This document shows positions 1 through 18,864 of a stretch of 18,864 nt of DNA, one piece after another. The DNA lies in IMG/VR virus record IMGVR_UViG_2693429676_000005; one strand, 5' to 3'. A program made the position numbers and the translations under genes. Under the pieces are notes generated by a model. That model saw only the letters and a list, made by a program, of their open reading frames with translations. It made no database searches and was not told the DNA's origin. Source of the stretch: a virus. Its lineage: Duplodnaviria > Heunggongvirae > Uroviricota > Caudoviricetes. Positions within the stretch are counted from its first letter, which is position 1. Each line of letters starts with the position of its first letter.

Positions 1-1
1 G

Positions 2-109
2 GCGAATTACCGTCTTATATCACTGGCGCTGACATCTCCGGATGACGGGGGCAGCTGTTATCTCTGGCTCAACCGTGGGCAACCACCCGCAGTTAACCGG
101 CGACGATAA
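2..109 (+). CDS. FII: 3' end of head-tail joining protein FII (5'-truncated by window edge)
   Basis: Frame 2 translates to ...TSPDDGGSCYLWLNRGQPPAVNRRR then TAA at 107-109, matching the recalled C-terminus of lambda FII (...SPDDGGSCHLWLGRGVPPAVNRRR). Sits immediately upstream of Z as in lambda. Confidence 0.6.
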   Translation, partial: ANYRLISLALTSPDDGGSCYLWLNRGQPPAVNRRR

Positions 110-123
110 ACGCAGGGTGAATT

Positions 124-699
124 ATGGCGATAAAAGGGCTTGATCAGGCGATTGACAATCTGAACCGGGTTCGTAAAAACGCCATTCCGGCTGCTTCTGC
201 AATGACCATTAACCGCGTGGCCACAACGGCGATTAATCAGTCTTCGTCACAGGTTGCCCGGGAAACCAGGGTGAGACGGAAACTGGTAAAGGAACGGTCC
301 AGACTGAAACGGGCGACGGTCAGAAATCCGAATGCCAGAATTATCGTTAACCGCGGTGATCTCCCTGTGATTAAGCTGGGGATCAGAATGCTGGGGCGTC
401 GTCCGAACAGCATACTCAAAGCCGGTCAGCATCGTTATCAGCGGGCATTTATCCAGCGATTAAATAATGGGCGCTGGCATGTTATGCAACGTCTTCCCCA
501 GGCCAGATATGAGGAGGGCAATGACGACAAGGGAAGGAAAAAGCGTAATCGCCTTCCCATTCAGGTGGTGAAAATCCCGATGGCGGCCCCACTGAAACAG
601 GCATTTGATGAGAATGTTGACCGTATCCGGCGTGAACGCCTGCCTAAAGAACTGGCATACGCGCTGAAACAACAACTGAGGATTGCGATAAAACGATGA
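124..699 (+). CDS. Z: minor tail protein Z (tail completion)
   Basis: 191-aa ORF; N-terminus MAIKGLDQAIDNL and C-terminus [22 protein letters not shown] closely match recalled lambda Z. Stop overlaps the U start (ATGA). Confidence 0.93.
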   Translation: MAIKGLDQAIDNLNRVRKNAIPAASAMTINRVATTAINQSSSQVARETRVRRKLVKERSRLKRATVRNPNARIIVNRGDLPVIKLGIRMLGRRPNSILKAGQHRYQRAFIQRLNNGRWHVMQRLPQARYEEGNDDKGRKKRNRLPIQVVKIPMAAPLKQAFDENVDRIRRERLPKELAYALKQQLRIAIKR

Positions 700-1091
700 A
701 ACACACTGACATTCGTGCCGCAGTGCTGGATGCACTCGAGCAGCATGAACACGGGGCGACGCTGTTTGATGGTCGCCCCGTTGTTTTTGACGAAGAGGAT
801 TTTCCTGCGATCGCGGTTTATCTGACGGATGCAGAGTATACCGGTGAAGAGCTGGATGCAGATACCTGGCGGGCCACACTGCATATTGAGGTGTTTTTAC
901 CGGCACAGGTACCTGATTCGGAGCTCGATCAGTGGATGGAAAGCCGGATTTATCCGGCGATGACTGCGATCCCTGCACTGGCAGGACTGATTACCACGAT
1001 GGTTACGCAGGGCTATGAGTATCGTCGTGATGACGATATGGCGTTATGGAGCTCTGCGGATCTGACTTATTCCATTACATACGAGATGTGA
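696..1091 (+). CDS. U: minor tail protein U (tail terminator)
   Basis: 131-aa [20 protein letters not shown]...[13 protein letters not shown], near-identical along its length to recalled lambda U. Confidence 0.93.
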
Positions 1092-1098
1092 GGACGAT

Positions 1099-1851
1099 AT
1101 GGCAACACCAAATCCCCTGGAGCCGGTAAAAGGTGCCGGTACCACTCTGTGGGTTTACAACGGCAAGGCTGATGCTTATGCAAACCCGTTGTCAGACGAT
1201 GACTGGCAGCGACTGGCTAAGGTGAAGGATCTGACGCCGGGCGAGATGACGGCTGAATCCTATGATGATAACTACCTGGATGATGAAGACGCGGACTGGA
1301 GCGCGACCGGGCAGGGGCAGAAATCTGCAGGTGATACCAGTTTTACGCTGGCCTGGAAACCGGGAGAGGAAGGCCAGAAAGGGCTTATAGGCTGGTTTGA
1401 AAGCGGCGATGTCCGGGCCTATAAAATCCGTTTTCCGAATGGCACGGTGGATGTGTTTCGTGGCTGGGTCAGCAGTATCGGTAAGGCCGTGACGGCGAAA
1501 GAAGTGATCACCCGCACGGTGAAAGTCACTAACGTGGGTAAACCTTCTGTAGCGGAAGAACGCAGCAAAATTACGCCGGTCAGTGCGATTAAGGTGACGC
1601 CGACATCCGGTACGGTGGCAAAAGGGAAAACAACCACCCTGACGGTTTCTTTTGAGCCGGAAAGTGCAACCGACAAGACGTTCAGAGCGGTTTCCGCCGA
1701 TCCGTCGAAAGCCACCATTAGTGTGAAAGATATGACAATTACGGTAAACGGCGTGGCGACAGGTAAGGTGCAGATCCCTGTGGTGAGCGGAAATGGTCAG
1801 TTCGCCGCAGTGGCTGAAGTCACCGTTACTGAAGCGGGCGCTGCAGGGTAA
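1099..1851 (+). CDS. V: major tail tube protein V with C-terminal Ig-like domain
   Basis: 250-aa ORF; [10 protein letters not shown]...[40 protein letters not shown] matches recalled lambda V. C-terminal part ([33 protein letters not shown]) is the Ig-like decoration domain. Confidence 0.93.
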
Positions 1852-1864
1852 ACGGAGGTAATAC

Positions 1865-2296
1865 ATGTTTCTGAAAACAGAACAATTTGAATATAACGGT
1901 GTGTCTGTCACGCTTTCCGAATTGTCTGCGCTGCAGCGTATCGAGCATCTTGCCCTCCTGAAACGGCGTGCAGAACAGGCAGAATCCAGCGGCAACCTGC
2001 AGGTAAGCGTGGAAGATCTCGTCAGAACCGGCGCGTTTCTGGTGGCGATGTCCCTGTGGCATAACCATCCACAGAAAACGCAGTCACCGTCAATGAATGA
2101 GGCCGTGATGAAGATAGAGCAGGAAGTGCTCACCACCTGGCCTGCCGATGCCATTGCCCGGGCGGAAGACGTGGTGTTGTGCCTGTCCGGGATGATCGAA
2201 GCTGTTCGTCCGGATACTGATATTACTGAAGTGGCGAAAAATAACACGCTGACTGATGATGATTTTTCTGCGGGAAAGTCTTCGACGGCGAGCTGA
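1865..2296 (+). CDS. G: tail assembly chaperone G
   Basis: 143-aa ORF, MFLKTEQFEYNGVSVTLSELSALQRIEHLALLKRRAEQAE..., matches recalled lambda G. Slippery heptamer GGGAAAG lies at 2272-2278 near its 3' end. Confidence 0.9.
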   Translation: MFLKTEQFEYNGVSVTLSELSALQRIEHLALLKRRAEQAESSGNLQVSVEDLVRTGAFLVAMSLWHNHPQKTQSPSMNEAVMKIEQEVLTTWPADAIARAEDVVLCLSGMIEAVRPDTDITEVAKNNTLTDDDFSAGKSSTAS

Positions 2297-2736
2297 ACTT
2301 TGCCCTCAGACTGGCGCGTGAGATGGGGAGACCCGACTGGCGCGCCATGCTTGCCGGGATGACATCCACCGAATATGCCGACTGGCGCCGTTTTTACCGC
2401 ACGCATTATTTTCAGGATACCCAGCTGGATATGCATTTTTCCGGGCTGACGTACGCTGTACTCAGCCTGTTTTTTTGCGATCCGGATATGCATCCCTCTG
2501 ATTTCAGTCTGCTTGTCCCCCGGCATGAGGAAGAGCAGGTGGAGAGGCCGGATGAGGACAAAATGCTGATGCAGAAAGCGGCAGGACTTGCCGGAGGCGT
2601 CCGGTTCGGTGGGGACGGAGGGCGCGATATTTTATCGTCTGCGGATGTGGCGGATGTCATGGTGGATGATGCCGCATTAATGATGGCTTCAGCGGGGATT
2701 CCGGGAGGTGTGAGATATGTCCCAGCCGGTTGGTGA
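2272..2736 (+). CDS. T: tail assembly protein T, made as a G-T fusion by -1 programmed frameshift
   Basis: Frame 1 is open from the slippery site and reads KVFDGELNFALRLAREMGRPDWRAMLAGMTSTEYADW..., matching recalled lambda T. It has no start codon or RBS of its own until M at 2323, and is -1 relative to G. Confidence 0.8.
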   Translation, partial: GKVFDGELNFALRLAREMGRPDWRAMLAGMTSTEYADWRRFYRTHYFQDTQLDMHFSGLTYAVLSLFFCDPDMHPSDFSLLVPRHEEEQVERPDEDKMLMQKAAGLAGGVRFGGDGGRDILSSADVADVMVDDAALMMASAGIPGGVRYVPAGW

Positions 2737-5307
2737 TCTTGTTATTGACCTGAGTCTGGATGCTGTCCGTTTCGATGAGCAGATGAGCCGGGTAAGGCGT
2801 CATTTTTCAGGTCTGGATACCGACGCCAGAAAAACCGCCAGTGCTGTTGAACAGGGCCTGAGCCGCCAGGCGCTGGCTGCACAAAAAGCCGGGATTTCCG
2901 TCGGGCAGTATAAAGCGGCCATGCGAACCCTGCCCGCACAGTTTACGGATATCGCCACGCAGCTTGCCGGTGGTCAGAATCCCTGGCTGATCCTGCTGCA
3001 ACAGGGCGGTCAGGTGAAGGACTCCTTCGGCGGGATGATCCCCATGTTCAGGGGGCTTGCCGATGCGATCACCCTGCCGATGGTCGGGGTCACCTCGCTG
3101 GCGGTGGCGACAGGTGCACTGGTGTACGCCTGGTACCAGGGAGATTCCACGCTTTCAGCGTTTAATAAAACCCTGGTTCTTTCCGGTAATCAGTCCGGAC
3201 TGACTGCCGATCGTATGCTGACTCTCTCAAGAGCCGGGCAGGCAGCAGGGCTGACGTTTAACCAGGCGAGAGAGTCACTGGCAGCCCTGGTGAATGCCGG
3301 TGTGCGTGGTGGTGAACAGTTTGATGCCATCAACCAGAGTGTCGCGCGTTTTGCGTCTGCATCCGGTGTGGAGGTGGATAAAGTCGCTGAAGCCTTCGGG
3401 AAGCTGACCACTGACCCGACGTCGGGACTGATGGCGATGGCGCGCCAGTTCCGTAACGTGACGGCAGAGCAGATTGCGTATGTTGCACAGCTGCAGCGTT
3501 CCGGAGACGAGGCCGGGGCATTGCAGGCGGCGAACGATATCGCCACGAAAGGCTTTGATGAGCAGACCCGTCGCCTGAAAGAAAACATGGGAACACTGGA
3601 GACCTGGGCGGATAAAACAGGGAAGGCATTCAAATCGATGTGGGATGCCATTCTGGATATCGGTCGTCCGGAATCCTCAGCGGATATGCTCGCCAGTGCG
3701 CAGAAGGCATTTGATGAGGCGGATAAAAAATGGCAGTGGTACCAGAGTCGGAGCCAGCGCCGCGGTAAAACCTCCTCTTTCCGGGCCAACCTTCAGGGCG
3801 CATGGGATGACCGGGAAAATGCCCGTCTGGGTCTGGCAGCGGCAACGCTGCAGTCGGATATGGAAAAAGCCGGTGAACTGGCGGCAAGGGACAGGGCTGA
3901 GCGTGAGTCGTCACAGCTGAAGTATACCGGAGAGGCGCAGAAGGCGTATGAGCGCCTGCTGACGCCACTGGAGAAATATACCGCCCGGCAGGAAGAGCTG
4001 AATAAGGCCCTGAAAGACGGGAAAATCCTGCAGGCGGATTACAACACGCTGATGGCGTCGGCAAAAAAGGATTATGAGTCGACGCAGAAAAAGCCGTCCG
4101 GTGTGAAGGTGTCTGCCGGTGAGCGCCAGGAAGACCAGGCGCATGCAGCCCTGCTGGCGCTTGAAACTGAGCTCAGGACGCTGGAGAAGCACAGCGGTGC
4201 GAATGAAAAAATCAGCCAGCAGCGCCGTGATTTATGGAAAGCGGAAAATCAGTATGTGGTCCTGAAAGAGGCCGCCACGAAACGGCAGTTATCTGAGCAG
4301 GAAAAATCCCTGCTGGCCCATGAGAAAGAAACGCTGGAGTACAAACGCCAGCTGGCTGAGCTGGGCGACAAGATTGAACACCAGAAACGGCTGAATGAGC
4401 TGGCACAGCAGGCGGCGCGGTTTGAACAGCAGCAGAGCGCGAAGCAGGCGGCAATCAGCGCAAAAGCCCGCGGACTCACCGACCGTCAGGCGCAGCGGGA
4501 GTCGGAAGAGCAGCGCCTTCGTGAGGTGTACGGTGATAATCCGGCTGCGCTGGCGAAGGCCACATCTGCACTGAAGAACACCTGGTCTGCGGAGGAGCAG
4601 CTTCGTGGAAGCTGGATGGCCGGGATGAAGTCCGGCTGGGGCGAGTGGGCGGAAAGTGCGACGGACAGTTTTTCGCAGGTTAAAAACGCGGCCACGCAGA
4701 CCTTTGACGGTATTGCACAGAATATGGCAGCGATGCTGATCGGCAGCGAACAGAACTGGCGTGGTTTCACCCGTTCTGTGCTGTCCATGCTGACAGAGAT
4801 TTTTCTGAAGCAGGCGATGGTGGGGATAGTCGGGAGTATCGGCAGCGCCATTGGCGGTGCTTTCGGTGGTGGTGCGTCTGCCTCCACGGGGACGGCCATT
4901 CAGGCTGCGGCGGCGAACTTCCATTTCGCGACCGGGGGATTTACGGGGACGGGGGGTAAATATGAACCTGCGGGGATTGTTCATCGCGGGGAGTTTGTCT
5001 TCACGAAGGAGGCGACCAGCCGGATTGGTGTCGGCAATCTGTACCGCCTGATGCGGGGCTATGCGGAAGGTGGTTATGTCGGCGGTGCCGGAAGTCCGGC
5101 GCAGATGCGGCGGGNNNNNNNNNNNNNNNNNNNNNAGGCATTAATTTTAATCAGAACAATCACGTGGTGATTCAGAACGACGGCCCCAACGGGCGGGCAG
5201 GGCCGCAGCTGATGAAAGCGGTGTATGAGATGGCCCGCAAGGGGGCACAGGATGAACTCCGGCTGCAGTTGCGTGATGGCGGTATGTTATCAGGGAGCGG
5301 TGGATGA
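2717..5307 (+). CDS. H: tail tape measure protein H (interrupted by a 21-N scaffold gap at 5115-5135)
   Basis: Long ORF starting MSQPVGDLVIDLSLDAVRF; start overlaps the T stop. After the N run the protein continues in another frame (GINFNQNNHVVIQNDG...LRDGGMLSGSGG) to TGA at 5305-5307, which overlaps the M start. The frame change means the N-run length is not the true gap length. Confidence 0.88.
5115..5135. other. scaffold gap (21 N) inside H
   Basis: Run of n in the sequence; reading frame differs on the two sides. Confidence 0.95.
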
Positions 5308-5633
5308 AAACCTTTCGCTGGAAAGTGAAGCCGGATATGGAGGTGAACTCGCAGCCATCGGTGCGTGAAGTGCGTTTTGGTGACGGGTACTCACAGCGTA
5401 TGGCGGCAGGGCTGAATGCTGACCTGAAAACATACAGGGTGACGCTTTCCGTGACCCGGGAGGAGGCCCGGCATCTGGAAGCGTTCCTGGCAGAGCACGG
5501 TGGCTGGAAGGCATTTTTGTGGAAGCCACCCTATGCATACCGGCAGATAAAGGTGACCTGTGCCGGGTGGTCTGCGCGGGTCGGGATGTTGCGCGTTGAG
5601 TTCAGCGCGGAGTTTAAGCAGGTGGTGAACTGA
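5304..5633 (+). CDS. M: minor tail protein M
   Basis: 109-aa ORF, MKTFRWKVKP...RVEFSAEFKQVVN, matches recalled lambda M. ATG overlaps H stop (ATGA). Confidence 0.93.
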   Translation: MKTFRWKVKPDMEVNSQPSVREVRFGDGYSQRMAAGLNADLKTYRVTLSVTREEARHLEAFLAEHGGWKAFLWKPPYAYRQIKVTCAGWSARVGMLRVEFSAEFKQVVN

Positions 5634-6331
5634 TGCAGGATATTCGCGAAGAAAGTCTGAACGAGTCGGTTAAGTCAGAGCAGTCACCGCGGGTGGTACT
5701 CTGGGAAATCGACCTGACGGTACAGGGTGGTGAGCGGTATTTTTTCTGTAATGAGCTGAATGAAAAAGGGGAGCCGGTCACCTGGCAGGGGCGTAAGTAT
5801 GAGGCATACCCGATTGACGGCAGCGGCTTTGAGATGAACGGCCGGGGCAGCAGTGCCAGACCGTCGCTGACGGTGTCCAATCTGTTCGGTCTGGTCACCG
5901 GGATGGCGGAAGACCTGCAGAGTCTGGTGGGGGCCACGGTGGTCCGCCGCCGGGTGTATGCCCGTTTTCTGGATGCGGTGAATTTCGTTGCGGGCAATCC
6001 GGAGGCGGACCCGGAGCAGGAGCTGAGTGACCGCTGGGTGGTGGAGCAGATGTCGCAGCTGACAGCCATGACGGCCTCGTTTGTGCTGGCTACACCGACC
6101 GAGACGGACGGGGCGCTGTTTCCCGGTCGCATCATGCTGGCGAACACCTGTATGTGGGATTACCGGGGAGATGAATGCGGGTATAACGGTCCTGCGGTGG
6201 CGGATGAGTTCGACAACCCCACCACGGATATCCGTAAGGACAGATGCAGCAAGTGCATGCGCGGGTGTGAACTGCGCAGGAATGTCGGCAATTTTGGCGG
6301 TTTCCTTTCCATTAATAAACTTTCGCAGTAA
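5633..6331 (+). CDS. L: minor tail protein L (tail tip, Fe-S cluster cysteines)
   Basis: 232-aa ORF, MQDIREESLNE...NVGNFGGFLSINKLSQ, matches recalled lambda L, including the C-terminal cysteine cluster (CMWDYRGDECGY...CSKCMRGC). Confidence 0.93.
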   Translation: MQDIREESLNESVKSEQSPRVVLWEIDLTVQGGERYFFCNELNEKGEPVTWQGRKYEAYPIDGSGFEMNGRGSSARPSLTVSNLFGLVTGMAEDLQSLVGATVVRRRVYARFLDAVNFVAGNPEADPEQELSDRWVVEQMSQLTAMTASFVLATPTETDGALFPGRIMLANTCMWDYRGDECGYNGPAVADEFDNPTTDIRKDRCSKCMRGCELRRNVGNFGGFLSINKLSQ

Positions 6332-6341
6332 ATCCCGGTTT

Positions 6342-7085
6342 ATGACACAGACTGAATCAGCGATTCTGGCACATGCCCGGCGGTGTGCGCCTGCGGAGTC
6401 GTGCGGCTTCGTGATAAGCACGCCGGAGGGGGAGCGGTATATCCCTTGTGTGAATATTTCCGCAGAGCCGGAGGCGTATTTTCGTATCGCACCGGAAGAC
6501 TGGCTGCGGGCAGAGATGCAGGGGGAGATTGTGGCACTGGTCCACAGTCATCCCGGTGGGCTGCCCTGGCTGAGCGAGGCTGACCGGCGGTTGCAGATAA
6601 AAAGCGCACTGCCCTGGTGGTTGGTCTGCCGGGGTGACATTCACAAATTCCGCTGTGTGCCACATCTGACAGGACGGCGCTTTGAGCACGGGGTGACGGA
6701 CTGTTACACGCTGTTCCGGGATGCTTATCATCTGGCGGGGACTGAAATGCCGGATTTTCATCGCGAGGATGACTGGTGGCGCAACGGTCAGAACCTTTAC
6801 CTGGACAATATGGCGGTCACCGGCTTTTACCGGGTGCCCCTGTCCTCTGCACAGGCGGGCGATATTCTGCTGTGCTGCTTTGGTGCTTCGGTACCGAACC
6901 ATGCCGCCATTTACTGCGGCAACGGTGAGCTGCTTCACCATCTGCCTGAACAACTGAGTAAACGGGAGAGGTATTCCGAAAAATGGCAACGACGAACGCA
7001 TTCAGTCTGGCGTCACCGCCACTGGCACGCATCTGCCTTCACGGGGATTTACAACGATTTGGCCGCCGCCTCAGCCTGTATGTGA
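6342..7085 (+). CDS. K: tail tip assembly protein K (JAMM/MPN plus NlpC/P60 domains)
   Basis: The ORF-track frame is open from 6081, but the lambda-K-like N-terminus MTQTESAILAHARRCAPAESCGF starts at ATG 6342, just after the L stop. JAMM motif HSHPGGLPWLSEAD (H-x-H-x7-S-x2-D) is visible, and an NlpC/P60-like Cys/His pair (GVTDCYTLF ... NHAAIY). 3' end overlaps I by about 100 nt. Confidence 0.85.
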   Translation: MTQTESAILAHARRCAPAESCGFVISTPEGERYIPCVNISAEPEAYFRIAPEDWLRAEMQGEIVALVHSHPGGLPWLSEADRRLQIKSALPWWLVCRGDIHKFRCVPHLTGRRFEHGVTDCYTLFRDAYHLAGTEMPDFHREDDWWRNGQNLYLDNMAVTGFYRVPLSSAQAGDILLCCFGASVPNHAAIYCGNGELLHHLPEQLSKRERYSEKWQRRTHSVWRHRHWHASAFTGIYNDLAAASACM

Positions 7086-7663
7086 ACACGGCAGCGGAAG
7101 CCATTCGCGCCCTGTCGATGCAGATGCCGGGCTTTCGCCGTCAGATGAACGAAGGCTGGTACCAGATACGTATTGCCGGTTATGACACGGCACCGGAGGC
7201 GGTGTACGCCCGTCTTCACGAACAGCTGGGTGAGGGAACGGTCATCCACATTGTGCCGCGACTGGCCGGGGCCGGAAAGGGTGGACTGCAGATTGTGCTG
7301 GGGGCGGCAGCCATCGTGGGCTCTTTCTTCACTGCCGGGGCATCAATGGCGTTATGGGGTTCAGCCCTGGCAGCCGGTGGTTTTTCTGCCACCACGATGC
7401 TGTTTTCACTTGGAGCCAGCATGATTCTGGGCGGTGTGGCCCAGATGCTGGCCCCGAAGGCAAAAACACCGGATTACCGCGCAACGGATAACGGCAGACA
7501 GAACACGTACTTTTCCTCACTGGATAACATGATTGCCCAGGGGAACCCGATGCCGGTGCCTTACGGGGAAATGCTGGTTGGCTCCCGCCGTATATCCCAG
7601 GACATCAGCACCCGTGATGAAGGCGGGGGCGGAAAGGTCGTGGTTATCGGGCGGCAGGGGTAA
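6983..7663 (+). CDS. I: tail tip assembly protein I
   Basis: 226-aa ORF; ARICLHGDLQRFGRR...YQIRIAGYD...NTYFSSLDNMIAQGN...VVVIGRQG matches recalled lambda I. Confidence 0.9.
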   Translation: MATTNAFSLASPPLARICLHGDLQRFGRRLSLYVNTAAEAIRALSMQMPGFRRQMNEGWYQIRIAGYDTAPEAVYARLHEQLGEGTVIHIVPRLAGAGKGGLQIVLGAAAIVGSFFTAGASMALWGSALAAGGFSATTMLFSLGASMILGGVAQMLAPKAKTPDYRATDNGRQNTYFSSLDNMIAQGNPMPVPYGEMLVGSRRISQDISTRDEGGGGKVVVIGRQG

Positions 7664-7671
7664 AAAGAATA

Positions 7672-7767
7672 AAAAAATCCCGCAGTGATCGCGGACAGGA
7701 ACTGCGGGAGAGTTACGAAGATTAAGTGTAAGGAATTATTCTTATATCACGACAAAAAAATTAACGC
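7672..7767 (-). ncRNA. candidate small RNA (about 95 nt) in the I-J intergenic insert
   Basis: - strand promoter (-35 TTCACA, 16-bp spacer, perfect -10 TATAAT at 7779-7774) followed about 100 nt downstream by the intrinsic terminator at 7679-7708. No ATG-initiated ORF in the interval. Prediction from sequence only. Confidence 0.35.
7679..7708 (-). terminator. intrinsic terminator for leftward transcription (hairpin then U-tract)
   Basis: Stem CCCGCAGT (7679-7686) pairs with ACTGCGGG (7701-7708). On the - strand the hairpin is followed by TTTTTTTATTCTTTTT (complement of 7661-7678). Confidence 0.6.
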
Positions 7768-7773
7768 AGAGAA

Positions 7774-7801
7774 ATTATACGCGCCACAGTCAGTTTGTGA
7801 A
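7774..7801 (-). promoter_or_regulatory. sigma70-type promoter on - strand
   Basis: - strand reads TTCACA (7801-7796), 16 nt, TATAAT (7779-7774). Confidence 0.5.
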
Positions 7802-7874
7802 AATGTGAAGATATTCAGAATTTTTATGCCATTACCGGTTTTAACCAACAGGATTATCGGTGGGCATGAAAGAA

Positions 7875-7902
7875 AACCCCGGTATCTGCTGATACCGGGG
7901 TT
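7875..7902. terminator. GC-rich perfect hairpin with T-rich flanks on both strands (bidirectional terminator-like)
   Basis: AACCCCGGTATC / tgct / GATACCGGGGTT, 12-bp stem. Followed by TCTCTTT on + and TTTTCTTTC on -. Confidence 0.45.
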
Positions 7903-8006
7903 TCTCTTTAGCATGGCAGAAATGTGTTTCATGCTTTTCGGGCGAAGGATATCCGACTTCTGTACGGAATGGCAAGTGGCGGTTAATTTATTCAGGGGAA
8001 GGCTGT

Positions 8007-10635
8007 ATGGGAAAAGGTGGCGGTAAGGCACACACGCCTCGTGAGGCGAAGGATAATCTCAAATCCACGCAGATGATGAGCGTGATTGATGCGATTGGTG
8101 AGGGACTGATAGAAGGTCCGGTGAAGGGACTGCAGAGTATCCTGGTGAACAAAACCCCGCTGACGGACACGGACGGTAATCCCGTGATACACGGTGTGAC
8201 GGCGGTCTGACGCGCCGGGGAGCAGGAGCAGACACCACCGGAAGGCTTTGAGTCCTCCGGTGCTGAAACCGGACTGGGCGTGGAAGTGACGAAGGCAAAA
8301 CCGGTGACGCGCACCATTACGTCCGCGAACATTGACCGCCTGCGGGTTACCTTCGGGGTGCAGTCACTGGTGCAGACCACGTCAAAGGGTGACCGAAACC
8401 CGACATCCGTCCGCCTGCTGATTCAGTTACAGCGTAACGGTAACTGGGTGACAGAAAAGGATGTCACCATTAACGGCAAGACCACCTCGCAGTTTCTGGC
8501 GTCGGTGATTCTGGATAATCTGCCTCCCCGTCCTTTTAACATCCGGATGGTCCGGGAGACAGCGGACAGCACCACGGACCAGCTGCAGAATAAGACGCTG
8601 TGGTCGTCATACACCGAAATCATCGATGTGAAACAGTGCTACCCGAACACGGCCATTGTGGGGCTGCAGGTGGATGCGGAGCAGTTCGGCGGCCAGCAGA
8701 TGACGGTGAACTACCATATCCGCGGTCGCATCATCCAGGTGCCGTCAAACTATGACCCGGAAAAACGCACGTACAGTGGTATCTGGGACGGTAGCCTGAA
8801 ACCGGCATACAGCAACAATCCGGCCTGGTGTCTGTGGGACATGCTGACTCACCCGCGCTACGGCATGGGAAAACGTCTGGGGGCGGCGGATGTGGACAAG
8901 TGGGCGCTGTATGCCATCGGGCAGTACTGCGACCAGACGGTCCCGGATAGTTTCGGGGAGACCGAGCCGCGGATGACCTTCAATGCGTACCTGGCACAAC
9001 AGCGTAAGGCATGGGACGTGCTCAGTGATTTCTGCTCGGCGATGCGCTGTATGCCGGTATGGAACGGCCAGACGCTGACGTTTGTTCAGGACCGCCCGTC
9101 GGATGTGGTGTGGCCGTACACCAACAGCGATGTGGTGGTGGATGATAACGGCGTGGGTTTCCGCTACAGCTTCAGTGCCCTGAAGGACCGGCACACGGCG
9201 GTGGAGGTGAATTATACCGACCCGCAGAACGGCTGGCAGACCTCCACGGAACTGGTGGAAGACCCGGAAGCCATACTGCGCTACGGACGCAACCTGCTGA
9301 AGATGGACGCGTTCGGCTGTACCAGCCGCGGTCAGGCCCACCGTGCCGGACTGTGGGTGATAAAGACCGAACTGCTGGAAACGCAGACGGTGGATTTCAC
9401 GCTCGGGTCTCAGGGGCTGCGGCACACACCCGGTGACATCATTGAAATCTGTGATAACGACTATGCCGGGACCCTGACCGGCGGACGTGTCCTGTCCATT
9501 GATGCTGCCACCCGCACTCTGACGCTGGACCGTGAAGTGACACTTCCGGAGACCGGTGCCGCCACGGTGAACCTGATTAACGGCAGCGGTAAGCCGGTGA
9601 GTGTGGACATCACCGAACACCCCGCGCCGGACCGGATACAGGTCAGTACCCTGCCTGATGGTGTGGAGACATACGGGGTGTGGGGACTCTCCCTGCCGTC
9701 ACTGCGCCGTCTCCTGTTCCGCTGTGTCTCCGTCCGGGAAAACACGGACGGCACCTTTGCCATCACGGCGGTGCAGCACGTACTGGAAAAAGAAGCCATC
9801 GTGGATAACGGTGCCCGCTTTGAGCCGCAGTCAGGTTCCCTGAACAGCGTCATCCCACCGGCAGTGCAGCACCTGACGGCCAGTATCTGGCGCAGGCGAA
9901 ATGGGACACGCCGCGGGTGGTGAAGGGTGTGCGCTTCAGTCTGCGCCTGACCAGTGGTAAGGGAACGGATGCCAGACTGGTGACCACCGCCATCACCGCA
10001 GACACGGAGCACCGTTTCAGCGGCCTGCCGCTCGGGGAATACACCCTGACGGTGCGGGCGATAAACAGCTATGGCCAGCAGGGTGAACCTGCCACCACCA
10101 CCTTCCGGATTGCCGCACCGGCAGCACCGTCGCGGATTGAGCTGACGCCGGGCTATTTTCAGATAACCGCCACGCCGCATCTTGCGGTTTATGATCCGAC
10201 GGTACAGTTTGAGTTCTGGTTCTCGGAAAAGCGGATTGCGGATATCAGGCAGGTTGAAACCACAGCACGCTATCTTGGCACGGCGCTGTACTGGATAGCC
10301 GCCAGTATCAATATCAAACCGGGCCATGATTATTACTTTTATATCCGCAGTGTGAACACCGTTGGCAAATCGGCATTCGTGGAGGCTGTTGGTCAGCCGA
10401 GTGATGATGCATCCGGTTATCTGGATTTTTTCAAAGGCGAGATAGGGAAAACCCATCTGGCTCAGGAGCTGTGGACGCAGATTGATAACGGTCAGCTTGC
10501 GCCTGACCTGGCTGAAATCAGGACGTCCATTACGGATGTCAGCAATGAAATCACGCAGACCGTCAATAAGAAACTGGAAGACCAGAGTGCGGCAATTCAG
10601 CAGATACAGAAGGTTCAGGTTGATACAAATAATAA
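8007..10635 (+). pseudogene. J: tail tip / host-specificity protein J, 5' and central part, disrupted by in-frame TGA (8208-8210) and a frameshift near 9875
   Basis: MGKGGGKAHTPREAKDNLKSTQ... matches recalled lambda J N-terminus. The same frame resumes after the TGA (RAGEQEQTPPEGFESSG...TRTITSANIDRL) and runs to 9923. Homology then continues in frame 2 from about 9875 ([20 protein letters not shown], cf. lambda GEYQVLARWDTPKVVKGV). Central FN3-like region present ([16 protein letters not shown]). Confidence 0.85.
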
Positions 10636-11078
10636 NCCCGACGGTACAGTTTGAGTTCTGGTTCTCGGAAAAGCGGATTGCGGATATCAGGCAGGTTGAA
10701 ACCAGCGCCCGCTATCTTGGCACGGCGCTGTACTGGATAGCCGCCAGTATCAATATCAAACCGGGCCATGATTATTATTTTTACGTTCGCAGTGTGAACA
10801 CCGTTGGCAAATCGGCATTCGTGGAGGCTGTCGGTCGGGCGAGCGATGATGCGGAAGGTTACTTGGATTTTTTCAAAGGAGAGATAGGGAAAACACATCT
10901 GGCTCAGGAGCTGTGGACGCAGATTGATAACGGTCAGCTTGCGCCTGACCTGGCTGAAATCAGGACGTCCATTACGGATGTCAGCAATGAAATCACGCAG
11001 ACTGTCAATAAGAAACTGAAAGACCAGAGTGCGGCAATCCAGCAGATACAGAAGGTTCAGGTTGATACAAATAATAAT
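10196..11078. repeat. two tandem, about 96%-identical copies (10196-10635 and 10638-11078) of a J internal segment, separated by a single N
   Basis: Both copies start CCGACGGTACAGTTTGAGTTCTGGTTCTCGGAAAAGCGGATTGCGGATATCAGGCAGGTTGAAACC and end GTTGATACAAATAATAA, with scattered substitutions. Probably an assembly join of two alleles. Confidence 0.8.
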
Positions 11079-11900
11079 CTGAACAGCATGTGGGCTGTGA
11101 AGCTGCAACAGATGAAGGACGGACGCCTTTATATTGCGGGTATCGGTGCCGGTATTGAGAATACGCCAGCAGGAATGCAGAGTCAGGTGCTGCTGGCGGC
11201 AGACAGGATTGCGATGATTAATCCTGCGAATGGCAACACAAAGCCGATGTTTGTTGGTCAGGGCGATCAGATATTCATGAACGACGTGTTCCTGAAACGC
11301 CTGACGGCTCCCACCATTACCAGCGGCGGTAATCCTCCGGCATTTTCCCTGACACCGGACGGAAAACTGACCGCTAAAAATGCAGATATCAGTGGCAGTG
11401 TGAATGCGAACGCCGGGACGCTCAACAATGTCACAATTAATGAGAACTGTCAGATTAAGGGGAAACTGTCAGCCAACCAGATTGAAGGCGATATAGTCAA
11501 AACAGTGGGTAAGGCTTTTCCGCGGGACTCCCGGGCACCGGAGCGGTGGCCATCAGGGACCATTACCGTCAGGATTTATGACGATCAGCCTTTTGACAGG
11601 CAAATTGTTATTCCGGCGGTGGCATTCAGCGGCGCTAAACATGAGCGGGAGAATAACGATATTTATTCGTCATGCCGCCTGATAGTACGGAAAAACGGTG
11701 CTGAAATTTATAACCGTACCGCGCTGGATAATACGCTGATTTACAGTGGTGTTATTGATATGCCAGCTGGTCGCGGCCACATGACGCTGGAGTTTTCGGT
11801 GTCAGCATGGCTGGTGAATAACTGGTATCCCACAGCAAGTATCAGCGATTTGCTGGTTGTGGTGATGAAGAAAGCCACCGCAGGCATCAGTATCAGCTGA
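10638..11900 (+). CDS. J: J 3' portion, allele A (receptor-binding C-terminus ending ...[10 protein letters not shown])
   Basis: Frame 0 from 10638 reads [21 protein letters not shown]...[54 protein letters not shown]..., which matches the recalled lambda J C-terminal region. Stop at 11898-11900. Confidence 0.7.
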
Positions 11901-11919
11901 ATTTTATAACCCATATACG

Positions 11920-11946
11920 GGCGCCAGAAATGGCGCCTTTTTTATT
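11920..11946 (+). terminator. intrinsic terminator after J allele A
   Basis: GGCGCC / agaaat / GGCGCC followed by TTTTTTTATT. Confidence 0.65.
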
Positions 11947-11967
11947 GCAGAAAAGCGAGAGGTAATT

Positions 11968-12014
11968 ATGCGTAAAGTTTGTGCAGCCATTTTGTCCGCA
12001 GCCATCTGTCTGTC
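11968..12014 (+). other. lom: lom 5' fragment (allele A), cut off by NNNN at 12015-12018
   Basis: ATGCGTAAAGTTTGTGCAGCCATTTTGTCCGCAGCCATCTGTCTGTC encodes MRKVCAAILSAAICL, the same signal-peptide start as the complete lom at 12995, with 3 nucleotide differences. Confidence 0.6.
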
Positions 12015-12018
12015 NNNN
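12015..12018. other. scaffold join (4 N) between lom 5' fragment and J allele B
   Basis: NNNN joins two unrelated sequence contexts (lom start, then J internal sequence). Confidence 0.9.
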
Positions 12019-12924
12019 AAACTGGAAGACCAGAGTGCGGCAATTCAGCAGATACAGAAGGTTCAGGTTGATACAAATAATAACCTGAACAGCATGTGGG
12101 CTGTGAAGCTGCAGCAGATGCAGGACGGACGCCTTTATATCGCGGGTATTGGTGCCGGTATTGAGAACACCCCTGACGGCATGCAGAGTCAGGTGCTGCT
12201 GGCGGCGGACAGGATTGCGATGGTTAATCCTGCGAATGGCAACACAAAACCGATGTTTGTTGGTCAGGGCGATCAGATATTCATGAACGACGTGTTCCTG
12301 AAACGCCTGACGGCCCCCACCATTACCAGCGGTGGAAATCCATCGGCATTTTCCCTGACTCCGGACGGAAAGCTGACCGCTAAAAATGCGGATATCAGTG
12401 GCAGTGTGAATGCGAACGCCGGGACGCTCAACAATGTCACGGTAAATGAAAACTGTACGATTAAGGGCATGCTGGAGGCGACTCAGGTCAGAGGTGACTT
12501 CGTTAAAGCTGTATCCAAATCATTTCCGAAACAGGCTGGTACGTGGGGTAACACGGAAACACCAAACGGGACGGTTACAGTCACCATAAGCGATGATCAT
12601 AACTTTGACCGCCAGATTATTATTCCGCCCATTATTTTTAACGGTATAGCGTATGACGATCCGGGGAGCGGAAATAACCCAGGAGGCACGCGATACACGG
12701 GTTATGGTTTTGAAGTTCGCAAAAACGGCGTATTAATCGCATCCAGAGAAACTAAAGGTGCCATTCCCGGTAGTTACAGTGCAGTTATTGATATGCCTAG
12801 TGGTGGTGGTAGCGTCACTCTGGAGTTTAAGATTTTCCAGAAAGGCAATCAGGGGGCAGGCAATATCACCGACTGTACGGTGATTGTGACCAAAAAAGCG
12901 GCTTCCGGCATCAGTATTCGTTGA
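12019..12924 (+). CDS. J: J 3' portion, allele B (distinct receptor-binding C-terminus ending ...KKAASGISIR); likely the true continuation of J from 10635
   Basis: 12019-12083 is identical to 10571-10635, so the two pieces overlap as unitigs. Downstream reads [24 protein letters not shown]...[53 protein letters not shown]..., then a C-terminal about 140 aa unrelated to allele A. Stop at 12922-12924. Confidence 0.75.
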   Translation, partial: KLEDQSAAIQQIQKVQVDTNNNLNSMWAVKLQQMQDGRLYIAGIGAGIENTPDGMQSQVLLAADRIAMVNPANGNTKPMFVGQGDQIFMNDVFLKRLTAPTITSGGNPSAFSLTPDGKLTAKNADISGSVNANAGTLNNVTVNENCTIKGMLEATQVRGDFVKAVSKSFPKQAGTWGNTETPNGTVTVTISDDHNFDRQIIIPPIIFNGIAYDDPGSGNNPGGTRYTGYGFEVRKNGVLIASRETKGAIPGSYSAVIDMPSGGGSVTLEFKIFQKGNQGAGNITDCTVIVTKKAASGISIR

Positions 12925-12946
12925 AATATTTATAACCCCAATAAAT

Positions 12947-12973
12947 GGCGTCAGGAATGACGCCTTTTTTATT
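12947..12973 (+). terminator. intrinsic terminator after J allele B
   Basis: GGCGTCA / ggaa / TGACGCC followed by TTTTTTATT. Confidence 0.65.
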
Positions 12974-12994
12974 GCAGAAAAGCGAGAGGTAATT

Positions 12995-13594
12995 ATGCGT
13001 AAAGTTTGTGCAGCCATTTTGTCCGCAGCCATTTGCCTGGCCGTATCCGGTGCGCCTGCATGGGCGTCTGAACATCAGTCCACACTGAGCGCGGGGTATC
13101 TTCATGCCCGTACGAACGCTCCCGGCAGCGATAATCTGAACGGGATTAACGTGAAATACCGTTATGAGTTTACGGACGCGCTGGGGCTGATTACGTCCTT
13201 CAGTTATGCCAATGCTGAGGATGAGCAAAAAACGCACTACAGCGATACCCGCTGGCATGAAGATTCCGTGCGTAACCGCTGGTTCAGCGTGATGGCGGGG
13301 CCGTCTGTACGCGTGAATGAATGGTTCAGCGCGTATGCGATGGTGGGTGTGGCTTACAGCCGTGTGTCGACTTTCTCCGGGGATTATCTCCGCGTAACTG
13401 ACAACAAGGGGAAAACGCACGATGTGCTGACCGGAAGTGATGACGGTCGCCACAGCAACACGTCTCTGGCGTGGGGGGCTGGCGTGCAGTTTAACCCGAC
13501 CGAATCCGTGACCATTGACCTTGCTTATGAAGGTTCCGGTAGTGGTGACTGGCGAACGGATGCATTTATTGTTGGTATCGGATACCGTATCTGA
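12995..13594 (+). CDS. lom: outer membrane protein Lom (Ail/Lom/PagC family beta-barrel; prophage moron)
   Basis: 199-aa ORF with signal peptide MRKVCAAILSAAICLAVSGAPAWA. Motifs GINVKYRYEFTD, SVMAGPSVRVNEWFSAYAMVGVAYSR and C-terminal AYEGSGSGDWRTDAFIVGIGYRI match recalled lambda Lom. Position after J as in lambda. Confidence 0.9.
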   Translation: MRKVCAAILSAAICLAVSGAPAWASEHQSTLSAGYLHARTNAPGSDNLNGINVKYRYEFTDALGLITSFSYANAEDEQKTHYSDTRWHEDSVRNRWFSVMAGPSVRVNEWFSAYAMVGVAYSRVSTFSGDYLRVTDNKGKTHDVLTGSDDGRHSNTSLAWGAGVQFNPTESVTIDLAYEGSGSGDWRTDAFIVGIGYRI

Positions 13595-13698
13595 CAACAG
13601 ACGCCGATTTATCTTCTGTAAATATTGTTATGATACGCAGGTTCATCCACCTTATGGGGTGAACTGCGTTTGAGGAAACGTAAAGTTACACTGTCCTG

Positions 13699-13735
13699 AA
13701 GCCCGTGGCGTCACTGCTGCGGGCTTTTTTTATTG
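13699..13735 (+). terminator. putative intrinsic terminator after lom
   Basis: AAGCCCG ... CGGGCTT stem with 14-nt loop, followed by TTTTTTTATT. Confidence 0.45.
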
Positions 13736-13745
13736 GTGGAAAAGT

Positions 13746-16502
13746 ATGACAGTAAAAATTTCTGGCGTGCTTAAAGATGGCACAGGAAAACCAGTACAGA
13801 ACTGCACCATTGTGCTGAAGGCCAGACGAACCAGCAGCACGATGGTGGTGAACACGGTGGCCTCTGAAAATCCGGATGAAGCCGGACGTTACAGCATGGA
13901 TGTTGAGCATGGTCAGTACAGCGTCACCCTGCTGGTTGAAGGTTTTCCGCCTTCACATGCCGGGACCATTACCGTCTATGAAGGTTCCAGACCAGGTACG
14001 CTGAATGATTTTCTCGGTGCCATGACGGAGGATGATGTCCGACCGGAGGCACTGCGCCGCTTTGAGCAGATGGTGGAAGAGGTGTCACGTAACGCCTCCG
14101 CGGTTGCACAGAATACGGCAGCCGCGAAAAAATCAGCCAGCGAGGCGGCAACTCATGCAACCGATGCTGCAGCCTCAGCACGTGCCGCCAGCACGTCAGC
14201 CGGACAGGCCGCGTCGTCGGCTCAGTCAGCGTCTTCCAGCGCAGGAACGGCATCGACAAAGGCCCGTGAAGCAGCAAAAAGTGCTGCTGCAGAGTCATCA
14301 AAAAGCGCGGCAGCTACCAGCGCCAGTGCCGCGAAAACGTCAGAAACGAATGCCGCAGCATCACAAAAATCGGCAGCCACTTCTGCATCCACAGCGACCA
14401 CGAAGGCGTCAGAAGCTGCCACCTCGGCACGGGGTGCGGCGGCCTCAAAAGAGGCAGCGAAATCTTCAGAAACGAATGCATCATCGAGTGCCAGTAGTGC
14501 AGCTTCCTCGGCAACGGCGGCAGGAAATTCCGCGAAGGCGGCAAAAACGTCCGAGACGAACGCTAAGTCTTCTGAAACAGCAGCGGGACAGAGCGCCTCA
14601 GCTGCGGCAGGTTCAAAAACAGCGGCTGCATTATCTGCCAGTGCCGCGTCAACAAGTGCCGGGCAGGCCTCAGCCAGTGCCACCGCCGCCGGAAAATCGG
14701 CAGAAAGCGCCGCATCATCCGCTTCAACAGCCACAACGAAGGCTGGCAAAGCCACTGAGCAAGCCACTGCAGCAGCGAGGTCTGCTTCTGCAGCAAAAAC
14801 CTCTGAAACAAATGCAAAGACTTCAGCAGACAATGCTGCTTCCTCTAAGGCAGCAGCCGCATCGTCAGCCAGTTCAGCGGCGTCATCGGCATCATCTGCG
14901 TCTGCTTCAAAAGATGAGGCGACCAGACAAGCGTCAGCAGCGAAAGGTAGTGCCACGACAGCAACAACGAAAGCATCAGAGGCGGCAGGCAGTGCGACGG
15001 CTGCATCTCAGAGCAAAGTTGCTGCTGAATCCGCGGCAACGCGCGCCGAGACAGCAGCAAAACGGGCAGAGGATATTGCATCCGCCGTGGCGCTTGAGGA
15101 TGCGAGCACGACGAAAAAGGGGATAGTACAGCTCAGCAGTGCGACCAACAGCACTTCCGAGTCACTGGCGGCAACGCCAAAAGCGGTTAAGGCGGTAATG
15201 GGTGAAACGAACAAGAAAGCGCCCTTAAATAGTCCTGCACTGACCGGAACGCCAACAACACCAACTGCGCGACAGGGAACGAATAATACCCAAATCGCAA
15301 GCACGGCTTTCGTTATGGCTGCGATTGCCGCCCTTGTAGATTCGTCACCTGATGCACTGAACACGCTGAACGAGCTGGCTGCGGCGCTGGGCAACGACCC
15401 GAATTTTGCGACCACCATGACTAACGCGCTTGCGGGTAAGCAACCGAAAGATGCCACCCTGACGGCGCTGGCCGGACTTACTACTGCGGCAGGCAAGTTT
15501 CCGTATTTTACGGGGAATGATGTCGCCAGCCTGGCAACCCTGACAAAAGTCGGGCGGGATATTCTTGCGAAATCGACCGTTGCTGCCGTTATCGAATACC
15601 TCGGTTTACAGGAAACGGTAAACAAGGCTGGTAACGCCGTTCAGCGTTCCGGCGATAAAATGACCGGAGAACTGAAAATTGGCACGGTGAATGCGCTGCG
15701 AATTTTCAATGATACCTTCGGTCTAATTTTCCGTCGTTCAGAAGATTTTCTTCATTTCATTCCGACGGCTGAAGGACAAGGCGAAAACGGTAATATCGGC
15801 CCATTAAGGCCATTCGCTATAAATCTGAGAACAGGTGCTATATCTGTCAGCCACGGGGCCAAAATTAAAGGAGGTCTAGCTATTGGAGCTACTGATAACG
15901 CACTGGGTGAAAACTCCATTGTTCTGGGAGATAACGACACCGGATTTAGGCAAGATGGAGATGGTATTATTAGCTTCTATTCAAATGGTTCGCGCATCGG
16001 ACATATTGATGAGTTAGGATTACATCTTTATAAAGATATTGAATCTAATGGCAGCAATTTTAGATTAAAAAGTAATTACCGCCACCACATTACATTCGCC
16101 AACGAAGACGGAAGAATTCGTATGTTTTTGTGGAAAGATAACGGTGGTGATGGTGTTCATATTAATAACGGTTCAGATGGTGGTGGTGATTTCATTTTTA
16201 AAACAGATGGGGGATTTGCGCTGGGAAGTGGTGCGCAAGTTGCGTCTAGTGGCGATATTTATGGTTCAGTGTGGGAAAACAACTGGTTAAGCACATGGCT
16301 GCATAATCATGTCGTTCGGGATATTCGTCTTGGCAGCATTGAATATAAAAACGTATGGCGCGACTACGGCTTTGGCGATGCGTCAGGTTATGTTTTAACA
16401 GCCGCAATTAACAGCAATGCGGATGATATTGTCGACACTGTTGCCAGAAGGCCAATTCAGAAATTGATTGGGGGAATATGGTACAACGTGGGGAGTGTTT
16501 AA
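13746..16502 (+). CDS. stf: side tail fibre protein Stf (constant N-terminal part plus invertible variable C-terminal part)
   Basis: 918-aa ORF. N-terminus [28 protein letters not shown]...[33 protein letters not shown] is near-identical to recalled lambda Stf, followed by a long Ala/Ser/Thr-rich repetitive shaft (KTSETNA repeats). The region after the crossover site at 15589-15614 is the exchangeable tip. Confidence 0.9.
15589..15614. other. left crossover site for invertase (gix/pix/hix-like, 26 bp), inside stf
   Basis: TTATCGAATACC TC GGTTTACAGGAA. The reverse complement of the right site (18505-18530) is TTATCTAAAACC TC GGTTTACGAGAA, giving 21/26 identity in inverted orientation, two 12-bp half-sites around a 2-bp core. 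Matches the recalled gix pattern. Confidence 0.7.
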
Positions 16503-16503
16503 G

Positions 16504-17031
16504 ATGATGCACCTGAAAAATATTAAGGCCGGGAATCCGAAAACACCGGAACAATACCAGCTAACTAAAAAAGCGGGCGTGGTATGGCTCTTTTGCGAAG
16601 ATGGCAAAAACTGGTATGAGGAACAAAAGAATTTTCAGCCAGACACCATAAAAATTGCTTACGATGAGAACAACATCATCGTTGCTGTCAGTAAAGACGT
16701 TTCAACTATTAATCCTGAAGGGCTAAGCATAGTTGAAGTTCCTGATATTACGGCAAATCGTCACGCAGACAATAACGGAAAATGGATGTTTCTGGATGGT
16801 AAAGTAGTAAAGAGGGAATATACAGAACAGGAACTGCAACAACAGGCCGAATCACAAAAGGCCGCATTGCTTTCCGAAGCTGAATCAGTCATCCAGCCGC
16901 TGGAACGCGCTGTCAGGCTGAATATGGCAACAGACGAGGAACGCACACGACTGGAAGCATGGGAACGCTACAGTGTTCTGGTCAGCCGTGTGGATACGGC
17001 AAATCCTGAATGGCCACAAAAGCCTGAATAA
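16504..17031 (+). CDS. tfa: tail fibre assembly chaperone Tfa (partner of + orientation fibre tip)
   Basis: Starts 1 nt after the stf stop: [41 protein letters not shown]... This is a typical Tfa N-terminus and is paralogous to the inverted copy at 17060-17593. Confidence 0.88.
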
Positions 17032-17036
17032 AAATT

Positions 17037-17056
17037 AAGGCCCGATAGCGGGCCTT
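17037..17056. terminator. hairpin between convergent tfa genes (terminator, U-tract on - strand)
   Basis: AAGGCCCG / atag / CGGGCCTT. On the - strand it is followed by AATTTTTATT. Confidence 0.6.
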
Positions 17057-17059
17057 CTC

Positions 17060-17593
17060 TCATTCTGGTTGTTCGGGAAACGTTACTGGCAGGCTGGAGG
17101 TGTCTGTGGATTCAACCTTCTGCGCATAGAGCATCCACTCGGTTAATTTTTGTTTATTCTCATCGGAAATGATGCCCAGCTGTAGCTGAGAGTCCCACAG
17201 CTGGGTTTTATCCCTGACGAGCTGCAGCAGGCTCTGCTTTTCATTTTCCGCTTGTTGCCTTTGCTCTTCCTCGGTATAAGTTCGCTTTATCACCGCACCA
17301 TCTTTGAACATCCAGTTGCCCGAAATATCAGCCCGGCGATTTGCTGTAATATCAGGCAACTCAACGACACTTAAACCTTCTGGATTAATTGCTGATACAT
17401 CCTTGTCTATAGCAATAATTATTCCCTCAACTGTGTAAGCCAGTTTTATTGTATCCTCCTGAAAGTTTTTTAATTCCTCATGCCAATTTTTTCCATCTTC
17501 GGACCATAACCAGATAACATCAAAATTCTTTGTTAGCTGGTATTGTTCAACGGTTTTTGGATTACCTGCGACAATGTTTTTTAAATGCTGCAT
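17060..17593 (-). CDS. tfa: tail fibre assembly chaperone Tfa' (alternative, inside invertible segment)
   Basis: 177-aa [43 protein letters not shown]..., with a conserved N-terminal about 95 aa shared with the + strand Tfa and a different C-terminus. Confidence 0.88.
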
Positions 17594-17595
17594 GA

Positions 17596-18522
17596 TTATA
17601 CCTGCGATACGTTATACCATGTTCCGTTAATTAACTTTTGTATTGGTCTGAATACTGCCGGATCATCACCATCGACTTCACCGATAATACCAAGCCCCGT
17701 GATTACATGGCCTGATTTTTCATACATCACGCCTTTCTTCATGGTCTAAACAACTCGTGTGCCAAGTCTGACATCTCTCACATAGCGGGAATCAAAGTTA
17801 CCGTAATCCGAGGGATTAACACGTCCCGTAATATTTATGGTTTTATTACTTTGAATGCTTCCGGAGACAAAGCGCATAACATGGACGTTATTAGCATAAA
17901 CATCCAGATTACCATCGCCTTTTTGTTTAAAGCCCGTGTCATTATCACCCAATACAATCGAATTACCGCCAAGAGCACTGGATGTTCCGATACCCAGTGC
18001 ACCATTCAGTTGACCACCAGATAACGGCAGTGCACCAACATCTCCTGCTGAAGGTTTTCTGGTGGTGTAAAATTCGGACCAGTCGGCTTCAAAACCATAA
18101 CCATCACGGGCTGAACGATAAAAAATACCGCCATTTTTATAATTAATCCGAAACTGAGCTGCAGGACAACTTCCTTCTCCCATATAAAAATGAATAATTA
18201 ACGTTGATGCACCACTAATAGTTGCGTTATAGGCTCCGCTACTCCAGTTCCATCCAACTGCTTTATCATTCGCAACGGTGCTTCCTGTTTTCCCTAAGGC
18301 AAACGCACCAACATGACTTGCTTTTAATGTGATATCGGAGGAACCATCAAAAGCCACATTGCTTATTTTCCTGGCAGTTTTTAATTTTGCAGCTGTAGAA
18401 GCATTGCCGGATAGTTCACCAGAAAGGCCACCGCTGAATGTTTGTCGATTAGTCCAGGTATTCGCTGTACTGAGTAACGGTATTTTCTCCCCGCTTGTGC
18501 CGAGTTCTCGTAAACCGAGGTT
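17596..18522 (-). pseudogene. stf: alternative tail fibre variable C-terminus (Sv'), no own start codon, interrupted by in-frame TAG at 17746-17748
   Basis: - strand frame is open from just inside the right crossover site (NLGLRELGTSGEKIPLLSTANTWTNRQTF...) with no ATG. Contains [21 protein letters not shown], paralogous to Stf [21 protein letters not shown]. After the TAG the same frame continues for 48 codons ending [18 protein letters not shown], paralogous to the Stf C-terminus [18 protein letters not shown]. Confidence 0.75.
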
Positions 18523-18530
18523 TTAGATAA
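18505..18530. other. right crossover site for invertase (gix/pix-like, 26 bp)
   Basis: TTCTCGTAAACC GA GGTTTTAGATAA, close to the recalled Mu gix sequence TTCCTGTAAACCGAGGTTTTGGATAA. Lies directly upstream of the invertase gene, as in Mu, P1 and e14. Confidence 0.75.
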
Positions 18531-18584
18531 TGGCGGTTTCTGGCCTGCATGGCATGATTTGTGCTTTTGGACGGGAGATTCAGC

Positions 18585-18864
18585 GTGCTGATTGGCTATG
18601 TAAGGGTATCAACAAATGACCAGAATACAGACCTGCAACGAAACGCTCTTGTTTGTGCAGGATATGAACAAATATTTGAAGATAAATTAAGCGGAACAAG
18701 GACAGGCCGACCTGGATTAAAACGTGCTTTAAAGCGCCTTCAAAAAGGTGACGCACTGGTTGTCTGAAAACTGGACTGACTGGGTCACTGTATGCGGCAT
18801 CTTGTCGTGCTGGTGGTGGAAGCCTAGAAAAAGTATCGGGTGTTGCTGAACCGTGTTGATACAT
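18585..18864 (+). pseudogene. pin: Pin/Gin/Hin-family serine DNA invertase, 5' part; in-frame stops after codon 60; 3' end beyond window
   Basis: From GTG 18585: (M)LIGYVRVSTNDQNTDLQRNALVCAGYEQIFEDKLSGTRTGRPGLKRALKRLQKGDALVV, near-identical to recalled Pin/Gin N-termini including the catalytic Ser in VRVSTNDQ. TGA then replaces the conserved W of VVWKLDRLGR (18765-18767), with a second TGA (18777-18779) and a TAG (18825-18827) in the same frame. Confidence 0.8.

What the first reader, a model, noticed from the sequence alone, without database searches (positions are those of the whole stretch)
7664..8006. AT-rich non-coding insert between I and J with a strong leftward promoter and terminator: candidate prophage small RNA
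The I-J gap here is about 340 bp and AT-rich, against about 60 bp in my recollection of lambda. On the - strand there is a near-consensus sigma70 promoter (TTCACA, 16 bp, TATAAT at 7779-7774), then about 95 nt without any ATG-started ORF, then a hairpin (7708-7679) and a U7 tract. That is the signature of a discrete small transcript running antisense to the tail operon. A second perfect 12-bp hairpin lies at 7875-7902. Phage-encoded regulatory and anti-sRNAs have been described in lambdoid prophages of pathogenic E. coli; I cannot tell from sequence alone whether this is one of them.
Basis: partly seen in the sequence, partly recalled or inferred. Interest (0 to 1): 0.65.

Follow-up and report, generated by a model that had tools for sequence, protein, structure and literature searches.

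The report
Divergent pasB prophage small RNA gene
The AT-rich insert between tail genes I and J carries an unannotated, strongly diverged copy of pasB, a prophage small RNA already shown in enteropathogenic E. coli to bind Hfq and pair with host mRNAs. The kind of element is known, but this version has a different target-recognition stretch.

Summary
The insert is a pasB-family small RNA gene. PasB is an 83-nt, northern-verified, Hfq-dependent sRNA of EPEC E2348/69, encoded antisense between the same two tail genes (PMC8550237).

- **Family membership:** A covariance model built from 13 other alleles, without the window, hits window 7671-7769 (- strand) at 91 bits, E 4e-15. That is its only hit in the window, and phage lambda has none.
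- **What is conserved:** The promoter is 94% identical to that of E2348/69 PasB and the terminator 82%. The RNA body is only 60% identical.
- **Missed by the published survey:** The 2026 PasB survey used blastn with word size 28. Run that way here, the 83-nt PasB query does not find this allele.
- **Different targets predicted:** PasB's predicted pairing with its top RIL-seq partners is not retained by the window allele.
- **Distribution:** The allele is at least 99% identical in 636 records of the 5,426-genome complete E. coli set, including CFT073, and is annotated in none of the listed ones.
- **Second hairpin:** It sits where lambda has its own I-J hairpin, so it is not part of the sRNA gene.

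No expression data exist for this allele. Verdict: a new member of a known kind, of moderate interest.

The parts
7671..7767 (-). Predicted primary transcript of the pasB-like sRNA, 97 nt from G7767 to the last U at 7671. The position equivalent to the published PasB 5' end is 7754, which gives about 84 nt.
   Evidence: Covariance model R1, built from 13 non-window alleles, hits 7671-7769 at 91.1 bits, E 4.3e-15, over its full length. Alignments to E2348/69 PasB are. PasB coordinates come from PMC8550237 table S6.
7774..7779 (-). -10 hexamer TATAAT. The ATAAT part is invariant in all 11 aligned alleles.
7796..7801 (-). -35 hexamer TTCACA with a 16-nt spacer. It varies among alleles (TTTACA, TTTGCA, TCCGCA).
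7804..7819 (.). Palindromic box, TGTGA-AGATAT-TCAGA on the + strand. It matches the CRP core TGTGA-N6-TCACA at 9 of 10 positions and is centred 44.5 nt upstream of the predicted +1. It is the most conserved element of the cassette and is a candidate regulator-binding site.
   Evidence: The box is invariant in 11 alleles. It is present once in all 14 loci then held, and upstream of each extra tandem cassette in L006 and L010. The consensus match alone is not rare: 4 matches in the window against 0.58 expected.
7763..7770 (-). Invariant CTGCGTTA spanning the predicted transcription start, followed by a U7 run (7760-7754).
7735..7743 (-). AAGAAUAAU, three consecutive A-R-N triplets. This is a candidate contact for the distal face of Hfq. 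An AA.AA. pattern is kept in all alleles.
   Evidence: Read from the sequence. The ARN rule is from PMC4104026. The Hfq contact is inferred.
7716..7734 (-). Putative seed, UCCUUACACUUAAUCUUCG. UCCUUA and AUCUUC are shared with other alleles, and the 4-6 nt between them differ from allele to allele.
   Evidence: Alignment A4. In E2348/69 PasB the equivalent stretch is the one predicted to pair with 6 of 8 top RIL-seq partners. Zhu et al. place the PasB seed just upstream of the terminator.
7671..7709 (-). Rho-independent terminator: 9-bp stem (7709-7701 / 7686-7678), 14-nt loop, U7 (7677-7671). It ends 8 nt from the stop codon of I. The 3' arm plus U-tract, CTGCGGGATTTTTT, is invariant in every allele.
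7874..7903 (.). Second hairpin, a 13-bp perfect stem with U-rich tails on both strands. It is the positional counterpart of lambda's own I-J hairpin and is not part of the sRNA gene.
   Evidence: The lambda hairpin AACCGCC-TGCG-GGCGGTT plus TTGTC lies in its 60-bp I-J gap. Short-form loci carry a different hairpin at the same place, with one compensatory T-A to C-G change.
7835..8006 (.). 'Long-form' leader module between the sRNA promoter and the J start codon. It is nearly invariant wherever it occurs, and its function is unknown.
   Evidence: It is at least 99% identical in 1442 of 1451 records, whichever sRNA allele lies next to it. It is absent from E2348/69 and other short-form loci.
6983..7663 (+). 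Tail assembly gene I, the upstream neighbour.
   Evidence: Pfam PF06805 Lambda_tail_I, E 6e-17. CFT073 annotation.
8007..11900 (+). Tail tip gene J, the downstream neighbour. In this window it is a pseudogene, with an in-frame TGA at 8208-8210 and two frame changes.
   Evidence: tblastn of CFT073 J runs in frames 3, then 2, then 3. ORF list. Pfam FNIII-A_GpJ and Phage-tail_3.

Best explanation
The insert is a self-contained 'moron': a small RNA gene with its own sigma-70 promoter and its own intrinsic terminator. It sits antisense between tail genes I and J of a lambdoid prophage that is decaying in this window.

The gene is a strongly diverged allele of pasB. In a lysogen, where the late operon is silent, host RNA polymerase would transcribe about 97 nt from the - strand, possibly trimmed to about 84 nt. 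The U7 tail and terminator hairpin, together with an A-R-N stretch, would load the RNA on Hfq. The single-stranded stretch UCCUUACACUUAAUCUUCG just upstream of the terminator would then pair with host or prophage mRNAs to change their translation or stability.

The central seed nucleotides differ from those of E2348/69 PasB, so this allele is predicted to recognise a different set of targets. An invariant palindromic box upstream of the promoter suggests transcription is controlled by a host regulator, with CRP the best consensus match.

- **Shown here:** gene anatomy, homology, the conservation pattern and the distribution.
- **Shown by others, for the E2348/69 allele only:** expression, Hfq dependence and RNA partners.
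- **Inferred:** expression of this allele, its targets, its regulator and any 5' processing.
For: - **Synteny and homology:** E2348/69 PasB lies on the - strand between I and J. Model R1, built without the window, hits 7671-7769 at 91.1 bits, E 4.3e-15. That is the only hit in the window, and lambda has none.
- **Conservation pattern typical of an sRNA gene:** against E2348/69 the promoter segment is 94% identical, the body 60% and the terminator 82%. The -10 ATAAT, CTGCGTTA, AUCUUC and CTGCGGGAUUUUUU are invariant.
- **Not coding:** there is no ATG and no ORF of 20 aa or more inside the transcript. Alleles differ by 1-, 5- and 6-nt indels, which would break any reading frame.
- **Published data on PasB (PMC8550237):** a northern band of the predicted size; Hfq-dependent stability (main text), with large negative fold changes for pasB in the wt vs delta-hfq table (-6.8 and -2.4); 37 RIL-seq interactions; second position in at least 98.7% of chimeras; higher in overnight static LB.
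- **Seed region:** for 6 of 8 top RIL-seq partners the best local duplex with E2348 PasB uses nt 31-60. napF gives -25.8 kcal/mol against -17.0 +/- 2.0 for shuffled bodies. The window allele scores at or worse than shuffled bodies on 7 of 8 partners.
- **Moron architecture:** lambda has only 60 bp and a hairpin at this junction.
- **Retention:** the allele is at least 99% identical in 636 records. It is 100% identical to CFT073 although the flanks are only about 93-96% identical and J is broken here.
Against: - **No expression data for this allele:** I found no transcript, TSS or Hfq-binding data for it. A full-text search for its sequence and for the PasB probe returned nothing.
- **5' end disagrees:** the published PasB 5' end, taken from read coverage, lies 13-15 nt downstream of the +1 predicted from the -10. 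Either the RNA is processed or the promoter assignment is slightly off.
- **Weak statistics on their own:** the promoter and terminator consensus counts are not significantly above shuffles. Outside the terminator the fold is weak, with z -2.1 overall. The terminator stem never varies, so there is no covariation support.
- **CRP reading is weak:** the box is centred at -44.5, not at a canonical -41.5 or -61.5. Matches of this quality occur four times in the window. The box can also be read as TGAA-N4-TTCA, which from memory resembles Cra or LacI-family operators.
- **Target divergence is a prediction:** the 'different targets' conclusion rests on duplex energies for eight partners. It is not a measurement.
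Confidence: 0.8

Rival explanations
1. The RNA works mainly in cis. It is perfectly complementary to the I-J intercistronic part of the late tail transcript, so during lytic growth it would pair with that mRNA. Alternatively, its convergent transcription would collide with late transcription. Either way it would tune J expression or mRNA processing. This does not exclude a trans role.
For: The only significant partner inside the window is the + strand of 7709-7749, which is perfect antisense at up to -44 kcal/mol. The best other site reaches -16.8, against a mean of -21.5 for shuffled seeds. The gene always lies antisense at the same junction.
Against: - PasB was detected in lysogens, where the late operon is off, and ligates to 37 trans partners on Hfq.
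- The allele is kept intact, 100% identical to CFT073, in this window where J is already a pseudogene. A cis role in tail production cannot explain that.
- Lambda manages without it.
Confidence: 0.12
2. The RNA is a sponge or anti-sRNA that titrates a core-genome sRNA, as AgvB does for GcvB, rather than regulating mRNAs directly.
For: It is prophage-encoded and has an A-R-N stretch like the distal-face motif described for AgvB and AsxR. Like those RNAs it has a variable region next to a conserved 3' end.
Against: - There is no Rfam AgvB or AsxR match, even at permissive thresholds.
- The locus differs: AgvB and AsxR lie at the PR' moron site and are 51-60 nt long.
- In the parts of the RIL-seq table that I read, PasB partners are mRNAs, UTRs or intergenic RNAs. 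No core sRNA is among them.
Confidence: 0.08
3. There is no functional RNA product. The interval is a recombination linker or transcription insulator made of terminators, and the promoter-like site is fortuitous or dead in this allele.
For: Consensus scans are not significant on their own. The region is mosaic, with boundaries inside it. No Rfam family matches.
Against: - The promoter elements and an upstream box are invariant across alleles whose bodies have diverged to 60%.
- The homologous E2348/69 gene gives an abundant Hfq-bound RNA.
- The allele is essentially invariant in 636 records.
Confidence: 0.06
4. The interval encodes a small protein. Some phage records annotate hypothetical ORFs here.
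For: ORFs of 113 aa (+ strand, GTG start) and 94 aa (- strand, GTG start) span the gap. Phages PhiR12_5 and 1720a-02 carry 'hypothetical protein' CDSs over the homologous stretch.
Against: - Alleles differ by indels that are not multiples of three, and short-form loci lack half of these ORFs.
- The predicted transcript has no ATG, and neither long ORF has a convincing ribosome-binding site.
- The annotated phage ORFs differ from each other in position and length.
Confidence: 0.02

Closest known systems
PasB (pathogenicity-associated sRNA B) of EPEC E2348/69, prophage PP6, NC_011601.1 1466343-1466261. Pearl Mizrahi et al. 2021 (PMC8550237); distribution survey by Zhu, Shabalina and Storz 2026 (bioRxiv 10.64898/2026.05.13.724894).
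   Same: - Same position and strand: antisense between tail genes I and J.
- Same promoter, 94% identical over the box, -35 and -10.
- Same invariant 5' CTGCGTTA and U-run.
- Same AUCUUC motif upstream of the terminator.
- Same terminator 3' arm and U7.
- Same length when measured from the equivalent 5' end (84 nt against 83 nt).

Sources.
   Different: - The RNA body is only 60% identical. The central seed reads UCCUUACACUUAAUCUUCG instead of UCCUUCACAUUGAUCUUCA.
- The predicted pairing with PasB's RIL-seq partners is lost.
- blastn at word size 28, the setting of the published survey, gives no hit with the 83-nt PasB query. At word size 11 only the 25-nt terminator matches, covering 30% of the query.
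- This allele therefore lies outside the variants described there, which differ by a few SNPs.
- The window also has the 343-bp long form of the gap, against 240 bp in E2348/69.
Anti-sRNAs AgvB (RF02702) and AsxR (RF02703) of EHEC lambdoid prophages (Tree et al. 2014, PMC4104026)
   Same: These are also prophage 'moron' sRNAs that bind Hfq. They have a conserved 3' terminator region and a variable target-recognition region with A-R-N motifs.
   Different: They lie at a different locus, downstream of PR' and Q near stx or the lysis genes. They are shorter, at 51-60 nt. There is no sequence or covariance-model similarity. Their documented partners are core sRNAs, whereas the PasB partners that I read are mRNAs.
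Lambda I-J junction (NC_001416 15445-15504)
   Same: The same gene pair flanks it, and it has a + strand hairpin with a U-rich tail just upstream of the J ribosome-binding site. That hairpin is the counterpart of window 7874-7903.
   Different: Lambda has 60 bp, no - strand promoter and no match to the pasB model. The pasB cassette is extra DNA inserted between the I stop codon and that hairpin.

Membership tests
PasB sRNA family | Encoded antisense in the gap between lambdoid tail genes I and J | tested here: met
   I is at 6983-7663 and J starts at 8007 (Pfam). E2348/69 PasB lies between the I and J homologues on the opposite strand. The arrangement is the same in 9 of the 10 further loci checked (J is not annotated beside the array in L010).
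PasB sRNA family | Sequence and structure homology to PasB over the full length of the RNA | tested here: met
   Model R1, built from 13 alleles including E2348/69 and excluding the window, hits 7671-7769 (- strand) at 91.1 bits, E 4.3e-15, model positions 1-98 of 98. The homology is distant: the body is 60% identical and blastn at word 28 finds nothing.
PasB sRNA family | Own promoter and a Rho-independent terminator with a U-tract of at least 4 (the RIL-seq sRNA criterion) | tested here: met
   TTCACA-16-TATAAT, 11 of 12 matches. 9-bp stem plus U7. Both are conserved across alleles.
PasB sRNA family | Expressed as an RNA of about 83 nt whose stability depends on Hfq | not testable with these tools
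   This was shown only for the E2348/69 allele (northern blot and delta-hfq RNA-seq). I found no data for this allele.
PasB sRNA family | Same seed and same targets as E2348/69 PasB | tested here: not met
   The central seed nucleotides differ. Duplex energies with the eight top RIL-seq partners are no better than for shuffled RNA, except marginally at E2348C_2648 through the 5' end, whereas PasB pairs through nt 31-60 on 6 of 8. This is a computational test only, and it speaks to specificity rather than to family descent.
AgvB/AsxR anti-sRNA family | Match to Rfam RF02702 or RF02703, length 51-60 nt, location in the PR' moron site | tested here: not met
   No Rfam match at gathering score in the whole window, and none among the 21 weak matches at E up to 10 in 7560-8110. 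The locus and length differ.
Phage 'moron' (extra DNA with its own promoter and terminator between two conserved phage genes) | Absent from the reference phage at the same junction, and flanked by its own transcription signals | tested here: met
   The lambda I-J gap is 60 bp with no model hit. The window cassette has its own promoter and terminator.
CRP-activated promoter | TGTGA-N6-TCACA site centred at -41.5 (class II) or at -61.5 and further turns (class I) | tested here: inconclusive
   The core matches at 9 of 10 positions and is invariant across alleles and tandem cassettes. The centre is at -44.5 from the predicted +1, and matches of this quality occur 4 times in the window. PasB being higher in overnight LB than in DMEM is compatible with CRP control but not specific to it.

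The most novel reading that the evidence does not exclude
The I-J junction may be a cassette-exchange hotspot for a whole series of PasB-like sRNAs. On this reading, an invariant regulator box plus promoter on one side and an invariant terminator on the other serve both as expression signals and as recombination anchors. Between them the seed-bearing body is swapped or diversified, and cassettes can stack in tandem. I saw two copies in STEC1585 and three in O43 RM10042.

Each prophage lineage would then rewire a different set of host mRNAs under the same environmental signal. The CFT073-type allele in this window would be an ExPEC-associated regulator with targets of its own, kept by the host after the phage has decayed.
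Probability: 0.4. Interest if true: 0.55.

Novelty: new member of a known kind. Interest (0 to 1): 0.35.

Why it matters
PasB is one of the most connected accessory-genome sRNAs in the EPEC Hfq interactome, but its function is unknown. The published survey concluded that it shows little sequence diversity.

The window shows that the same locus carries at least one common, strongly diverged allele. This allele is at least 99% identical in 636 records of the 5,426-genome complete E. coli set, including the uropathogen CFT073 and E. albertii. The survey's BLAST settings cannot detect it, and RefSeq leaves it unannotated.

If the allele is expressed, about a tenth of sequenced E. coli carry an unrecognised Hfq-dependent regulator with its own target set. 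The allelic series would also be a natural experiment on how a few seed nucleotides redirect an sRNA. The practical gain is modest: an annotation for a widespread gene and a clear set of experiments.

Tried and rejected
- **Rfam:** no match at gathering score in the whole window. At E up to 10 there were only 21 weak hits, all driven by the hairpins and none near its gathering score. The E2348/69 pasB locus and the tandem-cassette loci also gave nothing, so Rfam 15 has no PasB family.
- **AgvB/AsxR membership:** rejected, as set out in the membership test.
- **Protein-coding reading of the gap:** rejected. The ORFs are not conserved across alleles.
- **Trans target inside the window:** none beats shuffled seeds. 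Only the trivial antisense match stands out.
- **Full-length RNA.duplexfold on RIL-seq partners:** it produced meaningless whole-molecule 'duplexes'. I replaced it with a windowed local search.
- **Literature on this allele:** full-text searches for the seed sequence, its complement and the PasB probe found no papers. Searches for CFT073 or UPEC sRNA catalogues found nothing on this locus. One CFT073 Ribo-seq preprint appeared in the search results but could not be opened.
- **Species range:** a promoter-to-5'-end pattern scanned against one genome per species found only E. albertii and two short contigs in unrelated assemblies that look like E. coli phage contamination. This agrees with the published restriction to Escherichia and Shigella.
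- **Genome-wide target prediction for this allele:** not possible with the tools available here.

Full report
**1. The observation**

The window is the tail region of a lambdoid prophage. ORF 6983-7663 is tail assembly protein I (Pfam Lambda_tail_I, E 6e-17). The reading frame that opens at 8007 is tip attachment protein J, and Lom follows at 12995-13594. The gap between I and J is 343 bp (7664-8006). GC drops to 0.36 in 7665-7834 against 0.56-0.63 on either side.

On the - strand the scan finds TTCACA (7801-7796), a 16-nt spacer and TATAAT (7779-7774), 11 of 12 matches. It also finds a terminator-like hairpin followed by a run of T. The repeat finder gives a perfect 9-bp stem, 7678-7686 / 7701-7709, and seven U follow at 7677-7671. 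From the predicted +1 (G7767) to the last U is 97 nt. This stretch has no ATG and no ORF of 20 aa or more inside it. The second hairpin is a perfect 13-bp stem at 7874-7886 / 7891-7903.

Taken alone these consensus matches are not statistically impressive. There were 3 promoter-like sites against 1.0 +/- 1.2 in shuffles, and the RNA folds at z = -2.1. The case rests on comparison with other sequences.

**2. What it is**

Rfam has nothing here, either at gathering score over the whole window or convincingly at E up to 10.

The 343 bp are 100% identical to CFT073 (NC_004431.1 1364141-1364483) and to many other E. coli genomes. Nothing is annotated there in any listed record.

The literature supplied the identification. 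Pearl Mizrahi et al. 2021 (PMC8550237) found five prophage sRNAs in EPEC E2348/69 by Hfq RIL-seq. One of them, PasB, is an 83-nt RNA on the - strand at NC_011601.1 1466343-1466261 in prophage PP6. That position is the I-J gap of PP6, antisense to the tail genes. The published northern probe, AATCCCGCAGTGATCGCGGAGCT, matches the window's terminator at 20 of 23 positions.

Aligning the two loci shows the same promoter, the same first transcribed bases and the same terminator, with a diverged middle. As a test that does not depend on the window, I built a covariance model from 13 other alleles: E2348/69, eight further E. coli genomes, two phages and two stray contigs. It finds window 7671-7769 on the - strand at 91.1 bits, E 4.3e-15, over the full model. 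It finds nothing else in the window and nothing in lambda.

**3. Anatomy from the allele series**

I aligned eleven alleles that are 72-100% identical overall. The following elements are invariant:

- a box TTCTGA-N5-TTCACATTT, window 7804-7819 plus flanks;
- the ATAAT of the -10;
- CTGCGTTA across the predicted start;
- a U-run;
- an AA.AA. pattern (AAGAAUAAU here, three A-R-N triplets);
- AUCUUC just upstream of the terminator;
- the terminator's 3' arm with its U-tract.

Identity to E2348/69 by segment is 94% for the promoter, 86% for the start region, 60% for the body and 82% for the terminator. The flanks do not show this divergence. The 3' end of I is 99% identical to the window in E2348/69 and in O157:H7 strain 2149, and the J start is 94-97% identical. 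Divergence is therefore concentrated in about 55 nt of transcribed body between conserved expression signals.

The terminator stem never varies, so it gives no covariation evidence for or against. Outside the terminator no structure is conserved, which is what one expects of a single-stranded seed region.

**4. How it most likely works**

For the E2348/69 allele the following are published:

- a northern band of the expected size;
- Hfq-dependent stability, with large negative fold changes for pasB in the wt vs delta-hfq comparison (log2 -6.8 and -2.4);
- 37 RIL-seq interactions;
- the sRNA-typical second position in at least 98.7% of chimeras;
- higher expression in overnight static LB than in DMEM.

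Its partners under that condition include E2348C_2648, the napF 5'UTR, map, yhhX, hflX, fabR, caiF and rplX.

I fetched these eight target regions and searched for the best local duplex. E2348 PasB uses nt 31-60, CUCCUUCACAUUGAUCUUC and neighbouring bases, on six of the eight.

| Partner | E2348 PasB duplex (kcal/mol) | Shuffled bodies (mean +/- sd) |
|---|---|---|
| napF | -25.8 | -17.0 +/- 2.0 |
| caiF | -21.2 | -17.1 +/- 1.5 |
| yhhX | -23.6 | -19.8 +/- 1.6 |

This agrees with Zhu et al., who place the seed just upstream of the terminator. The window allele reads UCCUUACACUUAAUCUUCG at that place. On seven of the eight partners it scores at or worse than its own shuffled controls. On the eighth, E2348C_2648, it is only marginally better, and that duplex uses its 5' end. 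Its best sites are scattered rather than centred on the seed.

I therefore expect the same mechanism but a different target set. The steps would be Hfq loading through the U7 tail and the A-R-N stretch, then seed pairing, often at CU-rich/AGGA-type sites. This part is inference.

The invariant upstream box matches the CRP core at 9 of 10 positions. It also precedes each extra cassette in the tandem arrays. Its centre is at -44.5, which is not canonical, and it can equally be read as TGAA-N4-TTCA. The regulator is therefore an open question.

**5. The rest of the gap**

Lambda's 60-bp I-J gap consists essentially of a + strand hairpin with a U-rich tail just before the J ribosome-binding site. 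Short-form loci such as E2348/69 have a different hairpin at the same place, CAGGCACC...GGTGCCTG followed by TTGTTTTTG. One pair in it changes from T-A to C-G between alleles. The window's 13-bp hairpin is the long-form counterpart.

It follows that the hairpin belongs to the tail operon. The inserted 'moron' is the roughly 170-bp pasB cassette between the I stop codon and that hairpin.

The long-form module 7835-8006 is at least 99% identical in 1442 of 1451 records, whichever pasB allele lies beside it. I have no explanation for that uniformity. A weak - strand promoter-like site (7975-7946, 9 of 12 matches) followed by the hairpin could in principle give a second small transcript. Nothing else supports this.

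**6. Distribution and novelty**

In 5,426 complete E. coli genomes, 1,830 carry a relative of the sRNA gene. The table bands each record by identity to the window allele.

| Identity to the window allele | Records |
|---|---|
| at least 99% | 636 |
| 95-99% | 10 |
| 90-95% | 208 |
| 80-90% | 146 |
| 60-80% (includes the E2348/69-like allele of O157:H7 and O25b:H4) | 838 |

One genome per species across bacteria gave only E. albertii plus two probable contaminant contigs.

The 2026 survey (bioRxiv 10.64898/2026.05.13.724894) used blastn at word size 28 with query coverage above 75%. It reported PasB variants differing by a few SNPs and called PasB the least diverse Pas sRNA. With those settings the 83-nt PasB query does not hit the window at all. 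At word size 11 it hits only the 25-nt terminator.

The window allele is thus a member of a known family that has escaped both annotation and the family's own census. I file it as a new member of a known kind. Two further loci carry two (STEC1585) and three (O43 RM10042) cassettes in tandem, each behind its own copy of the box. This suggests the junction is a hotspot for such genes. I did not pursue that at population scale.

**7. Limits**

Nothing here shows that this allele is transcribed. The 5' end is uncertain by 13 nt. The target divergence is an energy calculation on eight partners. The regulator is a consensus match.

Noticed in passing
window 8007-11900: J is a pseudogene in this window. 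There is an in-frame TGA at 8208-8210 (CFT073 has Trp there), and tblastn against CFT073 J runs in frame 3, then 2 (from about 9866), then 3 again (from about 10623). The prophage is therefore defective, yet the sRNA gene next to it is intact.
   Followed up: partly
window 7835-8006: The 172-bp 'long-form' leader between the sRNA promoter and J is at least 99% identical in 1442 of 1451 E. coli records. This holds whichever pasB allele (78-100% identical) lies beside it, and while the neighbouring coding sequences vary by 1-10%. I have no explanation for this uniformity.
   Followed up: partly
L006 208-360 (STEC1585, NZ_CP129252.1) and L010 1-311 (O43 RM10042, NZ_CP028122.1): Extra PasB-like cassettes lie in tandem upstream of the pasB allele, giving two and three cassettes respectively. 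In L006 and in the middle cassette of L010 each has its own TCTGA-N6-TCACATTT box and terminator. Their bodies are very different (model scores 14-41 bits). They share a motif ACUCCUUAAGGUGA.
   Followed up: partly
L012 (Parendozoicomonas haliclonae NZ_FWPT01000051.1, 460 bp) and L014 (Streptomyces flavalbus NZ_JBHTEB010000006.1, 3408 bp): Short contigs in assemblies of unrelated organisms carry E. coli lambdoid I-pasB-J DNA, 81% and 97% identical to the window. They are most likely contamination of those assemblies.
   Followed up: partly
window 556-14090 compared with L001 (CFT073): The window is not from CFT073. Its flanking tail genes are only about 87-95% identical to CFT073, while the I-J gap is 100% identical. 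The 3' end of I is closer to E2348/69 and O157:H7 (99%) than to CFT073 (96%). This is fine-scale mosaicism with a boundary at or inside the sRNA gene.
   Followed up: partly
window 13595-13745: The 150-bp gap after lom ends in a strong + strand terminator (13698-13727 plus a T-run). Its 3' arm, CTGCGGGCTTTTTTT, differs by one base from the pasB terminator arm. It could be an ordinary lom terminator or the 3' end of a UTR-derived sRNA.
   Followed up: no
L015 415-513 (phage PhiR12_5) and L016 318-470 (phage 1720a-02): These phage records annotate 'hypothetical protein' CDSs on the tail-gene strand across the pasB homologue. They are probably over-annotations of the sRNA gene.
   Followed up: no
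window 7875-7902: The simple terminator scan did not list the 13-bp hairpin on either strand, although it is followed by TTTCTCTTT on the + strand and TTTTCTTTC on the - strand. The scan's output should not be read as exhaustive.
   Followed up: no
window 1722-1737, 2709-2724, 17767-17782: Three further matches to TGTGA-N6-TCACA with one mismatch, inside or near tail genes. That makes 4 in the window against 0.58 expected by chance.
   Followed up: no

Follow-up and report, generated by a model that had tools for sequence, protein, structure and literature searches.

The in-frame TGA of gene J in a defective Shigella sonnei prophage is an inherited nonsense mutation in a pseudogene

The window analysed here is a stretch of 18,864 nucleotides held as virus record IMGVR_UViG_2693429676_000005 (Caudoviricetes). 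Its gene J, the counterpart of lambda gpJ, occupies the lambda-type position, downstream of K and I and upstream of lom and stf, as in annotated relatives. J opens with the ATG at 8007 and runs for 67 sense codons to a TGA at 8208–8210, with C as base 8211, as can be read both from the sequence and from the list of open reading frames (ORFs). Past the TGA, translation continues in the same J frame (…NPVIHGVTAV(stop)RAGEQEQTPPEGFESSG…), and comparison with lambda J places a sense codon here, the lambda protein reading GVTVVFRAGEQEQ. The ORF listing gives a 67-aa ORF at 8007..8210 and a 547-aa ORF with a GTG start at 8280..9923. The facts about the J stop that had been stated in the original prediction are confirmed. 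The features on which the argument turns are as follows, all on the plus strand.

1..109, + strand: left edge of the surviving tail module, with 35–109 the 3′ remnant of the head-tail joining gene FII
8007..8210, + strand: J pseudogene fragment 1, which ends in the premature TGA after 67 codons
8107..8107, + strand: C>T, giving Pro34Leu in the GEGPIEGP motif, elsewhere invariant, with Pro in every intact homologue compared
8208..8210, + strand: nonsense codon TGA from ancestral TGG (Trp68), through G>A at 8210, then C
8211..9923, + strand: J pseudogene fragment 2, the in-frame continuation, with the 547-aa ORF from GTG 8280 and a stop at 9921–9923
9872..9880, + strand: junction of a 22-bp deletion between two CTGACGG direct repeats, causing a frameshift; the breakpoint may lie anywhere in the interval
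9881..10170, + strand: authentic start of J pseudogene fragment 3, in the frame of 8009, identical to S. sonnei 53G, with Pfam Ig_J and Ig_J_second
10171..10635, + strand: end of the first contig, a chimeric assembly product from a paralogous J copy, with 25 mismatches to 53G
10637..11900, + strand: authentic 3′ part of the J pseudogene on the second contig, restarting 442 bp back and 100% identical to 53G
12019..13040, + strand: third contig, starting inside the 3′ end of a paralogous J, 93% identical to the authentic copy and mis-scaffolded after NNNN

Across the three J fragments the Pfam matches (PF24801, PF13550, PF24421, PF24489, PF09327 and PF12421) keep the order of lambda gpJ: FNIII-A_GpJ, Phage-tail_3, Ig_J, Ig_J_second, Phage_Tail_Tip, Ig_GpJ_C. 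The first two are found in fragment 2, the last two in 10637..11900, where the J stop codon ends at 11900. Between these parts the scaffold itself is faulty. Runs of N lie at 5115–5135, 10636 and 12015–12018, and after the joins at 10636 and 12015–12018 the sequence restarts inside J: positions 10638–10937 repeat 10196–10495 at 94% identity, and 12019–12083 are identical to 10571–10635. The window is a chimeric draft scaffold, two stretches of which come from a paralogous J copy that is 93–94% identical. With this copy spliced in and artificial N gaps present, the J region of the window is unfit for host-range or tail-fibre typing. The 21-N run at 5115–5135 replaces only 4 real bases and artificially splits the tape-measure gene H, which is intact at 857 aa in finished genomes.

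An alignment of J homologues, proposed in the original prediction as a way to identify the ancestral codon, gives TGG (Trp) in the closest intact J genes. In a stretch of 551 bases surrounding the stop, the window shares 99.6% identity with the intact gpJ gene of E. coli ATCC 25922 and of about 20 other complete genomes. Only two differences from ATCC 25922 occur in this interval, C>T at 8107 (Pro34Leu) and G>A at 8210 (TGG>TGA). Codon 68 is Trp/TGG in ATCC 25922, FDAARGOS_1255, the locus L015, phage vB_EcoS-569R3 and Stx2 phage 1717, Phe/TTC in lambda and phage Evi, and Tyr/TAC in Gifsy-1; among the functional J homologues compared, position 68 is always aromatic and Pro34 is invariant. Given TGG in the closest J genes and an aromatic residue in all homologues, the stop is a one-step nonsense mutation of a Trp codon. 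The DNA of J is 98.4–99.6% identical to the intact J genes of ATCC 25922 (WP_016265923.1) and FDAARGOS_1255 (WP_059293907.1). Unlike these, it carries Trp68>stop, Pro34Leu and a 22-bp frameshift, and no full-length product is possible.

The original prediction had favoured a nonsense mutation or a base-call error at this site. The first half of that statement holds, as a single G>A transition converts TGG to TGA, whereas the second is contradicted by ten assemblies that carry TGA-C. If the TGA were a base-call or assembly error in a low-quality draft, the true codon would be TGG, and there is something to be said for such a view: the change involves a single base, and the scaffold is a poor one, joined by N at three places and containing inserted pieces of a paralogous J. 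The TGA allele is moreover absent from complete E. coli genomes, where 60/61 is the closest agreement over 1337 records with 2780 J places. We considered taking this absence as a sign of error and rejected it: the collection of complete E. coli genomes leaves out Shigella, and a look-up of the exact protein settled the question. In species-representative genomes a 40-mer containing the TGA found no match, and the control 40-mer with TGG likewise found none, so that this J variant is absent there; since the positive control also fails, these scans are uninformative on the TGA allele.

In the public assembly collection the exact 67-aa product turns up in 633 blocks, of which 15 have contigs >1 Mb. 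It is recorded on 551 contigs, and the exact 547-aa product is recorded on 248, under Shigella sonnei names; the public name of the latter product is ‘host specificity protein J [Shigella sonnei 53G]’, and the source names also include ‘host specificity J domain protein [Shigella sonnei 53G]’. At the site itself, GTC TGA C was read in 10/10 retrieved loci (L003–L012). These come from ten different assemblies, finished chromosomes and 53G included, and in eight cases from records of 4.5–5.0 Mb. The chromosome of S. sonnei 53G is HE616528.1 (PMC5447701), and positions 1–10170 of the window are base-for-base identical to it apart from the N run. With ten assemblies and hundreds of contigs carrying the same allele, the TGA is genuine and inherited in the S. 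sonnei prophage lineage. An error in the draft would have to have arisen identically in ten independent assemblies, finished chromosomes among them, to have left its truncated product on 551 contigs, and to sit in a stretch otherwise the same as 53G; we consider it exceedingly improbable.

The stop is accompanied by a second inactivating lesion about 1.67 kb downstream, at about codon 625, where 22 bp are missing. The reference for lesions was FDAARGOS_1255, the closest intact relative at 98.4% over 10 kb; the intact locus L015, with an identical gpZ, was tried as a near-ancestral reference and set aside, as it reaches only 97.3% overall against the 98.4% of FDAARGOS_1255. At the deletion site FDAARGOS_1255 reads CACCTGACGG-TGGAGGTGAGCGCAG-CTGACGG-ACAGTAT and the window reads CACCTGACGGCCAGTAT. 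All complete E. coli genomes match this site in two pieces spanning 93 bases, not 71, and thus keep the 22 bp. The deletion was found in all S. sonnei loci retrieved (ten assemblies). A sequencing-type indel error at 9880 was also considered and dismissed, the change being a deletion of 22 bp between 7-bp direct repeats that is present in all finished genomes. The frame of 8007 meets the TGA at 9921–9923 after 13 out-of-frame codons, which are the final 13 of fragment 2, and J goes on in the next frame; the 547-aa ORF therefore ends where it does because of this frameshifting deletion. In finished S. sonnei chromosomes J measures 3452 nt, which is no multiple of three, and is called as 67 + 547 + 513 (or 509) aa.

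Decay of J is continuing without constraint, as the pseudogene differs at a few SNP positions among S. sonnei strains and one strain, represented by L011, has an extra 17-bp deletion (J nt 1654–1670). At window position 9712 (J nt 1706), three alleles, T, A and G, are found among the ten S. sonnei assemblies. The original prediction had named the finding that would turn J into an ordinary pseudogene, namely the same stop together with other decay in the J genes of related genomes, and this is what the S. sonnei loci contain.

Gene callers nevertheless give three consecutive ORFs that jointly cover all the J Pfam domains, and it could be argued that J has been deliberately split, the 67-, 547- and 513-aa ORFs being translated separately through reinitiation at GTG 8280 and GTG 9917 and assembling into a working tail tip. 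The split is, however, limited to one recent clone, and no intact relative has such an architecture. Its breaks were caused by a nonsense mutation and by a slippage deletion, neither of them at a domain boundary, 23 residues (69–91) are lost between the first two ORFs, and the extra 17-bp deletion in one strain shows an absence of constraint. A working split J is therefore extremely unlikely, and the three ORFs are better regarded as the remains of one inactivated gene.

A different kind of rescue is raised by the base that follows the stop, UGA-C being reportedly the weakest termination context in E. coli. The original prediction had allowed that such a leaky stop might matter, but leakiness cannot rescue J, given the 22-bp frameshift downstream and the loss of the head and lysis genes. 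In its fullest form the proposal would be that UGA-C is a functional leaky stop, a case of regulated or programmed recoding, at which readthrough by Trp-tRNA yields a useful J or a useful N-terminal fragment of it. Besides the weak context, the intact state of the neighbouring tail genes is in keeping with this proposal. So is the readthrough of UGA in E. coli at about 10^-3 to 10^-2, which depends on how the Trp-tRNA(Trp) ternary complex competes with RF2 (PMC10570021) and would restore the ancestral Trp. A programmed readthrough site would, however, be expected to have a conserved stop, a 3′ stimulatory element and an intact downstream ORF, and J has none of these. Every functional homologue examined is without the stop, with 0 exact matches in 2780 J places and W, F or Y in the phage homologues. 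The 551 flanking bases show one other difference from the TGG-bearing relatives, so no stimulatory element has evolved, and the post-stop sequence is that of these relatives. Folding of the 71 nt that start at the stop is no more stable than that of shuffled sequences (z = -1.24), and no Rfam family matched anywhere in the window. Finally, the frameshift at 9872–9880 ruins the downstream frame, and the receptor-binding half of the protein cannot be made: any readthrough product stops at 9921–9923, comprises 638 of the 1157 residues and lacks the Ig-like, Phage_Tail_Tip and Ig_GpJ_C receptor-binding domains. In a prophage without head and lysis genes, a functional leaky stop in J is very unlikely. 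What the site shares with ordinary background readthrough by Trp-tRNA(Trp) (PMC10570021) is the UGA followed by C and a near-cognate Trp that is also the ancestral residue. Such decoding probably takes place here at the usual 10^-3 to 10^-2 and would be without functional consequence. The RF2 of S. sonnei carries Ala246 and is a better terminator than that of K-12.

Selenocysteine is a still poorer candidate. Beyond an in-frame UGA nothing points to it; the ancestral codon is Trp, not Cys or Sec, and homologues have Trp, Phe or Tyr. No SECIS family reached threshold, there is no significant downstream hairpin, and the downstream sequence is the same as in genes that carry TGG. The probability of selenocysteine at this UGA is negligible.

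The condition of the remaining prophage agrees with J as a pseudogene. Upstream of the tail genes, S. sonnei 53G and CP061367 both carry, in this order, RusA, Q antiterminator, methylase, SASA-domain protein, holin, DUF1327, IS3-family element, IS21 and gpZ; genes for endolysin, terminase, portal, protease, decoration, capsid, FI and FII are not called upstream of gpZ in either genome. The IS21 copy and the IS3-family element (region 6871–9810 of locus L013) lie between holin/DUF1327 and gpZ, in place of the endolysin-to-FII block. The window becomes homologous to intact prophages at base 35, within the final 75 bases of FII. Intact prophages have nothing that corresponds to bases 1–34, which in finished chromosomes directly adjoin the IS21 copy, and from this position we infer that they are the end of an IS. 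L015, by comparison, combines its identical gpZ with Nu1-A-W-portal-C-D-E-FI-FII and an uninterrupted 1157-aa J.

The tail module has not decayed uniformly, however, since its other genes are full length: Z, U, V, G, T, H, M, L, K, I, lom, stf and tfa are all full-length ORFs in finished genomes, and the first ten of these, Z to I, have the same lengths in S. sonnei as in L015. Some residual use of the tail cluster is thus conceivable. One could further imagine that a 638-aa N-terminal fragment of J (FNIII-A and Phage-tail_3), made by readthrough of UGA-C with the ancestral Trp, joins tail-tip assembly alongside the intact Z to I, and that it might complement or poison the tails of co-resident lambdoid prophages, for example Stx phages; we give this little credence, rating it as highly improbable. 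Two further observations concern the same region. The heptamer GGGAAAG at 2272–2278, near the end of the gpG homologue (1865–2296) and before gpT (2323–2736), appears intact and matches the lambda G/GT -1 frameshift site. A spacer of 343 nt (7664–8006) separates the I stop from the J start and is present, unannotated, in E. coli relatives; the ORF at 7685–8026 (113 aa, GTG start) has no Pfam match.

At the other end of the window, a Gin/Pin-like invertase gene (18585–18830) matches Gin residues 1–79 (PDB 4m6f, E = 2e-41). It has in-frame TGAs at the Trp and the Arg of the Gin motif VVWKLDRLG, the first of which is another TGG>TGA change, and its homology to Gin is lost after about residue 80 of 193. 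This gene, too, is a pseudogene. The adjoining invertible tail-fibre segment (15585–18534) lies between 30-nt inverted repeats at 15585–15614 and 18505–18534, which resemble the gix/cix crossover sites; inside it, alternative C-termini for the fibre and genes for tail-fibre assembly lie on opposite strands. One of the finished S. sonnei genomes, CP044151 (L006), has the segment inverted relative to the window and the other loci. Because the resident invertase gene is a pseudogene, this inversion polymorphism would need an invertase supplied in trans.

We conclude, with a probability of about 0.95, that the window represents, in draft-scaffold form, a defective lambdoid Shigella sonnei prophage and that its J is a pseudogene. 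A gpJ is expected to be a single ORF of about 1130–1230 codons, and this one is broken by the TGA at codon 68 and the frameshift at about codon 625; it is therefore a J pseudogene and not a functional member of the family. The features of a pseudogene are present on several counts. There is an inactivating lesion relative to close intact genes (TGG>TGA against genes 99.6% identical), there are several independent lesions with ongoing decay (the 22-bp deletion, Pro34Leu and the 17-bp deletion of L011), and the lesions are inherited, ten assemblies being identical at both sites and the truncated product occurring on 551 contigs. Other phage functions have gone as well, with two IS elements in place of endolysin-to-FII and an invertase that is truncated and has two nonsense codons. 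Every Shigella reference genome has 199 or more pseudogenes, and much of the degradation of these genomes is driven by the expansion of IS elements (Hawkey et al. 2020, PMC7373316). The present locus resembles the IS-degraded prophages of Shigella (PMC7373316) in its combination of a nonsense mutation with an indel, in the fixation of both in a clone, in the loss of neighbouring genes to IS elements and in decay at the level of single strains. It differs in one respect from this pattern (PMC7373316), in that J itself was inactivated by point and indel changes and not by the insertion of an IS.

The state of the locus is thus as follows. The G>A change at 8210 turned the TGG of Trp68 into TGA, at which RF2-dependent termination frees a 67-aa peptide. 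A deletion of 22 bp between the CTGACGG repeats, of the kind typical of slipped-strand events, shifts the frame, so that a ribosome passing the TGA would end at 9921–9923 with a product of 638 aa, the last 13 of them out of frame. Both lesions are inherited, being identical in ten independent S. sonnei assemblies. The endolysin-to-FII block has been lost to IS elements, and the invertase gene has two nonsense codons. These lesions probably accumulated neutrally once the prophage was defective.

In summary, J in this prophage is an ordinary pseudogene, already annotated as fragments in the source genomes. It carries little biological weight, as one among hundreds of pseudogenes in Shigella sonnei. 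Its use is as a worked negative example: an in-frame UGA-C should be checked against the finished genomes of its own lineage, and for further lesions downstream, before recoding is invoked.

Follow-up and report, generated by a model that had tools for sequence, protein, structure and literature searches.

Two J receptor-binding tips laid end to end in a draft lambda-like prophage are very probably a scaffolding artefact

The window considered here is the whole 18,864-nt stretch of Caudoviricetes DNA catalogued as IMG/VR record IMGVR_UViG_2693429676_000005, most of which aligns to the tail, lom, stf and tfa genes of strain cM8a, a closed genome. J, the gene for the tail tip attachment protein, is written here in three pieces separated by two short runs of N (Table 1), with lom and stf downstream. 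The preliminary description of the sequence had pointed to both runs, and a scan for non-ACGT characters adds a further run of 21 N at 5115-5135. J starts at 8007 and no earlier, which corrects its previous placement. Compared with the J gene of VR50, it carries a nonsense codon (TGA at 8208-8210) and, at 9873, a deletion of 22 bp, both lesions common to the sister assemblies L225, L226, L227, L048 and L202, and the gene is a pseudogene. As written, its pieces lie in frames 2, 0 and 1, the frame changing across both N joins, and with these shifts and the two lesions there is no intact full-length J frame that ends in the C-terminal domain PF12421. The structure as written has no function, since all three J pieces are truncated or out of frame.

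Table 1. Features of the J-lom region, in window coordinates.
Feature	Position	Strand	Basis or remark
J (tail tip attachment protein), 5' three quarters, first contig, pseudogene	8007-10635	+	tblastn searches with J of VR50 and of LD93-1; VR50 J aligned as DNA
42 identical nt common to the two prophage types; contig 1 switches from P1-type to P2-type	~10133-10176	+	alignment with relatives
Left anchor copy 1, 67-nt exact repeat common to alleles A and B	10196-10262	+	= 10638-10704
Allele B part 1: J codons, second Ig-like domain and start of tail-tip domain	10263-10635	+	contiguous with part 2 in other contigs
Single-N scaffold join	10636	.	at a site where A and B differ: T (11078) against C (12084)
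Middle contig, allele A, 1378 nt	10637-12014	+	J 3' end, terminator, lom'; Pfam Ig_J_second, Phage_Tail_Tip, Ig_GpJ_C
Left anchor copy 2	10638-10704	+	inside middle contig
Allele A J stop	11898-11900	+	within middle contig
Terminator-like hairpin, allele A	11919-11938	+	hairpin prediction
Right anchor copy 1, 72 nt	11934-12005	+	= 12961-13032 exactly
lom' fragment, 47 nt	11968-12014	+	end of middle contig
NNNN scaffold join	12015-12018	.	character scan
65-nt exact overlap with contig 1 end (10571-10635)	12019-12083	+	flanking contigs abut here without the middle contig
Allele B part 2: J 3' end, divergent C-terminal receptor-binding domain	12084-12924	+	Pfam Phage_Tail_Tip, Ig_GpJ_C
Allele B J stop	12922-12924	+	end of allele B part 2
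Terminator hairpin, after allele B	12947-12964	+	hairpin prediction
Right anchor copy 2, 72-nt exact repeat	12961-13032	+	spans the T-tract of the terminator, the RBS and the first 38 nt of lom
lom (Ail/Lom outer-membrane protein), complete	12995-13594	+	Pfam PF06316, E 1e-125; PGAP annotation of homologues

The middle contig (allele A) and the sequence around it (allele B) carry two versions of the J 3' end. The preliminary description had recognised in the former a second J 3' end with its own terminator and 47 nt of lom, and had given the protein endings as GISIS (A) and GISIR (B); the feature coordinates and translation bear this out. Its figure of about 96% identity between the copies is too high for the DNA, which is about 94% identical (95.0% in the conserved part, with 22 mismatches in 440, and then 92.7%, with 28 in 384). 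The proteins agree at 263 of 275 residues (95.6%). The divergent region comprises the last ~150 residues. The final ~140 residues had been described as completely different and are in fact divergent yet clearly homologous, with 62 of 141 identical, and both tips match Pfam PF12421 (Ig_GpJ_C), at 133.9 bits for allele A and 92.2 bits for allele B against a cut-off of 26.2 bits. Across the NNNN join the Lom start codon is connected in frame to the J C-terminus, giving a false ORF of 318 aa (11968-12924). An Rfam search of the window gave no match.

Comparing both tips with known proteins, a check that the preliminary description had proposed, matched each to known phage J tips. The two align to residues 980-1131 of lambda J (PDB 8iyk) with E values of 1.8e-32 and 9e-22. 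Tip A is 95-97% identical to its counterparts in phages 204576, JLK-2012 and vB_EcoS-640R1 and 94% identical to those of Stx2a phages, and tip B is 97-99% identical to those of Evi, 2B8, PhiR29_1, cdtI, 2851 and WGPS6, allele B part 2 reaching 99.4% against the J tips of Evi, 2B8 and PhiR29_1. Both tips are ordinary variants, known from before, of the C-terminal receptor-binding domain of lambda J. Among relatives typed by experiment, only phi330, which depends on OmpC (PMC12502783), could be tied in. Tips A and B are 65% and 44% identical to its receptor-binding domain, which is too distant, and we therefore rejected the transfer of its receptor to either tip.

The geometry of the two joins points towards assembly rather than biology. 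The 65-nt identity between the end of the first contig and the start of the third is exact, as had been noted, and its inner side is bounded by N in both copies. An exact repeat of 67 nt opens the middle block, and another, of 72 nt, stops 9 nt short of the block's end; both repeats are common with the alternative path. After the left anchor the block is colinear with allele B part 1 followed by the sequence from 12084 onwards. Gap characters, not sequence, stand at both of its joins. When the block is removed, the flanks meet in the exact 65-nt overlap and the result matches uninterrupted J genes elsewhere. The overlaps noted are 65, 67 and 72 nt, and what we say of the assembler and its k-mer size goes as far as these lengths.

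Relatives of the window allow the two alleles to be assigned to their flanks, for which we call this prophage P1 type and the allele-B prophage P2 type. The allele A contig is 100.000% identical to L225 over 1378 nt and 99.7-99.9% identical to L048, L202 and L227, and in all four it sits between the same flanks, which are 96-99.7% identical to those of the window (for L227 only the upstream flank counts, its allele A being followed by an N join). L225, L202 and L048 each have a single J-lom-stf arrangement with zero N in the fetched stretch, and the lom and stf downstream in the window are 99.5-99.9% identical to those of the allele-A relatives L225 and L202. These comparisons make it probable that, in this strain, the allele joined physically to these flanks is A. 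Allele B tells a different story. The preliminary description had taken J up to 10635 to continue naturally at 12084, and 10263-10635 plus 12084-12960 indeed runs without a break, at 100% identity, in at least six other contigs (L238, L237, L236, L231, L081 and L087); counting matches of 99.8-100%, the path is uninterrupted in nine. The 1 kb upstream in the allele-B contigs is 66-69% identical to the window and the downstream sequence 62-67% over 1 kb, or 76-92% in three with less than 1 kb comparable. Since tip B is contiguous elsewhere with flanks only ~65-69% identical, it belongs to a different prophage. The earlier interpretation of an assembly bubble stands, with one correction: judged by relatives, it is the middle block that is native to these flanks and allele B that is the intruder.

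The passage between the two types can be placed quite closely. The window tracks L225, L048 and L227 to ~10132, and from ~10176 it tracks L238 and L237 at three informative sites, the same P2-type bases being present in the sister contig L226; the return to P1 type lies within the right anchor at 12961-13032. The first of these switches lies upstream of the region to which attention had been drawn (10196-12924), inside only 42 identical bases and without any N, and is a point against the artefact reading. A graph built with large k would not merge in 42 identical bases. This leaves two options: a smaller k or a consensus step in the assembly, or a real short conversion tract in the strain's prophage.

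These switches also bear on the possibility that the same artefact arose from a mixed sample, made up of two strains or of subclones, one of which had exchanged its J tip with another resident prophage through recombination. If P1 had gained tip B by recombination, the result would be the pattern seen, with allele B set within P1-type flanks through clean, N-free switches at 42-nt and 72-nt identical stretches and an allele-A contig 100% identical to the P1 tip of its clone-mates. A deterministic assembler running B through the P1 flanks would, however, produce the same pattern, and tip B is elsewhere always found in a J and lom context ~65-69% identical to that of the window. Several lambdoid prophages per genome are moreover the norm, with a median of 2-3 J-tip loci per E. 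coli genome and up to 14-15, and pieces of lom and stf specific to P2 occur in the sister scaffolds, which indicates that the lineage has a complete second prophage. We consider a mixed sample unlikely and infer that alleles A and B reside in two prophages of one chromosome, not in a mixed culture.

A more radical alternative, also raised in the preliminary description, is that the sequence is to be taken literally, as a real tandem partial duplication in which J-3'(A), terminator and lom' lie within J and form a silent spare receptor-binding cassette, exchangeable by homologous recombination. The sequence is, after all, written so, the direct repeats of 65-72 nt around the pieces would allow recombination, and J-3'/lom units stand in tandem in other draft scaffolds too. 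Closed genomes tell against this. Among 5,426 complete E. coli genomes, no place covered 80% or more of a query made by concatenating the A tip with the B tip (maximum 56%), and in the closed genomes cM8a and WS3294A the window maps to a single J-lom locus, spanning 17.5 kb compared with 18.83 kb in the window. This exact clone is absent from the closed E. coli genomes, where the J 5' part finds its best match at 97.7% identity, in a sequence free of the 22-bp deletion; the N-free clone-mates L048, L202 and L225 are, like cM8a and WS3294A, single-copy.

The draft examples of tandem units fare no better on inspection. Sister drafts with the same J nonsense codon and 22-bp deletion, and others, join the pieces across single Ns in differing and even reversed orders: L227 reads A, N and then another J ending in B, whereas L209 reads B with 180 nt of lom, N and then A from position 11079, and similar joins occur in L242, L244/L234, L231 and L069. 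That several sister scaffolds put A and B close together could be read as a recurrent real adjacency, and is a second point against an artefact, but their orders conflict. The sister contig L226/L209 has two copies that overlap, with A and B swapped in phase in a complementary manner, a hallmark of arbitrary bubble resolution. Two scaffolds were considered as N-free examples of tandem tips. L231 has three J-3'/lom units in a seemingly N-free tandem, yet single Ns occur at 7274 and 10455, exactly on the unit boundaries, and closed genomes match only a 3.2-kb span of its 6.7-kb array. L037 carries the final ~340 nt of J with the terminator twice and with no N, and between the two lies not a spare cassette but an insert of 2.45 kb, which by sequence resemblance to IS66 would encode IS66-type transposition proteins. 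Every tandem J-3'/lom example found in drafts has N exactly on its unit boundaries. With both junctions of the window consisting of N that coincides to the base with the repeat edges, the reading frames broken in an already defective J and neither a recombinase nor an arrangement of inverted repeats around the block, we regard a spare cassette as extremely improbable. Hardly more credible is the broader proposition that the duplication is physically real, or real in a subpopulation, a defective lambdoid prophage keeping or acquiring a second J cassette from a co-resident prophage by exchange at the 42-72-nt anchors; if true, a single isolate would directly show resident prophages swapping their tips.

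We conclude that the two J tips laid end to end are, in all likelihood, a scaffolding artefact from two lambda-like prophages, a reading drawn purely from the join geometry and sequence comparison. The sequenced DNA would have held two such prophages, their J genes having in common a conserved 3' third and J-lom junction and differing in the C-terminal receptor-binding domain. Both alleles would then have formed a bubble in the graph of the short-read assembly, between the left and right anchors, and the scaffolder would have put both branches in one line rather than choosing one. Allele B would have been split into two contigs overlapping by 65 nt, with the 1378-nt allele-A contig dropped between them and residual gaps of 1 and 4 N left behind. 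With alleles of two prophages laid end to end across N-filled joins in this way, the arrangement would not be a real tandem cassette. The linearised bubble suggested by the preliminary description is supported by the geometry, the closed genomes, the N-free relatives and the orders in the sister scaffolds.

The J tandem is almost certainly not a real feature, and the case matters mainly as a warning. Draft E. coli and Shigella prophage scaffolds repeatedly show J-3'/lom tandems across one or a few Ns, and five further such scaffolds were found in IMG/VR. These joins create false gene models, such as the Lom-J ORF described above, which may enter protein databases and host-range predictions.

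Genuine alternative receptor-binding ends are known from the inversion systems of Mu (Gin and the G segment), P1 (Cin) and e14 (Pin). The J/lom block differs from these in having direct repeats, no crossover sites, no recombinase and N at its junctions, and an invertible receptor switch at J was rejected. Downstream of J the window does contain an inversion switch, at stf/tfa (15585-18534); it has inverted repeats of 30 nt and a remnant of the resolvase family, and it lies inverted relative to strain cM8a. Crossover-like inverted repeats occur only there, at 15585-15614 and 18505-18534, and the J/lom block is unrelated to this switch. A diversity-generating retroelement was likewise rejected: the A/B mismatches fall in all base classes, not at template adenines, and the annotated stretch of cM8a to which most of the window aligns has no reverse transcriptase gene. 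Both tips match the gpJ C-terminal receptor-binding domain (PF12421; lambda J ~980-1131; PDB 8iyk and 8xcj) above the curated cut-off, and a terminator and then lom follow each of them as they follow J in lambda, although neither tip is the LamB-binding allele and the gene that carries them here is a pseudogene. That J receptor-binding domains of lambdoid phages are exchangeable modules with conserved sequence at their borders is already well known. The locus resembles a bubble linearised by a short-read scaffolder, with which it has in common the N joins, the overlapping flanks, the repeats at the block ends, conflicting orders among drafts and single-copy closed genomes; nothing substantive sets it apart, the one allele switch in a 42-nt identity simply being shorter than the other overlaps.

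The interleaved J ends are likely to be a scaffolding artefact, in which the J alleles of two prophages were linearised across N joins; counting the mixed-sample variant together with this two-prophage form, an artefact of scaffolding is highly probable. The preliminary description of the interleaving was accurate apart from slightly different percentages and the relation of the tips. The 65-nt identity that it reported is exact, with Ns bounding both inner sides, and once the middle block (a second J 3' end with its terminator and a partial lom, lom'; allele A) and the Ns are taken out, the contigs on either side share an overlap of exactly 65 nt. The proposed continuation of J from 10635 into 12084 (allele B) also held, as the joined sequence (10263-10635 plus 12084-12960) is 100% identical and unbroken in six other contigs (L238, L237, L236, L231, L081 and L087). 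The middle block starts with 1 base and then an exact copy of the left anchor, is thereafter colinear with 10263-10635 and 12084 onwards, and ends 9 nt past the right anchor. Both its ends are set by exact repeats common to the allele B path, and the two paths are the branches of a graph bubble, anchored by 67 nt on the left and 72 nt on the right.

Coordinates of the features in the window
Feature	Coordinates	Gene	Details
N runs	5115-5135; 10636; 12015-12018	H (first run)	n=3; 21 N, 1 N and 4 N
I-J spacer	7664-8006		343 nt
Unannotated ORF	7685-8026		113 aa, GTG start
J start	8007	J	
Nonsense codon	8208-8210	J	TGG to TGA, W68*
22-bp deletion	9873	J	between 7-bp direct repeats CTGACGG
Left anchor, first copy	10196-10262	J	67 nt
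65-nt identity	10571-10635 and 12019-12083	J	exact
Middle block	10637-12014	J, lom'	allele A
Right anchor	11934-12005 and 12961-13032	J terminator, lom	72 nt exact; terminator tail, RBS, first 38 nt of lom
Spurious ORF	11968-12924	lom'/J	318 aa
Invertible tail-fibre segment	15585-18534	stf/tfa	30-nt inverted repeats at 15585-15614 and 18505-18534
Truncated resolvase-family ORF	18561-18767		68 aa, PF00239 N-terminal part only

The genes of the window make up the tail half of a lambda-like prophage; 35-10635 aligns at 98% to the closed E. coli genome cM8a, whose PGAP annotation at this locus names tail proteins, U, V-like, G, T, tape measure, M-like, L, K (C40 peptidase), I, gpJ, Lom, Stf and Tfa. 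Both J ends match the Pfam families Phage_Tail_Tip and Ig_GpJ_C, the latter being the C-terminal receptor-binding domain of J; lom matches Ail_Lom, and translation bears out the protein ends GISIS (A) and GISIR (B), each before a stop. Near-identity of the alleles was rightly noted, but the figure of about 96% gives way to 22 mismatches over the initial 440 nt and 28 over the 384 nt that follow, with 263/275 residues identical in the conserved part. Likewise the last 140 or so residues do diverge (about 55% nucleotide identity over the last ~450 nt of J), but they are not completely different: the tips are divergent homologues (62/141 residues identical), both aligning to lambda J residues 980-1131 of solved structures. 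Terminator-like hairpins follow both J ends, and the 47 nt of lom ascribed to the block are the 38 nt within the repeat plus 9 nt.

Whilst the two-allele bubble stands, the roles of the alleles need correction. Three IMG/VR contigs (L048, L202 and L225) match the window flanks at 98-100% identity with no N in the fetched stretch. In each of them allele A forms the end of a single J, and the lom and stf after it are those of the window, at 99-99.9%; L225 matches the middle block at 1378/1378 positions. Nine contigs hold allele B at 99.8-100%, yet in all nine the upstream J is only 66-69% identical to the window, and the downstream DNA 62-67% over 1 kb (76-92% in three with less than 1 kb comparable). 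Since the flanks match in the A contigs and differ in the B contigs, sequence comparison indicates that allele A is native to the prophage of the flanks (P1) and that allele B is the intruder, from a different lambdoid lineage (P2).

The preliminary description allowed that the arrangement, if real, would be a tandem spare receptor-binding cassette. In the closed genomes VR50 and LD93-1 each allele ends a lone J in the usual way, with lom and stf after it. In cM8a and WS3294A the full window lands on single loci of 17.5 kb, where the middle block and contig 1 (the DNA ending at 10635) fall on the same DNA. A query joining the A-specific to the B-specific tip, for which a window-like layout would give about 100% coverage, was never covered by more than 56% in any of 5,426 complete E. 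coli genomes, so that none came to 80%. A real tandem is very improbable. Geometry, closed genomes, single-copy N-free relatives and conflicting sister layouts agree on a bubble of two related lambdoid prophages.

On this reading the assembly led allele B through flanks of P1 type and set the left-over allele-A contig between the two B contigs. Contig 1 is P1-type to about 10132 (alignment A1), P2-type at three informative sites (about 10176, 10191 and 10195) and 100% P2-type from 10263, placing the left switch within a 42-nt stretch (from 10133) identical in both types; the return to P1-type falls within the 72-nt anchor. This short switch region is the one detail that does not fit neatly with a large-k graph, and could come from assembly with a smaller k, from a consensus step or from genuine conversion over a short tract. 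A sister contig, L226 (2150-2216), has the same three P2-type bases on an otherwise P1-type J after 42 identical nt, which could reflect either genuine gene conversion over a short tract or a deterministic choice made alike in both assemblies.

The J nonsense codon is common to the window, L225, L226, L227 and L048, and the 22-bp deletion to these and L202, which begins downstream of 8208 so that the stop codon site is not covered. Because they share these lesions, the five contigs represent the same clone as the window, and because the lesions recur across IMG/VR assemblies they are real lineage markers rather than errors; neither occurs in any closed E. coli genome searched. The J of P1 is a pseudogene. 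Sisters that also hold allele B have it beside allele A across single Ns, in differing layouts: L227 reads P1 J(A)-lom', N, then a different J (mid-part 76% identical) ending in B, and L209 has the reverse order, J...B-lom (180 nt), N, then A from 11079 on-lom-stf. In a contig made of L226 and L209, 10306-10440 is present twice, in overlapping copies whose A/B phase patches complement each other, exactly what arbitrary resolution of successive bubbles yields. P1 and other prophage pieces are also interleaved across N joins in drafts L242, L244/L234, L231 and L069. As layouts differ between drafts, the tangle follows from the assembly process rather than from any structure conserved in the genome.

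Tandem J-3'/lom units joined by 1-3 Ns recur in IMG/VR prophage contigs (L231, L242, L244/L234, L069, L227 and L209), L231 (IMGVR_UViG_2698536366_000004, 4500-13840) having three such units with Ns at 7274 and 10455; these belong to the same artefact class as the window. Separately, in L037 (IMGVR_UViG_2526164665_000041, 666-3688) J and lom lie 2.45 kb apart. This interval has ORFs with an apparent resemblance to IS66 transposition proteins, and on its two sides ~340 nt of the J end plus terminator are duplicated, with no N.

As written, the three J pieces lie in frames 2, 0 and 1, and from the lom' ATG the reading frame runs on across NNNN into the J C-terminus (301 aa), so a gene caller would output a Lom-signal/J-tip fusion protein. 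With the J 5' part already inactivated, no working switch is possible at the J/lom block. Elsewhere, the 21-N run in the tape-measure gene H stands where cM8a has just 4 nt (CGGA); that makes the gap 17 nt too long, and a literal reading would shift the H frame. The spacer between tail assembly gene I and J, covered by an ORF with no Pfam match, is likewise unannotated in VR50, cM8a and WS3294A.

Comparison of the tips found known phage relatives, and neither tip is the lambda LamB allele. Phage phi330 has been shown experimentally to need OmpC (PMC12502783), but its tip shares only 65% identity with A and 44% with B, too distant for its receptor to be transferred to either. Each tip is an already known allele: A is 95-97% identical to the tips of phages 204576, vB_EcoS-640R1 and JLK-2012, with 94% for many Stx2a phages, and B matches Evi, 2B8, PhiR29_1, cdtI, 2851 and WGPS6 at 97-99% identity. 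The stf/tfa segment, which has tfa genes in opposed orientation as well as an alternative fibre end and is inverted relative to cM8a, is a genuine receptor-end switch of a known kind. Its inverted repeats resemble Gin/Cin/Pin crossover sites (TTCCTGTAAACCGAGG...), and the switch is probably frozen or reliant on an invertase supplied in trans.

Follow-up and report, generated by a model that had tools for sequence, protein, structure and literature searches.

Inherited lesions and a probable scaffolding artefact in the tail-gene remnant of a lambda-like Shigella sonnei prophage

A prophage whose tail structural genes are open while its tail tip gene, an alternative fibre end and an invertase carry stops raises the question of whether adsorption functions have been lost selectively or whether the consensus sequence is at fault. 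Both options were offered in the initial annotation of the stretch analysed here (the window; 18,864 nucleotides, IMG/VR record IMGVR_UViG_2693429676_000005), which placed all disruptions in the host-range module and envisaged either a defective prophage in which adsorption is dispensable or counter-selected, or assembly errors where paralogous prophage sequences collapse. The window is the complete scaffold CXCX01000086.1 (18,864 bp) from a short-read draft of Shigella sonnei (assembly GCA_001258435.1), with an exact match over positions 4995-18864, and it covers the tail-gene part of a cryptic, lambda-like prophage remnant adjoining the trp operon. S. sonnei is a young clone in whose prophages pseudogenes and IS-mediated deletions accumulate. 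Our reading, which we hold with high confidence on the basis of sequence comparisons, is that the remnant is long dead and its lesions are inherited, while the duplicated 3' end of J is a scaffolding artefact.

The same locus is found in S. sonnei 53G (HE616528.1; lineage II, PMC5447701), which carries the exact Stf and J fragments of the window. There are 0 differences from 53G over window positions 1-10170 and 10637-12014, and departures are limited to the scaffold joins, stubs derived from a paralog and two synonymous differences in stf. Damage is evident from the left end of the window onward:

1 to 32: outermost bases of an IS21-family insertion sequence, a repeat within which the scaffold begins
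33 to 123, plus strand: last part of the head-tail joining gene FII and the spacer before Z, the sole leftover of the head module

Positions 1-60 map to the 53G locus at 9878, immediately beyond istA (8638-9810, minus strand), and homology with an intact E. coli phage begins only ~92 bp before Z. In E. coli relatives, Nu1-A-W-B-C-D-E-FI-FII precede a Z identical to that of the window; in 53G and CP061367.1, IS21- and IS3-family elements stand where the head genes Nu1 to FII should be, and no endolysin is found among the gene calls of the remnant in these two genomes. The elements have taken the place of the whole head module and of most of the lysis cassette. While an inducible lambdoid prophage has complete head, tail and lysis modules, this remnant has no head, no called endolysin and a broken J. 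The claim that all disruptions cluster in the host-range module fails on this ground, with the head module gone and an IS end at the very start of the window.

To the right of this deletion, the tail genes are open:

124 to 699, plus strand: Z, uninterrupted ORF
696 to 1091, plus strand: U, uninterrupted ORF
1099 to 1851, plus strand: V, uninterrupted ORF
1865 to 2296, plus strand: G, uninterrupted ORF
up to 2736, plus strand: T
2717 to about 5290, plus strand: H, with an N gap
5115 to 5135: scaffold gap in H, 21 N where 4 real bases (CGGA) belong
5304 to 5633, plus strand: M
5633 to 6331, plus strand: L, uninterrupted ORF
6342 to 7085, plus strand: K, uninterrupted ORF
7082 to 7663, plus strand: I, uninterrupted ORF

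Complete S. sonnei genomes have the same gene calls with Pfam families over the Z-I block (124-7663), and in an alignment of this block with E. coli cM8a the N gap is the only indel. H is intact in reality because the 21 N stand for only 4 bases; it encodes 857 aa in complete S. sonnei genomes. The initial annotation was thus right that H is interrupted by the scaffold gap alone, and ORF list and Pfam hits agree with its view that Z, U, V, G/T, M, L, K and I, as well as lom, stf, tfa and tfa', are uninterrupted. The cluster shares with phage lambda the order Z-U-V-G/T-H-M-L-K-I-J-lom-stf-tfa, the Pfam families and the G/GT slip site GGGAAAG (2272-2278, in G). It differs from lambda in having a 343-bp spacer between I and J, a broken J, no head genes and an invertible cassette at the fibre end.

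The first gene after the spacer carries two lesions:

8007 to 10170, plus strand: 5' two thirds of J (tail tip, central fibre), local allele J1, with W68* and a 22-bp deletion

J starts at 8007, and its codon 68 is TGA (8208-8210) as compared to TGG in E. coli relatives; further on, the frame is shifted by the loss of 22 bp after 9880, between two CTGACGG repeats, so that the reported combination of TGA and frameshift stands. The deletion probably arose by slippage. Pfam domains follow each other in J-type order across the fragments (FNIII-A_GpJ, Phage-tail_3, Ig_J, Ig_J_second, Phage_Tail_Tip, Ig_GpJ_C). However, instead of the single uninterrupted frame of ~1150 codons of a lambda-type J, there are the TGA and the deletion, and the J of the window is a pseudogene of the lambda-type tail tip family. 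Read-through of the UGA at codon 68 (UGA-C context) is irrelevant because the 22-bp deletion follows.

The remaining stops lie at the fibre end, in and beside an invertible segment:

13746 to 16502, plus strand: stf, side tail fibre, 918 aa, intact and in expressed orientation (Pfam phage_tail_N, gp37_trimer)
15585 to 15614: left crossover site, within stf at the ...IEYLGL... junction, inverted repeat of 30 nt
16504 to 17031, plus strand: tfa, tail fibre assembly chaperone, 175 aa, intact (Pfam Caudo_TAP)
17060 to 17593, minus strand: tfa', alternative chaperone, 177 aa, intact (Pfam Caudo_TAP)
17596 to 18537, minus strand: Sv', silent alternative fibre C-terminus, with CAG>TAG at 17746-17748 and an in-frame 3-bp deletion at 18059/18060
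18505 to 18534: right crossover site, TTCTCGTAAACCGAGGTTTTAGATAA, 83% complementary to the left site
18585 to 18864, plus strand: what is left of a Pin/Gin-type serine invertase (60 aa match the Pfam Resolvase N-terminal domain)

The Stf protein is present exactly in 53G and is indexed in 272 blocks of the collection, and tfa and tfa' are called in the same way in complete genomes. The right crossover site, we presume, resembles the gix site of Mu. As in Mu G/Gin, P1 C/Cin and e14 P/Pin, two opposed fibre C-termini, each with its chaperone (stf C-terminus and tfa versus tfa' and Sv'), lie with inverted crossover sites at the flanks and a resolvase-family gene nearby. Unlike in these switches, the invertase is truncated, the silent cassette has a stop and orientation is uniform, with five of five complete S. 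sonnei genomes collinear with the window; both orientations of the segment were seen only among E. coli relatives. Where a functional switch has a complete serine invertase (Resolvase and HTH_7, ~190 aa), the window copy reaches 60 codons before the first of the three stops reported previously (TGA at 18765-18767, TGA at 18777-18779, TAG at 18825-18827). Both TGA codons are common to two complete E. coli genomes and the TAG to one of them, and the invertase in relatives is likewise truncated, after ~93 codons. The cis invertase would already have been a truncated pseudogene in E. coli ancestors, with the Sv' TAG gained later.

The TAG of Sv', also correctly noted at the outset, replaces a CAG of intact relatives. 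It is present in eight of the ten S. sonnei loci that cover the site, including 53G, and the resulting 203-aa fragment is found on at least 1000 contigs. By contrast, CAG is kept in CP179997.1, which has the J lesions, and in strain Sh5827 (lineage I; PMC5447701). Decay was, judging from this distribution, apparently stepwise, with the Sv' TAG younger than the lesions in J; one assembly has a further 17-bp deletion in J.

Comparison with the same prophage in related isolates, as the initial annotation had proposed, bears directly on whether these lesions exist. First, all 14 S. sonnei loci covering those sites, six of them complete chromosomes, have the TGA and the 22-bp deletion in J. Second, the deletion junction is present in five IMG/VR assemblies, and the exact J fragments lie on 551 and 248 contigs. 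Third, the lesions in J and Sv' are absent from the 5,426 complete E. coli genomes searched. The junction had no match in the genome contig collection scanned, which, at a guess, may lack an S. sonnei representative of its own. That every stop and frameshift stems from errors of consensus or assembly where paralogous prophages collapsed, with the genes intact in the real genome, is scarcely credible: paralog-derived sequence and N joins do occur in the J of this scaffold, and short-read drafts of the clone are chimeric in this region; however, the same TGA and deletion, and mostly the same TAG, are found in independently finished chromosomes, and the lesions sit in stretches identical to 53G. 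The stops in J and Sv', the 22-bp deletion and the invertase stops are real, inherited mutations: five or six complete S. sonnei genomes and hundreds of contigs share them, and the invertase stops are found in complete E. coli genomes as well.

What collapse of paralogs can explain is not these lesions but the duplicated 3' end of J and the lom 5' end at two N joins, both of which lie in the J region and were overlooked in the initial annotation:

10171 to 10635, plus strand: contig tail switching to the paralogous J allele J2, foreign to the locus
10636: scaffold join, single N; the sequence restarts 441 bases further back in J
10637 to 12014, plus strand: true local continuation, with the J1 3' end (stop 11898-11900), the spacer between J and lom, and the opening 47 bases of lom
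12015 to 12018: scaffold join, NNNN; 12019-12083 repeats 10571-10635 exactly
12019 to 13040, plus strand: paralogous J 3' end (J2; stop 12922-12924), J2-type spacer and lom 5' end
12995 to 13594, plus strand: lom (Ail/Lom outer-membrane protein), intact; the first 46 bases are paralog-type, giving S16A relative to 53G

Across the joins, 10196-10635 matches 10638-11077 at 95% and 11013-11461 matches 12019-12467 at 93%, and Pfam finds two complete C-terminal receptor-binding domains in tandem (Ig_J_second, Phage_Tail_Tip and Ig_GpJ_C in 10637-12014; Phage_Tail_Tip and Ig_GpJ_C in 12019-13040). Variable sites up to 10128 have the J1 base and every one from 10171 on has the J2 base, while all complete genomes have J1 over 10171-10635. 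The segment 10637-12014 is 100% identical to 53G, where it is contiguous with the 5' part of J, and 8007-10194 plus 10637-11900 add up to 3452 bp, i.e., 3474 minus 22, the length of J in 53G. J is single and collinear in five complete genomes, and in a sixth (CP061367.1) it is split in the same way as far as the locus extends; other drafts of the clone have different or reciprocal chimeras here. The J2 arm is 93% identical to the J1 arm and 99.7% identical to the J2 copy in locus L009, and many other prophages have J2 and lom2 as their native combination. J2 was found in 75 IMG/VR loci, those outside S. sonnei having at most 98.2% identity to the copy in the window; this search for the paralog located no home locus of J2 in a complete S. 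sonnei genome.

Judged against finished genomes from other strains of the clone, 12019-13040 is in all probability the other arm of an assembly bubble, and the second frame change of J at 10636 and the tandem receptor-binding end appear to be join artefacts that are not in the genome. The window has the marks of repeat-induced scaffolding artefacts in short-read assemblies, in which bubble arms are laid end to end with N spacers: arbitrary N lengths (21 N for 4 bases, 1 N, 4 N), contig ends at allele-specific sites, and redundant sequence on both sides of the joins that is missing from the finished genomes. Two contig ends would have been extended into the J/lom allele of another prophage, with the contig that bears the true local J 3' end set between them by means of N spacers. 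Because the allele switch falls within only 42 identical bases while the contig ends overlap by 65, it is not fully accounted for by a simple de Bruijn mis-join, and we infer that a gap filler extended the contig ends into J2. Masking by the database is ruled out as the origin of the N runs because 21 N replace 4 bases and because, past each of the other two runs, the sequence resumes at a point further upstream. A contig derived wholly from a second prophage from 12019 on is likewise ruled out, since the sequence from 13041 matches the 53G locus apart from the two synonymous differences.

The shortness of the switch for a k-mer mis-join could also point to real gene conversion between two prophages in this isolate or its sublineage, giving a J1-5'/J2-3' hybrid and the S16A lom, with 10637-12014 coming from the other copy. 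The exact hybrid Lom protein does recur, on 11 contigs. However, all 11 are short-read drafts, in scaffolds with the same style of short N spacer; the hybrids differ among themselves in fine patches and include the reciprocal combination; pure J1-lom1 is found in five of five complete genomes covering the stretch; and the scaffolder set the J1 contig exactly between the two ends. Conversion is an unlikely source of this arrangement.

With the artefact set apart from the lesions, the preferred reading of a dead remnant can be weighed against selection that removed adsorption or host-range functions and kept the tail structural genes, whether receptor-binding proteins are costly or the tail genes are used. 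Thirteen neighbouring genes are open, and the three lineage-specific lesions all fall in J and Sv', for which p is about 0.02 when this narrow set is chosen post hoc. At the level of the region, with all three in genes of 8007-18864, p is 0.17, and clustering in the right half of the window is not beyond chance. J is the largest target, with 21% of coding bases, and its lesions have a single shared origin. In lambda, J is needed to start tail assembly. Its loss is therefore not specific to adsorption, and for the same reason the other tail genes cannot act without it. Moreover, the host-range module is not uniformly hit, because the expressed fibre genes stf and tfa and also lom are intact; the younger Sv' lesion is in an unexpressed cassette, the invertase lesions are in a remnant that was no longer functional in E. 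coli relatives either, and the head genes have been lost. As compared to E. coli alleles, J has 34-41 synonymous versus 10-13 non-synonymous codon differences, which argues for recent inactivation rather than long relaxed drift, although such per-gene counts reflect phage mosaicism and are uninformative on selection within S. sonnei. Selection against adsorption is thus very unlikely. Of the explanation offered at the outset, the defective prophage stands, and to a greater extent than envisaged, with head genes and most lysis genes missing; dispensable or counter-selected adsorption finds no support.

Intactness of the 13 genes could in principle reflect selection, in a clone too uniform for substitution ratios. 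A version in which Z-I, lom and stf-tfa are kept across the S. sonnei clone as a store of tail and fibre modules for recombination with incoming lambdoid phages, or for a Lom or Stf that benefits the host, with the patchy J1/J2 and lom1/lom2 hybrids as ongoing gene conversion between resident prophages, seems to us highly improbable. We infer instead that the intact tail genes are relics which decay has not yet reached, the clone being young, and not evidence of selection against adsorption; the open reading frames still left would be those not yet hit by mutation. Altogether, these findings are consistent with a model whereby the prophage died by several independent routes, i.e., loss of the head genes and most lysis genes to IS elements, W68* and the 22-bp deletion in J, truncation of the invertase and the TAG in Sv', with mutations that probably became fixed through descent in a clonal pathogen of recent origin, in which pseudogenes and IS copies build up.

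The remnant is ordinary, because its stops and 22-bp deletion are inherited and its extra J 3' copies a product of scaffolding. It is already annotated in S. sonnei: the cryptic remnants of 53G and Ss046 have the same locus, sequence and biology, flanked by IS elements, with J annotated as fragments of 67, 547 and 513 aa and Sv' as fragments of 48 and 203 aa. The case carries a caution for draft genomes rich in IS elements and prophages, in which tandem extra receptor-binding domains and frame changes by short N runs may be scaffolding products, while stop codons in that gene may nonetheless be true mutations; with finished genomes from the clone for comparison, the two can be told apart without reads. 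For the biology of S. sonnei, the locus adds nothing beyond the known picture of pseudogene build-up and IS-mediated deletion in its prophages.

This defective prophage carries real lesions, to which the window adds a paralog-driven scaffold artefact. The window is one entire scaffold of an S. sonnei short-read draft; a look-up of the Lom protein led to contig CXCX01000086.1 (GCA_001258435.1; 18,864 bp), which is identical to the window over bases 4995-18864. The Stf protein has exact matches in S. sonnei 53G (HE616528.1, lineage II; PMC5447701) and other S. sonnei chromosomes, and complete E. coli genomes match the window at only 96-98%. Public S. sonnei genomes already carry annotation for this locus. 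ORFs and Pfam matches together describe a tail cluster of lambda type:

Z, U, V, G/T, H, M, L, K, I, J, lom, stf, tfa, in this gene order
3' of tfa: tfa' (alternative chaperone) and the alternative fibre end (Sv'), both on the opposite strand; then a resolvase-family remnant
5115-5135, 10636 and 12015-12018: the three N runs in the 18,864 bases

All genes listed as intact in the initial annotation are open. H is interrupted by the scaffold gap only, its 21 N standing for four bases (CGGA), and the gene is whole, with 857 aa in finished genomes. GGGAAAG occurs once in the window (2272-2278, zero frame G GGA AAG), directly before the G stop codon, and corresponds to the programmed -1 frameshift site of lambda G/GT; this match indicates that the G/T arrangement is preserved. 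Between I and J lies a 343-bp spacer (7664-8006) of a kind absent from phage lambda, of lower G+C content (0.47 for 7501-8000). Its sequence is 100% identical in E. coli cM8a, and it contains a GTG ORF of 113 aa (7685-8026) for which we found no Pfam match.

Several lines of evidence bear on whether the interruptions are genuine. First, each was found as described: in J (start 8007), codon 68 is TGA instead of the TGG of relatives, and 22 bases are absent after 9880, between two CTGACGG repeats, a loss that changes the reading frame; in Sv', a minus-strand TAG (17746-17748) replaces the CAG of intact E. coli versions that are 98.9% identical, besides an in-frame 3-bp deletion; and the invertase frame, which reads ...GDALVV*KLD*LGHCMRHLVVLVVEA*KK..., has two TGA and one TAG at 18765, 18777 and 18825. 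Second, as comparison with related isolates confirms, the J and Sv' lesions recur across S. sonnei. Comparison across all loci examined detected the TGA and the 22-base deletion in every S. sonnei locus covering them, six of which are complete chromosomes. The deletion junction is present in five IMG/VR assemblies, which differ from the window at 0-8 positions over up to 10 kb (one anomalous stretch excepted) and nowhere at 8210 or 17748. Exact 67-aa and 547-aa J fragments occur on 551 and 248 contigs, respectively, and the 203-aa Sv' fragment, which the Ss046 and 53G annotations include, occurs on at least 1000. Over 1-10170, the window and 53G show 0 differences. Third, the J deletion, J TGA and Sv' TAG are each missing from all 5,426 complete E. 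coli genomes. The complete E. coli genomes WS3294A and cM8a share both invertase TGA codons, and cM8a shares the TAG as well; in these genomes the gene is, in addition, truncated after ~93 codons, and this pseudogene is thus older than S. sonnei. On these sequence comparisons, the listed lesions are real.

The lesions differ in age. CP179997.1 carries both J lesions and retains CAG in Sv'; the CAG is also retained in lineage I strain Sh5827. One related S. sonnei assembly, IMGVR_UViG_2529293265_000014 (locus L007), has a further 17-bp J deletion, equivalent to window 9660-9676, which suggests ongoing pseudogene decay or is possibly an assembly error. Together, the retained CAG and this extra deletion point to stepwise decay.

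The proposal that all disruptions cluster in the host-range module (8007-18864) does not hold in any meaningful sense. With targets proportional to gene length, the probability that all three lineage-specific lesions fall in genes of this interval is p = 0.17, and J makes up 21% of coding bases; p = 0.02 was obtained only with the J plus Sv' set, chosen post hoc. Moreover, stf (the expressed fibre), tfa (its chaperone), tfa' and lom are intact inside the module, and IS insertion and head gene loss lie upstream.

Consensus or assembly error had been offered as the alternative. It fails for the stops and the deletion, which recur in complete genomes, but it accounts for a J duplication that the initial annotation missed and for the frame change at 10636. 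By self-comparison, 10196-10635 is repeated at 10638-11077 (95%) and 11013-11461 at 12019-12467 (93%), and 10571-10635 equals 12019-12083 exactly; Pfam hits show the J tip and receptor-binding domains in two complete sets (10638-11897 and 12019-12921). At its variable sites, the contig that ends at 10635 has bases of the local allele (J1) up to 10128 and of a paralogous allele (J2) from 10171 on. The contig from 12019 follows J2 through the stop into the first lom bases and is local again from 13041. The J1 arm is the contig of 1,378 bases flanked by the two N joins, and both of its ends fall at allele-specific sites. In five complete S. sonnei genomes J is present once, its 5' part and the J1 arm (99.9-100% identical to the window) being collinear and continuing into lom, and a sixth, CP061367.1, has the same split J up to its locus end. 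Reconstructed J (8007-10194 plus 10637-11900) measures 3452 bp, i.e., 3474 - 22, exactly the length of 53G J. In another draft of the clone the J2 arm comes ahead of the J1 arm, which follows an N; in a further draft a divergent J 5' part runs into a 3' end of J1 type; and several have patchy mixtures of J1/J2 or of lom1/lom2. We conclude that the J 3' duplication and the frame change are, as far as these alignments indicate, scaffolding products, in which contig ends would have been extended with reads of the J paralog. A simple k-mer mis-join does not fully explain the 42-base identical stretch at the J1-to-J2 switch, given an overlap of 65 bases. Some "complete" S. sonnei records (L015, CP044191.1, 4807-5387; L016, CP029794.1) show additional splits (gene I divided in two) or blocks of 100 N in H and IS1 copies; even a finished record may contain errors here.

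The fibre region is organised like the Mu G, P1 C and e14 P systems, with thirty-base inverted sites (15585-15614 and 18505-18534) and two fibre ends and two chaperones facing each other. Both orientations occur among E. coli relatives, and all five complete S. sonnei genomes have that of the window. The cis invertase is dead, which together with the uniform orientation makes Sv' a silent cassette; its TAG is expected to be neutral. Two S. sonnei drafts (L011, 16316-16903; L013, 20886-21473) run from the fibre cassette straight into a P2-like prophage with its own invertible cassette and an intact 195-aa invertase (Resolvase plus HTH_7). This shows cross-scaffolding between fibre cassettes, and the P2-like invertase is a possible trans-acting candidate for the window's segment. 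In its Ala/Ser-rich repeat region, stf shows in-frame length variation (Stf has 918 aa in the window and 941 aa in E. coli cM8a); a 244-aa antisense ORF in this region (14222-14956, minus strand), called as a gene in some annotations, is most likely spurious. Two synonymous third-position differences from 53G, at 14486 (where every related assembly compared has the 53G base) and 15095, could reflect either strain SNPs or bleed-through from a fibre paralog.

The scaffold starts inside the end of an IS21-family element (1 to ~32), and only the last part of FII remains of the head module. In complete S. sonnei genomes, IS21- and IS3-family elements occupy the place of the whole head module, next to a truncated lysis cassette that precedes them (L092, the 53G locus, 6871-9810): in 53G and CP061367.1, these elements stand upstream of Z directly after a holin and two small ORFs, and no terminase, portal, protease, decoration, capsid, FI or FII gene was found there. 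At the other end of the prophage, IS1 copies adjoin trpA. An E. coli draft that encodes an identical Z protein retains the full head module, and its J (1157 aa) is intact.

The initial observation holds in part, and so does its interpretation: the real lesions and absent head genes bear out the reading as a defective prophage, and we found no evidence that adsorption functions are selected against. Because lambda tail assembly starts with J, the codon 68 stop abolishes tails as a whole and not adsorption alone. Because without head genes no particle forms, virion production cannot account for the open tail genes. Differences between J and the closest E. coli alleles are mostly synonymous (34-41 synonymous against 10-13 non-synonymous codons), placing its inactivation as recent relative to allele divergence. 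This agrees with a young clone, in which most genes of the dead element would not yet have been hit.

Follow-up and report, generated by a model that had tools for sequence, protein, structure and literature searches.

The DNA analysed here, referred to below as the window, is a stretch of 18,864 nucleotides assigned to a virus (IMGVR_UViG_2693429676_000005), which comes from a draft Shigella sonnei assembly, is identical to strain 53G over positions 15096-18864, and holds a cryptic lambdoid prophage next to the trp operon. Over the tail module, which runs in the order Z...J, lom, stf, identity to annotated lambdoid prophages of E. coli is 98%. The stf reading frame occupies 13746-16502 on the + strand and encodes a side tail fibre protein of 918 aa, variable C-terminus included. 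The constant N-terminal part of this protein (13746..15600, ending ...VIEYLGL), which is unmoved by inversion, contains a phage_tail_N domain (PF08400; Stf residues 1-134, E 3.6e-69 in Pfam) and is 97% identical to the prophage Stf of E. coli cM8a and NCTC86. With PF08400 placed after J and lom and PF02413 downstream, the arrangement is that of a lambda-type Stf/Tfa module.

Outside this constant part lie two opposed C-termini, each accompanied by a Tfa/U-type chaperone, as expected of the invertible host-range segments Mu G, P1 C, e14 P, and Shigella B. In the expressed position, tip 1 (15601..16502, + strand; LQETVNKAG...WYNVGSV in translation, ~300 aa) forms the variable Stf C-terminus, matches gp37_trimer, and is 95% identical to the H-protein C-terminus from a P2-like E. 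coli E300082 prophage. It is followed by tfa (16504..17031, + strand), encoding the 175-aa assembly chaperone for tip 1 (PF02413 Caudo_TAP, E 7.9e-37), a protein that is present in exactly this form on more than 1000 contigs named Shigella. On the - strand, tfa' (17060..17593) encodes the 177-aa chaperone for the alternative tip, again a Caudo_TAP protein (PF02413, E 4.8e-34) and 55% identical to Tfa. The alternative tip itself (17596..18518, - strand; LRELGTSGEKIPLL...WYNVSQV) matches gp37_C, is only 31% identical to tip 1 over a partial alignment, and has neither promoter nor N-terminus in the window orientation. Between the convergent tfa genes, a GC-rich, terminator-like hairpin (17037..17056; AAGGCCCGCTATCGGGCCTT then AATTTTTATT, with a T-run on the - strand) folds at -20.1 kcal/mol (z = -3.5). 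Reading frames and translations agree with the gene layout first proposed from the sequence alone, with tip 1 and tfa on the + strand and tfa' and the alternative tip on the - strand.

That first, sequence-only reading, in which inversion exchanges the receptor-binding tip, needs a correction for the alternative tip: an in-frame TAG at 17746-17748, the result of a CAG-to-TAG nonsense change, cuts it short. The expressed tip of the E. coli NCTC86 Stf, to which the alternative tip is 98.4% identical, has Gln (CAG) at this position, and a minority S. sonnei variant with Gln at the same place also exists (P0212).

Recombination sites

The segment is bounded by two 26-bp sites, a bixL-type site inside stf (15589-15614, + strand; TTATCGAATACCTCGGTTTACAGGAA) with its TC core at 15601-15602, and a bixR-type site (18505-18530, + strand; TTCTCGTAAACCGAGGTTTTAGATAA, reverse complement TTATCTAAAACCTCGGTTTACGAGAA) with its GA core at 18517-18518. 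The two are inverted copies of each other, identical at 22 of 26 positions and with complementary cores, just as had been claimed for them. A repeat finder extends the inverted repeat to 30 nt with 83% complementarity and a spacing of 2890 nt, and the perfect core common to both sites measures 12 bp. The degenerate pattern describing both sites gave only two matches, on opposite strands, and none in 200 shuffles; the inverted site pair is far beyond chance.

Comparison with the bixL and bixR sequences tabulated in PMC3241671 and with the gix site of phage Mu bears out the suggested membership of the gix family. Reverse-complemented, the left site is identical to published bixL (26/26), and it agrees with gix at 24 of 26 positions. 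The right site agrees with published bixR at 24 of 26 positions, the outer half being identical, and its reverse complement with gix at 23 of 26; its inner half reads TTCTCG, two bases off the TTCCTG of bixR and gix. Two inverted 26-bp sites with 12-bp half-sites and matching 2-bp cores, as found here, are characteristic of Din-family inversion systems, in which religation demands that the two cores match.

The adjacent invertase

A Gin/Pin-type serine invertase begins with a GTG codon at 18585, 55 bp past the end of the right site, which is also the distance between gixR and gin in Mu. The start and the spacing of the invertase gene described by the sequence-only reading are thereby confirmed; what follows is a fossil (18585..18864, + strand, cut by the window end), and the switch cannot be called complete as that reading had it. 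Aligned with Mu gin, e14 pinE, and one intact P2-like invertase, the remnant corresponds to residues 1-96 of about 190 and carries three in-frame stops (TGA at 18765-18767, TGA at 18777-18779, and TAG at 18825-18827) together with a 9-bp deletion. It retains only the Resolvase N-terminal domain (PF00239, E 1.6e-19 in Pfam), and HTH_7 is absent from these 96 residues. In relatives that extend past the window end, tblastn coverage reaches residues 1-99, with nothing detected beyond residue 99. A Din-family system would be expected to carry an adjacent serine recombinase of ~190 aa with a resolvase domain and a C-terminal HTH, which the remnant is not; the adjacent invertase is dead and cannot drive inversion, so that any inversion must depend on an enzyme encoded elsewhere.

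The 5′ end of the remnant is well preserved, with 175 of its first 180 nt, and 119 of its first 120, identical to Mu gin. In such systems the Fis-dependent enhancer normally sits early in the invertase gene. It spans 65 bp, lies about 100 bp away from one of the sites, and is able to act at a distance (PMC3798978). The gin-like stretch in which the Fis-dependent enhancer lies in gin is thus retained, and by its sequence it may still work as an enhancer here.

Both orientations of the segment

Inversion of 15601-18518 in silico creates an in-frame fusion (...VIEYLGLRELGTSGEKIPLL...) of the constant Stf N-terminus to the alternative tip, giving a protein of 875 aa that ends at the TAG. This fusion, which had been predicted from the window, is matched residue for residue in public S. 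sonnei genomes: it is found exactly on 72 contigs and the 918-aa window form exactly on 277, all named Shigella sonnei. The S. sonnei chromosomes CP179990.1, VFAD01000001.1, CP044151.1, and UGZF01000005.1 keep the order of the window in both flanks and have 15585-18534 reversed, at 99.8% identity. The sites in the inverted strains read TTATCGAATACCTCGGTTTACGAGAA and TTCCTGTAAACCGAGGTTTTAGATAA, with the inner halves exchanged and the outer halves kept, which places the crossover within the 12-bp identical core; the right position then reads exactly bixR. The same half-site swap is seen in the prophages of E. coli cM8a and NCTC86. Complete chromosomes therefore carry the segment either way with the crossover inside the 26-bp sites, as in other Din-family elements, and the lack of an inverted orientation that would have spoken against a switch is not what the genomes show.

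Exact 140-bp junctions of both orientations also occur within each of five single draft assemblies (L023, L025, L026, L027, and L033), where the contigs bearing both junction types are chimeric hairpin or scaffold products, which show that reads supported both adjacencies and give no flipping rate. Several draft contigs are, moreover, chimeric between the lambdoid locus and a P2-like prophage that holds a near-identical second segment, and the window itself has scaffold N runs and artefactual J duplications, all of which would fit an inverted state created by assembly. Such an artefact is nevertheless the least credible account of the data: the four inversions listed above are clean, in finished chromosomes, with collinear flanks and 99.8% identity over the whole segment, whereas identity to the P2-like allele is no more than 83-95%, and for want of a CGAGAA inner half-site that allele cannot be the source of the inverted left junction. 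The segment inverts despite its dead cis invertase.

A candidate enzyme acting in trans

An intact 195-aa invertase with both Resolvase and HTH_7 domains is encoded in a P2-like tail cluster on S. sonnei contigs L021, L031, L033, and L039. The sites flanking the P2-like segment are exact bixL and bixR, 3075 bp apart; this segment is itself inverted between L033 and L039 (99.7% identity), and the P2-like and lambdoid loci have both outer half-sites in common. Tominaga, Ikemizu, and Enomoto reportedly described the Shigella B segment-pinB inversion system in 1991 (GenBank D00660). The P2-like locus is probably this same system, judged from the exact identity of both sites and from the segment size only, and PMC3241671 describes the pinB of D00660 as 'functional in S. 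sonnei'. The 195-aa enzyme likely acts in trans on the lambdoid segment as well, for which the inversion of the e14 P segment by PinQ of Qin provides a precedent (PMC12529663).

A route without any site-specific invertase, by RecA-dependent homologous recombination between the short inverted repeats, would accommodate the lack of a cis enzyme, and recombination of inverted repeats is possible in principle. Efficient RecA recombination generally needs far more homology, however, than these repeats offer, which match perfectly over a 12-bp core and at 83% over 30 nt. The crossover, too, falls in the core of canonical gix/bix sites, and S. sonnei isolates hold a matching invertase whose own segment flips, making the RecA route very improbable.

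A more serious alternative, although still an unlikely one, is that one or a few old inversions took place with an invertase available at that time and that the orientations have since been fixed lineage markers, with no flipping today. The death of the cis invertase suits this account, as does the loss of the left site in 6 of the 10 chromosomes found through tfa, in which the segment is necessarily locked. With an IS1 insertion as marker, only three of the four combinations were seen in the complete genomes examined, as would be expected from a single event; repeated independent inversion among these genomes is not proven by this test. Against a locked segment stand the five draft assemblies, each with the exact junctions of both states of the lambdoid allele. 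In addition, E. coli cM8a and NCTC86 have the same invertase lesions at 99% identity, so the decay is older than the S. sonnei flips, and within this young clone every flip must already have relied on an enzyme acting in trans. Finally, S. sonnei isolates possess an intact invertase with matching sites that is active on its own segment.

The locus is therefore read, with considerable confidence, as a Din-family (Gin/Pin/Cin/Hin/PinB-type) inversion switch in stf of a cryptic S. sonnei lambdoid prophage, now an orphan that is probably flipped in trans. Briefly, a serine invertase would bind the two inverted 26-bp sites, cut at the central 2 bp (TC/GA), and rotate the 2.9-kb segment. In the window state the constant Stf N-terminus (13746-15600) would be read into tip 1 and then tfa, and in the inverted state into the alternative tip and then tfa', with transcription from the upstream late operon reaching just the tip-chaperone pair that is aligned with the constant part. 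The orphan substrate retains its two sites and, from the invertase gene, the gin-like 5′ stretch; another Din invertase in the same cell, most plausibly the intact 195-aa enzyme of a co-resident P2-like prophage, would flip the segment in trans.

State of the prophage and possible consequence for the host

J is frameshifted in S. sonnei into reading frames of 547 and 513 aa, and an IS-linked deletion has removed the whole tail module and the left site from many S. sonnei chromosomes. Two intact fibres serving a viable phage are accordingly not what this locus encodes, given the TAG in the alternative tip, the split J, and the tail-module deletions. In view of its defective prophage and of an alternative tip truncated in most strains, the phage host-range device is almost certainly defunct, and a functional host-range switch finds no support here. 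The decay that had been suspected is real with respect to the dead invertase and the truncated alternative tip; elsewhere in the window, N runs mark part of the apparent decay as an artefact of scaffolding.

It is rather improbable that the orphan switch has been kept in S. sonnei for a host trait altered by flipping and not as phage equipment. Were this so, the cell would make either the full 918-aa Stf-tip1 or the truncated 875-aa Stf-alt protein, and one of these might change susceptibility to other phages or tailocins, much like the defence that has been reported to be activated by a recombinase in the case of PinQ and the chimeric e14 StfE2. The dead lambdoid prophage would then encode a phenotype governed by an unrelated, P2-like one.

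Comparison with known systems

The architecture is of the Mu G / e14 P / Shigella B type, joined to a lambda-type Stf with a PF08400 N-terminus and lying, as recognised at the outset, behind a lambda-like tail module. The gene order Z-U-V-G-T-H-M-L-K-I-J-lom-stf-tfa is that of phage lambda, which to our knowledge is limited to one fixed tip and lacks inversion sites. Among the lambdoid prophages with stf-tfa-pin remnants (Rac, Qin, and those of E. coli at the ompW/trp site), the E. coli tail modules are 97-98% identical to that of the window. E. coli prophages occupying the same site in the chromosome have already been annotated with the layout lom-stf-tfa-tfa'-tip'-invertase-remnant, so that the embedding behind a lambda tail gene set, which had been singled out as noteworthy, is not unusual. 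E. coli cM8a and NCTC86 share the segment and the invertase fossil, whereas the tip combination of the window is a different mosaic.

With the Mu G segment-gin system, the locus shares the 26-bp sites, the 55-bp spacing to the invertase start, the invertase 5′ end (175/180 nt), the chaperones (82% identity between Tfa and Mu U, 85% between Tfa' and U'), and the S/S' principle by which one constant N-terminus is combined with either of two C-termini. Unlike Mu, the host element here is of the siphovirus type, a lambdoid prophage whose fibre has the N-terminus of lambda Stf and is not that of a Mu myovirus; identity of the tips to Mu S and S' reaches only 27-44%, and a working gin is missing. 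The Shigella B segment-pinB system is similar in its sites, the left one being bixL throughout and the right one having the bixR outer half (24/26 overall), in its G-like organisation with two tips and two chaperones, and in its occurrence in S. sonnei. It differs from the present locus, which has a 619-aa lambda-type Stf as its constant part, a segment of 2.9 kb against about 3.1 kb, and only the dead fragment of an invertase next to it.

The e14 P segment-pinE system is likewise an invertible tail-fibre segment in a defective prophage; e14, however, has a functional cis invertase, pinE, a 1.8-kb segment, and pix sites with an AA core, as opposed to the dead cis enzyme and bix/gix-type sites with a GA core found here. 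The e14 P segment still flips in culture, and the Pin recombinase of one cryptic prophage (PinQ, Qin) inverts the segment of another (e14) (PMC12529663; PMC4272514). Taken together, these comparisons show the S. sonnei locus to be an element of a known kind, with little that is new.

Segment Architecture and Recombination Sites

The element belongs, as an orphan, to a thoroughly familiar family of invertible segments, such inversion systems having been known since the 1980s, and it is read as still being flipped despite the long-dead state of its own recombinase. The Stf open reading frame (13746-16502, + strand, 918 aa) carries a lambda-type prophage tail fibre N-terminal domain according to Pfam, and its last ~300 codons fall between two recombination sites. 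Between the same sites lie the chaperone genes tfa (16504-17031, + strand) and tfa' (17060-17593, - strand), both assigned to Caudo_TAP, followed by the alternative tip frame (17596-18518, - strand), which lacks its own start and opens LRELGTSGEKIPLL directly at the site; both tips are assigned gp37-type fibre domains. A GC hairpin at 17037-17056 (-20.1 kcal/mol, z = -3.5), terminator-like on the - strand, stands between the convergent tfa and tfa' and probably ends transcription in either orientation of the segment.

The left site (15589-15614) reads TTATCGAATACCTCGGTTTACAGGAA with a TC core, and the right site (18505-18530) reads TTCTCGTAAACCGAGGTTTTAGATAA, or TTATCTAAAACCTCGGTTTACGAGAA as its reverse complement, with a GA core; the left site is identical to the reverse complement of the right at 22 of 26 positions. 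The sequence-only reading, which had placed near-identical inverted 26-bp sites here with TC and GA as central dinucleotides, was correct in both respects. A repeat finder extended the inverted pair to 30 nt with 83% complementarity, 2890 nt apart, and a degenerate two-site pattern matched only twice in the 18.9-kb window, once per strand, with no match in 200 shuffles. Relatedness to the gix family, a check which that reading had itself named, was also confirmed, as the Mu inverted repeats taken from the phage record (TTATCCAAAACCTCGGTTTACAGGAA) agree with the window sites at 24/26 and 23/26 positions. The published table of Din-family sites (Hin/Gin/Cin/Pin/PinB) further gives the bix sites of the Shigella B segment-pinB (PMC3241671): bixL is the exact reverse complement of the left site, and bixR has an outer half identical in the right site and an inner half two bases off.

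An Invertase Lost Before S. sonnei

A resolvase-family frame opens with GTG at 18585, 55 bp past the right site, the same spacing that is found between gixR and gin in Mu. The invertase homologue begins where it had been proposed to begin, and the proposed Mu G / e14 P type of architecture holds. Only residues 1-96 of the enzyme are present at the window edge, however, and 1-99 in longer relatives. Alignment of this remnant to Mu gin, e14 pinE, and the intact invertase of a P2-like prophage revealed a TGG-to-TGA stop, a CGx-to-TGA stop, an additional TAG, and the deletion of 9 bp; the C-terminal half has disappeared, and the DNA-binding domain with it. The proposal of a complete switch therefore fails, the adjacent invertase being a dead fragment and the alternative tip being damaged as well. 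Codon 17746-17748 of this tip is TAG, compared with CAG in the 98.4% identical tip of E. coli NCTC86, and the nonsense codon is polymorphic in S. sonnei, where TAG yields 875 aa (protein P0016, 72 contigs) and CAG, in a minority variant, 925 aa (protein P0212, five contigs).

E. coli cM8a and NCTC86 share both the chromosomal position and the layout of the window (lom, stf, tfa, tfa', partial fibre gene, and partial recombinase) and have identical invertase lesions at 99% identity, which indicates that the invertase died before these prophages diverged. In Din-family inversion systems the invertase gene itself contains a Fis-dependent enhancer, and Kahmann et al. reportedly located it in 1985 inside gin. 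Of the invertase gene, the remnant retains the 5' 180 nt, 175/180 identical to gin. The enhancer of the family is a 65-bp element ~100 bp from one site that acts at a distance (PMC3798978).

Both Orientations in S. sonnei Genomes

Inversion of 15601-18518 in silico brings the constant part of Stf in frame with the alternative tip, ending at the TAG after 875 aa. The predicted fusion exists as an annotated protein of S. sonnei, matched exactly on 72 contigs, while the 918-aa window form occurs on 277. Four finished sequences (CP179990.1, VFAD01000001.1, CP044151.1, and UGZF01000005.1) have flanks collinear with the window and 15585-18534 reversed at 99.8% identity; the window orientation is found in CP032523.1, CP179997.1, and HE616528.1, among others. 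The fusion of constant Stf to the alternative tip that the sequence-only reading had foreseen is therefore seen both as an exact protein and as finished chromosomes in both orientations. With such clean inverted chromosomes at hand, the notion that the inverted state is an artefact of assembly is extremely improbable.

The sites of the inverted strains are TTATCGAATACC-TC-GGTTTACGAGAA on the left and TTCCTGTAAACC-GA-GGTTTTAGATAA on the right. The inner half-sites are swapped and the outer half-sites unaltered, which places the crossover somewhere in the 12 bp of identical core, where cutting at the central dinucleotide would put it; comparison of E. coli cM8a with the window revealed the same swap. 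RecA-mediated recombination between the short repeats could in principle make such an inversion, and is judged very unlikely, a perfect core of just 12 bp making it implausible.

Screening of all fetched loci for exact 140-bp junctions of the lambdoid allele detected the junctions of both orientation states within single draft assemblies in five cases (L023, L025, L026, L027, and L033), all of them chimeric hairpin contigs. A graph assembler writes only adjacencies that are backed by reads. The P2-like locus, which is 5-17% divergent from the lambdoid allele and has no CGAGAA inner half, cannot yield the inverted left junction. These assemblies are taken to reflect cultures in which both orientations coexisted when sequenced, i.e., ongoing inversion. 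They are at odds with a locked fossil, in which two fixed lineages would persist with no present flipping. Such a fossil agrees with the IS1 insertion downstream of the locus, which in a four-gamete test against orientation gave three of the four combinations; on balance it is considered rather unlikely, and ongoing inversion is the reading retained here.

The drafts L021, L023, L025, L026, L027, L033, and L038 are hairpin or chimeric concatenations in which the segment is repeated both ways or the contig jumps into the P2-like prophage. They serve as a warning that a paralogous copy combined with an invertible segment corrupts short-read assemblies.

Candidate Invertases Acting in Trans

Since the cis invertase was already dead when S. 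sonnei emerged, some other locus must supply the enzyme. Four S. sonnei contigs (L021, L031, L033, and L039) pass from the lambdoid locus into a P2-like tail cluster encoding GpU, tape-measure protein, tube, and sheath, together with an intact 195-aa invertase (P0331) that bears Resolvase and HTH_7 domains and is 86% identical to Gin. The exact 195-aa protein is widespread in Enterobacteriaceae. The sites flanking the P2-like invertible segment are bixL and bixR, 3075 bp apart, and this site identity, together with the segment size, makes it very probable that the locus corresponds to Tominaga et al.'s B segment-pinB, a system described as "functional in S. sonnei" (PMC3241671). The 3.1-kb segment is opposite in two S. 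sonnei isolates (L033 16749-21473 and L039 16133-20875; 99.7% identity, collinear flanks), one state giving an H protein of 650 aa with Tfa' and the other 678 aa with Tfa, which indicates that the 195-aa invertase is active in S. sonnei.

Both outer half-sites are identical at the lambdoid and P2-like loci, and the P2-like prophage invertase is the likeliest enzyme to flip the lambdoid orphan segment in trans. Precedent for trans action between prophages is the inversion of the e14 P segment by PinQ of Qin (PMC12529663). A second possible candidate is P0207, a Gin-like 190-aa enzyme named S. sonnei by one source, which was retrieved in a homology search with a P2-like invertase; it belongs to a Mu-like prophage whose contigs have no link to the strains under study. 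The chaperone gene of this Mu-like prophage is on opposite strands in L016 (4076-5885) and L017 (4076-5988), and the Mu-like segment itself thus occurs both ways. Plasmids screened by tblastn with the invertase gave no Shigella signal among the leading organisms.

Host Prophage, Decay, and Assembly Artefacts

Every protein of the region has exact matches in Shigella sonnei, strain Ss046 among them, and the window from 15096 to its end is identical to the chromosome of strain 53G (HE616528.1). The lambdoid prophage adjoins the trp operon. The tail module shows 97-98% identity to prophages of ~2500 E. coli genomes. The lambda tail setting, singled out as noteworthy from the sequence, is in fact ordinary, G-type segments behind lambda tail genes being common in E. 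coli prophages. When the window form and its in-silico inverted copy were searched against collections of E. coli genomes and phages, cM8a, NCTC86, E300082, and Mu emerged as relatives, and no record covered at least 80% of the region, because the region is mosaic and the collections contain no Shigella. Past the invertase fossil, the E. coli relatives (L002 18996-20503 and L003 7477-8975) contain several tail-fibre-assembly gene fragments, a SAM-dependent methyltransferase, and part of a DUF4376 gene, a content which points to repeated deletion and recombination at this prophage end.

As a host-range device the switch is almost certainly defunct, because J is split, most strains encode a truncated alternative tip, and six of ten chromosomes have lost the left site. 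In S. sonnei 53G, as in most relatives, J is broken into ORFs of 547 and 513 aa (window 9917-9923; L030 6004-9182), a genuine frameshift independent of assembly artefacts; an intact 1159-aa J occurs in one S. sonnei draft (L028), whose tail module genes differ somewhat in size. In six of the ten tfa-bearing S. sonnei chromosomes (L006, L008, L009, L010, L012, and L015) an IS3-family element adjoins window position 16214, and the linked deletion has removed everything from the lysis genes through mid tip 1, so that the entire tail module is gone along with the left site and the remaining segment is locked.

Other apparent lesions were rejected as real decay. Runs of N at 5115-5135, 10636, and 12015-12018 mark the window as a scaffolded draft. 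The tape-measure (H) ORF (2717-5170) has 817 aa compared with 857 aa in other S. sonnei genomes, and its break is a 21-N gap. Partial duplications of J within 10196-12467 (10196-10635 resembling 10638-11077 at 95%, and 11013-11461 resembling 12019-12467 at 93%) make the window ~1.4-1.5 kb longer here than S. sonnei 53G or E. coli cM8a; their ends coincide exactly with the N joins, and they are most likely a gap-filling or scaffolding artefact that imported a J allele of another prophage.

Relation to Known Inversion Systems

An invertible segment with a long-dead recombinase can thus stay a live substrate. Annotation pipelines that need an intact adjacent invertase would miss orphan segments of this kind, and draft assemblies at such loci turn chimeric, as in the relatives of the window. 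Flipping here alters only which Stf could be made, the full 918-aa or the truncated 875-aa form.

The classic but poorly located Shigella B segment-pinB can now probably be tied to concrete prophages of modern S. sonnei genomes. The pairing of a presumed P2-like enzyme donor with a lambdoid orphan substrate offers a natural two-locus case suited to tests of cross-prophage regulation. In E. coli cultures, constant flipping of e14 and of P2-like or Mu segments has been reported (PMC4272514), and a prophage invertase regulating the genes of another prophage has recently been claimed for PinQ and e14 (PMC12529663). By analogy with the work on PinQ and StfE2, a host-side role for flipping of the S. 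sonnei segment is conceivable, if improbable.

Follow-up and report, generated by a model that had tools for sequence, protein, structure and literature searches.

The alternative tail-fibre tip Sv' of a defective Shigella sonnei prophage is split by an in-frame TAG at 17746-17748 on the - strand of the window, by which we mean the whole stretch of 18,864 nucleotides that was analysed. Very probably, this amber codon is a point mutation that inactivates the silent cassette of a tail-fibre switch and is selectively neutral. The neutrality of the change is suggested by the other lesions of the prophage, which are described below together with the origin of the codon, its spread and the two orientations of the segment that contains it.

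Organization of the invertible segment

The tail-fibre region of the lambdoid prophage contains lom (12995-13594) and stf (13746-16502, + strand), an intact ORF for the side tail fibre of 918 aa that is expressed in the window orientation. Pfam assigned phage_tail_N (PF08400; 3.6e-69) and gp37_trimer to the Stf protein. Codons 1 to about 618 of stf, which end at about 15600, encode the constant fibre part Sc and lie outside the segment, and the remainder (about 15600-16502) encodes the variable tip Sv and lies inside it. The assembly chaperone gene for Sv, tfa (16504-17031, + strand, 175 aa; Pfam Caudo_TAP, 8.2e-37), follows stf. The corresponding gene for Sv', tfa' (17060-17593, - strand, 177 aa), is also intact (Pfam Caudo_TAP, PF02413; 4.8e-34). 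The left crossover site (15585-15614) is located in stf at the boundary of Sc and Sv, and the right one (18505-18534) between Sv' and the remnant of an invertase gene. The two sites form a 30-nt inverted repeat that is 83% complementary, with the common core CCTCGGTTTAC, and enclose Sv, tfa, tfa' and Sv'. The resulting order is Sc-Sv-tfa / tfa'-Sv', with the tips head to head. With flanking repeats, one of which is in the fibre gene, a constant N-terminus, and two tips each accompanied by a tfa gene, the region has the layout of an invertible segment of the Mu G type in a defective lambdoid prophage.

The Ala/Ser-rich repeat region of stf also contains long ORFs in other frames (14032-15126 on the + strand and 14222-14956 on the - strand). 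These most likely result from the biased composition of the region rather than being genes.

The amber codon in the Sv' reading frame

The Sv' frame starts at 18522 on the - strand, directly after a TAA within the crossover site. It has neither a start codon nor a promoter of its own and is silent in the window orientation. Upstream of the stop it comprises 258 codons (17749-18522), the translation of which contains gp37_C according to Pfam. Downstream of the TAG, 49 sense codons (one Thr codon and a 48-aa ORF, MKKGV...SQV) remain open up to a TAA at 17596-17598, and this cut-off C-terminal module (17596-17745 including the TAA) carries the conserved motif described below. In S. sonnei annotation the 48-aa ORF is listed as a separate 'tail fiber protein'.

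The single in-frame TAG of the original prediction was confirmed both from the frame and from independent assemblies. Two numbers had been given for the codons that follow it: the 49 of its title is right, and the 48 of its text is one short. The TAA had also been described as overlapping the tfa' start, which is not the case, as two bases (TC) separate it from the ATG at 17593. BLASTP of Sv' against the + strand Stf tip aligned VRDVRLG...WYNVS through the stop (E = 2e-8), and the two tips are paralogous at both conserved blocks, as had been proposed for the frame after the TAG and the Stf C-terminus. The similarity of this frame to fibre C-termini (Stf, Mu S and Mu S') was far above chance. 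Since the orthologues continue through the same position with CAG, the earlier view of Sv' as a full-length tip with one nonsense codon, rather than a short unrelated ORF, holds. With the sense codon identified and the lesion reproduced in independent sequences, Sv' is a pseudogene by nonsense mutation.

Ancestral codon

Alignment with the orthologues indicated that the amber codon goes back to CAG (Gln), of which the first base changed from C to T on the coding strand; this corresponds to G to A at base 17748 of the + strand. Of the two ancestral codons that had been suggested, it was CAG and not TAT that was found. E. coli orthologues carry CAG at this position, and in one E. coli record (L001, NZ_OZ040035) the same tip is present in the expressed orientation and yields a 934-aa Stf that reaches the natural end. 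TAG was found in none of 5426 complete E. coli genomes. The tip end was present in six of these records, of which the two inspected directly have CAG and the rest are 1-2 bases off the window in the 57-nt probe.

Over 2.0-2.3 kb of the invertible segment, the TAG base is all that separates two IMG/VR contigs with CAG (L012 and L013) from the window. The lesion thus goes back to a single, recent C-to-T transition. Sv' differs from the E. coli orthologues by an in-frame 3-nt deletion (one Thr) and Lys for Asn, among other differences, the deletion being the only other one in the cassette that affects its length. Since both changes are also present in the unbroken tips of L012 and L013, the amber codon is the only disabling lesion of the Sv' cassette.

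Spread of the TAG allele

The window differs from the chromosome of S. sonnei 53G (HE616528.1) at 2 positions over 13041-18864 (about 5.8 kb). No near-complete match to 12020-18864 was found among complete E. coli genomes in a collection without Shigella, where the best coverage was 72%; this poor coverage is explained by the Shigella source of the DNA. Among 13 IMG/VR contigs with the Sv' tip end, 6 have TAG. The 48-aa ORF after the TAG is indexed in 2201 blocks of a public assembly collection, from which ten loci in nine chromosome-sized assemblies, including HE616528.1, were examined. The silent frame is split into ORFs of 48 aa and 203 aa, for each of which at least 1000 public contigs are listed under the name S. 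sonnei, among them Ss046, with annotations such as 'putative bacteriophage tail protein [Shigella sonnei Ss046]'. On 27 S. sonnei contigs this ORF is unbroken and encodes 253 aa. The codon is thus polymorphic (CAG/TAG) within the species, with TAG commoner by a wide margin, and the TAG allele is lineage-wide in S. sonnei. An exact-pattern scan of a one-genome-per-species contig collection gave no match for either allele.

Role of the lost residues

A phmmer search against solved structures aligned Sv' residues 231-306, across the stop, with residues 424-502 of the 504 of Mu S (5yvq; E = 5e-16), and Sv' residues 243-306 with residues 422-486 of the 488 of Mu S' (8ju3). The overall match of Sv' to 8ju3 had E = 9e-55. 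The middle domain of Sv' (residues 71-165; 18028-18312, - strand) was also very similar to the corresponding domain of Mu S', the G-minus fibre (8ju3; E = 6e-48). With this domain, the lambdoid Sv' cassette holds a Mu-type module from the C-terminal, receptor-binding half of the fibre. When 25 homologues that differ widely in their upstream domains were aligned, the part after the TAG position showed an invariant Gly, Arg, Pro, Gln and Trp. The near-invariant motif RPxQKxINGxWYNV, which is the best conserved one at the C-terminus in this family, also lies there.

A Pfam scan of the read-through Sv' (E <= 0.01) detected only gp37_C, above the cut-off, and gp37_trimer, under the cut-off, and no autoproteolytic chaperone domain of the Peptidase_S74 type. 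By its homology, and with tfa' directly downstream, the Sv' fibre belongs to the class with a separate Tfa protein (Mu S/S', lambda Stf, T4 gp37). The lost stretch of about 50 aa had been described as the part of a fibre that usually carries the distal tip or an intramolecular-chaperone function. The invariant residues and the alignment with the ends of Mu S and S' indicate that the part is indeed important, whereas an intramolecular chaperone finds no support in the Pfam result or in the presence of the separate tfa'. Apart from this remark and the context that it lacked, the original prediction was largely right.

In an AlphaFold model of moderate confidence (pLDDT 70.5, pTM 0.37), which was for an intact homologue with 98% identity and as a monomer cannot show trimer contacts, four of the last five beta strands lie beyond the stop position. 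With Foldseek, the only significant PDB matches of the model were the Mu fibres 8ju3 and 5yvq, with low global TM-scores against the trimers. The model can thus be taken to confirm the family rather than the contacts that would be lost. In Mu, Tfa binds the distal part of the fibre and secures its correct assembly and trimerisation (PMC9608196). From this behaviour of Mu Tfa we infer that the 875-aa product of the fusion of Sc to the interrupted tip would most likely not be foldable by Tfa' and would be non-functional.

Both orientations of the segment occur in S. sonnei

The orientation of the window was also found at three other loci (L016, L019 and L021), and the segment (2950 bp) was inverted relative to the window at four (L015, L022, L023 in CP044151 and L026 in CP026802). 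In the inverted state Sc is joined to the TAG tip, which gives the 875-aa product. The exact sequence of this product is found on 72 contigs and that of the 918-aa product, named as an S. sonnei prophage tail fibre, on 277, so that the split is roughly 1:4 (79:21 in favour of the window orientation) by exact-sequence contig counts, which are not a designed sample. Between the two states the crossover sites have exactly swapped their half-sites within the core, so that each site is a reciprocal hybrid. Such an exchange is characteristic of conservative site-specific recombination.

In an NCTC S. sonnei contig (UGZB01000001.1, GCA_900457235.1), the ends overlap and were left untrimmed, and the segment lies in opposite ways at the two ends (L021 and L022), the flanks of which are 100% and 99.95% identical. 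The opposite orientations at overlapping ends indicate that the sequenced culture was mixed. Nothing specific to the present locus was returned when the literature was searched for invertible tail-fibre segments of S. sonnei.

Two further observations concern the assemblies of this region. One IMG/VR contig (L010; 1-190 and 3090-3838) carries the constant fibre part twice, once at each end of the segment and oppositely oriented, a pattern that an assembler would make from a culture with both orientations. In several S. sonnei chromosomes (L017, L018, L020, L024 and L025), an IS element with a 385-aa IS3-family transposase is inserted in Sv, at a position equivalent to about 16214 of the window, and the sequence upstream of the IS is lost or moved. 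The insertion would freeze the switch in the strains that carry it.

A dead adjacent invertase and an intact invertase elsewhere

The serine invertase remnant beside the segment (pin/gin type; 18579-18767, + strand; Pfam Resolvase N-terminal domain, 3.3e-15) is open for 60 codons and then has TGA at the position of Trp61, with more stops up to the end of the window (18864). In all relatives examined, including those in E. coli, the adjacent invertase has the same stops, is truncated and is fused to a tfa fragment. Thus, neither the window nor any of these relatives has a functional serine invertase beside the segment. Since the dead gene is common to S. sonnei and the E. coli relatives that cover the region (ST131 EC958 and NCTC86), the invertase must have died before these lineages split.

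An intact serine invertase of 195 aa is encoded by a P2-like prophage on the same NCTC chromosome, about 0.5 Mb away (L032, 4001-4588), and the intact 195-aa invertase locus of a P2-like prophage is also present in L015 (4539-5144). The P2-like prophage has invertible fibre cassettes of its own. A near-identical crossover site adjoins the intact invertase in two other P2-like hosts (L027 and L031) and in the L015 scaffold. The right site of the segment together with the first ~190 nt of the invertase pseudogene (266 nt in total) is 95.5% identical to the intact invertase locus. Gin, Hin and Cin are known to depend on a Fis-dependent recombinational enhancer that acts in cis from within the 5' portion of their own genes; with 95.5% identity over this stretch, the pseudogene could have retained such an enhancer. 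Gin, Pin, Cin and Hin are interchangeable in trans. In keeping with this interchangeability, flipping of the present segment is probably due to the P2-like prophage invertase acting in trans, which makes this protein the candidate enzyme and its action the simplest explanation.

Lesions in J and joins of the scaffold

Relative to the intact 1157-aa J of a related E. coli prophage (L007), J in the window (8007-10635) is a pseudogene, in which codon 68 is TGA (8208-8210) and 22 bp are deleted near 9872. The resulting pieces of 547 aa and 513 aa recur in closed S. sonnei genomes. With the J stop and the 22-bp deletion, the prophage is unable to build tails, and purifying selection on either tip is therefore not expected.

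The fragmentation of J in the window is not wholly real. The scaffold contains N runs at 5115-5135, 10636 and 12015-12018, and the piece between the latter two (10637-12014, with the J C-terminus and the start of lom) is 100% identical to S. sonnei 53G. The stretch 10571-10635 is the same as 12019-12083, so that the flanking pieces overlap and 10637-12014 is a misplaced alternative repeat contig. The joins at 10636 and 12015-12018 are artefactual, whereas the TGA and the 22-bp deletion are real. A lom-J fusion ORF (11968-12924) was likewise rejected as a scaffold artefact.

Discussion

The following course of events would account for these results. Site-specific inversion joins Sc to one of the two tips, Sv or Sv', with the Tfa gene of that tip behind it. 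The Gln codon CAG of Sv' became TAG through a single C-to-T change, which took place in an ancestor within S. sonnei. In the window orientation this change is without effect, because Sv' has no promoter and no N-terminus there. After a flip, translation of the Sc-Sv' fusion halts at the TAG, and the 875-aa fibre lacks its last 49 residues. These residues make up most of the conserved C-terminal module and, by homology to Mu S/S', would form the distal end of the fibre. As this end is where Tfa would bind and where folding of the trimer would begin, the truncated fibre would most likely be unable to assemble. No selection would act against the TAG because the prophage is tail-less as a result of the J stop and the 22-bp deletion; its own invertase is dead as well. 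Flipping nevertheless persists, probably because the intact invertase of the P2-like prophage recognises the near-identical sites.

A first rival explanation would put the TAG down to faulty sequencing or assembly of a draft genome, with CAG as the true codon. The window is a scaffold with N runs and a misplaced alternative contig, so that its assembly quality is not high. However, closed S. sonnei chromosomes and many other assemblies have the identical base, and at least 1000 contigs carry the split ORFs. Since a base-call artefact would not recur in many independent assemblies, the chance of such an error is next to nil. Bypass of the stop would be a different matter, since the tip would then work when it is switched on, either through amber suppression or through re-initiation that gives two assembling fragments. 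An in-frame ATG located 3 nt past the TAG (17742-17740) starts the 48-aa ORF, and a glutamine-inserting amber suppressor of the supE type would give back the exact ancestral residue. We know of no amber suppressor tRNA in the S. sonnei host, however, and no evident Shine-Dalgarno sequence is found at a useful distance from the ATG, where only a GAG 11 nt upstream is present. Because the unbroken orthologues have this ATG too, it did not arise to serve re-initiation. A fibre domain cut within its conserved C-terminal module would also need to fold from two chains. Moreover, the prophage is tail-less regardless. We therefore regard bypass as very unlikely.

Alternatively, inactivation of Sv' might have been selected, if a tip like that of Mu S' could target particles or recombinant phages at S. 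sonnei itself. The match of Sv' residues 71-165 to Mu S' (E = 6e-48) and the great excess of TAG over CAG among S. sonnei contigs would fit this idea, and Mu in the G-minus state is reportedly able to infect S. sonnei. On the other hand, the species S. sonnei is young and clonal, so that any early mutation would spread by descent alone. It is known for gene decay and rich in pseudogenes, among them J and the invertase of the same prophage, and a silent cassette in a tail-less prophage offers no obvious phenotype on which selection could act. Selection is thus very unlikely as the cause of the loss. Taken together as one claim, that the amber allele is not neutral, through either the selected disabling of a Mu G-minus-like tip or a working fibre split into 875 aa and 48 aa, the idea is likewise most doubtful. 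If it were true, a prophage taken to be dead would hold a cassette that serves a function and is kept flipping by a foreign invertase.

The reading that we prefer, a neutral nonsense mutation, has little significance beyond annotation. The S. sonnei 'tail protein' ORFs of 203 aa and 48 aa are the two parts of one cassette, and their annotation should be changed to a single pseudogene that contains a stop. The CAG/TAG polymorphism can serve as a simple lineage marker in S. sonnei. The locus is also a natural case of a tail-fibre switch that flips beyond the death of its own invertase, and its continued flipping can confuse assemblies and comparisons of gene content. The case is one of ordinary pseudogene formation in a decaying prophage, with no departure from known mechanisms. 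It is mildly notable that a substantial minority of genomes still have the TAG cassette in the expressed state, to which a foreign invertase has probably turned it.

Among known systems, the present segment is most readily compared with the G segment of Mu (S-U / U'-S', gin). As in Mu, the constant part lies outside, the tips with their Tfa genes are opposed, and a serine invertase gene is adjacent; in addition, Sv' is homologous in sequence to the solved Mu S' and S fibres. The Mu fibres recognise different parts of LPS, and one fibre is made at a time (PMC11821841). Unlike that of Mu, the present switch acts on a lambdoid Stf with a lambda-type N-terminus (PF08400), has an amber codon in one of its tips and adjoins an invertase pseudogene, all within a defective phage. 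Compared by description, the segment also resembles the chromosomal switches of cryptic prophages, namely the P region of e14 (stfP-tfaP / tfaE-stfE, pinE), Rac and the Shigella pinB, pinD and pinF loci. The silent stfE cassette of K-12 is annotated as a pseudogene. The present locus differs from e14 and the pin loci in that its invertase is dead and flipping is attributed to the enzyme of another prophage. A further parallel is provided by laboratory lambda (PaPa), in which stf has a frameshift, one small lesion that carried no penalty where it arose (PMC7291167). In both cases a lambdoid side tail fibre gene was lost through one small lesion; in lambda PaPa it was a frameshift in an expressed gene of a viable phage, whereas the present lesion is a nonsense codon, and the alternative cassette that it affects is silent and belongs to a dead prophage.

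Follow-up and report, generated by a model that had tools for sequence, protein, structure and literature searches.

At its right end, the DNA analysed here raises the question of what an invertase gene has become when its first 60 codons are almost those of phage Mu gin and the codons that follow fill with in-frame stops. The window, by which we mean the whole stretch of 18,864 nucleotides from a virus of the Caudoviricetes (IMG/VR record IMGVR_UViG_2693429676_000005), ends within this gene, at positions 18585-18864, beside a tail-fibre cassette of the kind that such invertases turn over. A preliminary description made from the sequence alone had offered a recombination or deletion junction, a low-quality contig end, or a real inactivation that locks the cassette in one orientation. 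We compared the locus with phage records and complete Escherichia coli genomes to decide between these readings, and to ask how the cassette could still be switched.

The invertase reading frame at the end of the window

Translation of the plus strand from the GTG start codon at 18585 gave 60 open codons of a Gin-type catalytic domain (18585-18764; VLIGYVRVSTNDQNTDLQRNALVCAGYEQIFEDKLSGTRTGRPGLKRALKRLQKGDALVV), beginning with VLIGYVRVSTNDQ and ending with GDALVV. The frame is then interrupted by TGA at codon 61 (18765-18767), TGA at codon 65 (18777-18779) and TAG at codon 81 (18825-18827), confirming the open stretch and the three stops reported earlier. Residues 1-60 of this stump matched the Pfam Resolvase family (PF00239) with E=2.9e-15, and it is therefore no chance open reading frame. 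The active-site serine motif GYVRVSTNDQ, which includes Ser10 and agrees with the invertase-family pattern YVRVST-DQ, is present. The N-terminal part had been called perfectly conserved; near-identity was indeed found, with 57 of 60 residues shared with Mu Gin, but the stump-specific differences C27Y, D41G and T57A show that conservation is not perfect. Identity to PinE of e14 was about 45 of 60 residues. Four of the six nucleotide changes specific to the stump lineage are replacement or nonsense changes, which suggests that the 5' part of the stump is likewise drifting as a pseudogene.

The sequence VV*KLD*LGH (asterisks denote stops) had been read correctly as the homologue of the conserved VVWKLDRLGR motif. 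The catalytic domain is not complete through the DRLGR arginines and the E-helix, with R65 replaced by a stop and R68 by His, and homology to invertases is gone past about codon 77. In RefSeq, the stump and the stretch beyond it are labelled 'recombinase family protein, missing C-terminus' and then 'tail fiber assembly protein, missing N-terminus'. An antisense open reading frame of 94 codons starting with ATG crosses the whole stump (18580-18864, minus strand); it is unannotated in the complete genomes inspected, and nothing supports its being a real gene.

Recurrence of the junction in complete genomes

We searched complete E. coli genomes with the last 415 bases of the window and found them again at 99.3-99.5% identity. 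Coverage of the query reached 80% or more in 531 complete genomes, and 450 complete-genome records, originating from many laboratories and sequencing platforms, matched it at 99% identity or above. Carriers of the junction include the ST131 strains EC958 and JJ1886 and the historic strain NCTC86, and all three stops are present in EC958, JJ1886, 4/0 and 4/1-1. That errors of sequencing or assembly at a low-quality contig end produced the stops and the divergence, a view that could draw on the contact of the feature with the window end and on odd duplications in the J gene elsewhere in the window, is hardly credible against this recurrence, which extends to the PacBio-finished genome of EC958, whose authors discussed the truncation (PMC4134206).

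The stump locus in the complete genomes lies in a lambdoid prophage adjoining an ompW fragment and trpA. Since coverage of the whole window stays at or below 88% in every complete genome, the source of the window appears to be a related but distinct mosaic prophage. The junction between the stump and the tail-fibre assembly (tfa) sequence was absent from the 50,697 phage records searched.

Three-part origin of the stump

Nucleotide alignments divided the region into three parts. The first (18450-18775) takes in gixR, the leader and about the first 63 codons, and shows 96% identity to the invertase region of the P2-like Xuanwuvirus phages Shae_phiSM and P884B11, and 92-95% identity to gin of Mu, D108 and SfMu. 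This identity collapses after 18775, so that the sharp switch noticed earlier is genuine.

The second part is a Pin(e14)-type segment (18771-18816, plus strand), recognised by nucleotide comparison with pinE and with an intact Shigella pin allele. The change from Gin-like to Pin-like sequence falls near 18771-18776, and the 27 bases from 18790 to 18816 are identical to K-12 pinE. Where the intact Shigella flexneri pin allele reads GAC CGA CTA GGG CGC AGT, the window has GAC TGA CTG GGT CAC TGT, differing by CGA to TGA at 18777-18779 and by R68H and S69C; relative to that allele, the TGA at 18777 is thus best read as a CGA to TGA transition. PinR and PinQ of K-12 were also considered as kin of the Pin-like part and rejected, with about 44% protein identity and DNA that is unalignable here.

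The third part is the 3' end of a lambdoid tfa gene. Comparison with pinE and with the tfa remnant of phage Ayreon placed the fusion point, which is in frame, inside a short repeat, TGGTGGTGGA (18814-18821, plus strand), and BLAST matches to tfa begin at 18811-18814. From 18817 to 18864 (plus strand), the identity to Ayreon and lambda and the RefSeq label identify the last ~30 codons of tfa, and not a full-length Tfa (Caudo_TAP) coding sequence of about 190 amino acids. The remnant matches Ayreon at 97% identity over 188 bases, which run on beyond the stop codon of tfa, and lambda tfa at 87%. It extends 47 bases past the window end in complete genomes, where the sequence expected beyond 18864 is CAACTGCACCTGATATTGAGTGGCC...TAA, followed by a methyltransferase gene on the opposite strand. 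The TAG at 18825-18827 is a TGG to TAG change within the tfa remnant, and the earlier reading of this codon and of the 'general divergence' around it as decayed invertase was mistaken.

A likeness between the two genes probably explains that impression, as 'NRVDTST' in tfa resembles 'DSIDTST' in the invertases, and tblastn carries an alignment of Gin residues 1-96 over 18585-18863. The same alignment is what could be said for a full-length invertase that is decaying in place by point mutation, with its remainder lying just past the window. We consider this very improbable: beyond 18817 the alignment needs a 9-nt gap and reaches roughly 45-60% nucleotide identity to invertases, against the 97% identity of the same stretch to the tfa remnant, and the complete genomes hold no invertase residues beyond about 99 downstream.

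The nucleotide-level alignment to pin and gin that had been suggested for separating point mutations from a breakpoint revealed both. Breakpoints were found at the Gin-to-Pin switch and at the Pin/tfa fusion, bearing out the idea of a recombination or deletion junction, and the stops are point mutations. Heavier decay after 18775 was considered and set aside, since divergence in the Pin-like part (5/46) and in the Gin-like part (9/186) did not differ significantly (Fisher p=0.16). Because the divergence of the Pin-like part is not significantly above that of the Gin-like part, the Gin/Pin mosaic may predate the truncation rather than mark a later event.

The missing C-terminal half

We then looked for the rest of the gene in complete genomes. 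In the 12-kb loci of EC958, JJ1886 and NCTC86, tblastn detected no Gin or Pin residues beyond 99, and the C-terminal half of the invertase was not found within 6 kb downstream in these three genomes. The C-terminal helix-turn-helix DNA-binding domain likewise had no match in the window or in those 6-kb stretches. Downstream of the stump, complete genomes carry the tfa stop codon, a small open reading frame and an opposite-strand SAM-dependent methyltransferase instead, which rules out there a full-length gene running past the window. As no C-terminal half is present within 6 kb downstream in the complete genomes checked, the inactivation is real and irreversible, and neither readthrough nor resequencing would rescue the truncation. 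Resequencing that returned TGG and CGA and an intact frame had been proposed as the outcome that would overturn the inactivation; this does not apply to a gene whose remainder is absent.

In EC958, the tfa 3' remnant and the DNA downstream of it occur as tandem copies (locus L001, 6365-7561; copies at 6365-6552 and 7373-7561). These flank the opposite-strand class I SAM-dependent methyltransferase, a gene that phage Ayreon does not have and that seems to have been inserted as cargo at the boundary of the module.

Age of the fusion

Strain CUPF12 carries the same three-part junction in a different, degraded prophage adjoining bioA/ybhB. Codons 61 and 81 of its stump are still TGG, and only the codon-65 TGA is common to CUPF12 and the window. 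Since the CUPF12 copy keeps TGG at both positions, the stops at codons 61 and 81 appear to be recent and lineage-specific, with the TGA in the Trp61 codon (plus strand) a late TGG to TGA point mutation, and the fusion and the codon-65 stop appear to be older. Phage Ayreon has the same tfa 3' remnant right after an unrelated side-tail-fibre gene, and the exchange of fibre cassettes seems to have left the remnant as a conserved right-hand module boundary of lambdoid phages.

The CUPF12 cassette (locus L006, 4741-5147) contains an IS3 element, its stump is annotated as a 64-aa protein, and its right crossover site has a 'flipped' inner half-site. A scan of species-representative genomes with a 25-mer spanning the Pin-like part returned six loci only (E. 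coli, Shigella and one probably contaminated metagenome-assembled genome), too few for a cross-genus history. A 2.5-kb contig assigned to a 'Bacillota bacterium' metagenome-assembled genome (JAEWTL010000008.1; locus L014, 1-2500) bears an E. coli stump/tfa junction of the CUPF12 type, most likely through contamination or mis-binning.

The tail-fibre cassette

The expressed side tail-fibre gene of the window (13746-16502, plus strand; 918 aa; Pfam phage_tail_N with E=3.6e-69, and gp37_trimer) joins a lambdoid N-terminal domain and a constant part to a variable C-terminus that lies in the invertible segment. Positions 15097-15609 (plus strand) form the left end of a block homologous to P2-like tail-fibre DNA (Xuanwuvirus and EC958 Phi1), with 95.7% identity to EC958 Phi1, and 15212-15640 is 97.2% identical to Shae_phiSM. 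These matches point to an imported P2-like switch module whose left boundary would lie near 15097.

An inverted repeat and a pattern scan identified two gix-like 26-bp crossover sites, on the left TTATCGAATACC TC GGTTTACAGGAA (15589-15614; Phi4_5prime in Table 3 of PMC4134206) and on the right TTCTCGTAAACC GA GGTTTTAGATAA (18505-18530; Phi4_3prime, PMC4134206), both given on the plus strand. The sites are inverted and match in their central GA/TC. As judged from open reading frames and Pfam matches, the constant 5' part of the fibre gene lies outside the segment, and mirrored 3' parts with their assembly genes lie inside. These are the assembly gene of the current orientation (16504-17031, plus strand; Caudo_TAP, E=7.9e-37), its mirror image for the alternative orientation (17060-17593, minus strand; Caudo_TAP, E=4.8e-34), and a promoterless, Sv'-like alternative fibre C-terminus (17596-18516, minus strand), recognised by its translation, its NCTC86 homologue and a gp37_C match. 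Beside the segment stands the 60-codon stump in place of a functional invertase, and no other invertase was found within the 18.9-kb window.

The silent alternative tip of the window contains a nonsense codon (17752-17754, minus strand), which is Gln in NCTC86 and lies 49 codons before the normal end, so that after inversion the window's host would make a truncated fibre. The J gene of the window carries a tandem duplication (10196-11077), with copies at 10196-10635 and 10638-11077 that are 95% identical and repeat with a 442-nt period. The duplication causes a frameshift and, with another change of frame near 9920, divides J into three open reading frames (8280-9923, 9917-10654 and 10482-11900). 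In strain WS3294A, the sequence is present once and J is intact at 3474 nt. Either genuine recombination or an expansion during assembly could have produced the duplication. Between J and lom, an extra open reading frame (11968-12924) encodes a second J C-terminus with the Phage_Tail_Tip and Ig_GpJ_C receptor-binding domain; 12019-12467 is 93% identical to 11013-11461, and the frame looks like an alternative receptor-binding module left over from J-tip exchange. Because of the nonsense codon in the alternative tip, the frame-shifting duplication and the extra C-terminal copy of J, the prophage copy in the window is probably defective. With the alternative tip truncated and J disrupted, flipping may have no phenotypic consequence in this host.

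Inversion in sibling genomes

A flipped right junction was built in silico from the EC958 sequence and searched in complete genomes. It was found in 143 of them at 80% query coverage or above, as against 239 for the unflipped junction, and the flipped matches listed, which include JJ1886, JJ1887 and MNCRE44, were all 100% identical over 800 nt. Inversion was seen directly between the near-identical Swedish ST131 isolates 4/1-1 and 4/0, in which flanks of 2977 and 6158 nt are 100% identical and the 3.1 kb between the gix sites is inverted, with a full-length fibre reading frame in each orientation (968 and 941 aa). We used this pair in place of NCTC86 and EC958, which were rejected as a simple orientation pair because NCTC86 has similar tips at both ends and a hybrid left site. 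In NCTC86 (locus L002, 3088-6081), related fibre tips at the two ends are 94% and 98.6% identical to the right half of the window, and the inner half-site of the left crossover site is the one that usually belongs to the right site; the segment seems to bear the signature of a past inversion followed by recombination or conversion.

Both orientations therefore occur in nature, as judged from sibling genomes, and in these siblings the cassette is not locked but flips. The genomes of both orientations all carry the same dead stump, which argues for inversion in trans. Forde et al. (2014; PMC4134206) had reached this conclusion for prophage Phi4 of EC958, reporting a severely truncated invertase and inversion that must be in trans. 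Their 3106-bp invertible segment has the same crossover sites, its coordinates map onto the stump locus, and PacBio contigs showed both Phi4 orientations within one EC958 culture (PMC4134206). EC958 encodes intact Gin-family invertases in Phi1 (199 aa, the same protein as in Shae_phiSM) and Phi2 (190 aa), and the ability of Pin, Fin, Hin and Gin to act across systems is established (see the summary in PMC12529663). Which prophage enzyme acts in trans, and whether the window's host has such an enzyme, are matters of inference.

The earlier suggestion that inactivation would lock the cassette unless another invertase acted in trans thus held for the inactivation, and failed for the locking in sibling genomes. 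A cassette frozen in the orientation of the window for want of a cis invertase would fit the lack of any invertase in the window, and the nonsense codon in the alternative tip is what relaxed selection on switching could leave behind. We nevertheless think it unlikely, as the gix sites are identical to those of EC958, the enhancer region differs from it at one base (18632), and inversion occurs both within the EC958 culture and between near-identical isolates. Also against it, approximately 79% of complete E. coli genomes (4268/5426) have at least one match to a stump-spanning query, although this query also holds fibre-gene and tfa sequence and not every match need be an invertase gene.

The putative Fis enhancer

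The Hin enhancer is a 65-bp element with Fis sites at each end, located about 100 bp from hix (PMC3798978), and the title of Kahmann et al. (1985) places the Mu enhancer within the invertase gene. By position and homology, a Fis-dependent recombinational enhancer is predicted at 18606-18669 of the window. It would comprise the two G-N13-C cores GTATCAACAAATGAC and GTGCAGGATATGAAC, with 49 bp from centre to centre and 95.5 bp between the centre of the first core and that of gixR. Over 18585-18663, Mu gin, Shae_phiSM, EC958 Phi1 and the window have the same sequence. We infer that the stump keeps the enhancer in cis.

This raises the possibility that the stump is kept by selection for gixR and the Fis enhancer, with the fibre switch dependent on a co-resident invertase. 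What is retained amounts to exactly gixR and the place where the enhancer is expected, none of the stump-specific substitutions lies in 18585-18663 against 6 in 18664-18770, and the stump has survived in two prophage lineages, at two places in the chromosome. However, the first 79 nt are invariant in intact genes too, and the conservation may be inherited and recent, for the stump lineages are 98-99% identical and have had little time to decay. The sample is also tiny, with about three independent stump sequences, and the second putative Fis core has itself been hit by one substitution (18664). Selection on the stump is thus a possible explanation that we would not favour.

Proposed origin of the locus

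Taken together, the results lead us to propose, with a probability of about 85%, that the locus is a fossil invertase stump fused to tfa, and that its cassette is flipped by an invertase acting in trans. In this account, 18585-18864 would be a fossil and not a gene. A P2-like host-range switch module of the Xuanwuvirus type, made up of the constant part of a fibre, two gix sites, two mirrored pairs of tip and assembly genes and the start of an invertase, would have come to lie inside the side-tail-fibre region of a lambdoid prophage. Illegitimate recombination or a deletion at the short repeat would have cut the invertase at about codon 77 and fused it in frame with the ~30 codons at the 3' end of a lambdoid tfa. 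The stump itself is a mosaic, Gin-like to about 18775 and then Pin-like to 18816. The three stops would be later neutral point mutations, of which that at 18777 is common to the second-site copy and those at 18765 and 18825 are lineage-specific.

Of this account, the make-up of the locus, the spread of the junction, the lack of the rest of the gene in the complete genomes checked, and inversion between near-identical stump-bearing genomes are direct findings. The stump makes no invertase, but it keeps both 26-bp sites and, presumably, the Fis enhancer, which Gin-family genes contain within their first ~90 bp. Because the crossover sites and the putative enhancer are kept in cis, a Gin/Pin-family invertase of a co-resident prophage could still flip the 2.9-kb cassette. 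We find it doubtful, though worth stating, that the stump is more specifically a retained cis piece (gixR and Fis enhancer) that makes the lambdoid fibre cassette a client of the invertase of a co-resident P2-like prophage. If that were true, the host range of one prophage, or a fibre product of it that protects the host, would be under the control of another.

Comparison with known systems

The stump adds one more copy to a case already published (Forde et al., 2014; PMC4134206) and is in that sense known. EC958 Phi4 resembles the window in its identical 26-bp sites, its stump/tfa junction (99.3% identity), the 60-codon length and three stops of the stump, and its lambdoid prophage, which in EC958 adjoins ompW/trpA. 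It differs in that the cassette interior of the window (15946-17762) is a different allele, and in that the window has the nonsense codon in the alternative tip and the J duplications. To the published account we add the three-part origin of the stump, the order of its stops, a second chromosomal site, population counts of both orientations, and the coincidence of the retained piece with the expected enhancer position. For annotation, the stump should be labelled as a pseudogene fragment fused to a tfa remnant and not as a decaying full-length invertase, and the orientation of the neighbouring cassette should not be assumed to be fixed; long-read assemblies of such strains can give 'spurious' alternative contigs (PMC4134206). 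Beyond correct annotation, the finding is of little importance.

The closest module donors are the P2-like Xuanwuvirus-type prophages Shae_phiSM, P884B11 and EC958 Phi1, with 96% identity over 18450-18775 and 95.7-97% over the constant part of the fibre (15097-15640). Unlike in the window, their invertase is complete (199 aa), and tail genes come after it in place of a tfa remnant. The G segment of phage Mu shares with the window a length of 3 kb between inverted 26-bp gix sites, mirrored S/U-type fibre and assembly genes, and an invertase start about 65 bp outside gixR, with 92.9% identity over 18510-18775. However, Mu gin is intact (193 aa) and acts in cis, whereas the window element belongs to a lambdoid siphovirus-type prophage in which only codons 1-60 are open.

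The P segment of e14 is likewise a fibre cassette inverted by serine invertases encoded elsewhere in the chromosome, as it is turned over also by PinQ and PinR of other cryptic prophages (PMC12529663). In contrast to the window, whose cassette would be wholly dependent on supply in trans, e14 retains a functional PinE. The dependence of one prophage on the invertase of another, as considered above for the lambdoid cassette, would resemble PinQ driving e14 inversion for phage defence.
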